Assembly (NCBI GenBank): GCA_977862235.1
Contig: OZ374561.1
Span: 1,178,001-1,242,000, forward strand
Direction: 5' to 3'
From: Dudresnaya verticillata
Lineage: Eukaryota
DNA: 64,000 nucleotides
Part shown: piece after piece, positions 1 to 64,000 of the stretch
Layout of the letters: every line of letters starts with the position of its first letter
How positions within the stretch are numbered: position 1 is the first letter of the stretch
Program-made: the position numbers and the translations under genes
Notes under the pieces: generated by a model
Told to the model about the DNA's origin: nothing
Database searches by the model: none
The model's input: the letters and a program-made list of their open reading frames with translations, nothing else

Positions 1-178
1 GCAGGTTCTGCACCCTGAATGCGCAGCTCGCGGGTTGTCAGCATCCTAATGGTCGTGTACCGATTCCACATCGGAGTCTCGCCTAGGCGAATGCCGTCGC
101 CTGTTTCGAGTCCCTTTTGGCACCGGACTCCGGCGTCGCTCCACTTCAGGAGATACGTTCTTCGCCAGAAGGCATAAC

Positions 179-1070
179 TGTGGTGCAAAACGTCTAAGAC
201 GATAGACCGCCGAGCAGTTCGGGGCTCGGTGGGTAGCTGCGCCCTTGGCGGTGAGTGGTCCCGCCGTGGGCGACTTGTTGGTAGAGCAAAGGAACACACC
301 TTGGGCGGACTGTAGACGCCCGAGGCGGAAGGTGTGAAGGAAGGGAAAAGGAAACAGAAAGGGAACACGTCAAGGACGATGGTAGACGTGGAAGCACGGG
401 AGGTAGACGCTTAGCCGTAGGCAGCGGTAGGGTACGCGCGTGCGGAACGGGGAAGTCTGGACCAAGGCCGGCTTGCCCGGGCGTTTACTGTTACGTCTGG
501 GACGGCTTACCTAAGTATAGTACGGCGATGCGGCGGCGGCAGTGCGTGTGCGTAGCGCGGGAACTCGGGACGCGTGTCGTCCCGAGGTGCGTCTGACAGA
601 TCACCCACCGCATGCAGCCGCACGCCTGACAGATTGCTGTACAACCCCCTGTGTGGGTGCTTACACGCACACGTGGACGCGTGTGCCTTACAGCCGTGCG
701 CGCGCGCATACTGCAGAGCGTGCGCCTTGGATCTAATCTGATACTTGTCCGATCCCATCCGGATCGGTCCAGCAATGCGAATACCCGCAGCCTTACAGGC
801 GCGTATCTTACAGCTTAGGCGATCCGGATAGCCAATCTGGATACCGGATCCGGATCCCATCTGGATCCGTATTACAGTGCCCCGGGGCGCCACGTCGGCC
901 CATCACCGTACAGTGCCCGCGTGGCGCGCGGCGTGCAGTGTGCGCGCGCGCCCCAGTGAGCCGTCGATGACCACCGCGTTTTCGCGATACTCCCGCGTGA
1001 TCGCGCAGCTACCCTCCCGAGCCCGAACTCTCGGGGGTGCTCTACAGCCGCGTACTGCCATTTCACCACA
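179..1070 (-). repeat. Isolated LTR of gypsy family B nested in family C gag
   Basis: Reverse-complement match to 15513-16390 (e.g. CTTGGTCCAGACTTCCCCGTTCCGCAC); TG...CA ends; flanks ATAAC/CCATG do not form a TSD. Confidence 0.8.
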
Positions 1071-2479
1071 CCATGAGAGGTCCACTACTCGAGTGAGGGA
1101 CTCAAAATCTCCGTGGATCGTTTCCACCCGCTCCACGAGCGATTCTATCCTCGCATCGAGTGATTCCATTTCATCTGCCACTCTCTGTCCTGTATCGGAG
1201 TGGCGGATGCGGCTGGTCATTTCCTCTTGACACAAGGTCAGTATCCGCTCATCCCGGCGTCCGGCTGACTCATCAATGTAGCGTTTTACACGCGTGAGCG
1301 TTTCATCAGCCAGTGCTGCGGCAAGCGGCCTGATCTGGGTCGCTACAAGGTGACTAACACCATCAGCGACCATTAGGTGGATCTCCGATTCCGTAAAGCA
1401 CCGGACATCCTCCGAATTGGTATTCGTTCGAGTTGGCTGCCCATACCCAGGCGCCGAGTCGACCTCTGTCGGTGTCGCGTAATCGGTCGATCGTCCACTG
1501 GTGAGTCGCCCTGATTCCGGCATCACTTCTGGACCCTGGTCCTCATTCCCGTCCACTTGTGTGGATGGCTGCGGTTCTGACCGGGTCATTTTTCCTTCTA
1601 GCGTGGCCGATTCCCTTCCAGGGTTCGGCATTACACCGGGCGTAGTCCCGAGAACAAGGTCGGGCCTAGAACTTCCAACCAATAGTGGTCATTCGCGGCT
1701 TAACCTCGGTTCGGGACCGTCTTCATCGGGGGCGTCGCCGTCGATATGGCGTCGCCCCAATCGTTCGTCCGAAGGGCTGCGCCTTTGCGCGGCAGTCCCT
1801 GAACGGGTGGTAACGCCCGAAATACGGACGGAGGAAAGACTTCCGGCACGACTGCCACCACGGCCGATAAGGCTCGGCCTGGTTGTATCGCCATTCGATG
1901 TCGGCATCCTTCCGATGGTGTGGGACTAATAACCCGTCCCAAAATAGGTAATAATTCCGGAAGGACCGGTGGGTCGATGGGACTTTTTCCCGATGCGCCA
2001 ACCGGCGTTCCGTAAGCGTTTCTCGCACGAGAAGATGCGTCGAAGGGGAATCTTTTCCAGCTTGACCACGGTGCTCGTACGTAAGCCTTGGTAGACTTCA
2101 GGGCTACCAGCGATTTCTCCAAGAGGACTCTCCAACTTGTGCGCTGGCACGGCCTGTACAAAAGGACTGTGTTTTATCAGGATGCACCGATAACCTGTCG
2201 AAGCAGTCTTGAGCGGGGCATTAGTCACGCCCTCAACGGCAACTTCTAAATGGCCACTAGGGCCGGTTGTAATTCAAAGAATAGACGTGCTCGTCACTGA
2301 TTTGACGCTACTCAGCGGCTTGAGATGGAGCGTAGAAACCGTCAACAATCCTGACTAGGGTTTCAACACCGGTTGGCCGGGAAACTCGTCTTTGAGACAC
2401 GACACAACGTCTTGAGTCTTCTACTGGTTGAGTTAACCAACCAGGGTTGAGGATGAAAGGGGAAACCAACCCAGAACAC

Positions 2480-2497
2480 TTCTAGGTGGGGAGACCA
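2480..2497 (-). promoter_or_regulatory. Primer-binding site TGGTCTCCCCACCTAGAA
   Basis: Begins TGG 1 nt after the LTR end; one mismatch to the PBS at 16393 and 57701. Confidence 0.8.
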
Positions 2498-2498
2498 A

Positions 2499-3091
2499 TG
2501 TAGCACAACGGTTCCAGCCGAGTAATAGCAAAGATAACAAAGGACACCTGTCCGGAACCGTCGTGCTCACGGGTAGCTCGGGTGTGGTAGAAGCTTGGTA
2601 GAATGGCACCAGGACAGGAAAAAGGAAAAGGGGGGCGCGACCCGGTATTCCGCAGGGAACCTGCCGTACGGTGAAGAGCCTGTAGTTGGCGTCCAGAAAG
2701 GGAACGGGAAGCGCCCGGAATCCAGAAAATGGTCAAGACCGAGAAACGCCCCGTGGGGTTCAATCCGGGATGCCCTGCTATTCAGGGGACCAATAAATAG
2801 GGCTTGTGCCCGTGCTAATACCATCTAATACAGTGTACTGTATACGAATTACATTGAGCAATGGGAGGTGGATCCACGTCCCTGTGCCGGCGTATAATCG
2901 GTAAACATCCCAGCGCCACACCAATGGTCGTGCGCCAATTGCGCGTCTGAGGCGCGGGTGACTTCGCGCCAGGCGCCAATCACATATCACATCCTGGCGA
3001 AGCCCAGCAATGACAGTGTCTTACAGGGCATTGGCCCATTACGACTTACAGCGTAGTGCACCCACTTGGCACAAATCGCCGTTGTGCCACA
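2499..3091 (-). repeat. 5' LTR of gypsy family C (593 bp)
   Basis: Minus strand starts TGTGGCACAACGG and ends CCGTTGTGCTACA (13-bp imperfect terminal IR), immediately followed by the PBS. Confidence 0.85.
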
Positions 3092-6000
3092 GTGGGGTTG
3101 CCACCAAGAATGAATTACAATTCGTCGGGTGTGCGCTGCTTCACGGAACGTGAAATAGGACGCCTAGTCGAATTGGAAATCGAACGGTCATTAACGACGA
3201 GCGTCGTAGCGCTCCTGGAAAGCCAAGCCGATGATACCTTTTCAAAGGTGAAGAGATATTTAGACGAGGCGTCGGCGCGCCGTGACGACCGCCTGCTGGC
3301 TAAATGCCAACAAGAGATCGAATCTCGATTCCGACAGGGTCTTCTTTCAAGAGGATTAGAAGAAGAAAGGGTCAAAACACTGCAAGCACAAGTTGATTCC
3401 TGGGTGACCAGTTGGACGCCCTCCATGGAAATCTTCATACGCTTACCAAGGTTACCGACCTTACTCGAGAGGAATCCGTAATGGCTATAGAATAGGTTCG
3501 TAGAAACGTAGACGACACAAGGTGTGTCGAACAAGACAGAGCTATCGGGCTCTTGAAACAAGAGCTTGATGCAGAAAAGCGGAAGGTAACATTTCTGGAA
3601 GCGAAGATGCGGCGACTCAGTCGCGAGAGGGATTCAATCCCTGAGGTCGAGCGGCGACGCTCCCCCGTGCCCCGTGGTACGCGGGACAGTCGCAGGACGT
3701 CTCCGAGACGTGACTCGGATGATGAGTCTGGGAATCACGACTTTGGCCGCGGGAGGTCTGAATACCGCCGGTGCGATTGCCGGACCGCGCACGGGTCCAA
3801 CGCATGTCGCAATCCAAAGGACTCCCGAAAAGACCGGCTTTCTAGCCGTAGGTTCGACGAACAACGTCAAAGCCGCTTACATCATACCCCGATGAAATCG
3901 GATGAGGACGAACCAACGTCTAGAGGCCTTTCCAGACCTTCTTGGAGTTCCTGGCGAGGACCACATCGAGCGGGAATCAAGGTGTTAACTCCGCGCAACC
4001 CTGCTTTTACACAGGTTCTTTTCTACCGGAGAAATCGGTTGCTTAACGTGGATTCATACCGAGGACCCGAGGTGACCTCAGCCACATCGAAGAAGATTAA
4101 ACGGATTAAATCCGTGATGAGAAGTCGAAGTTGCGATGGGAGTGATCCTGTTGCTAATTGTGGGATAGCTGTAAGACCAGCTGTGCCACGCCCACGCAGC
4201 TGTAAGACCAGCTGCGCCACGTTTGCACCGCTGTGCGCACGCTGTCAGCCGGTGGCGCCGAAGCCCCGCTGAACTGTAAAGAAATGCGCTGGGGCGCCCG
4301 CGCGTACGCGTGTACGCGTGTGACACTGATACTCCCGTGCTATTTCTACTTATATTTTTGTGTATTGCACAGTACTGTCTAGTGTAAGCGGCGATCCAAC
4401 GCCTGCTGTCCCGCGCGCCATGTGCACGCACTCCGGCGTAGAGCCGTTGAGTGCGTGACACGCGCGCACGTACTCCGGCGTCGAGCCGTTGCGTACGTGT
4501 GGACCGTTGTGCCCACGCGCGCCCGGGTTACCGTTACCCGTACGCGTCGACGCGTGTCGGGCCCCCCGGCGCACCTCCCGCGTTGGTGCCGCCGCAGACC
4601 CTGTACTCTATTTAGTAGTCGCCCCTTTGGGCCCAAGTAAACGAAGGTAAGCCAGCCTACGCCAGGCTTGCCCCTTTCTGCTTTGGGTTTCTTTCCCAGT
4701 CTTTTCGCCCTACGGCTTCCTCTTTCCCTAGCCGCCTAGGCTTTCCTTTTCCTTTCCCTACCGTTCGCTTCTTGCCGCTCCACGACGGGGACGCAGGGAT
4801 CCGGCCGCTGCCGCTCGCGTATGGTCCGCCAAATGCGCGCTCAGGTTTCGACGCCGTAGATCCGTGACCGTCGACGGCGCGCGCGGCCGACACCACCGCT
4901 CTACCACCTACCGCTACCACCCTTCGACGGGTCTGGGTGCGACGACGAGACCAGCTGCGCTAGACGTCAGTTATACCTGACGTCTATGCCACACTATTAT
5001 TGGCTTTCTAGCCACTTTGAAGCGACAGCTTGATCAAGCTTAAGTGAGTGAAGGCGGCCATCTTGGTCATACCCGAGTTCCTTGAAAACGATGCAAAGGA
5101 CATGTTCGAGGCGAACTTTGATGCAGCCGGAGACGATAACGGCGGATTCAACTAATGGCTGGAAGCCATCAATTTTCTTCTGCTTACATACGCCAAGGAT
5201 GTCTACATCGAGAAAATTTCTTCAGAAATGGATATGATGACTCCAGAGTCAGCTGAGGATGAAGTTACGTTTTCTCGACGTCTGCATAACAAGGCGCGAA
5301 AGTTCGCTGGATTTTACTCCGAACAGGACTTGACAACGCGTTTTATACGTGGATTGATACCAGCCGTCAAACCGCTCTTGAGTACGTCGGCTTTGGATAC
5401 TCGCTCTGCGCGATTGGCGGATTATGTGGAGCTGGCGACAGCGCAGGGAGATTCGCCCTAGCGGGTGGCAGACGTCTTCGGAAAGCGAGCTCATCGCTAC
5501 CTCATAAAACCCTGGCGCGGGTGAAGACTCACAAGTCAGGGCGCGCCCTGCTCATCGTCAAAACAGCACTCGGAATCTGACACTTCAAGGAGCAGTAGCT
5601 CTGACGCGGATAGTGAAGACGCTTTCGTAGCAGCAATTGATAGTGAAGCGCCACTTTCTACAGTGACCCAATCAGACAAGTGGTCTGAGGTGCCAAATGA
5701 CCAACTGTACTATGGAGAAATCTATGCCGTTCTTCAGAACTGCAATCACAGGTTACCTGCGTGGGCGCAGCCAACGAAGACAACGTCCGGGATGGGTGAC
5801 TGTTGAGGACATGCCAAACGACATCTGCTTCGAGTGTCTTGGCGTAGGGCATAAAAAGCCTAATTGTCCATATTTGGCTCGTACGGATGAACCGTCATTT
5901 GAGGCTATAAAATGCCAGCAGTTTTACTAACTGTCTCGTAAACAAAAGGCATGGTTAGCTACCATAGGGCGCCTGCCCGATTTTACGAACGGGAACACCC
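3092..6000 (+). pseudogene. gag: Degenerate gypsy gag (family C-related), interrupted by a solo LTR
   Basis: Frameshifted ORFs 3056-3481, 3553-4158, ~4994-5461, 5697-5930; capsid-like DGSDPVA|IIGFLA rejoins across the insertion; zinc knuckle CFECLGVGHKKPNC near 5826. Right boundary approximate. Confidence 0.8.
4159..4993 (+). repeat. Solo LTR of gypsy-type family D (835 bp)
   Basis: Ends TGTGGGATAG...CTATGCCACA; flanks CTAAT/CTATT (TSD, one mismatch); host gag continues across it. Strand inferred. Confidence 0.8.
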
Positions 6001-6433
6001 GCACGGAGCATAACGATTATGAATCGTCAGGACGTAGGGCAGGGCCATCGAGAGGGCCTCCTCAAAATTTGGGGTCGACCCCCGGCAGAAATACTCATGT
6101 TCAATTTCAAGGAGGGTTCACTACAAGTCCGTTTCCGGGCCAGATCGATAAAGTCCCATAAATTTTATCCAGGGCCAGGCCATGCAATTACTGATGCGGC
6201 GTGATGAAGATTCTGTACAGAAATTATATCCATATTGGGCCAGACCTAGAAAACAGGACTTAAGCCCCCGATAGATTTGGCGTCACGACAGGCCGTTTAA
6301 ACATCTTTGTGCGCCACGTACGTTGCGCTAGCACAATGAAGGAGCTGATCTCGATACTTGACTTTACTGTCTCACGTTAACATGTCTAGGCCTTTACCAT
6401 ATCAGTTTCTCAGTACTGAGACCACCTCAAGCG

Positions 6434-7194
6434 TGTAGAATCTCTAAAGCACCACCAAGTGCGGCGGCCAAATGAGACCCCAAGAAGACCACAAAGACCT
6501 GTCGGATTTCACCAAAAAAACTGGCCAGAACGTAGAATGGACCTACGCGCCGGTAGAAAGCGTGGTAGAGCGGGAGCGCGCAGAGGAAGTCGTGGCCAAA
6601 GCCTGCGATGAGGACAGAAAATGGCCAAGTCGGGGGTTCAGTTGCTAAATTTACTCCCAACCTCTGGCGGGATGGCTTCGTGCCTTTTTCGGCTATGCCG
6701 TAGTATGTGGCCAGCTAAGTAGTCCCAAAATCGGCCATCTGAGCTAATCTAGAGCTATTCTACAGTTAGTGGCCGAGGCTACTCCTTGTTAGCTATAATA
6801 TCTACTTGTGTTCCCACGTCGGGCCAGTGTGGGGCCCCTGTGAGACTAAACCGAGTACTTGTCTGTTAGTGATTGGCCGAACCAGTTAGATTTGCTCTTG
6901 ACTTTTCCACTGTCTTCCCTTGATTTCGTTTTGCGGCCAAATCAGATCACACGTGTGCAACGTGCTGCGTGGTTTGTCTTGGCGTAGTAAGTGGCCACGT
7001 GTGCACCAGTTGTAGGTGGCCACGTGTGCGCCACGTGTACACTTGAAGGCCGCGTTTTAGGTTTGCGCCCTCGCCGTCGTCCGTGCGCCGGTGTTGTGGC
7101 TCCATTGGCCAAGTGTCTTCTGTTCGTTGGACCGATCGCTCGCTGGGCCCACTGTGTTGCTTCCATTCAGTGGCCCCCTTGGCGTTGCACTACA
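6434..7194 (-). repeat. Solo LTR of gypsy family A (761 bp)
   Basis: Homologous to 45173-45935 and 57703-58491; perfect 5-bp TSD AAGCG. Confidence 0.92.
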
Positions 7195-7514
7195 AAGCGT
7201 TTTTCGTGGACACTGACTTGACCTTGCTCAGACCAGTAGTATTGTTGTTCTCAACAGTTACTGTGAAGTTCGAGACGCGCTTACATGACATTCTGAAACA
7301 TGAGCAGTACTGCTCCTGTGCAATGAAGCCATCGTTCTACAATGATACTGGCATCACTCCTCTACGATGCAATAGATGCCTCAGGTACCCGTTTCGATCG
7401 TTCTAGGGCGTTGCGTTTGTAGCTCCAGAGTCATAACGAAATGTTCTAGTTTTCTTTACTTTTGAGCGAACGATAAACGTATATGTCCTACCTACGCTAC
7501 TCGTCACAATATTT

Positions 7515-7910
7515 CTGGGTACACGTACGCGAAACACACCTCGCCAATTTCCAGTAGTCCTACCAGTCCTGTTGGATAGGCGTATCCGAAACTCACCTTT
7601 CCAATTGCCAGTTAAGGTAGAAGAGACTTTCAACGCTTCCAGTCATGCGGGCACGCGTGACATACGGCTCCTTGAAAGCTGCCATGCTCGCATCCTTGAA
7701 TCGATCAGGCGCAAATACGAAGTGGAGACGGTGATATGTTAGAGTCTGATCCTTACCGTACGGTACCGTAGTCCTACTTGTCCTGCTGGGTACGCGTACG
7801 CGAAACTAAGCTCACCTCGCCAATTTCCAGTTAAGGTAGAAGAGACTTTCAACGCTTCCAGTCATGCGGGCACGCGTGCCGTCCTTGAAAGCGGCCTTGC
7901 TCGCATTCTG
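7515..7910. repeat. Local imperfect direct duplication
   Basis: CCAGTTAAGGTAGAAGAGACTTTCAACGCTTCCAGTCATGCGGGCACGCGTG occurs near 7608 and 7827; CTGGGTAC.CGTACGCGAAAC near 7516 and 7786. Confidence 0.8.
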
Positions 7911-8504
7911 GATGAACGTCGCAGCGTCGCGACGAACGTCTGAACGTCGACCCATGGGGCAGCAGTAGAATAGCCCGGCGGCCGGTAAGGAAAAAAGGCG
8001 GGCTATTCTACATCTGCATGCACCGTGCGATGCACGCAAAATGTATATGAGCATGTGGCAGCCGCGGTTTGGGGTCTTTCTGTCGGTATCGATTAATCGA
8101 TACCAATTATTACCGGGCAGTTATGGGCCAGATTAGACCCAATTGCCCAATCAAAGCTCAATTGATTACATTATTTCAACTCTAATTGGTCTCCATGATT
8201 CAATTAATATACGCACAGTCAAACGGAGTCGCCTCCGTGAAATCTCCCATGTTTAATGAGGGTAAGAAGAGTTTGCAGTACTGCGCTGTAATCCATGGTC
8301 CCATGCCCACGTGGAGCTCAATATTGCTACCACCAGGCGTTGTCTGTATGACTTTTACCCTGCACATGTATCAATGATTTTGCTCGTACGAGCACTCGTT
8401 TTCCTTTCTTCTGAACACCTTTCTTGTATTTTAGGAACTATCTATTTGTTGGTATAGTTCATACACCCTTGCAACTCTTGTCCGATAACACGCATTTCAG
8501 CGAT

Positions 8505-8745
8505 TTCAGAATATGATTTTCAAAACAGACTGCAGTCGAATAGCTATTTTCTGGTATTGTTGGAACGGGGAGCGTCCCCTGAGTACGGTGGTGAAATCCG
8601 ATTAGCTAACGGACCATTCCTTCCACAGTTATGGCGGTTTGCGTGAATTTACCCAAAATATTTCCAGGTATTCTGAATTTCAATTTCCTTGTGTCGATTT
8701 GGCCTGAGCGGCCCACTCCGCGGTCCGCACTGGGCCAAATTGGAA
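8505..8745 (+). repeat. ~240 bp dispersed repeat, copy 1
   Basis: Colinear with 33915-34158 (AAAACAGACTG.AGTCGAATAGCTATTTT; GGTGAAATCCGATT; GTTATGGCGGTTTGCGTGA; ACTGGGCCAAATTGG). Confidence 0.85.
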
Positions 8746-9796
8746 ATTGCCGGCCCGCGGCATGCCCCTGGCCGCGGGCGCTGCATGCGCACCGCATCGC
8801 CCATCTGGCCCGCGCCGCGCGTACTCGGCGCCGCATACAGACTACCGCATCGCCATTTTTTCGGCTTTCCGTTGCAACGGGTGCACTGTGCTTTGCGCGT
8901 CTGTGCACAAATGCGCACGCGACCGCATACAGACTGCCTCGTCGCCCGCCCCCGCCCCGCCCGCGACGCACAACTCCTTGGGCAAAATCTGCTGTCGCGG
9001 CTGCCCACCCTCGTGCACACCGTGCATCCCGCTGCCGTCACCCCCTCAGCGCGCCCTGCCCGTCGCTCCCCGAACGCGCTGCACGGCCTGCCCCCCGTAT
9101 GTCTCTACGATGGGACGCCACATGCCGATGTCATGGCAACTCGCAGACACAAGTATGGCCATTCCATGACACGCACCCAACACTACATAGTTCTTTAGGT
9201 AATGATAATAAAATGTGTAAGCCTGCAGCTGTTTCCCGGTTACCCACGCGCGCGAACAATTGCGTTGTCGACACTCCAAAGGTTCCCTGTTCCAACCATG
9301 TCCGTAGGCTCAACCATTGAGGCAACTTTGCAAGCTCCATTGGGGAAAGTAAATGCGGCGTTTGGTAAGCTCATTCAACCTTGAGGGGGATCACTTCCAG
9401 TCCAATACCATTGCGGTTGAGAATAGCGTCCAAACTCTCACGACCCTGCTCCCCAGACGCGTCAAGGTTAACAACATTCAGTGTACTCAATAACTGCAGC
9501 ACTTACAATCGACGGTGTTAAGTGAGCAGGACGTGCCATGAAAGGGACATGTTTCCGCTGTTGGCGACATTTGCTGACCCACTTCACATTGACTCGTCAG
9601 CTGCCATTGCGGGTTCCTGCGGCAGGTATGGTTCTGCCTGCAAGGCGTAGACAGCCTCTTCATGAAAAGGATATTATACATGCGGCAATTGCCAATGCAC
9701 ATCCGTTGTTTACTGCCTGTGCCATGCGGCTCAGTGGGCTTTAAAGCATAATTGTGCCCAGCTCGTTTCGTGATGCCTGAACGGGTCTGAGTACAG

Positions 9797-11025
9797 TTGG
9801 GAGGGATACCATCAGCCGAAGTTGCTGAAATGAAGACGAGAACTCAGACAGGTCGTTCTGATACCACTATTGGTAACTCTATTTTCCAAGCGCATACTCC
9901 CCTTCCACGATACAGTGCTCGGGCTCGCACATGTATTGAAACAAGCGTCGATATCAACATATGCAGTATTAATTGCCTCGAATACGTGTCGAAGAAGGAT
10001 TCAATTTGCCGGTCCCGGTTTCGAGAGGATAGCGGGTTAAACTTTGCGTGTCTGACCATTCGACGTGGTAGGCATGATGAATCCAATATTGTATTTAGGT
10101 ACAAAAAGTACACGGTATATAGCCAAGCGGAACAATAGCGACCCAAGCTCCTGATGCAGACATCCCCCGCTGATGTACTACCCCCTGTGGCAGTCCGAAC
10201 GCACATCCTCGTACGTAAGGGGAAGATGTCTGACTCCGTACCTAGGGAGCCTGCACGAGAAGTCAGTGATGAACTGCTTGGGAAGAGCCAGGATCTATCG
10301 TATCTGGATTTCAATTTCCTGCGCAGACGAAAGGAAACGGACAAAGACATGGTCCGCCGCATTGGTGAGTCCAACTTACTCGCATTAATAGACAACTTTA
10401 TCTCCGAAGGCAAGCGGTTCACCGGACTTGAGACACTGGGAATCAGACTATTCGACCGGTCTGTTTTTCCTACATTTATGGAACGCGTTCATGGACAGGA
10501 AAATGTAAAGAACTACAGAAAAACTGAACGAGTTGGAGGTTTCAAGGCCTTCCTAGTTGATATTCAGCTGAGAGAGAAAAAGAAGCTGATTCACATCCTG
10601 ACACAGCTATTGCGCTGGAAGTACTCTCGCGGGGAAATGGAAATTCAAAAGCCGCCAGGAGCGTAATCCGTATTACGTCGCTCGTCAAGAATACAACCGT
10701 CGACGTCTTTTCGTTTCTAACATTACCGACGATGAAAGGTACGGCCTTAAGCACACATAGTCAAGACCGACGCGCGTCTCCAAGTACTACTCCTTGCTAC
10801 GCAATCAGAGTGATTGGTCGACTTCATCCTTGGTCGATATTAAACAGACTTGCACGACGAAGCTTTCTAATACATGATGTGCACGTCATGCTCCGCACGG
10901 GCCACCCTTACCTCCTTTACCTCCACAGTCTCTTCTGCGTTAGTTTTGGCAAAATGCCAAGTCAGGAGAAGGCGGCACATTCGCTCGAGCTCCACTACAA
11001 GTCCATTACTGGAAAACAGCATTAG
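9797..11025 (+). pseudogene. Chain of consecutive ORFs, possibly one disrupted unknown gene
   Basis: ORFs 9797-10138, 10154-10666 and 10732-11025 follow each other on one strand with protein-like composition; no recognisable domain. Confidence 0.3.
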
Positions 11026-11531
11026 AAATACCGCGCCGGGCCTAATACAAATATTCCTAAAATTTTCTATTACTGGTCATCGTTCTGGCCCGTTCACATT
11101 TGCAATGCGATAGTAATATTCTGCGCGTATCAGACTACCTGCAGTAGATTGCATGCTCATGCAATGCTCAGCTACCCTCCCAGGCGCATATCTCGTACGA
11201 TGTGGCTGAGCACACTATTAAACGCGGCAGCGCATTCATAGTCGTGCAAATATACGTTTGTCTAAACACGAATGCTTTACGATTGCTTTTCGAGTGCTGG
11301 ACCATTACTGCTGCACCCGTGTGGCACCACACTCGCACGTTCGATAACGCGAACTGGCTACCACAGATGCATGTAGAAATGACTATAGAAATGATACCAT
11401 TCATGGTGATGCGAATGCCTCATCGACAACATACTTAACTTTGATACGCGGTATGCAGATTGCAAGCGAACTTGCCCATGCTCGGCATGAAGGCTTTAGT
11501 TGGAAGAAGACTACTCCCCGTTGTGGGCGGG

Positions 11532-13203
11532 TCAGCTCGAGCTATCTAAGTCGGCGCAAGCACCTCGCAGGACATCTTCGTTGGCCAAACCGCCGACTTC
11601 TGCACAGAGATGACGACCTTTTGTCTGCACAAATGGCAGAGATACTTCCAACGTGCCGTACACGCCGTCCGTCCGCACTAGGGCTCGAGACCATATCCTT
11701 GCGGATGCCTCCACGGACCGGCGCCATGTCAGCATAAAAGCATCGGCTGGTTGCTCAGTGCAGTCGGGATTCCCTGAGAATGACCGCTCCCTCTCTTTGC
11801 CAAGGCGCAATCTCGACAGAAAACGACCCTCTTCCTTGCTCCAGCGAAGATTGTCGCGAAGCAGAACAGGGATGCAGCAGTTGCTCTGGAACGGGCATTC
11901 ACTATCTCGACTATGGCTTCCGGTGCGCTTTGTGGTACCTCCTGCGTCCTTTACATCTGTTATCGGATGGGTGCTAAAATCTCCCTCGGCCTGCATAAAT
12001 TTCCTCGGTGGCAGCGTTGCAGCGACGTATATTGCAGTGGGCTTGTTCCGATCTTCCGAGTACGCGTAGCTGCCGAGAACTCGGAGCATGTCCTTTCCGG
12101 ATGCAGTACCGCACTTCCTTACCATTTCCAGTCTGTCCGAGACGGACTCCATTCCAATGTGAACACACCGGTCTGCGAACCGAGGAAACACTATACTAAG
12201 CCATTCGCTATTGAGTAAAGGAAGCTGTGTGTCGGAGAATTTCGGATATAGTCGGAGTCGTCCGCCCTGTGTGCTGCACTTCATTTTGCGGGCAATCGCC
12301 TCGAACTCAGCAAGGTCACATTCCCGACGCACCTTGACAACACCACGGAGTACGCCGTCAGCTATTGTAGCGTCACAAGATTAAAGGCTTTGTCCTGCCG
12401 AATATTTTTACTTGACAGACCTTCTTGTCAGCATTTGTGAGAGTGGCTTCAAAGAGGTTTGAAGTCTCACTGCAAGCTTTTGTTACAATCGTGCAAGTAC
12501 TCGAGAACCACTTATAGATTGTGGAGTTCCGAAGCTGGAACTGTACAGTTCCTTTCTCTTCCATTAAAGTTTTCCATATCATGCAGCCTTCTCGACTGTT
12601 CCAGCAACATTATATTCAGCTTCTCTTGTTCCACGGCGAGGTTATCATATGCCATGCAAAGCCTCTTTACCTCCACGCCAGTGTCCGCTGCGTCATATAT
12701 TTTTGCGCTCTCCGAACACTTCTAATTCTCGACAGGGCCCGTCCCGAACCCCTTGCGTCGCGTCATTCCTCGTCGGAATCATCAGAACCGTTGAAAGACG
12801 TACGCAGCGTGTATACGCTGAGGTTGTTGTTTTGTGCGTACCTCCACGACAGCTTTGGGACCTCGCCAGCTTCGACGCGACCTGAATCCCCGACACCCGC
12901 GGATGTAGGCGTGCCTTCGCCACATGGCTGCACGCCATCCTCAACGATCCTAAGCAAGTACCCGCGAAGGCATTCTACCCCCTGTACTTGTTCATCCCAG
13001 TACTGGGTCTTCGGGTATCCAATTACGCCCTTCCCAATGCAATCGTTTTTGTATTCATCGAAGAGGTGTAGAACCTCAGCAGAACACCACGATTCCGGAG
13101 ACCCGGGAATGTGATCCAGAGTCCAAAGGACTTCAATAAATTCTCCCCGGCGGGGTACCACAAATGGGTCTGAGATAGTTTTTCCGGCAGTCCTTGGTTC
13201 CAT
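11532..13203 (-). pseudogene. Frameshifted paralog of the Tudor-like protein at 22775-24370
   Basis: VPRRGEFIEVLWTLDHIPGSPESWCSAEVLH vs VPAKDSLIEVYWVLDNIPGAPKEWCIAKVLH; DRLEMVRKCG vs DRLQMIRKCG; YGTLEVSLPFVQTKGRHLCAEVG vs FGSLEVCPPCVQTSGTHLCSELG; split into three frames. Confidence 0.85.
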
Positions 13204-13671
13204 CTTGAGCTTAACGAAGAGTGGTGAGCAGAAAACCTATTTAAAGAATTCTCGGTACAGGAAGGCCTTTTCTTATGTAGAATTCCACAAGCTACGAAAT
13301 TTTGGCTACACAACTGCATAGCTTAAAACCTTTCGTGCCTGGAGCCCTTCGGTTGTATGGAGACGGAGATAGCACTGTACAGCGTTGCCCGGAAAGTTAT
13401 CATTCACATTGGTCCTGTCCTTGCGCGCAAGCGCCCACGTGGGAAATCATGCTGTCGGAGCAACCGTATTACTGTAATGGTATCAGGTAGAGGTAACGTG
13501 GCTATTGACAACAAGGCACCCTTCTAGAAGTGTAGCTACATGACCAGTACAATAATTGTTGGTCTTCAGAAGAATCTCTCATTTCACTTCAAATGTATGC
13601 AGTCTTATAGGAGATCGGAGAGAGCCCTCTCCGGCAAGCACATGAAGTACTTCACTGTGATCAAGTGCATC

Positions 13672-14662
13672 TGTTGAGGACATGGTCGATGGCGCCTCAC
13701 GTCACGGGTCAGGTACCCCAGATGGCACCCTGGCACGCTGTCACCAAACCTTCCGGAGACGACAGCCCTTTTCCGGGCTTCCAAAATCACGGCGCATTTA
13801 GGCCTTTTGCAAAAGCAACTTTGAAACCGGCTTCTGATTGGTTGTTCCAAACCGCCTCCATTGTCTACAGGGTTACAAGTGTTGTGCTGGAATTGGCGGT
13901 TATAACAGGAACGGCCAAGTGGAACGATCTGATTGGACCACATGGATGCACGTGGTATGGCATGGAATGGTATTGGTATGACGCGCACTGTACTCCACAA
14001 GTACATATGAACGTGCCATGCAATGTGCTGATGGCGTCTGAGTTGGTACTGCAGGGACTTGCGCTACGTGGAGCCTGGGTTGTGATATCAGCAGATGCAG
14101 TTGTCGTGCGGCCGACACGTTGGTTTACAGTTGGCACGTAGCTGTCGTGCGGCCGACACGTTGGTTTACAGCTGCCACGTAGGCAAATCTGAGTGATTAC
14201 GTGGTCAATGATCCAAGTTGGATATTCATGGATGGACTTCAGCTCGTAAGTGCGGCCACGTGGTGCGCAGTGTTGTCCGACAGCAGCCATGCGGGGACAC
14301 TCGATACTTTCAAGTTGCCGCCCAAAGTTGGAGTACATGTGGATGGCAGGAAATGCGGTCGCAAGAGGGATTGCTGATGTAAGCAGTTAGCAACACTGGT
14401 GTGCAAGTTCCCGCCCATTTTGGTGGCGGATGTGAGTGTGCTGAGAGCATGATTTGGTAGATTTGATTGCTTTACTTTTTCCCGCCCATTTGATGATAGG
14501 GATTTTGGGCGTTTCTTTAATGATTTGTTTTGTTTGTGTTCACGCAGCAACTCATCCGAAAAGCTGATATAAGCCTTGTCGGATGGTCGACTGCAGTAAA
14601 CGAAGTCAAGCGACTTCCATTTCTCATCTTGTTCATTTTCAACCTCTCTATATTCCTTTTCA
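13672..14662 (+). repeat. Ty1/copia solo LTR (991 bp, 2 copies of 41-bp unit)
   Basis: TGTTGAGGA...CCTTTTCA; perfect TSD GCATC; same family as the LTR preceding copia PBS and gag at 40214. Confidence 0.95.
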
Positions 14663-15512
14663 GCATCCACAAGTCGCAATATGTAACCACCAACACTTCA
14701 ATCTAAATCCGTTCGCCCTCACGTGGCAATGTGGTTTTCTACTGTACGTTATCGGATTTCCAGGCGAAGTGATGTCCGACCATAATGTCCAAATCATTCC
14801 CGACTGCATGCGCAACATTTTTATGCAACTACAACTGCGCACAAACACGAAACGCTCCTTCACACTACCATTGTGAATCTGGACTGATGTACGTATTGTT
14901 CATAGTTCTGTGTTTACAGATTTCCCGGCATTGACTGAGAAACAAACAAGACTGTAACCCCAACTCGCGCCAAAACGAAAGTGTCCCTGCAAAGAGGAAG
15001 TGCAACGACCGCTGGCTTTCTCTCCGGAATCGGGTCTCCTTAAGTGGAAACAAGTTCAGGACCCTTCCCAGGGATTCTGAAATGTGCGATATCAGGCAGC
15101 CCGCCCAAGACATCCACTGCCCTTGTTTGGAAGAACTCTACGAAGACGGAAAAAATTTATACTGAAGTACAGCCTCCCTTACGTTTGTTATTGTCGCTAC
15201 GAAGAGAGTTTTTAGCGCATATTCGGGACCGAAATGCCCCCTGCACGCAACAGATGGACAGCCAACAAAATGGAAAAGTACAAGGCCGCTTCCAAGGCGC
15301 ACGCCGCGGCTGCTGCCTAGCTGAAGAAGATAAGTGCCCCTTGTTGGAATGGGAGTCCGTCCGCAGCTCCAGGTGACGAGGCGATTTCTCCTCGGACGAG
15401 ATCGAAGCGTTCATGCACTTCGCCTAGCAATAGAACACGGTCAATGAGGAACTCGAGGGACTGTGATCTAGGCGGAGACAAGGATATCAGTAAACAGAGA
15501 AAGGAGAAAGTT

Positions 15513-18500
15513 TGTGGTACAAGGGGAGGGCTGCCCCTTTTTCGCTGTGAGCGTATTATATGCCAACGTCTACCGACGGCACGTCAACCGCCGTTGGCGA
15601 GCTAACACGTCATGGACGATTGACCCACGGGCATAAGGCCGCCGTTACCCCGCGCGGCGCGGCGCACGAGCACACTGTACGGCCAGATCCGGATGCATCA
15701 TCCCGATCGGCAAGGCGCAAGGCGCACGCCTGTATGCTTGGCCCGGATCCGGATCGGATCCGGATGGGACATCGGGATCCGGCATCGGGATCCGGCATCG
15801 GGATCCACAGTGATGTAAGGAGCGCGCCTGTAATGGCCGCGCGACAGCAATGCTGGCGGGGATCTGGATCCGAATCCAGATCACCCGTACTGCTACACGC
15901 ATGCGCCTGTAAGTCACCCATTACTCGCACGCACGCCTGTAAGATACTCCTGAGCTCCTGCGCACGCGGCTGCATGGCGATGACGACGTGTCAGACACTC
16001 GACGGCGCGACACGCGTCCTGAGTTCCCGCGCACCGCGCCCGCCGCCGTCGCCCACGTAGTATATTAGGTAATCCGTCTGAGACGCTGAGTAAACCCCGG
16101 ACAAGCCGGCCTTGGTCCAGACTTCCCCGTTCCGCACCCGCATACCCTACCGCTGCCTACGGCTCAAGCGTCTACCTCCCGCGCTTCCACGTCTATCACC
16201 GTCCTTGACGTGTTTCCTTTCTGTTCCCTTTTTCCTTCCCTTCCGCCTCGGGCGTCTACAGTGCGCCCAAGGCCTGTCCTCTGCTCTACCACAAGCCGCC
16301 CAAGGCGAGGCTACTCACCGCCACGGGCGCAGCTACCCACCGAGCCCCGTAGTGCTCGGCGGTGTTCCGTCTTCAGACGTTTGCACCACATCTGGTCTCC
16401 CGACCTAGAATTGTGCTACGTTTTAACGAGTGACTCCGTCGTGCGACGTCCGACTTTCCGTCTTCGACTTTCCGTCTTCAGATGTCCGTCGCTAATCGTC
16501 CACGACGTTCAAGCAACTCTACGACTGCATTATGACCTCACGACCGCCGCCGTCGCGAGGCCCAAGTTCAAGAAGACCGTCATCGACGCCAGGGAGTGTC
16601 CCCGCGTCGGAACGGTCGCTACAGCGGACGACAACGAGGTCTGGGCGCCTCGAGAGCCCCAAGATTGCGTCGGCGTTCCCGACGCCACCCCCGGGCCACG
16701 GGCACGCAGGCTCCCACGCGTCGCTTAACGGAGGAGAGTTACATCCCCCGCCGACGCGCATCCCTTTCGTCGTCCGCACCTCAGCCCCCGAGGGATCGGC
16801 CCTCCGCATGTACCGCTCCTACGTTGACTCGGCTGATACAGTACAAGCCGAGCAACAGGACTTCGTAGACGGAACACAAGCCGACTTCGTCGAGGGACAA
16901 CCGGAACTTCCGGATCAACCAACCATCCCCGTCAACGACGGTCAAGAGCACTCCGCGGAGCGCAACGTCGTTGACGACCCATTGACACACGGCATGTTGC
17001 CCCACTCCCCACGGCATTGCCGGTTATTCGCCGGCTAAACCGAAGTCGCCAAGCCAAAGGGTGCAAGGAACGCCCGACCGGTCAAACCGCGAAAGCCAAC
17101 CGCCAACGGCGTCACCCTCGGCCGTCCGCGTGAGTAACGTAACGATACCACGCGAACGGATCCGAGAGGTATGCGTCTTGGAAGACGTTTTAATGCTCGC
17201 TTGGTTCGCCGGGTTACTGGACGACAGTGTCGGAGGAATCGCAAGTCGTCTACAGACGTTGGAAGAGGATCGGAACGGCGCCCTACAAGGACTTCGATCC
17301 GACCTCGACCGTCTATTGGCGAACGAAAACGCCCAAGGCGAGGGTACACAACCACCGCCGGCAGTAACGGTTCATTCGCAATCTGAACTTAGCTCACGCG
17401 AACGCTTTCAGTGACTGGCGACTCGCTTAGAGCGTCTCGAAACCGCCAAGTGGCGCAACGGTTCACCGTCGGGTGACGAGAGCTCGTGCGAAGATCGTCA
17501 CAGACGCAGGGATCGGAAGAGACGCCGCCGCAAGCTGCGTCATAGACGGAAGAAGAACCGTCATCGACGTGCGGACTCATCCTCGTCCTCTTCGGACACG
17601 TCAAGTGACGGAGAATCTTCAGACTCTTCGTCTGAAGAAGACAACTTCCCAGCTCTCGGCAGTGCCGCAAGACCTCGCGGAAAGCGGTTCAAGGGGTTGA
17701 AGGAGCTACGACCCTCCAACCCCCTTTTCGATCAGTTATTATCGTACAGGACTTACCGTCTCAAAGAGGTAGGGCAAAGACGCTCAGGGCGCGACACGGG
17801 TAAGGTCAAGGATCATATTAAGCGCCTGGAGCTGACCATGAAGGACGCCGCCTTCAACGGCAGCGACCCCGTCATGGTCCTGGAGTTCCTAACGCGTTTC
17901 GCGGATGAAGCCGATACGCTGGAGATGAGCGAAGCACAAGCGTTCGTCGCACTGCCGTACTTCTTGAGCTACGGCAGCCACGCAATTCCGCTCCGTCAAG
18001 TTGACGTCTTCTCGCCATCGCGGCGGGGTGTCCTCGTATCCGGAGGCGGTACAGTACCTCCTCCGTACGTATGCTACGCCAGCGGCGATCAGGGACGCTG
18101 TCCTCGCCCTACGGTCGTCCGTCCAGAAGCAAGGCGAGGACGAGACGACCTATGGGATGCGGCTAGCCGGTGCGTGTATCCGTTGCGGTAACGTATGTCC
18201 AGATTGGGAAAAGATGACGCTGTACATCGACGGGTTAGACCCATCCATCAGGTCCCTGGTCGTTCGCTTCAGAGAAGAAACGCCAAGGGCGGAGTTTTCA
18301 TTTGAGCGGCTGGCCCACTTCGCACAGGACGAAGGGGATGCCAACCGCGCACGACACTGCAGGGCCGGTTCGCGTCAGCACGACGAGACCTACTGACACC
18401 GGCTCAAGCCGTACGAACGTCGCGACCCGCCATCGGCGATGCCCGAGGTGTGCCGCGTCCACAGACGAAAGGCGCGAAGCCTGGAGCGCGTGCTGTGATA

Positions 18501-18610
18501 GCGGAGTCCTCCGTCGAGTTCCGAGACGCTAGTCGTCCTGTCGATGACATGGAAAAACACGCCGATGGCGACCCACAGCATGGTAGTCTCCCAGCTCCAG
18601 ACGCTGGACT
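15513..18610 (+). mobile_element. Ty3/gypsy family B, 3'-truncated (LTR 15513-16390, PBS, disrupted gag)
   Basis: LTR TGTGGTACAA...TTGCACCACA; PBS at 16393; gag pieces from 16532, with FNGSDPVMVLEFL and LYIDGLDPSIR. Right end approximate. Confidence 0.85.
16393..16410 (+). promoter_or_regulatory. Primer-binding site TGGTCTCCCGACCTAGAA
   Basis: 2 nt after the LTR end; identical to the family A PBS at 57684-57701. Confidence 0.85.
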
Positions 18611-19981
18611 CATTAAAATTTATGACATTTTTTACCATTGCGTGAGACTACAAATTCGTGAACACAATGGTTCTAAAATTACCCAGTGACTTGTTGTGCG
18701 CCACGGATCGTGTCGCTAACGGACTGCTTATGGAATGGGAGAGGTAATCAGTTGAAGTTTCCTGCGAGAGACCCCGCTCCGTGCTTCACACCGCTTCAAC
18801 ACCCCTTCGCCTACAATATACGTAGGCTCGTCTACTTCGATTACTTCCTATTTCCTTTTAGTGTAGTTTTCAGCGCCTCGCGATGCGGAAAGACGTCACC
18901 GAGGAAGCGATGGAATATGCAGCCTCGTATGCTAGAACGTTCGAAGAAATTTAGTAATGCACTAACGTACTAGGTATAACCCTTCATTCACCACCTGCAT
19001 AATATTTGCTGTCTCGCAGCATGTGTTTCGCCGCTTAACATTTCAACCACAGCCGTAGTCGCTTGTTACGTTCACTGCGGGTGGGACATTAGCCGGCGAT
19101 ACCCATGGGTACTGACCGACTCGCCTTTGTGCGTAGGACGAAGTACATGTGAACAACTTAGGGTGTTCGTTTATATCGCAATATGGTATGAAATCGACAA
19201 TCTCCATGCATAACTATCATAACGATACTTTTCACTCAGCTGGAATGACAACTGCGGTCATCTTATAGAATTGCGCAACTAACCGAGCAAACCCGCAGCT
19301 GTCACGCACGGGAATTCAGTCCCGAGCCCAACTCCAACCCGCGATAAAGCTAGCTTAGCTTCGTAGGTGCTTGCGAGCTCGCAAGCGCCTACGCGCAAAG
19401 AGAGTTCGTTAAACGGTTCCCTGCTCTCTAGAATTCGAACGTAGAATGAAACTATTACGGGCCGTTAGTTACAGACCATTGCAGTGCATAGCGCTACGCT
19501 GGCGACGCGGATAGACGTACCGGATTCCCTTCTTAGAAGCTGTTGATATATACACATTGCAGTTGATATTGAGCAATTGCTCCATGGAGCAGCTACTCGC
19601 CTGTTACGTTCCACGATGAAGTGCTAAAGGAAATAATACAGTAAGAGGGGTAGAGTTAGCGATTCGTTGTATTTGTCAAGTAGTGCAGTCGATGCTTACA
19701 AACTCGAGTCGAGGAAAACTTACTTCTTGAACGCTCCAAAATCCAAACCTCGCCCCCTGCAGGGGTCATCTCGTCATCTCGGCTAGGACGGTGCGGGAGA
19801 TGGCCAGGGTGAATACCCACAAGGCCGGGTACATCAGCCGCTTTACCCCGGACTGTACCTCATCAGGAAGGTGCATAAGCTGAGGAAAGTGGCGACGGGG
19901 AATAACAAAAAGCTATGGCGCATGGCACGGAGACTGCAACGGAGTCGGTCGGGCCTCTGAAGGAGAGGAGTGTATACTTCT

Positions 19982-21096
19982 TGTTGAGGACATGGTCGCT
20001 GGCGCCTCACGTCACGGGTCAGGCACCCCAGATGGCACCCTGGCACGCTGTCACCAAACCTTACGGAGATGACAGCCCTTTTCCGGGCTTCCAAAATCAC
20101 GGCACATTTAGGCCTTTCGCAAAAGCAACTTTGAAACCGGCTTCTGATTGGTTGTTCCAAACCGCCTCCATGGTCTATATGGCTTACAAGTGTTGTGCTG
20201 GAATTGGCGGTTATAACAGGAACGGCCAAGTGGAACGATCTGATTGGACCACATGGATGCACGTGGTATGGCATGGAATGGTATTGGTATGACGCGCACT
20301 GTACTCCACAAGTACATATGAACGTGCCATGCAATGTGCTGATGGCGTCTGAGTTGGTACTGCAGGGACTTGCGCTACGTGGAGCCTGGGTTGTGATATC
20401 AGCAGATGCAGTTGTCGTGCGGCTGACACGTTGGTTTACAGTTGGCACGCAGCTGTCGTGCGGCCGACACGTTGGTTTACAGTGGGCACGTAGCTGTCGT
20501 GCGGCCGACACGTTGGTTTACAGTCGGCACGTAGCTATCATGCGGCCGACAGGTTGGTTTACAGTGGGCACGTAGCTGTCGTGCGACCGACACGTTGGTT
20601 TACAGCTGCCACGTAGGCAAATCTGGGTGATTACGTGGTCAATGATCCAGGTTGGATATTCATGGACGGACTTCAGCTCGTAAGTGCGGCCACGTGGTGT
20701 GCAGTGTTGTCCGACAGCAGCCATGCGGGGACACTCGATACTTTCAAGTTGCCACCCAAAGTTGGAGTACATATGGATGGCAGGAAATGCGGTCGCAAGA
20801 GGGATTGCTGATGTCAGCAGTTAGCGACACTGGTGTGCAAGTTCCCGCCCATTTTGGTGGCGGATGTGAGTGTGCTGAGAGTATGATTTGGTAGATTTGA
20901 TGGCTTTACTTTTTCCCGCCCATTTGATGATAGGGATTTTGGGCGTTTCTTTAATGATTTGTTTTGTTTGTGTTCACGCAGCAACTCATCCGAAAAGCTG
21001 ATATAAGCCTTGTCGGATGGTCGACTGCAGTAAACGAAGTGAAGCGACTTCCATTTCTCATCTTGTTCAACTTCAACCTCTCCATAATCCTTTTCA
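19982..21096 (+). repeat. Ty1/copia solo LTR (1115 bp, 5 copies of 41-bp unit)
   Basis: TGTTGAGGA...CCTTTTCA; perfect TSD CTTCT. Confidence 0.95.
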
Positions 21097-22774
21097 CTTC
21101 TGTATGGTGAGCAGGCCGAGCAGGGATCACGGGGGGAAAGTCAGGCCGGGTTATGATGCGATGGTCCGGGTGAAGCACAGGCAGCGCAACAGGGTCGAGG
21201 CCCCAGCTCGGTATGCATCTATAGTTATAGACCTGCTCAGAAGGGTGTAACAGGACCGGTACGAATTGGTACACCAGCGTGGAGAAGGTGATGTGTTCAA
21301 ACGTACTAAGAGCGTGGAGAGCAGCTTCTGCGCATGGAGTTTGGAACTCCATGCAATCCAAAGCGCAGCGGGCGGCCGCCGGTGCACTCGGGTGCACAGC
21401 AGCTAGCTACTCTGCCTCTGCGACCTTGGGATGTCTTGCGTAGCTGCGAAATTGTCAGATCGGGCGGGGTTGGGACTGTTTGGGCATTCCGGGTGATTGC
21501 GTGGATTTGTTGGTAAGATCAGCTTTTGTCGTCGGTGTGGTAGGGAGTTATGTGTGTAAGAGTTACCATTTCGCTTGTAATCCCAGAAGCAAAAATCAGC
21601 AATCGCTGAGTTGTGCTTCCGGGCGCTATCGACAACGTTCGGTATATTGGTGTACCGGTACAGCTGGCTGCACGGCCGGCCGTGCGCATACAGAGACAGC
21701 AAAAACTTTCTGGGTGGCATACATACTTTGCGCGGGTTATTATCTAATGCTACACACAACAATTCAAAATAGTGATTGAATTGCGTCATAACGTGTATAA
21801 AATCTATACATGAGTACTGGAATAAGGTTTATTCTCAAAATTCGCCAACCGTTTCGAACCGTTTCAGATCTGACTGTATGCATACGTGAATGCATTTCTG
21901 CAACTTAATCGAGTGACAGTTTATAAACTGATATGTCATCACCTGGCGGAACGGAATAACGTGGAGACACTGCCTCCCAGTAATCGATCGCTCGCTATGA
22001 GAAGACAGCGCAATGTGTTTTACCTGGTGTACCGACAGAATGACGGTATCAAAACTGAATTTTTGACCCACGATACCGATCATAATGCATGAATTAGCAG
22101 AGTATTGCGCGAAAGCGCAACAAATACCCAAATAAAGAACGAATGCATGACAATGCGACAATGGATTTTACATGCCGGGAAGAGCGCTGCACCGTTTACA
22201 TGTGGAATCTGCATGCAGATTCAACACCGCTCCCCGCATTCCAAAGTTTGGAATCACTGCTTGTCGTAAATATCAATATTTATTAAGACCTTTTTATATA
22301 AAAAGGCCTTCCTCAAACCGTCCGATGTAATTACTAACAATGCAATAGTGTCTGTCTGATAATATGCACCTTGCAATGCTACATCTAGGGAAGTAACTGG
22401 TATGGATCACTGTTTTCGTCGTTTTGACGCCCGAGTCCTATTCAGGTGCGTTTTAAGAATAATTTTCGCTCTTGACACCTTTATATATACAGTATATCAA
22501 TAGGCAGTAAATGGTACTTCCACGTGTAGATGCATTAAATTTTATTCATCGCCGAGCATCACCCCATACGAGTGCTATGTACCGGTACGGTATACCGGCC
22601 GGTATATCTAGGAATCGAAAACAGATGAGCGCGCTAGCGCGAGATATTCTACCTTAAGCCTGAATAATACTAAGGTCAGCTGTGCAACAATATCCCAACG
22701 TCCTTCAAGCCGTTTTCGTACTTCTCTACAATACTAGCGCAAATACGCGCGCGCTTCCTCGGCCGGGCTTTCCC

Positions 22775-24370
22775 ATGGAGTATGCAAAGAGGTCATGTGT
22801 ATCCGTAGATTCCTATTGCGTCCCCGCAAAGGACAGTCTCATTGAGGTGTATTGGGTGTTGGATAACATTCCCGGAGCACCAAAGGAGTGGTGTATAGCT
22901 AAAGTTCTCCACATTTCAGAAGAGAGTGCTAGCGACTTATCCCTCGCCAAAGGTGCTATCCTGTACCCAGCTAGCGATCACTGGGAGGAGCAAGTTTCCG
23001 AGGTGGAGTTCCTACCTGACCGCCTTCTGCGTTGCGCATTGAAAGATGAAGAAGGGCAAGCATGTGATGCCCTCTCCTCAGAAAACGACAACCCTTCGAT
23101 GTCATGGCGATATGCAGCCTACAAGGGAGACGGAAATAGGATCTCCTTGGGAAACCCCATGAAACACACACAAGATTCGAGTGACGAAGAATGGGATCCC
23201 ATTTTCCAGAATGGACCTACTGGGAAGAAAGTATTTTCTAAGGGGAAGCGCGCTGTGCCTCGAGCTGACACTAGGAATTGCAGGGATACTGAGGTCAAGC
23301 GGTTACGAGTTGGACAGTCCCAACTACGATTGGACTTAGAACGGTTGCGAGTTGTCATCGAATCTCAATCAAGAAGGTTGACGCAGTTGGAGCTTTCTAG
23401 AAGAGGAGGTGAAAAGATGTGCACATTGCCTGAATGCGTGCTAGGATTACTTAAGAGAAAACTAGCCATGAAGTTTCAATCAAGATTACCACCGTTCAAG
23501 CTAGCATCTTTGAATGTACAGAGTAGGAAGAAGCGGTCGTCGAAGCCATCGAAAGATACAGAAACGACACAAATTGTTGATGGTGTGTATCGAAGTGCAT
23601 TGCGCTCACGAGTTGCTTGCACTCTGCAACAGTTTGAAATGATTGCCCGGCATATTCGAGTGACAGTCCCGCCAGAACTAGTGGGATTCTTTCCCGATTT
23701 CGATTTAACGCAGTCTCCCCCACTGTGTAGCGAAATTTTTGTTGCGGCTTTCGCATCATTCCCGGCGTTCTGTGATGGTATCGGTATTCATTCTACAGCC
23801 GATCGTCTACAAATGATACGAAAGTGCGGAGATGCTCCGACAGGAGAGCTCCTGCGTCTCTTAGGAACCTACGCTTTCGAAGAAACGGATGACGGAAAAC
23901 CGTGCTTTATATTCGTGGGAACGAGCTGTGGTCCCACCTTTGATAATGCTATGTCGTCAGTCTTTCATGGGGCTGATGACAATACATTTAAGTACCCGGT
24001 CTTGGTGCGGAGAAGTCGAGAGTGGAACCAAGTAGACACAAGGTTCTCATATCCACTGAAGCTATACCAAGGATGCCTGCCAGCTGTTGTAGAGCCAACC
24101 TCAGAACACGATGCGTTTTCTGTCGCGTGGAAAAGATCACCCGAACCCGGTTCCAGGTTCTGGTCTGAAGACATATGCAACTCGAAAACCATCTTTGGTA
24201 GTCTAGAGGTCTGCCCGCCATGTGTTCAGACCAGTGGCACGCATTTGTGCTCGGAACTGGGAATACTCCTAGCAACCGATGACCTTCTCGAGAAATTGGT
24301 CTCCTCAAAACACAACATGGCCGAATGCGAGGGTGGGACACCCAGCGGGACAGAGAGGAGTCACGTGTAG
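22775..24370 (+). CDS. Intact ~531 aa unknown protein: N-terminal Tudor/Agenet-like barrel, coiled coil, conserved C-terminal domain
   Basis: Uninterrupted ORF (first in-frame ATG 22775), conserved at protein level with 11532-13203; IEVYW...W..AKV pattern resembles Tudor/Agenet (inference); heptads QLRLDLERLRVVIESQSRRLTQLE. Confidence 0.7.
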   Translation: MEYAKRSCVSVDSYCVPAKDSLIEVYWVLDNIPGAPKEWCIAKVLHISEESASDLSLAKGAILYPASDHWEEQVSEVEFLPDRLLRCALKDEEGQACDALSSENDNPSMSWRYAAYKGDGNRISLGNPMKHTQDSSDEEWDPIFQNGPTGKKVFSKGKRAVPRADTRNCRDTEVKRLRVGQSQLRLDLERLRVVIESQSRRLTQLELSRRGGEKMCTLPECVLGLLKRKLAMKFQSRLPPFKLASLNVQSRKKRSSKPSKDTETTQIVDGVYRSALRSRVACTLQQFEMIARHIRVTVPPELVGFFPDFDLTQSPPLCSEIFVAAFASFPAFCDGIGIHSTADRLQMIRKCGDAPTGELLRLLGTYAFEETDDGKPCFIFVGTSCGPTFDNAMSSVFHGADDNTFKYPVLVRRSREWNQVDTRFSYPLKLYQGCLPAVVEPTSEHDAFSVAWKRSPEPGSRFWSEDICNSKTIFGSLEVCPPCVQTSGTHLCSELGILLATDDLLEKLVSSKHNMAECEGGTPSGTERSHV

Positions 24371-26974
24371 TGACTCTGTTGATTATTGTTTTAAACAGTA
24401 ATGCTTTTGTTCCCACCTTTTGTTCTGTTTCTGTACAGAGCCGATAGTACATTCGTACGTTACTCAGTATTGAATTCCTCTCATTCGATCCCCGATAGTC
24501 CGTTGATTTGTATTGAGAACACTTCGTACGAAACTTAAAGTTCGACCTGCAACTTAATCATAAAGGCCCATGGGCCACACATGCATATTTGTGCCCTGGG
24601 TTTCCCCTTGGGGCGTGTTCCCTCAAGTCTTCTTCCGCAGATTTCTTATTTTCTTCTATTGTTGCTTCTCGCGGCCATGCGTTTTTAGCCATTCTATTTG
24701 TGGTACTATTGATGGTGAGTGGAACGCCGGTGACTCTTCTTACTAAGTACTTACTGCCTAATAGGCAATAAAAATATAGTTTTTATTAATCTCTGTATAC
24801 AGAGTTTCTACATGTTTACAGTTTTCACGGGTTGAAGCTCCTGAGTTTTGAAACATGAACTGCAAAAAAAATAACACTAATAATTCTTTTGCACTTCATG
24901 TTCCCTCTACTTTGTTGTCTTGTAAAGGAATTGTAGGGCGCAGTTGGGCTCTACCTCCTGACATATTCACCGCTAAGCGTGGGACGGGCCTCGCTGGATG
25001 GAACTATCTAGGCATGGCATGTATTCTTCCGCGAAACGCAGTAGTTGCTGTGTTTAGTTATCATTTTCATCTTTCTATTGCACCAAAACATTTCCACACA
25101 AGCTTTCTGTCTGTAAACCCTCCGGTCTGTTGCGCAAGAACAGAAGAGCAAAACTACACCGCGCCACAAACAAGCACCCTAACCTTTACTCCTCTCATCT
25201 GCATCAAGCTGCTTCTCCCGCAGCAAGTTCTGATGATTGAAAAACATTTTCATGAAAGTACACTTTTACGTTGTCCAGTGACTACCGATATCCATCAGAA
25301 TGTCTACAACGCTTTTAACCTGACTCCTTTAACCTTCATCTACTATTGTCACAGTGAAGCCGTCACTTTAGAACTATTTTCGCACACCTCTATAATTTCG
25401 ATACAATTGCATTAACTACACATGTGCAGTGCACTGCAGTGCACTGGTACATGTACCAAGGCACATCGTTCACTGCTGCTGCAGATATCCTCTCTCCGAA
25501 TCATACTTACTGATCACTACAAACTCTCTACTAGAGAGTAACTAGTAGTTCCGCTGTGACACGCATTTTTGTTGCCAAACACCAGCAGCAGGCGTTTTTC
25601 GCACTTAGCCGCATCGATGCGGTCGTTGGTGAGACGAAACGCTGCCCGCTTTCTTGTCATCAATACGCATCTTCAGATTCTCGTTTCATATCTCGAAATA
25701 ATTATCCTTACTCTATTCTGAACATCAAAAGGTGTTAGAGGAGATGAGACCTTGCAATACTTGGAGAAACAGAAACAGAGAGACAAACTGCACAGTACCT
25801 ATTGTGAAATAAATTCGGTATTCTATTGACTGAGGGCACAGTGTATCATAGAACTGATACCCGCAGCAAAAGATTCTATCCTGGGGCATTACGAGTCCAC
25901 ATCTGATGGCATGAAAAGCGATAGATCTGTTTGAATAAAGTATCTCTCCGGAGATGTAAAAACGGCGATGTGAAAGAGCGATTTATTATTGTATCTCCCT
26001 ATACTAGGACTTGGGCCGTCCAGAACTATGAATTTGTCTCAACGTGCAGTGGGGATTTACGGTGGGGCGCCCCACACACATAAAGCGCTTTATGCCCCAC
26101 TGCAGCTAAGGATCAAAGTTGGCTCGTTAGGTGCTCCTGCTTTTTCACTGCTTCAATTGTTTCAAATACCATCTCTAAATGCCATTAAATGCCCTCCCAA
26201 AGCATGCTTCACCTGTATACAGGGTTGCTTAAACAGGACTGTCCTGTGTGTGGCCCGGGCCTGTGAATATGTATCACCAGAATGATAATGCATGTCATTG
26301 TGTTGACGGTCAGATAGCATACTAGCGTGTAACACCGCCGCTCTGCCACAGCACCATGGCGTGCACACCAAAACGATGGGTGATAAAATATTCAAAAGAA
26401 CCCAGTACTTTATTGTATATTAATGTCGCGATTTGTTCTATGCTATGTCCTGACATGTTACCGTGATAGTTGTAAAATGATACACCCTAGGGCGTGTACA
26501 CCCTAGGGCGTATCATGGTATGGCGTATTGTGTAACACGTATCTCAGGACATTTTGTTCCACACGCAAGTGCTGGTGAGTACCGTGTGCCGGAAATGGAC
26601 CGTGCAAAATCAGGTCATTAATAACAAAGATCTCAAAAATAGAATTCTATTTGTGAGATCTTTTTAATTCCATGCAGTGAACCACTATATGTAGCCATGC
26701 TATCTAATCTACGGTTTTTATTTCTTGAAATAACGAGAATGATAGTACCATGATCAACTGATAATGATGCCCTACGCCTACTGGCAGGGCACCATACCCC
26801 GTCCTATTCACCCTTAATCCATGGCGGGGGTGCACCCCTATATATGAATAGATATACCTCTGTTACATAATCCTGGCATTGCATAATATGCAAAAATATT
26901 TTCTTTGCCAAGTAAACTTCCAGGATCTAGCAAGGCCCCACTGGTGGCCTGTTATCCTCTCAAACCCCACAAGG

Positions 26975-29900
26975 ATGACTAGCCATCGCCGCGGTTCGAA
27001 GAAGAGAAGAAGGAGAATAAGTTCGGAATGGTCTTTGAATGCGCAGGAGGCCAGAGCTGCGAAGCAGGCGCTTCGGGAGCATAGACGTCGATTTAATTCC
27101 TTGGAGAGATCGATACAACCGATTTCCGAATCAAGTCCTAATCTTCATGCAGAGCAGACAGAACGGAATATATCAGGACGTGAACATCAAATTAATCGAA
27201 GAGTGCAGTGTGACGTGGTAGAGGGCCGCACTTCTCAAGAAGATAATTTAATCGGAAGATCAGAACAGCATGAAGATCACATTGACGATTTTTTCTTCCA
27301 CAGCAATGGAGAAGATGACAACTTTCTGTACACAGGGCGACATTTTCCCGGTTCGGATGCTGTCAAAGCTCGACTCTCCCCTCCCTTATCTCTATCCACA
27401 CCCAGAGAGAGCCCTTCTAGCATGCGCCTTATAGCAATACAAGAAGAAAGGCAGGCGTCCCAGCCACGTTTGGTACAGGTCGAGATGAATGCTCTTTCCC
27501 AGCAAACATTAAATATTAAGAGCCTAACAAGGATTAGAAGTATGTGGAAAAATTCATTGAGTCTGACATCAGTCGTTAGCGTCGTAGGAAGCGTACGATA
27601 CACAGTCAAGCAATATGAATTTATGCGAGAGCTCGTACGGCACTGTTCTCCTGCTAGTACGATGGTCTCTTTCAAGACTGCCGACGCCTACTTCGAGACA
27701 CTTACAAAAAAGGTATTCCCAAGCAACGCATTGATTTTTGTCAATGGTGCAGCAACAAATATGGCTAAACCTGCCGCCAACAAAGAAGTTGGTACTCCCG
27801 CATCTAATGATGGAGTTCAAACAGAGGTTCAAAATCATGAAGGCTTCGGAGACGAAGAATGGGTCCCCACCACGGACCTGTTGCATCCTACAGTAAGCAT
27901 AGTTCCTTTTGGTGCATCTGAGGGAAAGCGACGACCGATACGTGTTTTTCTGCCTAGTGCGTGGGCGAAACGTGACGTGGCAACCCCCAGTATCTTCCAG
28001 AAGATGTATCCTTCTTACCAAACAACATTCGACAAACCCTCTTTGAAATGTTGTCACGATTTGGAGAACTCTGACATAGTACAGAATCGCGAGGCTGTAC
28101 TCAATGTTTATCAGCGTATGACAGGGAGGAATGGTTCTACACTAATAGAGTGCTTGCCAGGCTCCTATATTGACGTATTTGGGTCGGATGATGCCCCAGC
28201 AGAACCCACAGGATACGATATTCGCGTCATAGAAGATGGCTATGCGTTTCAGGCCTGTGTGAGAGCTACCAGGTGTGTCAGTGGCGAAAGGCAGACTAAC
28301 AGAAGTAACACAGAAGCTATAAGATCTCAATGGTTATCCGAGGAGGAAAAGGGTGTGGTTAAAGCATTTGCAGCTTCCGGTGTCCGCCCTGGCTCACTAC
28401 TGCACGGTAGCCCGCAGATTGTACCTGGAGATATATGTACCTTGCTAGCTCCTGCCCATAGACATTCTCAGAGCAGAAACACCTCACGACTGAGAGCCGT
28501 CATTGTTCCACGTTTTTGGAGGCATGAAGAAGGAATTCCATCTACTCAGATTCTATGGATTCTCCCTAACCAGAGAGGTGGTACATGTCATGAAACTTCT
28601 CCTGCAGGATCCAAGAACGTATCTGTGACATATAAGATGACTGTTGTTCAGAAAATATCAGTACTGACCGAGCGAGATGAGCAGATTACTTCTGCTGATG
28701 TAAGAAGCGATGGCCGATATAGCCCTTACGGGATACTTGAGGATGGAGTCCATATGTCGTTTATAGGATGCTTCTGTATTGTGACGATTTCAGAACGTCT
28801 GCACAGCTCAGTTCAAATGGCACGGCCGGGGGTTGCTATTTTCTACCAATGAGTCTTCCCCCAGAAGCTCGTCGAAGTTCATCCTCCGTACGGATAATTT
28901 CGTTAACCCCTACTGGTGTTTCTACAAATGCGGTTTTATGCATAATCGTAGAAGACTTAGTGAAGACATGCTGTGACGGAGTAATGGGCTGTACCCCAGA
29001 TGGAACACCAGTCCTAATTTTTATTGACGTTGTGGGATTTATCGGAGACTACCCTGCTGCTAGTTCAACGGTTGACCTCATTGGCCATACAGGCAGTAGT
29101 TCCTGCACATTATGTTCCTTCAGAAGATTGCGTTCAGAGCAAGCGACAGGTTCCCACTATGGATACAATACGGATGTACACGCCAACAACACTACTTTTC
29201 AAAGAAATGGGGAGCGTCATTTGGCTGTGAGAAGTATTGGTATTCCAGACTCGGACGCCAATAGAATCGGTTTAGTACCAAATGCTCGCGTTTCTAGACG
29301 CAAGTGTCCTCTAATTCACTTTCACCGTAAGCTGGGAGAAAAAGGGCTGCAATACCGCGGTCTCGAAATGGTTATCCCGTTGTTCCGGGTCTCTTTGATC
29401 CATACAGATCTAACGTAATCGCTCCAGACCATTTACTCTCTGGGCTATCCAAGAATATCATAGCTTGTGTCTATAGGAGTTTGAAAAGGAAGAGAGAGAA
29501 AAAGCGGAAGTTTACATTTCAGTTCATCTGAGAGAAAATGGCCTTGTCCAGCAGAAAGAAGTGTTCAACGCTAAGACAAAGGAACTGCATAGCATGAGCC
29601 TTTCCGGGGTTTTCAGTGTACTCACTGTGGCGCAGCCTATTTTTATGATTCTTTGCTCTGATGCCCAAGAAGGAACACAGTTGTCCAGTTCTTTGAGGCT
29701 TTTGTATATGCTTCATAAACTGGTTTTCGTTCACATACTGGTGGCCAGAAAAGGATATCGATGGAAGCGAAGCAGTGCAGATGGTCAGGGTAAACAAGAT
29801 GGAGTACTGGAGAAACCTTCAGGATATGGCAAAAGAATACACTATTTCAGTCGACGAATTTTGTAAGAGATGGGGGGAGGCTGGCAGAATACTGGACAAA

Positions 29901-30962
29901 CCATACTTACACAGACTACTAGAACTCTACATGCATGCAGTTCCATCTTTTGGCCATGTCAGGGAGTTTATGGAGCTGGTTTTTGAATGTGCCCATCAGC
30001 CGTTGAAGCGTTGCGTTCAGCGCAGTACTCACCCTAATTCGCACATTACTGCTGTAGACAATTGTGTCGGTAACGACTGGCAGAGTTGACTTGTCGCGAT
30101 ACATGCAGGAATGAGAGACGCAAGTGCTGAGGAGAGGATCCAATTCGAGCGGTGCCTAAGAAGACTTCTACTGGGAGAGATGTCTTTCCTTCTAAATGAG
30201 AAAGAGCATGAAGAATATATTCAGCATACAAATAATATGCTTGCTAATCAGTTGAACGATCCGTTAATACGAGAGCTAAGGAGGGACGACAGAGTGTTTA
30301 ACTTCGGCTCAGCCAGAAGGACACGTTGGGAAGGGCGAGATCGAACCGACTCTGAGGATCTCGGAAATATTTTGAAAGGTCATCGAAGGAGTATACTAGA
30401 AGAAGTTCTGAAAGAGGCAAAATCTATACTGCAGACATACTACCCGTCCTTCAGTGAAGATGAGATACCCTGTAATGTTAATAGGGCTGCAACCCGCATT
30501 CATGTTCTGGGCAACGGTTCCTGTCGGGCGGCCAACTACGGATACGATATTGTACGCCCTGGCTGTGTGGTACAAGCTATGGTCAAGGAACACAGTATTC
30601 ATGAACAGCTTTTGATGCCATGTGGAGGGGACACAGGGAAGCTGTTTTTCTTTGCCATAATTGCCGTACTGCAGCAAGCTGACCAAGAAGCGTATTGGGC
30701 CGTCTGCATTCGATGCAAAGTTAGAAACAACCGTCTAACATGCCGACGCCAAATCGGAAGTGGTTCCCTGCAACTCCTGCTACTCACATCTACCGTACGG
30801 AAAATTGCCTTGTACCATACGTGTCAAAAGCAAAGAGGAACTCCAAGTTTATGTGTAGCAAGCCTTTGGAAAAAGACCATCAATCACACTGGTGATGTCT
30901 TTAGCGGAGAAGAAATGATCATCCAGAGGCGTGTTAACGGTTATCCGCCAAGGCTTGCGTAG
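26975..30962 (+). pseudogene. Large (~1300 aa) CMC/EnSpm- or Plavaka-like DDE transposase with frameshifts and a stop
   Basis: Ordered motifs LYCDDF, GGCYF, FIGDYPA...GHTG...CTLC, APDHLLSG, KPYLHRLLELY...FGH...ELVFECAHQPLK across frames 26879-28852, 28768-29418, 29561-29866, 29775-30089, 30111-30962. Confidence 0.75.
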
Positions 30963-31674
30963 CTCGTCAACAGAACCAACTATGAACTCAATTTAGGATA
31001 CACAGCGAGATACCGTAGGTTCCCAACATAGCTTTGTTACAATTATGTATTCAGCAGGGGAAAGAAAATGTTAAGATCATCAAATGAGGTTGATAGAAGT
31101 GCTGTGTTTCATAAAATAGCATTCCGTACGAAACTACACTGCGAACTTTACGAAACTTCCTCTAAACATGCGATTCCTTTTTCCGCTACAAGAGGAGCTG
31201 GAGATGTTCTGAATAACTGGATTTTTCCTATAAGGTCCCCCTAGTTCCGATCCCACTCCACATTCGGAGCTCTCGCTCCACGCCGTCAACAAAGACGAGG
31301 AAAAGACCATTAAACACGTACTTGGTAGCGTAAATTCCCTTCTCTGCTCGACGCATATATATAGTCGAGTTCTACCCGCGTGAACGCTCTTTTAGGCTTC
31401 TGGTAGTGTTATATTTAGCCCATAAGCGCGTTTATTACTTACTCTTCACAGACGACGCTCCTCTACATAGGTTCTCCACCTTGAATACCTCTGGAGGCCT
31501 TGCCACCCAAACGACTAGTACAATCCATTACTACACCAGCCTAGCTATCAAATTCCGTAGACCAAGAGTCAAACAGCCTGCAACCTGGCTGCTTGATTGT
31601 CACGTGGACGTTAGTCGTACTGCTCATTCTGCTGGTAAAGTTGAGTAGGAGCTCTAAATTGTTTTAATTTAGGC

Positions 31675-32708
31675 TCACAATGACGTGGCAACAAGATCAG
31701 GAGCATTAAAGCGTGTCCCAATGGTAATCAATTTGATCATCTCCGACAACCCCTTCCGGTTGTCTCCTACGGACCACGTGTAAAATGATACTGCATTGAG
31801 GCTTATCCTTTTCGGGTCTGAGCCGACTGTGTCCAAGAATGCTTGAGCTAAAAACGGTGTTTGTGTACAACGGGGTTGAACTGCAACTCTTCGATGGCTA
31901 AACATTGAATGCTCTCAAGTGAAAAGGCTTCTACATCCTTTCCTAGGGTACGATCTTGTGTCCAGGGAACCACACAAATTCATTTTCAGGGAGATTCGCG
32001 TCAATATCCCATGCATGATAATGCACTCCTTCAGTAGTGATATGGGACGTCATAATTCGCGTTCCAGATGTAATCATCGGTTGAATTGACAACACACTAC
32101 CCATATGCACTCGTTTATGATATTGTAATATCATTACATCCGATTGATGTGAGCTTTGCTAATCGTAGTACATATCTGTGTGCCTCGCGACATGCAGTTT
32201 TTAATCGAGGTTGCAACATGTTACGGCGATGTCGTCTGCAGTATGGCTCGAATGGCATGATTATGGTCGAAGTCGATCAAATCCAGGCATTGATATGGCA
32301 AATACGGTAAACAGTATTCGTGTTGTGGGGCAATCTGGCTTGAAAGCTTTATCAAAGGAGGAAGTACTTTCCAGATTTCATAATGTCGACACATGAAGAC
32401 TCGGAAGTTGTGGAGGGAGGGATAGTGCTAGCAGTGTTCCATCGAGGCAGTACGGATTTGACATCATGACGTTGAATGCGGGAAATATTTATTGGCGGGA
32501 GAATGTATTCCGTTCGATACAACTATTCCTGTTCTGCACCGGGGTGTAAACAGTGCTTAATAATTACTTTATCGTGGGGCTTGCCTGGCCATTTGCATAA
32601 CAAACTCTTTGTTTTCGATTGAATAGAAGTTGACCATGAGTTCCCGCCTTTTCTGAGGTACCTCAAACATTCTGAGGATCCAGTTCTCGTGCATTGAACT
32701 TTAGTCAA
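31675..32708 (-). pseudogene. Possible disrupted unknown gene convergent with the transposase
   Basis: Short same-strand ORFs 32523-32708, 31943-32134, 31675-31905; no domain recognised. Confidence 0.25.
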
Positions 32709-32823
32709 TTTAAGTTAAGTAACGTAATTGTTCTATGGCGATGGCGGCAGATGTATAAGAAGTTCTTAAGTTCTACGACTGAAGACCTGGGCATAGTCCG
32801 CAGAAAACGACGCTTTCAGCGAG

Positions 32824-33911
32824 ATGCCTAAACCGAAGGGTACCGAAGAGCGAATGAAGAGGTACAAGGAAGTGGCAGCTGCGAAGAAGAGGGCTAAGAT
32901 GCAATCGAAATCCGGTGACTTGTCGCCGTCTTCCGGCAGTACCAGCGGGGTGCTTCCTGCGAAGAATTCCGTATCCAGAAGGACACCTGGAACACGTGGC
33001 CGTTCGAGACCTCCGACCTCCGTTAGTGGTTCGCCGACACCTAGAACATCCCAAGCTCGGTCGAATGTTCCATATCGGGCAACACCCTACCCTCATACGA
33101 GGTCAGCGAAAAATTCACCCACCGGTGCTCCAAGAAATCGTAATGACAATAATACGGGTGGTACTGCTGAAAGAAGAGGTCTTACAGAAGTCAAGAAGAA
33201 GCGACTACTAGTCGATTGGAGTCCCTTTCCAATATCATTGAAACCTCTCCGAAAAGAAAGCCCGAGGCACGGTTAGCGGTAGGACGCAAGCGCGTGAGCC
33301 TGGAATCCGAAGGTTTAACTCCCCAATCCCAGAAGAGAAATCGAGCGAGTGATGCCTTGGTAGGGTACAAGTCTTTAGACGGAGGAGGGAGTGCGGATCA
33401 ACATATTCCGAAGAAGAAGCGAAAGGCCAGCCTTTCATCAAGCCCCCCAGATCAGAAACGAAGAAACATGTCAGATCATGAGCATGAAGAAGTCGAGAGC
33501 ATATTGCGTACGCATCCCGTCGAAATATATTGTCGCGGTAGGGAAGCAGATGAGGAGGCTGATGAGCTTGAAGCGCCTTTGAGGAACATATCTTCGAAAG
33601 GTGATGTCCCGGAAAAATCTAGGAGCGCGAGCGGCAGAGGTTCTCAACCTTATTCATATGCATATGCGCCCCATGGGGCGAGACGGGTACTGGACCTTCC
33701 TGATGTTCATGAACGTTGTATACAAAATGTCGCAGACACCGCTAATCACGAGCAAATGGCCACCACATCCATTGTACTGAAGAGGATGTTCTCATCCCTT
33801 CAAGAAGGCCTACGCTCTGAACAACAAGCGCTACATGCCGTCTAGATGTCAGAACTGATTGGATTGGGCGAGCGACTGCAGCGAATCGAAGAAAGTATAA
33901 CTCCCATTTAA
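32824..33911 (+). pseudogene. Basic Ser/Arg/Lys-rich unknown protein with NLS-like clusters and C-terminal coiled coil, frameshifted
   Basis: Overlapping ORFs 32824-33276 and 33216-33845 of similar composition (PKKKRK); helical sequence continues past the stop to ~33911. Confidence 0.5.
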
Positions 33912-33914
33912 GCC

Positions 33915-34158
33915 ATTCCAGAATCTGACTCTGAAAACAGACTGGAGTCGAATAGCTATTTTATGGTATCGTTGGAAAGGGGAGCGTGCCATGAGTACGA
34001 TGGTGAAATCCGATTGGCCAACGGACCATTTGTTCCAAAGTTATGGCGGTTTGCGTGATTTTACACAAAATAATTCTAGGTTTTCCGAAATTTAATTTCT
34101 TTGCGTCGATTTGGCCCGGCCGGGCCACTCCGTGGTCCGGACTGGGCCAAATTGGCCC
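33915..34158 (+). repeat. ~240 bp dispersed repeat, copy 2
   Basis: Same orientation and colinear with 8505-8745; both copies are followed by a GC-rich tract. Confidence 0.85.
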
Positions 34159-34383
34159 ACCCGGTCCCCACCTGCCCCATGCGCTCGCCCCCCTCTCCCT
34201 GATGCCACGGCACGCCCCCCCATGGCACACAATGCCCCGGTTGTACCGTGCCCCCCGCGCACCGCACCGCAGATGCGTGCGCGGCCCTGTTTCCGTAGCC
34301 CCTACTCTGCCGCGCCACGCCTTCTCACCGCACCTACTGTACTGTCCTGTGCGTGTCCGTACGGGAACGCATACAGATCGCCG

Positions 34384-35960
34384 TCACCGCGTTCTCAAGC
34401 TGCAGCTTTCATGTACAGATGTGTGCCTGACCCAACAACCGTCTTTGGCCGCAGCCAAACTCGCCGCTGCTTCGTCTGCAGAAGTACAGTCCACTGCAAC
34501 GTCGGCGACATCTGTAGCAGCTGCCACTCCAGCATTAGTTACGATAGTGTCGGTTGTAGTAGTGGCCATAGGTTTACCTGCTGCAGCTTCAAGCACAGCA
34601 GCATCGCCCTCTCCAATGCGTAATTCAGTAACAGTGTGTGCAGTATCGCGTTCAGTCGCCTTATCCACTTCAACTTGAGTTCCAGAATCATTATCCTCAG
34701 AACTGGCGGTGTTCGTCGTATCAGCTACGTTCTGCACAACATCAATATGAAAAACGTCATCCACAGCTGGTTCTTCCGGAGAGGCGTCATCAGCGCCGGA
34801 CTCCCTCGCAATAACTACCTCCGTAGCGCTTTCGTCCTCTGCATATTCACCCACTGCGACGGCATCTTCATCGCCTTCATCAGCAATTACTTCGCCAGCA
34901 GAGGTCCCATCTGCAGTACAGGTATCCACAACAGAAGCACCAACAGAAACAGTCTCCTCAATATTGTTGATCGACTCGCCTTTGCGAATATTCTCATCGT
35001 CCGCAGAAATTGCTGGCAATGAAACGTTGAGAATAGCACTATCCCTCGCAAAAGAGGTTTTCGCAGCAGCTTCAGCGCAACGCACCTCCTCATCTAGTGC
35101 ATCCACAGTATTATCTGCTGAAAGAGAAGCAGTATCTGCACCACCAGCAGCGACACCTGCAGGAGTTAGTTCTGTACCAGCGGTGTCTGTAGGAACATCT
35201 TCTACAGGATCTTCAATTGCTAGAGGGTTATCGTCATCAAATGGACCCGCAAGAGTGCTATCGGCGGTTTCGCCACCCTGAAAACGGTCATTCACTTGAG
35301 TATCTTCCAGAGGAGCGCTTTCAGATAGAGCGCTTTCAGCAGGAAGGACAACCGGGAGAGGTCCCCAAGCAGGATCTTCTTCCACAGGAAAAGCGCCGCT
35401 CAAAAGACTGCCATCCTCAGGAATATCGTCTGCACAATTGTCCTCTCCAAAATAGTGTCTTCTGAAGTGGCGTCATCGACTATGGGGTCTTCTGCACTAG
35501 CCTCTTCCACATAAGCGATTCCTGCAATTACCTCTTCTTCAGCAGTCTCATGCATTACGATGTGTTCTGCAGCCGCATCTTTTACAATAGCGATTTCCAT
35601 GATTGCATCTTCTACAATACTGATATCCACGATTGCCTCTTCTTCATAAGCATCGCCCACTTTGGCGTGTTCTGCAGCAGCGTTGAGAACAATAGCGTCT
35701 CCTGGAGCAATATTATCAACAATAAGCTCTTCTTCTGCAACGTCATCAAACATAGCTTTCTCTAAAGAAGCGTTCATAACAATAGTGTCTCCTGCAGCAG
35801 TATCGTCCACAATAGTATTTTCTCTTGTAGTGTCATCCAATGTTGAGTCTTCTATCGAAACATAGAATCGAGCAGCGTCTGCTGCAACAGCAGCGTCGAC
35901 AATAGCGCCTCCTGCGCCAGTGTTAGTCAAAATTGCGTCTTCTACAGCAGCTCCATTCAT
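34384..35960 (-). pseudogene. Very acidic Ala/Asp/Glu-rich low-complexity repeat protein, one frameshift near 35400
   Basis: ORFs 35400-35975 and 34384-35403; recurring ~10-aa units such as DTAAGDTIVM, DVAEEELIVD, DAYEEEAIVD, DATSEDTILE. Confidence 0.6.
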
Positions 35961-36204
35961 ATTGGGGGGATTCACAGTACTATTTTTTTGCTACAAATAC
36001 ACATTGATTTGCTGCAAACAAGCGGCACACCTGCCCCGTACTGTGAATCCCCGGGTGACAGTGCACGGGTGCAGAACGAGTGCGCTCAGCACACACAAAA
36101 CTGACCTGTCTGATCTGCGCCATGCCAGAAGCCAGGGTCAATCTCAAAATCCACACGCCGGGAAGACAAACTTCATTCGATCCTTCACCAGCCGCGTACT
36201 CACG

Positions 36205-37482
36205 ATGCCTCGCATTAGCAAACGCGCTAAGCGCTTGCGGGAGCTGCGGAGTCAGTGTAGCTCTGCGGTCTTGTGGGACGGAATTCGTATGTTACGACTG
36301 TGCCCTGATCTCTCGCTGCAAATCGCTGGTTTGTCTCTTCCGTCAAGTATGCTTATGCTTTTGCTGCTCCTGCTGGAACATACCACACTTTCAGCATCAA
36401 GGTACCTTCCCGGTTCGAGAAGGATCGCCGTTCCGAAATCCTCTGCGTGGATGCGTAGAATTCTTCCGATATATGACTCGGCCCGCCGCGCGGTTTACAT
36501 TCGCGTGAGTGATGAAGTTTTCGAGGGCATACTGAGGCTAATCAACACGATCTGCAGGCGTTTGTTCTTCAAAGGCCCCGAGCAACTGAGCCAAAGAACA
36601 CAAGTCGCGATTGGACTTACCCGGATTGGCTGTTACGGAAATGCCGCGTTTACAGGAAGAATTGCGGCACTCTTCGGATGTGGCGAAGGGATGGTTACCA
36701 AGGCAACATCTAGAACTGTTGCTGCACTGAGAGTCCTCGCCTGCTCTGTGATCAAGTGGCCATCAAGGGAGGTGCGGAAACGCTTAGCTGAGAGTGCAGC
36801 AGATAAATACGGCTTTAACGGCGCTATTGGCAGCGTAGACGGCACCACAATTCCTCTTTACAAAGCACCATCTGTAAGACCGTGGAACTTTTACGACAAG
36901 AAGTCACGGTATAGTCTTCACGCGCTGCTGACTGTGACGCACGACTACAAGGTAGTAGATATGGTGGTGGGATACCTTGGACCTGCTCCGGATTCGATTG
37001 TGCAGAGGGAGGCATATTGGCAGCGGTTTCCCAGACAATGTTTTTCCCTCATGGAGTATTTGCTTGGTGACAAAGGAATGTTAATGACAGAGGAATGTGT
37101 AATTCCGTTTAAAGGAGAGGCGGCTGCATTTCCGGACAACGCAAACTTTAATCGACAGTTAGCCAGGCTGAGGATTGTGGCGGAACAGGTCATTGGCCAG
37201 GTTAAGTCTCAATTCGCTTCTATGAGAGAGCTGCGTGTTCAGATTGATACAGAGGAGGACATCCGCAGGGCAGGAGACTGGATAATATCTGCATTCGTGT
37301 TGCACAACATTTGCCACCAGTGCCGGGACTACGTCCCACCTATGAGCGAAAGCGCCTTCCGTTCCCCATCCGTAAGCCCAGATTCTATACCTGGGGCAGA
37401 GGGGTCTTCTGCTTTTGTTAAACTCGAGGCGGTTAAGGACAAAGTTTTACAGCATATGGTAGAAAATGGCACTTACCTTTGA
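36205..37482 (+). CDS. PIF/Harbinger transposase (DDE_Tnp_4 / HARBI1-like)
   Basis: Motifs GAIGSVDGTTIPL, FYDKKSRYSL, YLLGDKG, FNRQLARLRIVAEQVIGQVK, LHNIC; D-D-E triad present; start MPRISKR inferred. Confidence 0.93.
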   Translation: MPRISKRAKRLRELRSQCSSAVLWDGIRMLRLCPDLSLQIAGLSLPSSMLMLLLLLLEHTTLSASRYLPGSRRIAVPKSSAWMRRILPIYDSARRAVYIRVSDEVFEGILRLINTICRRLFFKGPEQLSQRTQVAIGLTRIGCYGNAAFTGRIAALFGCGEGMVTKATSRTVAALRVLACSVIKWPSREVRKRLAESAADKYGFNGAIGSVDGTTIPLYKAPSVRPWNFYDKKSRYSLHALLTVTHDYKVVDMVVGYLGPAPDSIVQREAYWQRFPRQCFSLMEYLLGDKGMLMTEECVIPFKGEAAAFPDNANFNRQLARLRIVAEQVIGQVKSQFASMRELRVQIDTEEDIRRAGDWIISAFVLHNICHQCRDYVPPMSESAFRSPSVSPDSIPGAEGSSAFVKLEAVKDKVLQHMVENGTYL

Positions 37483-37622
37483 CGCTTCTGCTTGCCGTAA
37501 GACATTTGTTGCGAGAGTGTGGAAGAGAAATTTCTTTAATGTGTACCGAGACATTCATGCCATTTATATCTGACGTGGGAGAGTCCAGCGCACTGAGCAT
37601 GAGAGAGTTAGGATAAGTTCAC

Positions 37623-39501
37623 TTAAAAGTTTGCCAAGTGGTCTTGGACAAACTTTTCCAGCATGGCTTGAAAGCGCACGTTGCCTGGGTTGTTATCAAC
37701 AAGCCGTTGAAGCGTGGCTATTCGTGTTTTTACCTTTCGTTCCTCGGCTTCTGCCTTTTGCATTTCCAAGCGTTGTTGTTCAATCTCGCCCTGACGCTTC
37801 GATGCACTTTGGACCACGTCTACAAATCCATCAACACCCGAGAGGTGCTCTTCAAAGTTCGCGCGCTTTGAACGCCCGCTCGCCGCCCCTGACTTTGGCT
37901 TCGAATCCCATGCGATCGCATGAGGTTCCGCTTCGTCAAAGCAGAGCTGCTCTGCGGCACTGTAATCTCTTTTCTGCCCTACAATCACACCCTTCGGAGC
38001 ATGCTGTTCACCGCCATTTGGACTCCCTTTGTCGTCCTTTGAGTCGCTATTCGCACTAGTGAGTCCCGCCACAATTTTTGCTTCTTGTTCATCACAAGAG
38101 ACGTCTCTAGACGTCGCCGCTTCGTCAACATCGTAGGTACTGACCCTCTTCGGAGTCAGCTCCGCAGCAGCAGCGCTGTTGGCTGTACCACCATGCATAG
38201 GGTTACATTCTTCTCCACAGGTATTGTCTGGAGGTCGCACTTTCGAAGTGCATTTGAGATGCTCTGAGTTAGACTCCCAACGTAACGCAGATGATCCAAC
38301 CCCGATGGCGCCCTGAGAGCATTTGTAGCTCCCCATCTCTCCAAAAACAAAATTCACATTCTCCATATATGTTTCATAAGCAGCCATGGACACATCTGTT
38401 GACTTGGTTGCTTGGCGGGCAATGGCAACGCGCCGGCGACGAATCGTCTCCGGGTCTTTAACAGATGCAGAGGGAGACAACCCGCCTTTGTTCCATCTTG
38501 CAAGCTCCTTAGGGAGCTTCCGGAGAAATCGCTGCACTTTAACTAGAGCAGCAGGTGATGTGCCCAAAACTTGTTTGGCGTCAGGGTCACCTTGCAGCAC
38601 CATTCGGCTTATTTCACTGAACTTTAAACCTCAGCTCACTTCCATGTTGCAAGTTACCTCGCACGCGTTTGTCAATGACGAATCTAGTTAGACCAACAAG
38701 ATACATCTTTGTGCTCATCGAGTACGCATTGTTCTTCCGGCAGTAGGGCAGACTAGGCAGTGCCGGTAGACCAATTGGTCTTGCTCTGGAACCTCGGGCA
38801 ACCGTTGCTTCCATTTGCGCAACATTACTTGTCTCTTGCTCTAATGGCGGAGATGAAACGAGCTTTGTTTTTCCTGAGTGATCCTCGGATAGCTTCGTGG
38901 TTGTGGTCTCTTTTACAGCAGCAATATGACGCGGACCATCCTGTGTCGGGCATGCCTCATTGTACTTACTGACAAAACTTCTGTTCAGTCCCTGTGGTTC
39001 CTCTTGTTCAACAACACTAGCCGACTGAATATAATCGTGTCCTACATTTGGTAGGTCTCGAATACCATCATCATCGACTAAGTCAATCAGTCCCTCCTGC
39101 TCCCGCAACTCTTCAGCTTGTTCACCGCGCACTTCCTGTGCCATTGGTGCCACAAAATGCATGGCTGTTGATCCCTGTGTCGGAGTCAGGGTCAGGACCT
39201 CGACGTCCCGGTGACCGTCTGGGATTTGGGCTGGTGGGGAGCACCTTGTCCTTTTCACCTCCTTTTTCTTTGTTCCTCTTCCTGCAGCCTCAACTGTCTT
39301 TGCGGCTTCCAGACCTCCCATTCGCTGATTCCCATCGGCTCTACCGTTGGTTTCCCGAAGCCCGCCTGAACAAAAGGGAGAGCTCGAAATTGGCGTGGTA
39401 CGTGTTTCTCGCAGCGCTCCTGCACGCGGTGTTGACAGTTTTCGCCTGGAAGGTTTTGACTGTCGCTTCGTTCTGCGTGGCGGGTTCCGTTTAGGGGCCA
39501 T
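37623..39501 (-). pseudogene. Probable Harbinger second ORF (DNA-binding partner), broken near 38610-38690
   Basis: Convergent with the transposase, as for two-gene PIF/Harbinger elements; basic N-terminus, C-terminal coiled coil (EIEQQRLEMQKAEAEERKVK). No clear Myb/SANT Trp pattern seen. Confidence 0.55.
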
Positions 39502-40213
39502 TTGCAGTTGCTAAAGATAGTGAGAAGTGTTCAGGTGTACTCTCAGGTCTGTTGAGGGATATTCACGGCAGGTCTGCAGTGATCTGTAGTCTTGAACACC
39601 ACTTAAAGTGGTTCGGTTGTCAGGCGGATAGGTGGTAAGCCTGTAAACGATACACTTGTGTTAACGACGTCAAAAAGCTCTGTGTGCTCCTCGGTTTAGC
39701 ACTAAGCAGAACTGTACCCTGTTCGGTGCACAGCTTGTGTTGATGGCATGTGGGATCGTGTGTCCGAATGCGGACCAAGGCACGTCGTTGTGATCAGATG
39801 GCTGCTGCGCTGAAGAAATGCAGCGCCGGAGTGGATTGGGATTCTCGTGGTGAGAAACGGTTGGAAGAGCTTTGATTGACAGGAGGATGGAGACGAGGAG
39901 GGGTGAACGAAAGACGGGGTTGAGAGCAGCTCGGTGAGGAGCGAGACGGCGGTTTTCACATGTACCACTCGACGGCGCCAGCCGATGTGGAATTTTCTAC
40001 TTTCCATTTCACCAGCTGTTGTGGCTCCTGATGGAGGAAACGCCAGGACTCCGTGAATAGCTGTTTTTGAGGTCATTTTAATCGCTTGCAGTGCGGGAAT
40101 TGTGAAACCCCCAAGTATAATTGTCAGCGAGATTGTCTTTCGCAACTTCCACAGAAACGTCAGCCACATCAAAAACTTCCACCGTGGAAACGGGGATTCA
40201 GAAAGCTTTGGAG

Positions 40214-43080
40214 TGTTGAGGACATGGTCGCTGGCGCCTCACGTCACGGCTCAGGTACCCCAGATGGTACCCTGGCACGCTTTCACCAAACCTTCCGGAG
40301 ACGACAGCCCTTTTTCCGGGCTTCCAAAATCACGGCGCATTTAGGCCTTTTGCAAAAGCAACGTGAAACGGGCTTCTGATTGGTTGTTACAAACCGCCTC
40401 CATGGTCTATATGGCTTACAAGTGTTGTGCTGGAATTGGCGGTTATAACAGGAACGGCCAAGTGGAGCGATCTGATTGGACCACATGGATGCACGTGGTA
40501 TGGCATGGAATGGTACTGGTATGACGCACACTGTACTCCACAAGTACATATGAACGTGCCATGCAATGTGCTGATGGCGTCTGAGTTGGTACTGCAGGGA
40601 CTTGCGCTACGTGGAGCCTGGCTTGTGATATCAGCAGATGCAGTTGTCGTGCGGCTGACACGTTGGTTTACAGTTGGCACGTGGCTGTCGCGCGGCCGAC
40701 ACGTTGGCTTACAGTGGGCACGTAGCTTTCGTGCGGCCGACACGTTGGTTTACAGCTGCCACGTAGGCAAATCTGAGTGATTACGTGGTCAATGATCCAA
40801 GTTGGATATTCATGGACGGACTTCAGCTCGTAAGTGCGGCCACGTGGTGTGCAGTGTTGTCCGACAGCAGCCATGCGGGGACACTCGATACTTTCGAGTT
40901 CCCGCCCTAAGTTGGAGTACATATGGATGGCAGGAAATGCGGTCGCAAGAGGGATTGCTGATGTCAGTAGTTAGCAACACTGGTGTGCAAGTTCCCGCCC
41001 ATTTTGGTGGTGGATGTGAGTGTGCTGAGAGTATGATTTGGTAGCTTTGATGGCTTTACTTTTTCCCGCCCATTTGATGATAGGTATTTTGGGCGTATCT
41101 TTAATGATTTGTTTTGTTTGTGTTCACGCAGCGACTCATCCGAAAAGCTGATATAAGCCTTGTCGGATGGTCGACTGCAGTAAACGAAGTCAAGCGACTT
41201 CCATTTCTCATCTTGTTCAACTCCAACCTCTCCATAATCCTTTTCAGGTTACGGGCCCAGAAGGTCGACCTACGCAGACTTCATCGCTTCGCTGCAACCT
41301 TCTTCCTTTTTCTTTTCATTCTTGATACTGTCCGGTCCCGTCCTGGCCTTTCCTGTCTGCTTGTGTCCTGTCCTGTCGGCTTGTGTCCTGTCCTGTCTGC
41401 TTGTTGTCTGTTGAAAGTGGTCCCTATCCCACTGTGTCGGCTTGCGTCTCTGATTTTGTGAGAGTTCTCGAGGCTCTCGTCCGCTGTTGTCTTGGTCCGT
41501 GAGCTTGCTGAGAGGTTGAGTGTTGTGCGTGGTGACTCTCGTTAAGTCAGGACCTCGTTGGCCTAGGGGCGCAGCCTCCAGTAAGATCCAGAACCTTGAG
41601 ACGGTTGGGCCTAGTTCCATTCCTGCAAGAGACTGGACCTGTTCGTGTGGTGAACACTCGTTTTGACTTAGTACCCATAAGGTGGACGTCTCGTAAGGAT
41701 TGCATACTTCGTGTCTGTGTGCGCACGACACGAAAGGGCTGCTGAAAGACGCATTTCACCCGGAGAATCATATCCGGGGGCCAGGAGTCCGACTCCTAGG
41801 GGTGACTAGGTAGAACCTGGTGCCAGAACATCCCGCGTCAAAAAGACGTTCAAATATCAAGAATCAACTTTTCAACTTCAAGTTTCAACTTTTCTTCTTC
41901 AGTCCAGGTGATCCCATCATCACCTGAGAGTTTCATTACTCCAAGCGTGGGAGCTGCTTGGCAAAGTGTGCTCCGCTTGTGACTGTATTATATTACCGAC
42001 GTGTTCGACACATTTCTCAGTTTCGTCGTCACGTCTTCGTTGTGTGAGCTGCACTGCTCTGCTTAGCACGACTATTACCCTCTGGGCATCGACACTGTTG
42101 CACTCAAAGCACTGCCCCAAGTTCACCAAGTTTTCTAAAACTATTCAAGTTATCTCTTCTCACCATCAGTTCCAACAGCTATGACTAATACCGAAGCCGA
42201 GATGGATACTTCGAGCGGGGTCAAGATACCCCGTTTCCACGGCAGGAGAGGTGACGACTACGGTCTCTGGCGCCATCGCCTTCGTGCCGCATGCCGCATC
42301 AAAGGGGTTTGGAATGTTGTCCACACCTCAAACGACACACCGAGCAGCTCACAGTCAACTGGAGAGGCCTCAGCGGATACTTCCATTCTTCACGCCAGAA
42401 CCTTGGCCAAACGTGAGAAGGCTTGCGGGATCATCATCTCCGCACTTGGTGATGCTCCGCTTCGTGTCGTTATGGAGGTCGATGATGACCCCAAACGCAT
42501 GCTGGAGCTATTGGACTCGTGCTATGCGTTCAGTCGAACCGTATCCCGTATCGCCGTACAGACCAAGCTATTCCGTATGACGTACACCGGTCAGAATATG
42601 TCCAACTATGTCGACCAGTACACGTCACTGTTCGCCCAACGCGACCGCATGGGCAACGAATCGGCGATACCGGAGACACATAAGGCCCCTATGCTGCTTG
42701 CTTCCATTGATCCGTCCTGCCACCTGGAGTCAACAGCTGCAGCTCTTCGCACCAAAGATGCTGCTGAGCTGACTTGGGACTACGTCGCAACCACGCTGAT
42801 CGATGAGTACAACGCCAAAGATTGTCATGGATCAAACGCAGGTGGGAGATCCAGTAAGTCGAAGAGTCGTCGGAAGAAGAAAAAGAAGTCCGCGTCGTCA
42901 GGTTCTCGCCAGCAACACAACACGCTGGATGACAACGACGACTCCGATGACTCTTCTGATATTGAATCCACCTTCCGTGCGTTGGCGGTTGCACTCAAGT
43001 CCGCCAAGCAGGCTCACTCCACCCCGAACCGGAACCTTCACTGTGATGTTTGCGACAAGGATGGACACACCGCGGATCGC
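40214..43080 (+). mobile_element. Ty1/copia 5' part: LTR 40214-41246 (3 units), PBS, leader, truncated gag
   Basis: LTR followed directly by GGTTACGGGCCCAG; gag from 42181. Confidence 0.92.
41247..41260 (+). promoter_or_regulatory. Copia-type PBS complementary to an internal region of tRNA-iMet
   Basis: GGTTACGGGCCCAG; the inverted copy (43881-43894) reads GGTTATGGGCCCAG, matching the Drosophila copia half-tRNA PBS as I recall it. Confidence 0.85.
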
Positions 43081-43221
43081 AGAGCAGTGCAGCTCACACA
43101 ACGAAGACGTGACGACGAAACTGAGAAATGTGTCGAACACGTCGGTAATATAATACAGTCACAAGCGGAGCACACTTTGCCAAGTAGCTCCCACGCTTGG
43201 AGTAATGAAACTCTCAGGTGA
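42181..43221 (+). CDS. gag: Copia Gag (UBN2-type) truncated in the zinc knuckle, with a chimeric C-terminus
   Basis: KIPRFHG...DYGLWRHRLRAACRIKGVWNVV; CDVCDKDGHTADR breaks at 43080 and reads into the inverted leader. Confidence 0.88.
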   Translation: MTNTEAEMDTSSGVKIPRFHGRRGDDYGLWRHRLRAACRIKGVWNVVHTSNDTPSSSQSTGEASADTSILHARTLAKREKACGIIISALGDAPLRVVMEVDDDPKRMLELLDSCYAFSRTVSRIAVQTKLFRMTYTGQNMSNYVDQYTSLFAQRDRMGNESAIPETHKAPMLLASIDPSCHLESTAAALRTKDAAELTWDYVATTLIDEYNAKDCHGSNAGGRSSKSKSRRKKKKKSASSGSRQQHNTLDDNDDSDDSSDIESTFRALAVALKSAKQAHSTPNRNLHCDVCDKDGHTADRRAVQLTQRRRDDETEKCVEHVGNIIQSQAEHTLPSSSHAWSNETLR

Positions 43222-44969
43222 TGATGGGATCACCTGGACTGAAGAAGAAAAGTTGAAACTTGAAGTTGAAAAGTTGATTCTTGATAGTTGAACGTCTTTT
43301 TGACGCGGGATGTTCTGGCACCAGGTTCTACCTAGTCACCCCTAGGAGTCGGACTCCTGGCCCCCGGATATGATTCTCCGGGTGAAATGCGTCTTTCAGC
43401 AGCCCTTTCGTGTCGTGCGCACACAGACATGAAGTAAGGAATCCTTACGAGACGTCCACCTTATGGGTACTAACTCAAAACGAGTGTTCACCACACGAAC
43501 AGGTCCAGTCTCTTGCAGGAATGGAACTAGGCCCAACCGTGTCAAGGTTCTGGATCTTACTGGAGGCTGCTCCCCTAGGCCAACGAGGTCCTGACTTAAC
43601 GAGAGTCACCACGCACAACACTCAACCTCTCAGCAAGCTCATGGACCAAGACAACAGCGGACGAGAGCCTCGAGAACTCTCACAAAATCAGAGACGCAAG
43701 CCGACACAGTGGGATAGGGACCACTTTCAACAGACAACAAGCAGACAGGACAGGACACAAGCCGACAGGACAGGACACAAGCAGACAGGACAGGCCAGGA
43801 CGGGACAGGACAGTATCAAGAATGAAAAGAAAAAGGAAGAAGGTTGCAGCGAAGCGATGAAGTCTGCGTAGGTCGACCTTCTGGGCCCATAACCTGAAAA
43901 GGATTATGGAGAGGTTGGAGTTGAACAAGATGAGAAATGGAAGTCGCTTGACTTCGTTTACTGCAGTCGACCATCCGACAAGGCTTATATCAGCTTTTCG
44001 GATGAGTCGCTGCGTGAACACAAACAAAACAAATCATTAAAGATACGCCCAAAATCCCTATCATCAAATGGGCGGGAAAAAGTAAAGCCATCAAATCTAC
44101 CAAATCATACTCTCAGCACACTCACATCCACCACCAAAATGGGCGGGAACTTGCACACCAGTGTTGCTAACTGCTGACATCAGCAATCCCTCTTTGCGAC
44201 CGTATTTCCTGCCATCCATATGTACTCCAACTTAGGGCGGGAACTCGAAAGTATCGAGTGTCCCCGCATGGCTGCTGTCGGACAATACTGCACACCACGT
44301 GGCCGCACTTACGAGCTGAAGTCCGTCCATGAATATCCAACTTGGATCATTGACCACGTAATCACTCAGATTTGCCTACGTGGCAGCTGTAAACCAACGT
44401 GTCGGCCGCACGACAGCTACGTGCCCACTGTAAACCAACGTGTCGGCCGCACGACAGCTACGTGCCGACTGTAAGCCAACGTGTCGGCCGCTCGACAGCT
44501 ACGTGGCAACTGTAAACCGACGTGTCGGCCGCACGACAACTGCATCTGCTGATATCACAAGCCAGGCTCCACGTAGCGCAAGTCCCTGCAGTACCAACTC
44601 AGACGCCATCAGCACGTTGCATGGCACGTTCATATGTACTTGTGGAGTACAGTGCGCGTCATACCAGTACCATTCCATGCCATACCACGTGCATCCATGT
44701 GGTCCAATCAGATCGTTCCACTTGGCCGTTCCTGTTATAACCGCCAATTCCAGCACAACACTTGTAAGCCATATAGACCATGGAGGCGGTTTGTAACAAC
44801 CAATCAGAAGCCCGTTTCACGTTGCTTTTGCAAAAGGCCTAAATGCGCCGTGATTTTGGAAGCCCGGAAAAAGGGCTGTCGTCTCCAGAAGGTTTGGTGA
44901 AAGCGTGCCAGGGTACCATCTGGGGTACCTGAGCCGTGACGTGAGGCGCCAGCGACCATGTCCTCAACA
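43081..44969 (-). mobile_element. Second copia 5' part in opposite orientation: LTR 43895-44969 (4 units), PBS 43881-43894, leader
   Basis: Reverse-complement match to 40214-42060 with scattered SNPs and one extra 41-bp unit. Confidence 0.92.
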
Positions 44970-45172
44970 GGCAAGTTGGTCCCTCACAGTCTCGCATTCG
45001 GCACACTTCACGAATCGGTGGGTTTTGCACACTTTGATCCTTGCGCAATGTGTAATCCAAACAGTGTAAAAGTAGTTCTGAGAGGGCGGCGTCTTTCCTC
45101 GGTACAATTTGGCAAGCTCACGTACAAATACGTCGTAGACCGCCTGCTTTTGAAAGAAGGGCAGATGAAACT

Positions 45173-45935
45173 TGTAGTATCTCTAAGGCACCACCGCGTA
45201 CGGCAGCCAAACGAGACCCCAAGAAGACCACAAAGACCTGACGGATTTCACCAAAAGCTGACCAGAACGTAGAAGAGACCTTCTCGCCAGTAGCAAGCGT
45301 GCTAGAGCGGGAGCACGCAGACGAAGTCGTGGCCAGAATCTGTGATGAGGACAGAAAATGGCCAAGTCGGGGGTTCAGTTGCTAACTTTACTCCCAAACT
45401 CTGGCGGGACGGCTTCGTACCTTTTTCGGCTAAGCCGTAGTATGTGGCCAGCTAAGTAGTCCCAAAAGCGGCCATCTGAGCTAATCTAGAGCTATTCTAC
45501 AGTTAGTGGCCGAGGTTACTCCTGTCGGCCATAATATCTACTTATGTTCCGGCGTCGGGCCAATGTAAGGCCCTTGCTAGATTAAACCAAGTACTTGTGC
45601 GTTAATGGTTGGCCCTGCGAGTTAGATATTCCCTTGATTTTTCCACTGTCTTCCCTTTGATTCACCGTGCGGCCAAATCCAATTTCAATTTGTGTCTGGC
45701 CGCGAATCGGATCATGCGTGTACAGCGGGCCACGTAGTGCGCTTCGGTGTCGTAGGTGGCCACGTGTGAGCCTGTGTACAATCGGTGGCCACGTTTCATA
45801 CTTGCGCGCGCTCACCGCCGTCCCCGCGCCGAGGTCACGACTTCATTGGCCAAGTGTCTTCGTTTGGTTGGGCCGATCGTACAGTTGGCCCGTCGAGTTG
45901 CTTCCTTTTGGTGGCCCCCTTGCCGTTGCACCACA
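45173..45935 (-). repeat. 3' LTR of family A element
   Basis: TGTGGTGCAACGG...GAGATACTACA; preceded on the sense strand by a purine tract. Confidence 0.9.
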
Positions 45936-46148
45936 GAGCCCCCTTCGCAAGCGCGGACTCCTGGCCGCGTGGGTGTCATCTGGCCATATCAGCGCGCGTG
46001 ATCCGCGCCGCTACCCCTCTCCCTGCACCCGGTCATCACCATCTTGTTCACACCGACCGTATTCCCTTACCAACAATTGCCAACAACATCGTGCGGACGT
46101 CCTTACTTCGCTTTCCAACTTGCGCGCGCCTGGCCATCTCCTTTCACC

Positions 46149-49100
46149 ATGGCAGGTGGTCCAGAGAAAACAAGCCCGCGACGCACTGTGTCGGCCAAGA
46201 AGAAGACTACACGGCCGCCTTAGTCATCCAGTTCGTCGTCCACACCGCCGTCGAGCGATGAAGAAGTTGTCGTGGCCAAAGTGAAGGCGATGCTGATGAA
46301 GTTTGGCCAGAGTTCGAGACCGCGCGCGATGAAGGCGCCCAGGGCGTCTTCTGCCCCAGCACCCAAGACCCCAAGTCGCGCATCTAACGATCCGCCGGTT
46401 GCTGCGAAGACCACAGCGGTGGAGAAGCCCATCAAGACTGGCCAGAAGAAGAGTGTCGCTGCGTCTGCAATTCCGGCCATGGTGCAAGCTACGCCCGACG
46501 TCGGCACCAAAAAGTTAATGCAGGAGATTGCGGCCAGTCAAAAGAGGCGCGAGGCTGAGGAGCAGCAACTGGCCAGCCTCAAGAAGAAGCTTGTCGATGC
46601 GCAGAAGGCCAAGTTGGCGCGCAGCGTGACCATTGTCGCATCATCCTCATCGGAGGAGGCAGCGGCGGCAACAGGCCAACTTGGAGGGGGCAAGCCGAAT
46701 GCATCTTCTTTCGTTGGCCCGTTAGCAAAGGAGACGCCGAAAGCTGACCAGAAGGTAGCAGAAGCGCCTGAGAAAGGGTTGGTGCAGGCCGAAGTCAAGC
46801 TCCTTAAGGCGAAGAAGTTGGTGCTGGTCGCAAGCACTATAGTGCCAACGGCCATTAATCCTACTCCACCGCCGTTGGCCACCGCTATTGAGAAGGCTGT
46901 AATTGCCATCTCACGTCCATTGGTTACTCAAGCTACCACTGCGGCTGCGGAAGAAGTAGCTGCGGCTCAACCCGAAGCTTCCGATTCGGCCATGGTATTC
47001 GTGCCCGCTCGAGAAGAACCACTGGCCAGTAAGGAAGAGTTGCTTGGAAGAGCTGAGAAGACTGGACCAGAGCCAAAGGAAGGAATAAGTCAGCGCAGAA
47101 GACTTCGGAAGCTTTGGCCAATATTCCCGTGCCGCGTAAGACGTCACGTTCAGCTACCCCGAGTGCTTCAAGAAAGTGTACCCCGCGGCTGCGCTCTGTC
47201 CCCTCGCCATTCATGCCGACAGCAGCGAGCCGGGCGCGTCAACTGGCCAAGCTAAATATTGGGAAGGCAGCAGTGCAAGGCCCCCTGCGAAGAAGCAGCG
47301 GTTGCCAAGCAAGGAAATCGGCCAGTCGTCTCGTGCAGAAGTTATCGATGTTGGTGCCTCTACACCTATTCCTCCGGCCAACCTTATGTCAGATGGCGAT
47401 CGGCGTCGATTTCTGGCTTTGCTTCCCGACGCCGATGAGCTTAAAGCTGGCCAGTCTTCTTCTACGCCTTCTGCGGGCGTGCTGCGCAAGGCATCTGGCC
47501 AGAATGAAGATCCTCGCATGAAGGAAGTTATTCCGCACGAAGAGACTTCGGATATCACCAAGGCTGGCCAGGAGATCCCAAGCTCAAGTGCTGGCCCCTC
47601 TGCTCCAACGCACCCGGACCGTGAACCAGCTTCGCACACTCGTGCTGCTGTGTATTTTCGTCCCGACCTCCCACCGGGCCTAGAAGATCAGGATGGCCCC
47701 GAATTGGTTTTGGACGAACGTTTGCCTGGGACTTCTAGCTGGCCAAAGTTACCTCGAGTAGATATACCTTATACCGAGTTGGTGGCCGATAGTGACAAGC
47801 TGGACATGATTCGCGTGCGGGAAAGCCACTGCCCTCTTAACGAGGCGTGGCACCAATATCGCCAGTCGCATGAAAATGGCCATCTCTATTGGATCCCTTC
47901 GGAGATCGAGTGCGACCGTGCTTTCTTGCCGTGCGCGCGGGATGTGATGTTCATCCACGGAGCATGGTTGATGTTCAAGGGTAAGTCCAGTGTATACCCT
48001 CACACTTCCACATGGGATTACGCCTTCCCTCACTCGTGGATGCTTGAGCGCTGGGAGCAGACGACCGTGCGAAATGCGAAAATGGCCAGTACGGACCTTC
48101 GTCGTATCGTAGCGCCGGGATAGTGGTTGGCCCATCGGACGGGTGGTAGCTATGTCTACCACGGCAACACTCGCGGCCAGGAAGGGTTTTGGCCCCCTCT
48201 CGAATACTTCCCTAGCGTTCCTGCTCTTCTTTGGAAGGAGTGGCCATCGAGAGGTGAAGCTTACCTACTTAGCCCTCTGGCCTATTATATTGTTGGCCAG
48301 TATCGTCGTCGCGCGCGCTCGACCCCACTTGGGTTGAGTGCTTCCAAGAAACCGCTGTCGTTGAGTTACACATAATGGCCAGCATCTTCTTTCGCTACGA
48401 AGCGCAGGCGTCAAAGAGGATGTGGTGGATGTCTTCTCAGGCCATTGCTCGACGAATTGAAGTGGTGAAAGACCTTACTTATCTCCCCGTCAGCCAGGAG
48501 CACCAGAATCAATTCAACCATGTGTATTGGCCAGATATTGTATCGTTGTATGAGAAGTTGGCCGATACAGTGTTGCACCGTGACCACTTGTTTCAACGCA
48601 GAGCTGGCCACTATGAGAAGTATGGCGGCTTCGACTGGAACAGGCAAGTGCCTTTTCGGCATGGTAGTAGCTTTGGCGTTGAAGTGGCCAATGATGCTTC
48701 CATCGTGCGGGCCAGCATCCTGCATCCTCATCCGCATGTGGTGGCCGAATTTTCCGTGCGCTGCCATGTTAACCAAATGTCTTTGGCCAACATCTTGCGG
48801 CAGCTGAACCAGAGCCTTGGCCGTCTCGGCGACACAAAGCGTGGCCAGACCGATGAATTCAACTGCCTTCGTCATCATGTTGATGAAGTTGAAGGAGTTA
48901 TCAGGCGGGGCGAAGAGCGGCTGGCCAATGTTAGGAGTCAGAAGGACCATATCGAGGCCGAGCTGCGAACCGCGAGGGAGTCACTGGCCAGGACCAATGA
49001 GTAAGGTCTCGAGTGGAAGAGGCAGCGCGACCGCTGGTGCGACGAAGCTCATAACCAACAGGCCTTACTTGACTTGGAGCGCAACCGTGGATTTCATCAG

Positions 49101-49546
49101 CTGGCCAGTTTGCGTGCAGCTTATGCACCGCCTGTCTTTGGCCAGATGCCTCAGTTTCCTCTGTCCTCCCTGCCAACGCCTGCGCCAGCTCCAACCATGC
49201 CGCAATATCCGGGGTCTCAGTGGCACCGGCCACAACCCCCACGCCGTCTCACGCTGGTGACGTCTCTGGCCATCCGCGCGCACCGTCTCGACCGGCCGAT
49301 TATCAGCCAGAGCCAACCCGTCCGGTGGTGTCTGCTCCGCCTACTCCTGTGGCCAATGCTGCTCAACCTGGCCATGTTCCTGGCAGTTTAGCTTTGCCGA
49401 TCACTTCGCCCTTCGTAACGCCGCCAACCGTTCCTGCGACGGCCCCACGTGCTCCTGCGACAGCGCCTCGCGCACCTTCACAGTCAAGGAGCAGAGAGCC
49501 CTATGCTTCGGGTTCTCCTCGCTTACCAAGTCCCTATGGCCCTTAG
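46149..49546 (+). pseudogene. Extra antisense ORF (~1100 aa if repaired) between pol and the 3' LTR
   Basis: ATG 46149 in frame with 46272-47255, then 47114/47176-48375, 48375-~49220 and 49220-49546, joined by frameshifts and stops; Lys/Ala/Ser-rich N-terminus, Trp/His-rich core, coiled coil, Pro-rich tail. Confidence 0.7.
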
Positions 49547-50458
49547 TTATCAAGGTATTGGATTAGTAGTTGGCCAGTTCGTCTTGTTATCTTATGCTGG
49601 CCAATGAGTTGTTGTTAGTCTTATGATTTCTTGTGTCTTGTGTTTGTGTTATTAAAAGATGGTGGCCAAGTTTGTGCTTCTAAGGTTGGACAGCCCCCCT
49701 TGTCTGTGAGGGTTACTTAGTCTGTCCGGCCAGTCTTGAGTTAAAATGCACTGGTTGTCTTCAAAAACGTTGTGTGTTATCGTGGCCAGTTACTAGTCAA
49801 ATGGGGCCGTATGGCCTCTGTTCGTCCGGGTCAGTCGGTCTTTCTTCTGGCCAATGCTCATGCGTACAGCTGGAAAAACGGGGTTAAGGGAGTTAGTAGC
49901 CAGGTCGAAGCGCAAAAATGGCCAGTGCGAGTGGTGAAGCGGCCTCGGCGTGGGGCTACCTTCTTCAAGACACCAAAGGAGGAGTAACGGCCAGCTATTG
50001 TCTTTGTTTCATCGACTTCAAGCACCCCATCTGGCCATGTTTTCTTCTCTGGGAAATTTCCTTCTTGTTGTCGGTAGGGGTTATCGTTGTCACCCCTGTC
50101 TCCTCACTCTGCGCAAGTCCCCGCTTGGGCGCACGACGCGTGGGAATTAGAGTTACCTGGAGGAGGCAGCAAAAGATGAGACAGTTTCTACCGTCCGTTT
50201 ACACCCGCTGAATCTCGGCGTACACCGGGAGATTTGCTGGCCGCAATTTTTCTCGCACAATGATTGGCCAGCTTACATTATTCTGGGTTAACCCTAAACA
50301 CCCCCGTCGTGTTTTGGTGAAGAGGTTCCAGCCGGGGTATTTTGTCGCCCAGCATCTCCTTCCTTCGTCCACGACCACTCCGCATCTCCATCTTCACAAG
50401 CTTTTGGCCAAACTCCGACTCCTCTCGCTTGACTTCCCTGGCCATGTCGAGGTTGACC

Positions 50459-53400
50459 TTACGAACTGTTTTGGCCCGGCGTAGCTCGGCGCTTCATGCG
50501 CGCGAAGAAGCGGGATACCAACGTGGCCGGCAGAAGAGCCTCGGGCTCCCAAGTTCGGCCATTATACCCATACCACTTGACCTGAAACCACCGCTGGCCA
50601 GTAGAATCCTCACGCATATCCGTGAGTTTGTGAATGACATATTCCTCGGCCGTCGCAGCAACTCCTTCTGGAAGGGTTCCCAAAGCGGCGCTGGCCATTG
50701 TCTCCGTAGCCATCGGTTGCCCTTGGGGCCTCGGCGCGGCTACTACTCTGTCCCAACTAACACGCTCCAGTTGGGCAGCCCTGTCTATGACGAACGTACG
50801 GCCATCATTGCCTATAATTTTGTATGGCCCCTGGGCATGATGCTCTAGTTTCTTTGGCTGCTTTTCTGGGTTGTCTAGGAAGACAAACCCCCCTGCGGCC
50901 AGCATCTTATTCCCCGTCCTGACCGAGCGGTCAAAGTCCTTCTTGTAGCGCGCCTGTGTGCGGGTTAAACTGACCGAAGCCTTGTCTACGGCCTCTGATA
51001 ATCGGCGTAAAAATGCCTCTTTCACCGTCCCAGTTGGTTTTGGCCGGTTTGACGTAGCTTCAGGTGAAAATGGGCTCGGGGCCGACTGAGAACCAAGTCA
51101 AACGGCGTGGTTCCAGTGGAGCGATGTATATGGCAATTATAAGCATACGTCAATGCCGCAGCGTACTCATCCCAGTCATTCTGATGTTCATTCACGTAGC
51201 TCCGCAGCATTGCGGCCAATGTTCGATTTTACCTTTCCACCTGGCCATTCGTTTGCGGATGATATGTCGTTGTGAAGATGTTGGCGACCTGTAATTGTCG
51301 GCAGACTGCTTGGAAGAACTTGGTCGCAAACTGTCCACCGTTATCGGTAAGAACTGTCTTTGGCGCGCCGTACTTGAAAATCCAGTGAACGCAAAACGCC
51401 GTGGCCACATTATGGGCGGTTATTTTCGTCAAAGGCACCACCTGAGTCAGCCTCGAGAAGCGGCATGTAATGACTAATATGTGCTCGAACCCCTTCTTAG
51501 TTCTGGGGAGTGGCCCAGGAAGATCCATGGCCACACTCTCTAATGGTTGACTGGCCGGAAAGAGCTGTAACTTCGACGTATGTCGGAGACGACGAATCCG
51601 GGTTTTGGCGCAATGGCCACAGTTTCGAACCGTTGCCAGGCAATCAGCGGCCATGTGCGGCCAATAGTATGTCCGTCGAAGAGTCCAATACATTCGATTC
51701 TGGCCAGGGTGACCTGCCAGGACGGCATGGTGACACAACCGAAGAATCCGGCCATATAACAAGGCCGGAAGCACTATTTGTTTCTGGCCATCGGTCGGAC
51801 ATCGTCTGTAGAGGACCCTATCGACTCCTTCGAAGAAGAGAGATTTCTTGGGCCGTCCCAGGCCAGCTCGCGTGGCGAGAATTGTCTGACAGAAGTCATC
51901 GCTTTTCTGGCCTTCTATTATTTCAGTCTGTTTCACTGGTGTTGGGAGAGTCTCTGCTGTCTTCCCTTCCATTTCTGCACGACTGAAGACATCCGCTCGG
52001 CCATAGTCCGTATACTCGGCCATTAAATGTTCCTCTTCCCATGCGTCGAATCCATCGTCTCGTTCTCTCCTGTCGGCCATATTAATTACTCGATTTCTCC
52101 TGGCCCGCGTGGTCGTGAGAATAGAGGGGTTACCGTCCAATACAGGTACAGTATCATCTATTGGCCGTGCATCTCCGCGCTCTGGCGGGGCCACCAAGCG
52201 GGACAAGGTATCGGGGACTTGGTTCTTGCGCCCCGGTTTATGCTCAGTCACAAAGTCGAACTCGGCCAAACGTAATCTCCATGTTGTAAGACGGCCAGAC
52301 GAATCAGTGAGCGACATCAACCAACAGAGGGCATCATGGTCCGTGCGTACTGTGAACTTCGTACCTTCAACATATGGCCGTAATGATGCAATGGCCCACA
52401 CCACAGAAAAACACTCGCGCTCAGTAGCCGAATAATTTTTCTCGGCCGACGTCAGGGAACGTGACCAATATCCCACGGGATGGTACGACTCGTCCTCTTG
52501 TTCTTGGAGCAGGACGCATCCAATCTGATATGCGCTGGCATCAGTTTCAATCACATATGGCCGTCCATATCGCGGTATGGCCAGAATAGGTGGCGAGACC
52601 AGAGCAGCCTTCAGTTTCTCGAAACTATGGCTTTGTTCCTCTGTTGGCCGTTCGAAGTCCGGCTCGGCGTCCTTGCACAACATGCGCGTAAGTGGCCGTG
52701 CGATCGTGGGGTATTTGGCCACAAACCTTCGGTAGACATTGCAAGCTCCCAAGAAGGACCGAAGTTCCGTAAGGGATCCTGGAAACTCGGTCTCTTGTAT
52801 TGCCTTGGTACCCTGCATGGCCATACGTAGTTTTCCGGGAGTCACTACATGACCCAGATAATCCACTTTGGCCTGAAAGAAGGAACACTTCTTCAACTTC
52901 AACGTAATGCCGGCCGCCTTCAACAAGGTTAGCACCTCGTCTAGATGGCCAAGATGGTCCTCCACACTTTTGGAGAACACGATGACATCGTCCAGATAGA
53001 TGAGGCATATATGCCATCGGACGCCAGAGAGAACTATGTCAAGCGCGCGCTGAAATGTGGCCGGTGCGTTCTTCAAGCCAAATGGCATTCGATTGTACCT
53101 GAATGTTCCCAGGTGAGAGGTGAAGGCCGTTTTATCCTTGTCCTCTTCGGCCACTGGGATTTGCCAATATCCGGAGTTGCAATCCAAGGTTGAAAACACG
53201 GCCGCATCCCCAAGGGAGTCTATACAATCATCCATGGGCGGGAGTGGATATGCGTCACCCATTGTCTTCGCATTGAGTCGGCGGTAGTCGACGCAGAAAC
53301 GAAGGGTGCCGTCCTTTTTCGGTACCAGCACAATTTGCGAGGCCCGTTCTCCGTGCGATGGCTCTATCACTCCGGCCTCCAACTGCTTCCTAATTTCGGC

Positions 53401-54540
53401 CTCTGCGATTGCGCGTAACGCTGGCCCCTGTCGGTAGGGCATCGCTCTTATTGGCCTGGTTCCATCTTCCAAGTCTATCCGATGTTCGGTGGCCATGATC
53501 GGTCCCAAGGAGCCGTCCCACATTGCACTGTGTTTCTCTATAATGGCCATTATCTTTTCGCGTTGTTTCTTGTCCGGGATATGATCAAGCTTGATCTTAT
53601 CCCGCCATTCTTCCGCCTCCTGTCTGGGTACCTTTGGTTCCGAAGGCTCACCTCTTTCTTGGCCAGATTCTTCTACTTCTACTTGACTACTATCCTGATC
53701 CACAAGTGGAGTAAGCCCAAATACACTGGCCATACTCTCCACATTCCGTCGGTGTGGCGTCAGGATTGCCATGGGGTGGCGGACAGCATAGCCGACCACG
53801 GTACCCTTTGGCAGTAAGACATCCTTTCTTCCCCAGTTGGCCAGCATTACCAGGAATGGTTTCTGCGGCCGAACTTCAGCAACTCCATTGGCCATCCGCG
53901 TATGGTGCCGGAAGATCAAAGAATGTTTGGGCTCCAACACGCATAATCCTCGGCCATCACTGCGAACAGACACGGTAGCCTGTTGACCTGCCCGTATGCT
54001 AAGACCTTTCGTCAAGCGTACAGTGGCTGCGTAGTGACGCGGGGTCTTGCGTTCCACACTGGGCGAATTGGAATTACCCGGAGGCGGGGCCCCCTCCGCA
54101 GCGGTTGGATCTGCCCCCAGAGCCATCGAGGTGCTGCCGGATAACAAAGGAAGGACGTCTCCGCGCACTAAGTGCACGGTCTGTCCACGGTACTGGATAC
54201 TATCCACGTGCGTGTTCAGAAATGCCGTACCCAACAAGACGGGTACGGCAAAGCGAAGGTCGGCGATAAGGAACGGCACTCGATATGAATGACGGCCTAA
54301 GCGCACGACCAAGCAAACGGCCCCTCGAAAATGAATTGGCCGTTGGTTGTCGCCCCCAGAAGAGGTGGGGACGTCAACGTAAGTGCGTTGTCCTTCCAAT
54401 TGGGAGGCAACGCATCCAACCGGATGATGTTCCACCCCAAGCATGTGTCTAATACAACTGGCCCGGGTAACAAGGCAGACATTGTGAGACTAAATGAGCC
54501 CGAAAGGGTATAGTTGGCCCCATCCAGGATGCAGACCATA
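50459..54540 (-). pseudogene. pol: Gypsy pol: protease, RT, RNase H, integrase, chromodomain (about three frameshifts)
   Basis: VVLDTC (degenerate DTG), LRFCVDYRRLN, MPFGLKNAPATFQ, YLDD, ETDAS, HHAVLAGHPG...CGHC, TDNG, YHPQTNGQVER, GPY, EEYVIHKL...FQVKWYGY...TWEP. Confidence 0.95.
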
Positions 54541-54996
54541 CCTTGTGATGAAACACTGGCCAGCTGGGAATCTTCTTTCTGTTCTTCGTTCAATGATTTG
54601 CGGCCACTCTTTGGAAAAGAACCCCCCTCCTTCGTGGTGGGGGTGGATGATGATGTAGTACGGCCAGACCTCCAGGGTGGTGACCACACCAGGCCGTTAG
54701 ATGAAAATGGGCAGTGGTAGGTCAAATCATAGGTTGACAAACCTTGATTGGCGTTGCCAAACGCCATGAAATGGCTAACAAGGAACAAAAATGGAGATGA
54801 CTAAAAGGAAACAACTTAACTGAAACGAGACTAGCCGGTTTTGGGACGTGGACGGGCAACGGGACGACGACCGAAGATCTCGGCCCGGCTAGTTTCCCGA
54901 TGCTAACGAAGAATTATCGGACTCCACATCGGCCACCACCTCATCCATTGGATGTTCTTGCGTAGCGACTAACGTGGCCTGCCGATTCCCACGGTT

Positions 54997-57225
54997 TTAA
55001 GATGATTGTTGCGGCCGTCGGAGTATTCCCTGAGGGGGAGGGCGTCCCCTTCCATCCCCAAAGAAGACATTCCGTTGTTCGGGGCGGTAGCCTCGACCTC
55101 GGCCGGCACACTGTTCGGGGTGCCATCTAGCGTACTCATCTCCGAAGCGGAAGTTCCGTATGGCAAACAAGTTCCTGATGGCCGTTGGTAAGTACGCACA
55201 AGTGTACAAATCATGGCCCCATTCGCGACAACCCCAACAACGGGCACTGGTTTTGTCACTGCGTAGCATAACAGCGACTTTGGCCAGCTCATCCGGCGTT
55301 AACGTCGGAGGTTTTCGGAGCGGGTCTGGGGTATTACCCCCGGACACCGACCCTGCTGGTGATGGTGTGGTCGGCGTCATTGTCGGTGTTTGCTGAGCAC
55401 CATTCTGGCCAGGGGTAATGGCCATAACCGGTATGGTGTCAAACGGATCATCATAGTTGGCCGCTATATCCTCGGGCCCCGCCTGCCAAGCAGGTTCGGC
55501 CGCAAGGGTAGGGATGACCAACGCGCTTCGAGAACTGGCCGACCTTGTTTTGGGACGTGCAGAAGCCAAGTAGGATCTGTGTGTCTCCCCCTCGGCGATG
55601 GCGATACGGCGCATCGTCGAGAAGTCCTTCTCCTCCGCCCGCATCTGCACAAGCTTCTCAGCTACAGCCGAACGAGTGGTCGAAGGTAAACCCCTCACAT
55701 AATGGTTGATCAGGGTATTTTCAGAGAAGACATCGGCGCACGACAGCGCCGCGTCACCTAACCGGTCATCGAATTCCGTTTCTGTCTCGGTATCTTTCTG
55801 TTTGCTTCTGGCCACTTTGTCGAACGCGACGGCCAGAACATCTTCGGTGCAGTAGCGCTTGATGAAAGCATGGACTAAGTGTGGCCAGCTGATTTGTAAA
55901 AATCCACTCATCGGAAAGATGGAGTGTACTGACCTTATACCACGGGACATCCGGCCAGAATAGAACCTCTTCGTATCACCGGCCGTAAAGAAGGCCAGAA
56001 GACGCAAAGCGGCCCCTTTATGGACGTTCATCCCATCACAGGCATCCTTGAACTCCTTGAGGAAGGACAGGAGCTCTATCGGACGTCGGCCATCAAATGG
56101 GTTCATCTGCGGGAACAAGCTCCGGCTTTGGCGAGTCATCCGGGACAAGCGCCGCGCATCCTCCATAGTCATCGTTGGCCGAGTATCCAGAAGGCGGTGG
56201 GTCCGGTAATCCACCACCCGCCGGAAGGGTTCCTGGAGGGCCTTGAGAGGCTCTAGACCTGGCTCCGTTGGCCCCATCATCGCGACAGGAAGACCTGTTT
56301 CATCCAACTGGCCAGTGTATCCCATGGAAGGTTCCCCTGCATCAACGGGCCCCGAAGGTCCAACTAACGCAGGCCGTGGGGCGGCGCCACTGTTCTGAGG
56401 GTTACCCTCTTGCGGTGGTACCCCTTCTCCAGGAATATTTGGCCGGGCCTTATCAGGATGCGACAAGGCCGTTATCTCATCTTGCAACTTGTCCAGTTTC
56501 TTCTGCACTGCTGCTACCGGTTCACCAACCTGTGGTGCCAAGACTGGTTGATTGGCCGGTGTCATCCGAGCGAACTCGGACCTTGTCTGGCTAGGGAGAG
56601 CAGGGAGTTTTACCTTCCCGTCGGAAGAGAAAACTGCCGTCTCAACCTTTTCCAGACGCTCATCATAACGTTCCGCTATGGCCGTAAGTGCACTGTCTAG
56701 AATGACGGAGTGCATCTCCTGGCGAAGCTGTTGGTCTCTAATTAGAGCCGTGGTGGACATCTTGACTTGCATCTCGCCAAACTGGTTCTTCACCTCTTGT
56801 TGCCACTCGGCCGTACGTCGCTTATACTGGTAGAACGCTTGCCGACCCAACCAGACGTCGTGTTCTGGCTGAGAATCATCATCAACCGGGGGTGGACGAG
56901 GATTAGCAGGAGCGGCCAGTGGAGTCATCGGCGGCGCTGTGGCCACCGGTGGCGTGCGAAACGGCGAAAACGGAGGGGCAGCCCGCGGCGGTACCTCATG
57001 ACGGACGGCACCTGCCATGGGAGAAGACCCTGCTCGTCCAACTGTCGAAGGAATGATCCGGCCAGTCGATAACGGGACCGGAGGGGCTGGTGGTGGCCCC
57101 GATAACGGTGGATATAGGCCAGGAGCAGGTGGTGGGCCTATAGGAGCGCCCAAAGTAGAAGGAGGCGGAGCTGAGCCTTGTAAGGGCTGCGGTTGTCCGC
57201 CTGCCGGTGAAGAACAAGAAGACAT
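54997..57225 (-). CDS. gag: Gypsy Gag (742 aa) with Pro-rich N-terminus and zinc knuckle
   Basis: FDGRRPIELLSFL, HYVRGLP, CWGCREWGHDLYTC; lies downstream of the PBS. Confidence 0.9.
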   Translation of the reverse strand: MSSCSSPAGGQPQPLQGSAPPPSTLGAPIGPPPAPGLYPPLSGPPPAPPVPLSTGRIIPSTVGRAGSSPMAGAVRHEVPPRAAPPFSPFRTPPVATAPPMTPLAAPANPRPPPVDDDSQPEHDVWLGRQAFYQYKRRTAEWQQEVKNQFGEMQVKMSTTALIRDQQLRQEMHSVILDSALTAIAERYDERLEKVETAVFSSDGKVKLPALPSQTRSEFARMTPANQPVLAPQVGEPVAAVQKKLDKLQDEITALSHPDKARPNIPGEGVPPQEGNPQNSGAAPRPALVGPSGPVDAGEPSMGYTGQLDETGLPVAMMGPTEPGLEPLKALQEPFRRVVDYRTHRLLDTRPTMTMEDARRLSRMTRQSRSLFPQMNPFDGRRPIELLSFLKEFKDACDGMNVHKGAALRLLAFFTAGDTKRFYSGRMSRGIRSVHSIFPMSGFLQISWPHLVHAFIKRYCTEDVLAVAFDKVARSKQKDTETETEFDDRLGDAALSCADVFSENTLINHYVRGLPSTTRSAVAEKLVQMRAEEKDFSTMRRIAIAEGETHRSYLASARPKTRSASSRSALVIPTLAAEPAWQAGPEDIAANYDDPFDTIPVMAITPGQNGAQQTPTMTPTTPSPAGSVSGGNTPDPLRKPPTLTPDELAKVAVMLRSDKTSARCWGCREWGHDLYTCAYLPTAIRNLFAIRNFRFGDEYARWHPEQCAGRGRGYRPEQRNVFFGDGRGRPPPQGILRRPQQSS

Positions 57226-57683
57226 GACGAAGTACGTCGGGGACTGATTGGTCAGATACTTCTAGCGATTCGTGGGCACCCCGTGGCCGACGTGTGCAAA
57301 GTGGCCTTCCTGGGAACTACACTGTCATGTGCAAAACACAGGGGTGGGAACGGACGATTCCGAGCTACTAGTCCCTATACCAAGGGCCGGACACTGCCGT
57401 GTGCAAAGCTCCCTGTGCTGGGAACGAACCAGCGAGTGTGCAAAGTGGCCAACCTAGGAACGAACCAAGCGACGGATATCTGGCCTGTGACCTAGACTGT
57501 GGCCACAGAACCGGGTTGAGGTAGACTGACAATCAGATTGCGAAACCGGGTAGTTAATAACCCGCAATCTGCAACTTGCGGGGTTTGGCCACCACAGTAG
57601 CGAGGAAGACACTGGCCGTCGTCGACTACGGCCAGCTACTCGAGTCTTCTAACGGAGAAATACGGCCGAAATCACAACTGATC

Positions 57684-57701
57684 TTCTAGGTCGGGAGACC
57701 A
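57684..57701 (-). promoter_or_regulatory. Primer-binding site TGGTCTCCCGACCTAGAA
   Basis: 1 nt after the 5' LTR end. Confidence 0.88.
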
Positions 57702-57702
57702 G

Positions 57703-58491
57703 TGTAGTATGTAGTATCTCTAAGGCACCACCGCGTACGGCAGCCAAACTAGACCCCAAGAAGACCCAAAAGACCTGTCGGATTTCGTAGAAACTGGCCA
57801 AACGTAGAACGGACCTGCGCGCCGGTAGCAAGCGTGGTAGAGCGGGAGCGCGCAGACGAAGTCGTGACCAAAATCTGCGATGAGGACAAAAAATGGCCAA
57901 GTAGGGGATTCAGTTGCTAATTTTACTCCCAACCTCTGACGGAACGGCTTCGTGCCTGTGTTGGCTGAGCCGAGGTGTGTGACCGTCTAAGTAGACCCAA
58001 AATCGGCCATCTGAGCTATCCTAAGGCTATTCTACAGTTAGTGGCCGAGGTTACTCACCATGGCCCAAAATATCTTCTCGAATCCTGGCTTCGGGCCGAT
58101 ATTAGAGCCCTACCGAATTAAATCGAGTACTTGTCAGTTGATCAGTGGTTGTAGCAGTTAGATTTCCCTTGATATTTTCGTGCTTGCTTCCTTGATATGG
58201 TATCGCGGCCAAATCCTTTTCCGTAATCCGATCCCGTTTCGATCCCGATAGGCCTATCCAGATTATCTCGGTCGTCCAGATATGATCATTTTTCTTTGCG
58301 CTGGCCACGTGGTTGACACGTGCACGCGTATGATCCACGTGTCATGTGTGTGGCTCCCTGCCGGTGCCCATCGCCGTCCGCGTGGCCGTACAGTAGTGAC
58401 TTCGGCCAAGTGTCTCCTATGAGTTGGCCAATTCGGGTGCGTGGCCCGGTCGACAGGCGTGTATTCGGAGGCCCCTTGCCGTTGCACCACA
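57703..58491 (-). repeat. 5' LTR of family A element
   Basis: Starts TGTGGTGCAACGG; terminal 7-mer duplicated (TGTAGTA twice on the plus strand). Confidence 0.9.
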
Positions 58492-59780
58492 GGATTGTTG
58501 TGGAGAGAGGAAAGCATGGAGGTTTGATCGACAAGCGGAATGAGAAAGAGAAGGAAGACCTTGCGGAAGAAGACGCCCAGCCAGTTCAACCGAAACCGTA
58601 AAAGTAAATCATAGCCCAAATCAGGCAATACAAAGGCGTGTCCGGATCAATAACAAAGCCCACTGAAATGATGGTATAGAAGAAGAGGAGGGCTCGGCAG
58701 TTGAGAAATGAATTATCCGCAGAAGCATAAAGCTAAAGAAGGATGAATGGTTCCTGCTTACCTTAGGTCCATTTGGGTCGTTTCTGGCAGGACCATTATT
58801 ACCATTAATGTCTGTACCCTTCATTCAAGTGCTCTTGGTAATGCTTACAAACAAAACTGATGATGCACTTCGAAACTCGCTCGTTGGCTTTGTGATCCTT
58901 ACCGTTTTGGCGTTCTTCGGAAATGCTCTTCGAAACGGTGCGTTGGGTGTTGCAGGTGAGCACTTGACAAAGAAGCTGCGCCAGATGGAATTCAGGAGCC
59001 TCCTCTGACCGGAAAGTGGTTTCTTGATAGGGAAGAAAACTCAATCGCGAGTTGGCTCCGCGGAGCAATGAAAGGACCATTTTCCGCAGAATACCGGGCT
59101 GTGAATGGCATAACGGGTGATTTGTTTGGCATTATGTTGAGTGTGGTGGGTGCCATTGCAACCAGTACAATCGTCGGCTTCGTCAGTTGTTGGAGGCGTT
59201 CCCTTGAAATGCTTGAAATTATACTTCGTGTGGGACTACGAGATAGTTTGAGATGCAAGCCGTTTCGGGAATAGAGTCTGGGTCTCGTATGGGGTTTGCC
59301 GAAGCAAACGAAATTGCCACTGAGGCAGTTGACAACGTCACAATGATACGGTACTTGTCTATTGAGAGGCAATTCGTGCGGCAGTATCAGGTCAAGTTTA
59401 GGGCCACAGTTGCGGCTAATCCAAAGAGGATTTCGTTGACTGGAGTGGCATATGGGTTTTCGGCGTTCCATCAGTTCATAATCTGGTATCCGACTTACAA
59501 AGCCGGAGATAACTTTGTTGCGCAGGAACACTACACTTCGCCAGATATGTTCCGCAAAACTCTCACTCTGATGTTCGCAGCCTTTACTTTACGCAATACT
59601 GTATGGCGGTGTTTGCGCCAGATCTTGGAGCGTGCAGGGTTGGTGCGACTCATGCTTATCGGCTAGTAGACAGTAGATAGATTGACCCAACAAGCTCTGA
59701 GAGTGAGATGCTAAACGAAGCTGAGGGGGAGTGTCAGCTGAGAAGGTTCGGCTTGAATACTCGCGATGACCAGACCTTCA
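58492..59780 (+). pseudogene. ABCB/MDR-type ABC transporter fragment (end of NBD1, linker, TMD2)
   Basis: IVVERGKHGGLIDK (NBD end), EWFLLTLGPFGSFLAG, GVAGEHLTKKLRQMEFRSLL, EANEIATEAVDNVTMIR, GVAYGFS; several stops and frameshifts. Confidence 0.85.
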
Positions 59781-61007
59781 TCTATACAAGCAGGGAGTGA
59801 CGATGATGGAGACGGGGCTGGCTATGGACAACCATAGTTAGAGGAGTGTAGGAAGTGCTGTCGCTACGTCAGGGTAAATCGCTGCCCTTAGGGCCCCTGA
59901 AGAAGGCACAATACAAAGGCGCTGGAACAATTCCGATCATGGCATCAGATAGTCATTGCACAACGGGAAAGGTTCAACAGATTGATAAGCCATTTTCACT
60001 GCGATGAATCTAAACTCGCTTCTTGCATACCAGCACCATTTCGTCTGCTGTGTGCTCGATGCTGAAGAATATTTACATCCTTTACGGGCGCAACAACAGG
60101 CTCCACGAGTGGGCATGAACGTAGTGCAGCATCAATAAACCAGACTTACTTAATCTGGAGCGTGCTCCAATAGCAGCCCTACCGCAACGCCCACATCATC
60201 AACAAGTTTGATTCCAAATCTTCCACCGTCAGAATTCACACTAGAACTGAACAGAGGTAGCATAAAGGCAGGAGGAAAGTACATAGACAGCACCACTTGG
60301 TTATAAATTTCCTCTTGGAGGCAATGCGAACGGCCTTAGAAGACGAACCCCGCGGCCTTCCTGCTACTTTGATACTACCCTTCGGAAATACCGACGCAGA
60401 TTCTCGGCAAGGCGTAGACTTCGCCGAACCGTGTCCAACTTTTCCCCCCGCAATAGCAATCAGTATCCCACGGTAGATTTCCTTCATGCGTCGTCCCTTC
60501 AAAATTGTGCCATACTGATTTCGCTGCCAGCTCCAGTCTCGGTCCCCTGCATCTGCATGGGCTTCACCATCAAAGCTGCAAGCCGACAGGCTTGACCCCC
60601 GCTCCTTCCCCGCGCAGGACGAGAGTACTTCGGGAGAATAATGAACGCAGTAGAGCGGAAGCGAGGCCGGTAAAAATTAAATTTCAGTGCTACAGTACTT
60701 TGAACGTTGCAGTGTGACCTACCTGTATTGAACTAACGAGTTGTTCTGCATGTTGCGGCAGCGTATGCTGTGCGTCTGCAGCGTATACTGCGCGGCGAGG
60801 GGCCCATGGAAGTAGCCGAGGTTACCTAAAATTCCGAATTAAAAATCTCAGAAATTGCAGCAAAATTAATTATTTCAGACCCGCTGCCGGGCTAGCACGC
60901 CAACCAACATAACTCGCAAACTACTGCTTAGTTCTCTACTCTGTTTGCGCCAGCGTGCTCAGGGCACGCTCCCCTTTTCAACGAAAGTACTTCGGAAGGG
61001 TTCTATT

Positions 61008-62464
61008 TCAGTCTGTTTTTGAAAGTACATTCTGAAACGCGGGAAACCTGTGTTCTCTGCGCCCACATCCGCTCCCACCTCCGCGTCCAAAGCCGCGTCC
61101 AAATCCGCGCCCGCCGCCACGACCACCACGTCCAACACCCAAGTCCGCGTTGTCTCTGTGCATCTTGCTTGGGCCTGGAAGCCCCAAATACTCCATGGCC
61201 TGATCATACGTCAGCCGCGCAATGGCCTTGTGCGTCTGCCCTGCATTAACAAACGCGATTGCCTTCTCACGCTGCAATCGGGAAGCTCGGATCTGCTTGT
61301 GAAGCTCTTCTTGTTTCTCACTTCCATGCACTTTCGTGCCCAGTGCAGAAAGCGAACATGACGGCGGCAGTCCAGTGCCTCCAGTCGATACTGCTGGTCA
61401 ACCCAGCTGAACTTCCATCTGAGGGACTCCGTGTTCAGGAAGTGCTCCTGATAGTCCATCCACCACCGCCGAAACCCATTCATAGAAAGGTTATTCATAG
61501 CATCGATGATGTCTTTGGCCGGCTCGTGATTACTCTTACTATCCCCGAGAAGGGGGTAAGAAGCTATGATGGCCATGATCTGATCACAAAACCAGTCCTT
61601 CTGCAACTGGGACGTGTCTTTTAGAGCACCTCTCTCTCGGCGAAGGGCAACCTCTCGTTCATGATGGGACAGATTTCGCAAACGCCCATCATCACCTTGC
61701 AGTTTCTGTATGCGGCCCGCTGCCACACCCAACATACTACGGAAGGGGAACGACTCGTAGTCAACCACAGCAGCGGCGTTCTTGTTAGCCATCGACTGGT
61801 GAGCATTGTTTCCAAAGAGCTGAGCACCTGCCTCGTTCGGATCCCCAATCCGTAAAGATGCTGCTGCTGGCATTGGGGATACCGCAGCTGCAGCAGGCGA
61901 GGCAGCAGCGCCCGCGGCGCCAGCAACGGCGCCAGCAGCGCCAGAGCCTGCACCCAAGCGTGCAAAAATCGCCGAGAAATCGGCATTGTTCACTAGCGTA
62001 TGGGTTCCGCTCGTGATTCCTTGCAATGGCATCGGTAGCGATGATCCCATGCTGACTTGCGGGAGGATGACACCTTGTAAGCCTGCACCTGCAAACCCTG
62101 GAGCTTTCATAGAACCAAGTCCGAGATAAGGAACGTTCTGCTGATGTGCGAACTGCGGAATGTTCTGCTGCTGCTGCGTGAACTGGGGAATGTTACCGTT
62201 GACTTGATAGTGTGCAGTAGAGGGCCCTTGAACTTGCATACCTGGAACGTTCCCTGCGCTTGTTTGCATCGGAATGCCTTGCATCTGCGGAACGTGGACA
62301 GCAGCGGTAGCGCGCAGCGGAAAAGCACTGCCAAGCGGAATCTGGGCACCGTATTGTGCCCCTTGAGCAACGGAAGCTGGAACATACTGTGGTATGCCCT
62401 GAGGGTTAAGCGGTATGCCGGAGCCGGCATTGTGGTTGTGATTGAAAGGAAAGTTAGGTTGCAT
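61008..62464 (-). CDS. Unknown protein: Q/G/P-rich prion-like N-terminus, helical core, RGG tail; frameshift near 61330
   Basis: ORF 61211-62464 overlaps 61008-61331, which carries GRGGRGGGRGFGRGFGRGGG. Confidence 0.55.
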
Positions 62465-62688
62465 GGTGGCGAAGGGAGGAAAAGGGTGATCGATGGGTCA
62501 GCGGGTCAGCGCGTTGACGGGGTGTGCACGCTCGGTGAGAGCGGTGGGCGGGTGGATGGAGGGCGCGCGATGGGAACCCAAGTGAGCGCGATGACGGGGT
62601 GTGCGCGCTCGGGCGCGCTCGGTGAGAGTGGTGGCCAGGCTGATGGAGCGATGTGGCACAAGGGGCGGGTGGGTGCGCGGCGGGTGAG

Positions 62689-63331
62689 TGTAGTACAATG
62701 GCCACGGGGCCAGGTAGAACGGAAACAAACAGGACACCTGTCCTACGGCCAAAACTAGCTTTGGTAGCTCGGGGGAGAAAGGGGGTTGGTAGATACTTGG
62801 GGAAAAAGGCACAAAGCCTAAGAAAAAGGGAAAAAGGGAAGGGCGGCGCTACCCAACTCGCGCAGAGCTTCCGTCGTGCGGAGACAAGGCTCGTAGAGCG
62901 CCTGAAAGGGGAAAAAGGTACGGTGAGTCCGTGAATTCCAGAAAAGGGCAAAAGACCCAAACCCACCGTAGGGTTCTATTCAGGAGGCCCCTGCTACTCA
63001 GGGGCCTATTAAGTATGGCAGAGCCGGAAATGCTCTTACCTCCTATGAGCGATTCTAGCTGCAATTATTAATCTAATAGTACTGTTGTCAGTTATAAATA
63101 CGGATTAGTGGTAGTACCGCGTCGGGCCGCGTGAGCGGCCACAATAAATTACCCAATGGCAATTCGCCATCAAATTTGGTGCCAGCAGGGACGCCAGCGG
63201 GGCGCATCTTCCTTACAGCGCACGGCGCTTGGGCGCGCCTTACAGTTTGATGCGAGTGGGCGTCTTACACCTTAATGCGCACACATGACTTACAGTGCGC
63301 CAGTACTTCTGTGGCGGCTCATTCTTCCACA
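62689..63331 (-). repeat. Solo LTR (643 bp) distantly related to family C
   Basis: TG...CA ends; perfect TSD GTGAG; purine-rich block and CTATTCAGG segment resemble 2499-3091. Confidence 0.85.
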
Positions 63332-64000
63332 GTGAGCCACTGCAAATAAGCCCGTCGACGGTCGACGGGGCCAGCTCGTCGACGATCGACGGGGCCTACC
63401 CGTCGACGGATCAAACATGTTGATCCTGGATCCAAATTTTGGCGCGGCGGCAATGTCGGCGGCGGTCGGTCTTCATTACAGAGTCAGCTCGTCACGCGTT
63501 ACGCTGCGCCGCACGGTTCGAGTATACTCATCCCGGCTGTGTACACCCGCCACACCCGGCGCCGGGTGTGGTGTTGATTGAATATGGAGCGGCACCCTAT
63601 CTGCTATTGCCAAGTAAGAATTCGTGAGTCTAGAATGATGAGATTGGTGGGATGGTGAAGAACTCTACGGTTTCCTACAGCCAATCAGTGCGTGAGTATA
63701 TGTGCCGTGGAGCCCCGTGGCCCGGTAAATTGGTAAGTATACTCACCGTTTATTGGCTGAGTATAGTTGATTGACACCCGCCGCACCCTGGATCCACGGG
63801 CCAGGGCCCGGTAGAGGTGGGAAATTCTATCTATACTAAAAAATTGTATATATTTACTGAATAGCGAACCGGTAGAGATGCTCTTAGGAATAAGATCGCG
63901 ACTTCCAGCGAAACAAAAGTCGTTTTATTCTGAACTCTCAGTCAGAACATCCGCTGCAGCGGCAATACCTTGCTCATAGACTGGGCGGACAAAGGCGTTG

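Follow-up and report, generated by a model that had tools for sequence, protein, structure and literature searches.

We found that a Ty3/Gypsy LTR retrotransposon with a chromodomain-like integrase tail is tiled from end to end with the palindrome GGCC. The element (45173..58491, minus strand, 13.3 kb) lies in a 64,000-nucleotide stretch of Dudresnaya verticillata DNA, hereafter the window, and carries 238 GGCC sites. We tentatively favor the reading that these sites are selected, family-private, two-fold symmetric DNA tags for a protein that binds as a dimer, covers about 16 bp, is probably encoded by the element, and would coat it against host silencing; we hold this as the leading candidate rather than as established. 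An element-wide identity tag had been proposed in an earlier note, and it is supported here by an excess that withstands shuffling, by family specificity, and by footprint-like spacing.

Relative to expectations from its own dinucleotides, the element contains 238 GGCC versus 80 expected and 80 TGGCCA versus 5 expected. Its GGCC density is 17.9/kb, compared to 3.5/kb in the remaining 49,924 bp of the window, which hold 176 GGCC and 17 TGGCCA. The counts reported earlier for 48061-49000 (about 11 TGGCCA and about 20 GGCC) agree with the 11 and 21 obtained here. The saturation described along the whole element was also borne out: all nine of its parts have 14.1-23.6 GGCC/kb, the 2-kb flanks drop to 6.0 and 2.0 GGCC/kb, and enrichment returns (17 sites, 22.3 GGCC/kb) in a solo LTR of the same family at 6434..7194 (minus strand; 5-bp target-site duplication AAGCG). 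The mean interval is about 56 bases per site in genes and noncoding parts alike, and pol and the noncoding gap are equally dense (17.6 GGCC/kb each). The sites are dispersed, as previously observed, and a tandem origin was ruled out, with no tandem repeats in 45000-58600. Other GC palindromes in the element are at expectation (observed/expected, GCGC 66/72, CGCG 57/66, and CCGG 64/73), and the element has no overall palindrome excess.

A pol order of RT, RNase H, and integrase, together with TG...CA LTRs, a primer-binding site (PBS), and a polypurine tract, identifies the element as Ty3/Gypsy. On the minus strand, the 5' LTR (TG...CA; 57710..58491, 14 GGCC) is followed by a PBS-like 16-mer (57686..57701) that is common to a sister element (16393-16408) and five G001 contigs, an open gag-like open reading frame (ORF) (54997..57225, 37 GGCC), pol (50459..54800, 5' limit approximate), a polypurine tract (45936..45946), and the adjoining 3' LTR (45173..45935, 18 GGCC). 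Between pol and the 3' LTR lies an antisense ORF (46150..49549, plus strand) with several stops and frameshifts. The gag-like ORF had no Pfam match; a CCHC knuckle was read in its translation, and it is 27-32% identical to ORF1 of the relatives. Pol comprises a protease-like 5' piece, RT, RNase H, integrase, and a chromodomain-like tail (Pfam RVT_1 at 389-548, RT_RNaseH at 642-744, Integrase_H2C2 at 909-964, and rve at 981-1078, in that order) and is damaged by a stop at 51229 and two frameshifts (near 54350 and 51070). Much of the "spacer" that had been placed beside the long pol frame in fact encodes the 5' part of pol in a shifted frame (tblastn matches 54536-54243). The label "chromovirus" is based on a weak match of the integrase C terminus to Pfam Chromo (E 1.3e-4, 22.2 bits, below the 25.1 cutoff); eight PDB chromodomains also match this tail (best E 3.4e-5), and PF00385 is present in many relatives, whose RT tree was built without named reference elements. 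One full copy and three LTRs represent the family here. Because the full copy lacks a target-site duplication (AAACT versus GGATT at its ends) and its two LTRs are about 82% alike in their alignable part, it probably arose by recombination between two subfamilies.

The excess of sites is independent of protein sequence. A dicodon-preserving shuffle, as suggested earlier, is uninformative because each GGCC falls inside one dicodon; 1,000 amino-acid-preserving synonymous shuffles were used in its place. By this measure, gag contains 37 GGCC versus 20.4 in shuffles (maximum, 31 of 1,000) and the long pol frame 57 versus 28.0 (maximum, 41), while counts in four control ORFs fall inside their own shuffle ranges. 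Thus, the earlier argument that amino acid usage is not the cause is supported. Sites do fall at synonymous positions: pol uses 57 of the 112 that synonymous codons would permit, compared to a share of 0.07-0.18 in 11 relatives. Met-Ala runs reach 9.2 per 1,000 residues (mean of 1.5 and maximum of 5.3 in 94 relatives). Counting against the favored reading, motif codons show no extra changes at conserved columns (6/62 versus 97/561).

The sites also avoid one another at short range. Only 8 GGCC pairs lie 4-15 bp apart, compared to 48.9 expected and to the 10 predicted by the background GGCC rate, and 56 pairs lie 16-27 bp apart, with full density restored from 16 bp. This close-pair deficit is the most extreme among 60 four-mers tested, and coding DNA has 6 close pairs, whereas drawing sites from the positions that synonymous codons allow gives 27.9 ± 4.9. 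Spacing is underdispersed (CV of 0.73 versus 0.91 ± 0.06). A step at 16 bp fits better than a ramp (lnL of -106.7 versus -109.3), an advantage of only 2.6 log units between two models of different form. The suggested check for periodicity yielded neither a helical nor a nucleosomal period against a gap-shuffle null, and the missing helical phase counts against the favored reading; a 158-bp spacing peak, obtained without a null, was discarded as probably due to the distance cutoff and the short-range gap. If the favored reading is correct, selection would keep GGCC sites, and a further site within a footprint that is already occupied would add nothing and stay at the neutral rate. An alternative without function is a mutational or repair drive in the replication of this lineage that writes palindromes (by site-creating repair here and by fold-back copying by RT in the relatives), and a methyl-directed repair model of this kind exists for HIP1 (PMC4390886). 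Such a drive predicts Poisson spacing and a higher site density in noncoding DNA than in RT, neither of which was observed. Furthermore, words one base away from the core show no depletion (ratios of 0.7-2.1), and a Pfam search found no methyltransferase domain in the element's ORFs. We consider this drive the least probable of the explanations weighed here.

The preferred form of the site is YGGCCR, with TGGCCA the best. Use is strand symmetric (GGCCA 139 versus TGGCC 130 on the sense strand), and the two flanks are independent, with no covariation (98 versus 94.3). The reader of YGGCCR would be a homodimer on DNA. An alternative is that UGGCCA-type palindromes act in RNA, pairing two co-packaged genomic RNAs for dimer linkage, self-recognition, or packaging; sister families would then use interrupted palindromes or kissing loops, and close pairs would be shunned since the two members would fold on one another. 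This explanation unifies all tag types as palindromes, and palindrome-driven homotypic RNA clustering has been put forward as an in silico hypothesis (PMC13079385). In predicted folds, another GGCC is the pairing partner at 122 of 233 sites (in a run without a control); however, the predicted unpaired probability at sites (0.031) is no different from that in six context shuffles (0.033 ± 0.004), and folding z is weak and not stronger on the sense strand (-0.40/-0.75 and -0.69/-0.85 in two runs). Perfect six-mers are not preferred over mixed flanks, and the choice of flanks (TGGCCA 80, GGGCCC 3, and AGGCCT 2) departs from duplex strength as given by commonly known pairing energies. Loop entropy also predicts a smooth ramp in spacing, whereas the step fits better. 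Hairpins around GGCC were rejected, as the flanks do not pair symmetrically at any of 8 offsets, and the search for asymmetric pairing at 169 offsets gave a best z of only 3.0. Of the three options raised in the earlier note, binding sites on DNA are the best fit; RNA packaging or dimerization gained no positive support (no flank pairing and no extra accessibility), and a methylation code is favored by no more than a weak hint. We view RNA pairing as an unlikely explanation, even with the evidence from relatives described below.

None of the 12 closest relatives has a GGCC excess. Instead, most of them are tiled with perfect interrupted palindromes that have 4-bp arms in a family-specific geometry or with long stems. 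Perfect C-NNN-(4)-N'N'N'-G palindromes reach observed/expected values of 57/4.1, 54/3.8, 49/4.7, and 36/2.2, and stems of at least 7 bp reach 24/3, 24/4, 58/3, and 41/4 in four nearest-clade members, compared to 8/7.3 in the GGCC-tagged element, which is without either type of tag. The same exchange is seen within the window, where GGCC density is 2.7-5.3/kb in the other families (two sister Gypsy elements among them), which carry other palindromes. A sister fragment at 15966..18900 (plus strand; LTR, the same PBS, and a gag-like piece) has 2.7 GGCC/kb and 35 perfect C-N3-(3 nt)-N3'-G palindromes versus 5.6 expected. The region at 179..6400 (no strand assigned; 4.5 GGCC/kb) contains gag-like pieces and an LTR (179-621) that shares 83% identity with the one at 15966-16390, and its portion at 622-6400 is enriched for palindromes with 4-bp arms and a 4-nt spacer (observed/expected, G..C 34/7.8 and C..G 24/7.7).

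The arms of these palindromes covary. Between relatives L013 and L014, 15 double changes keep pairing and 5 break it, compared to 107 and 171 in the background (both directions counted), and the relatives' loop centers are closed under reverse complement (GC; TC/GA/TA). Both observations favor RNA pairing, and a plain B-DNA dimer fails to explain the covarying arms; under the favored reading of DNA tags, a folded form is needed, and the sister families would fill the same role with perfect self-complementary arms, which would be recognized as hairpins or cruciforms. In contrast, the sense strand of the relatives shows no G.U tolerance, since one-G.U variants of C-NNN-(4)-N'N'N'-G are no commoner than one-A.C variants (30 versus 32, pooled) and A.C variants outnumber G.U variants in long stems (168 versus 92). 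These strictly Watson-Crick, strand-symmetric stems are what template switching would be expected to leave and in that respect suit a replication drive, but the L013 and L014 arms are limited to 4 bp and have an invariant outer C-G pair, which does not.

No GGCC-rich close relative was found among 78 RT loci, in three MAGs (pattern search), or in a single bacterial family (201 genomes). Two of the 78 loci (L037 and L039), which are distant elements from another host, have 18-20 GGCC/kb and a site use of 0.43-0.46, and thus GGCC richness by itself is not unique to the element at 45173..58491. A host-level bias is the likelier source of their richness, because they are 59-64% GC, exceed shuffles only about 1.4-fold, lack the spacing rule (close pairs, 24 versus 20 and 7 versus 6.6), and are depleted of GCGC/CGCG, as are most of the other RT loci in those bins. 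The TGACGTCA excess in L005 proved to be a tandem array, and L157 was unrelated.

Comparison of LTRs gave a divided result. On the U3 side, 38 of 62 sites are kept versus 0.20 for other four-mers, and these sites lie within conserved islands, several as TGGCCACGTG; this conservation may reflect ordinary promoter function. On the R/U5 side, 24 of 36 sites are kept versus a background of 0.59, which is no better, runs against the favored reading, and is compatible with a drive. The U3 islands also suit a third alternative, in which the words bind a factor of the host, either a transcription or chromatin factor or else a GGCC methyltransferase together with its reader, that the family has come to recruit along its whole length. 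Of roughly five LTR sites lost by a single-base change, four went from GGCC to GACC, and YGACCR occurs 32 times in the element versus 19 expected, as methylation of the inner C would give, although both numbers are small; non-CG methylation is described in the red seaweed Gracilariopsis chorda (PMC8566409). However, YGTCCR is raised equally (36 versus 22 expected), an excess that methylation would not predict, and the families with different palindromes in the same window stay at 2.7-5.3 GGCC/kb. We consider host factor sites improbable.

Since the tag is private to the family, its reader is taken to be element encoded, with the antisense ORF product as the first candidate and Gag or integrase as the second. 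The antisense product has a low-complexity N terminus with basic patches, an aromatic-rich middle, a coiled coil, and a proline-rich tail. Neither a homologue nor a Pfam family was found in the searches run, apart from one weak match to 39 residues of the low-complexity part, and the coiled coil is the only part that aligns with the relatives' antisense proteins. Predicted structure models were unusable (pLDDT of 31 and 41). An atlas match of 0.92 to a potyvirus coat protein was not trusted (low recognition, 149 shared features), and the L013 protein had no atlas match. Against an antisense-encoded reader, L016 is tagged yet shows no antisense ORF of at least 250 amino acids in the 2.1 kb of sequence covered after pol.

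Such a dimer would coat double-stranded element DNA end to end and mark the family's own DNA, most likely for antisilencing of the integrated copy or otherwise as a cDNA coat. More broadly, it is possible, though we advance this with less confidence, that this Gypsy clade carries a family-private palindrome code over its whole DNA in an interchangeable format (six-base word, 4-bp arms, or long stems), each read by a fast-evolving element-encoded protein that ignores coresident families; this would be a self/nonself system that bends even RT codon and amino acid choice. The tags offer a handle on two questions, namely, the role of the extra antisense ORFs of Gypsy elements and how families recognize or shield their own nucleic acid among coresidents, and mutually exclusive formats in sister families of one genome make natural swap tests possible. 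Our literature search found no retrotransposon with a comparable second code, occupying half of synonymous pol sites with a measurable footprint.

The analogy to VANC proteins of Arabidopsis VANDAL transposons made in the earlier note stands for family specificity and density but not for the location and origin of sites. As described in the VANC report (PMC5735166), a short family-private motif occurs at high density, density matters, and an accessory element gene encodes the reader, which was shown for VANC and would apply here by inference. VANC motifs are, in that description, 9-bp nonpalindromes that lie in noncoding DNA in one orientation and are gained via tandem repeats (PMC5735166); here, a palindrome is placed site by site in gag, pol, and LTRs with even spacing, a 16-bp exclusion, and no tandem repeats, and the element has Gypsy retrotransposon domains whereas VANDAL is a DNA transposon. 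Large antisense ORFs between pol and the 3' LTR with no database homologue are likewise described in Grande, RIRE2, Retand, and Boty; for such additional ORFs in plant and fungal Gypsy elements, the account gives function as unknown and some products as nuclear and, where it treats them, does not tie them to an element-wide motif (PMC7264820). The homotypic RNA clustering model shares the idea of many short palindromes in one RNA for self-recognition but, as set out there, needs accessible, strongly binding palindromes (PMC13079385), whereas sites here are neither accessible beyond controls nor ordered by strength.

HIP1 and alternate HIPs are also short GC-rich palindromes overrepresented in coding and noncoding DNA beyond codon effects; other palindromes substitute in some lineages, and selection versus repair drive is debated (PMC5861425, PMC4390886). 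In these accounts, HIPs are genome-wide and bacterial, have cognate methyltransferases, and are periodic at 10-90 kb (PMC5861425, PMC4390886), whereas the tag here is, within the window, confined to one eukaryotic mobile family (3.5 GGCC/kb in the other 49.9 kb), occurs once per 56 bp, and is swapped in relatives for arm-defined palindromes. The latter would escape word counts alone. Multiple dispersed packaging signals of single-stranded RNA viruses are strand-specific RNA stem-loops. They resemble the tags in having many degenerate sites across coding sequence, read by an element-encoded protein as would probably be the case here, and their small stem-loops resemble those of the sister families; the tags differ in being strand symmetric and intolerant of G.U and, in the element at 45173..58491, in forming no stems.

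The GGCC tiling of the Ty3/Gypsy element on the minus strand (45173-58491) is real, strong, and family specific, and it follows a footprint-like spacing rule. The element contains 238 GGCC and 80 TGGCCA, where 80 and 5 are expected from its dinucleotide composition; the 49,924 bp of the window outside it hold 176 and 17. An earlier note had described the tag as running the whole length of the element, falling off in the flanks, and returning in a solo LTR, and recounting bore this out: 48061-49000 holds 11 TGGCCA and 21 GGCC, close to the by-eye counts, all nine element parts are dense (14.1 to 23.6 GGCC per kb), the flanks have 6.0 and 2.0 per kb, and the solo LTR (6434-7194), flanked by a 5-bp duplication, has 22.3 per kb. 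The base 5' of GGCC, symmetrized over both strands, is T (0.57), C (0.25), G (0.11), or A (0.08), and there is no base preference further than one base out; thus, the word is YGGCCR, with TGGCCA as its best form. Orientation is balanced (GGCCA, 139; TGGCC, 130), GCGC, CGCG, and CCGG match expectation in the element, and no tandem repeats were found there.

Read along the minus strand, the element opens with a 5' LTR (58491-57710), followed by a PBS-like 16-mer and a gag-like ORF that is open and carries a CCHC knuckle. Next comes pol, which encodes RT, RNase H, integrase, and a weak chromodomain and is interrupted near 54350, 51229, and 51070. About 0.9 kb of noncoding DNA separates pol from a plus-strand antisense ORF (46150-49549), also broken, beyond which lie a PPT and the 3' LTR (45935-45173). 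Part of what had been taken for spacer is the frameshifted 5' end of pol, also on the minus strand. Because the full element lacks a target-site duplication and its two LTRs are strongly divergent in U3, this copy is probably a recombinant. An ABC transporter membrane-domain fragment (59247-59663; Pfam E value of 4e-4, below the cutoff) adjoins the 5' LTR.

We shuffled ORFs while keeping amino acids and codon usage (1,000 shuffles for gag). GGCC exceeded the shuffled mean and maximum in gag (37 versus 20.4; maximum, 31 in 1,000), pol (57 versus 28.0; maximum, 41), the pol tail (13 versus 6.7; maximum, 12), and the third antisense piece (16 versus 9.0; maximum, 14). Antisense pieces 1 and 2 passed the shuffle maximum for TGGCCA-type counts only (8 versus 1.6 and 7 versus 2.1), and all four control ORFs from the window stayed inside their own ranges. 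Since the excess in gag and pol survives these shuffles, amino acid usage can be set aside as its cause, as had been proposed. Pol uses 57 of its 112 synonymously possible GGCC sites, compared to 0.07 to 0.18 in 11 relatives (GC3, 0.43 to 0.75). The tag is also visible in protein sequence: Met-Ala occurs 9.2 times per 1,000 residues, whereas 94 relatives average 1.5 and reach at most 5.3 (120 matches, less 6 with animal or Closterium names and 20 whose aligned span was too short). It forces no extra changes at conserved columns (6/62 versus 97/561).

GGCC gaps are underdispersed (coefficient of variation, 0.73 versus 0.91 ± 0.06). Only 8 pairs lie 4 to 15 bp apart, versus 48.9 expected, and 56 lie 16 to 27 bp apart; this deficit is the most extreme among the 60 four-mers that have 100 or more sites, and it holds for strong-strong (2 versus 22.8) and strong-weak (3 versus 21.5) pairs. 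Coding DNA has 6 close pairs versus 27.9 ± 4.9 when the same site numbers were drawn from synonymously possible positions, and none of 2,000 draws was as low. The window background rate predicts 10 close pairs, near the 8 observed, so nearby second sites are not favored, and there is no clear purging of them. A model with a step at 16 bp beats a logistic ramp by a modest 2.6 log units, and no helical period was found in GGCC spacing.

The simplest account would be a homodimer on duplex DNA under selection for coverage of the element, because the word is strand symmetric, the flanks are additive, RT and noncoding densities are equal, and the neutral zone ends at 16 bp. As the tag is private to the family, its binding protein may be encoded by the element itself. 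Tentatively, we favor an end-to-end coat that would label DNA of this family. Its most likely role would be to counter host silencing, on the model of VANC (PMC5735166), although the protein is only a candidate and sister tags would require a folded form. The element's system is not a member of VANC or of HIP1 (PMC5861425 and PMC4390886).

The palindromes could instead be RNA stickers, for which PMC13079385 offers palindrome-mediated RNA clustering; we consider this unlikely. Minimum-energy folds pair 122 of 233 GGCC sites with another GGCC, a figure without a control and expected of palindromes. GGCC flanks showed no covariation at the eight offsets examined, predicted RNA accessibility of GGCC on either strand is the same as in context shuffles (6 shuffles each), and the folding z of the element is weak, with the sense strand no stronger. 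Across three LTR versions, compared as nonindependent ordered pairs, GGCC sites were kept at 38/62 on the U3 side (other four-mers, 0.20) and at only 24/36 on the R/U5 side (versus 0.59). In LTR alignment columns 598-653, all three LTRs preserve one copy of TGGCCACGTG, in which the tag joins a G-box-like word, and two of them have it doubled on the U3 side.

The element's closest relatives lie on contigs assigned to MAGs of marine bacteria (titles Algimonas, Moorena, and Planctomycetota), which may point to a red seaweed host. Many eukaryotic retrotransposon contigs lie inside the GTDB bacterial MAGs G001 (loci L006-L010 and L013-L017), G002, G003, G204, and G205, and Gypsy pol matches occur on at least 19 G001 contigs. 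Among the 78 RT loci compared, 12 are 56 to 70% identical to the element and carry only 0.9 to 6.0 GGCC per kb. A gapped-word scan revealed arm-defined palindromes in relatives. L013-L016 are tiled through gag, pol, noncoding DNA, and antisense ORFs with C-NNN-(4 nt)-N'N'N'-G; perfect copies number 57, 54, 49, and 36 versus 4.1, 3.8, 4.7, and 2.2 expected, with center sets picked from the data. Centers are family specific (TC/GA/TA or GC), and loops occur with their reverse complements. Compensatory arm changes between L013 and L014 were 15 versus 5 (background, 107 versus 171; both directions counted), and no sense-strand G.U preference was seen in L013-L016 (30 versus 32 pooled). Pairs less than 20 bp apart are also scarce in these loci, in part a consequence of the 12-bp site length.

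The element groups with L006-L010 (support, 94/90), where perfect stems of at least 7 bp number 24, 24, 58, 6, and 41 versus 3.3, 3.7, 2.7, 1.3, and 3.7 expected; L011 has 27 versus 3.7. Such stems number 8 versus 7.3 in the element, 4 versus 3.3 in the distant Gypsy locus L120, and 6 versus 2.3 in the equally distant L122, and L012 and L117 give only weak four-base-arm signals. In the relatives' long stems, sense-strand A.C mismatches exceed G.U (168 versus 92). Selection for RNA structure on the sense strand would give the reverse pattern, and a G-to-A bias is another possible source of the A.C excess. Coding DNA of L006-L011 and L116 (L009 left out of the count) has 10 to 17 perfect stems of at least 6 bp per kb, L006-L008 loops often contain CG or GC, and folding z in L008 reaches -7.

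A sister Gypsy fragment in the window (15966-18900) has a PBS identical to the element's, only 2.7 GGCC per kb, and 35 C-N3-(3 nt)-N3'-G palindromes versus 5.6 expected; window 622-6400 has palindromes in 4-nt-spacer versions. Thus, different palindrome formats coexist in one genome. We consider a host factor or methylation mark improbable (PMC8566409 reports non-CG methylation for the red alga Gracilariopsis chorda), and mutational drive about equally so. Of the families seen, only the one carrying the fixed word lacks arms, which suggests that fixed word and arm-defined palindromes may be functionally equivalent. The GGCC tag is part of a clade-wide palindrome code that is apparently new to the literature; the literature searched, which left out most subscription papers, held no description of palindromes tiling an entire retrotransposon. 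The sister fragment's 35 perfect 11-bp palindromes are mostly CG-N2-(3 nt)-N2'-CG, and a fifth pair occurs in only 4 of 44 four-base stems with a 3-nt spacer. Window 179-6400 has an inverted LTR 83% identical to 15966-16390, two decayed gag-like stretches, and a threefold excess of palindromes with 4-bp arms and a 4-nt spacer.

The element's antisense ORF, a candidate source of the tag-binding protein, resembles in layout those of L013, L014, L015, and L140, with no detectable sequence similarity outside the coiled coil; nuclear products of antisense ORFs, as described in PMC7264820, offer a second analogy for the proposed coat. Database searches with the antisense proteins gave no usable match. 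Tagged L016 has no antisense ORF of at least 250 amino acids in the DNA examined; therefore, Gag or integrase stay candidates. The relatives' antisense proteins (L013:7213-10233, L014:6695-8119, L015:10134-12692, and L140) are 800 to 1,000 amino acids long, with a core 29 to 42% identical, an aromatic-rich central domain, and a coiled coil, and match no Pfam family or atlas entry.

L037 and L039, which are distant elements of a different host, have 18 to 20 GGCC per kb and site use of 0.43 to 0.46 at 59 to 64% GC. Their GGCC is about 1.4-fold over shuffles, the close-pair deficit is absent, and their GCGC/CGCG depletion is common to most other RT loci of those bins; their richness therefore looks like host-level bias. 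Distant Gypsy loci L037, L043, and L050 carry dispersed ACGT/CACGTG at two- to tenfold over expectation with GCGC depleted, and no ACGT close-pair deficit was seen in L037 and L050. Loci L109 and L112-L115 of the cyanobacterial MAG G003 are intergenic tandem repeats rich in TGGCCA/GGCC and unrelated to the retrotransposon.

Elsewhere in the window, a second repeat family (13671-14663, 19982-21096, 40214-42062, and 43079-44969) has 41-bp and 20-bp tandem units; its copies at 40 to 45 kb form a 96 to 99% inverted repeat flanking a copia-type gag (42139-43221). The plus-strand region 22664-30962, possibly a decayed large transposon, has several long ORFs (568, 666, 225, and 290 amino acids) without a Pfam family and a mild excess of even-spaced palindromes. 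A Harbinger-like DDE_Tnp_4 transposase (35866-37482, plus strand) faces a second ORF (37623-38630, minus strand) in the usual two-gene layout.
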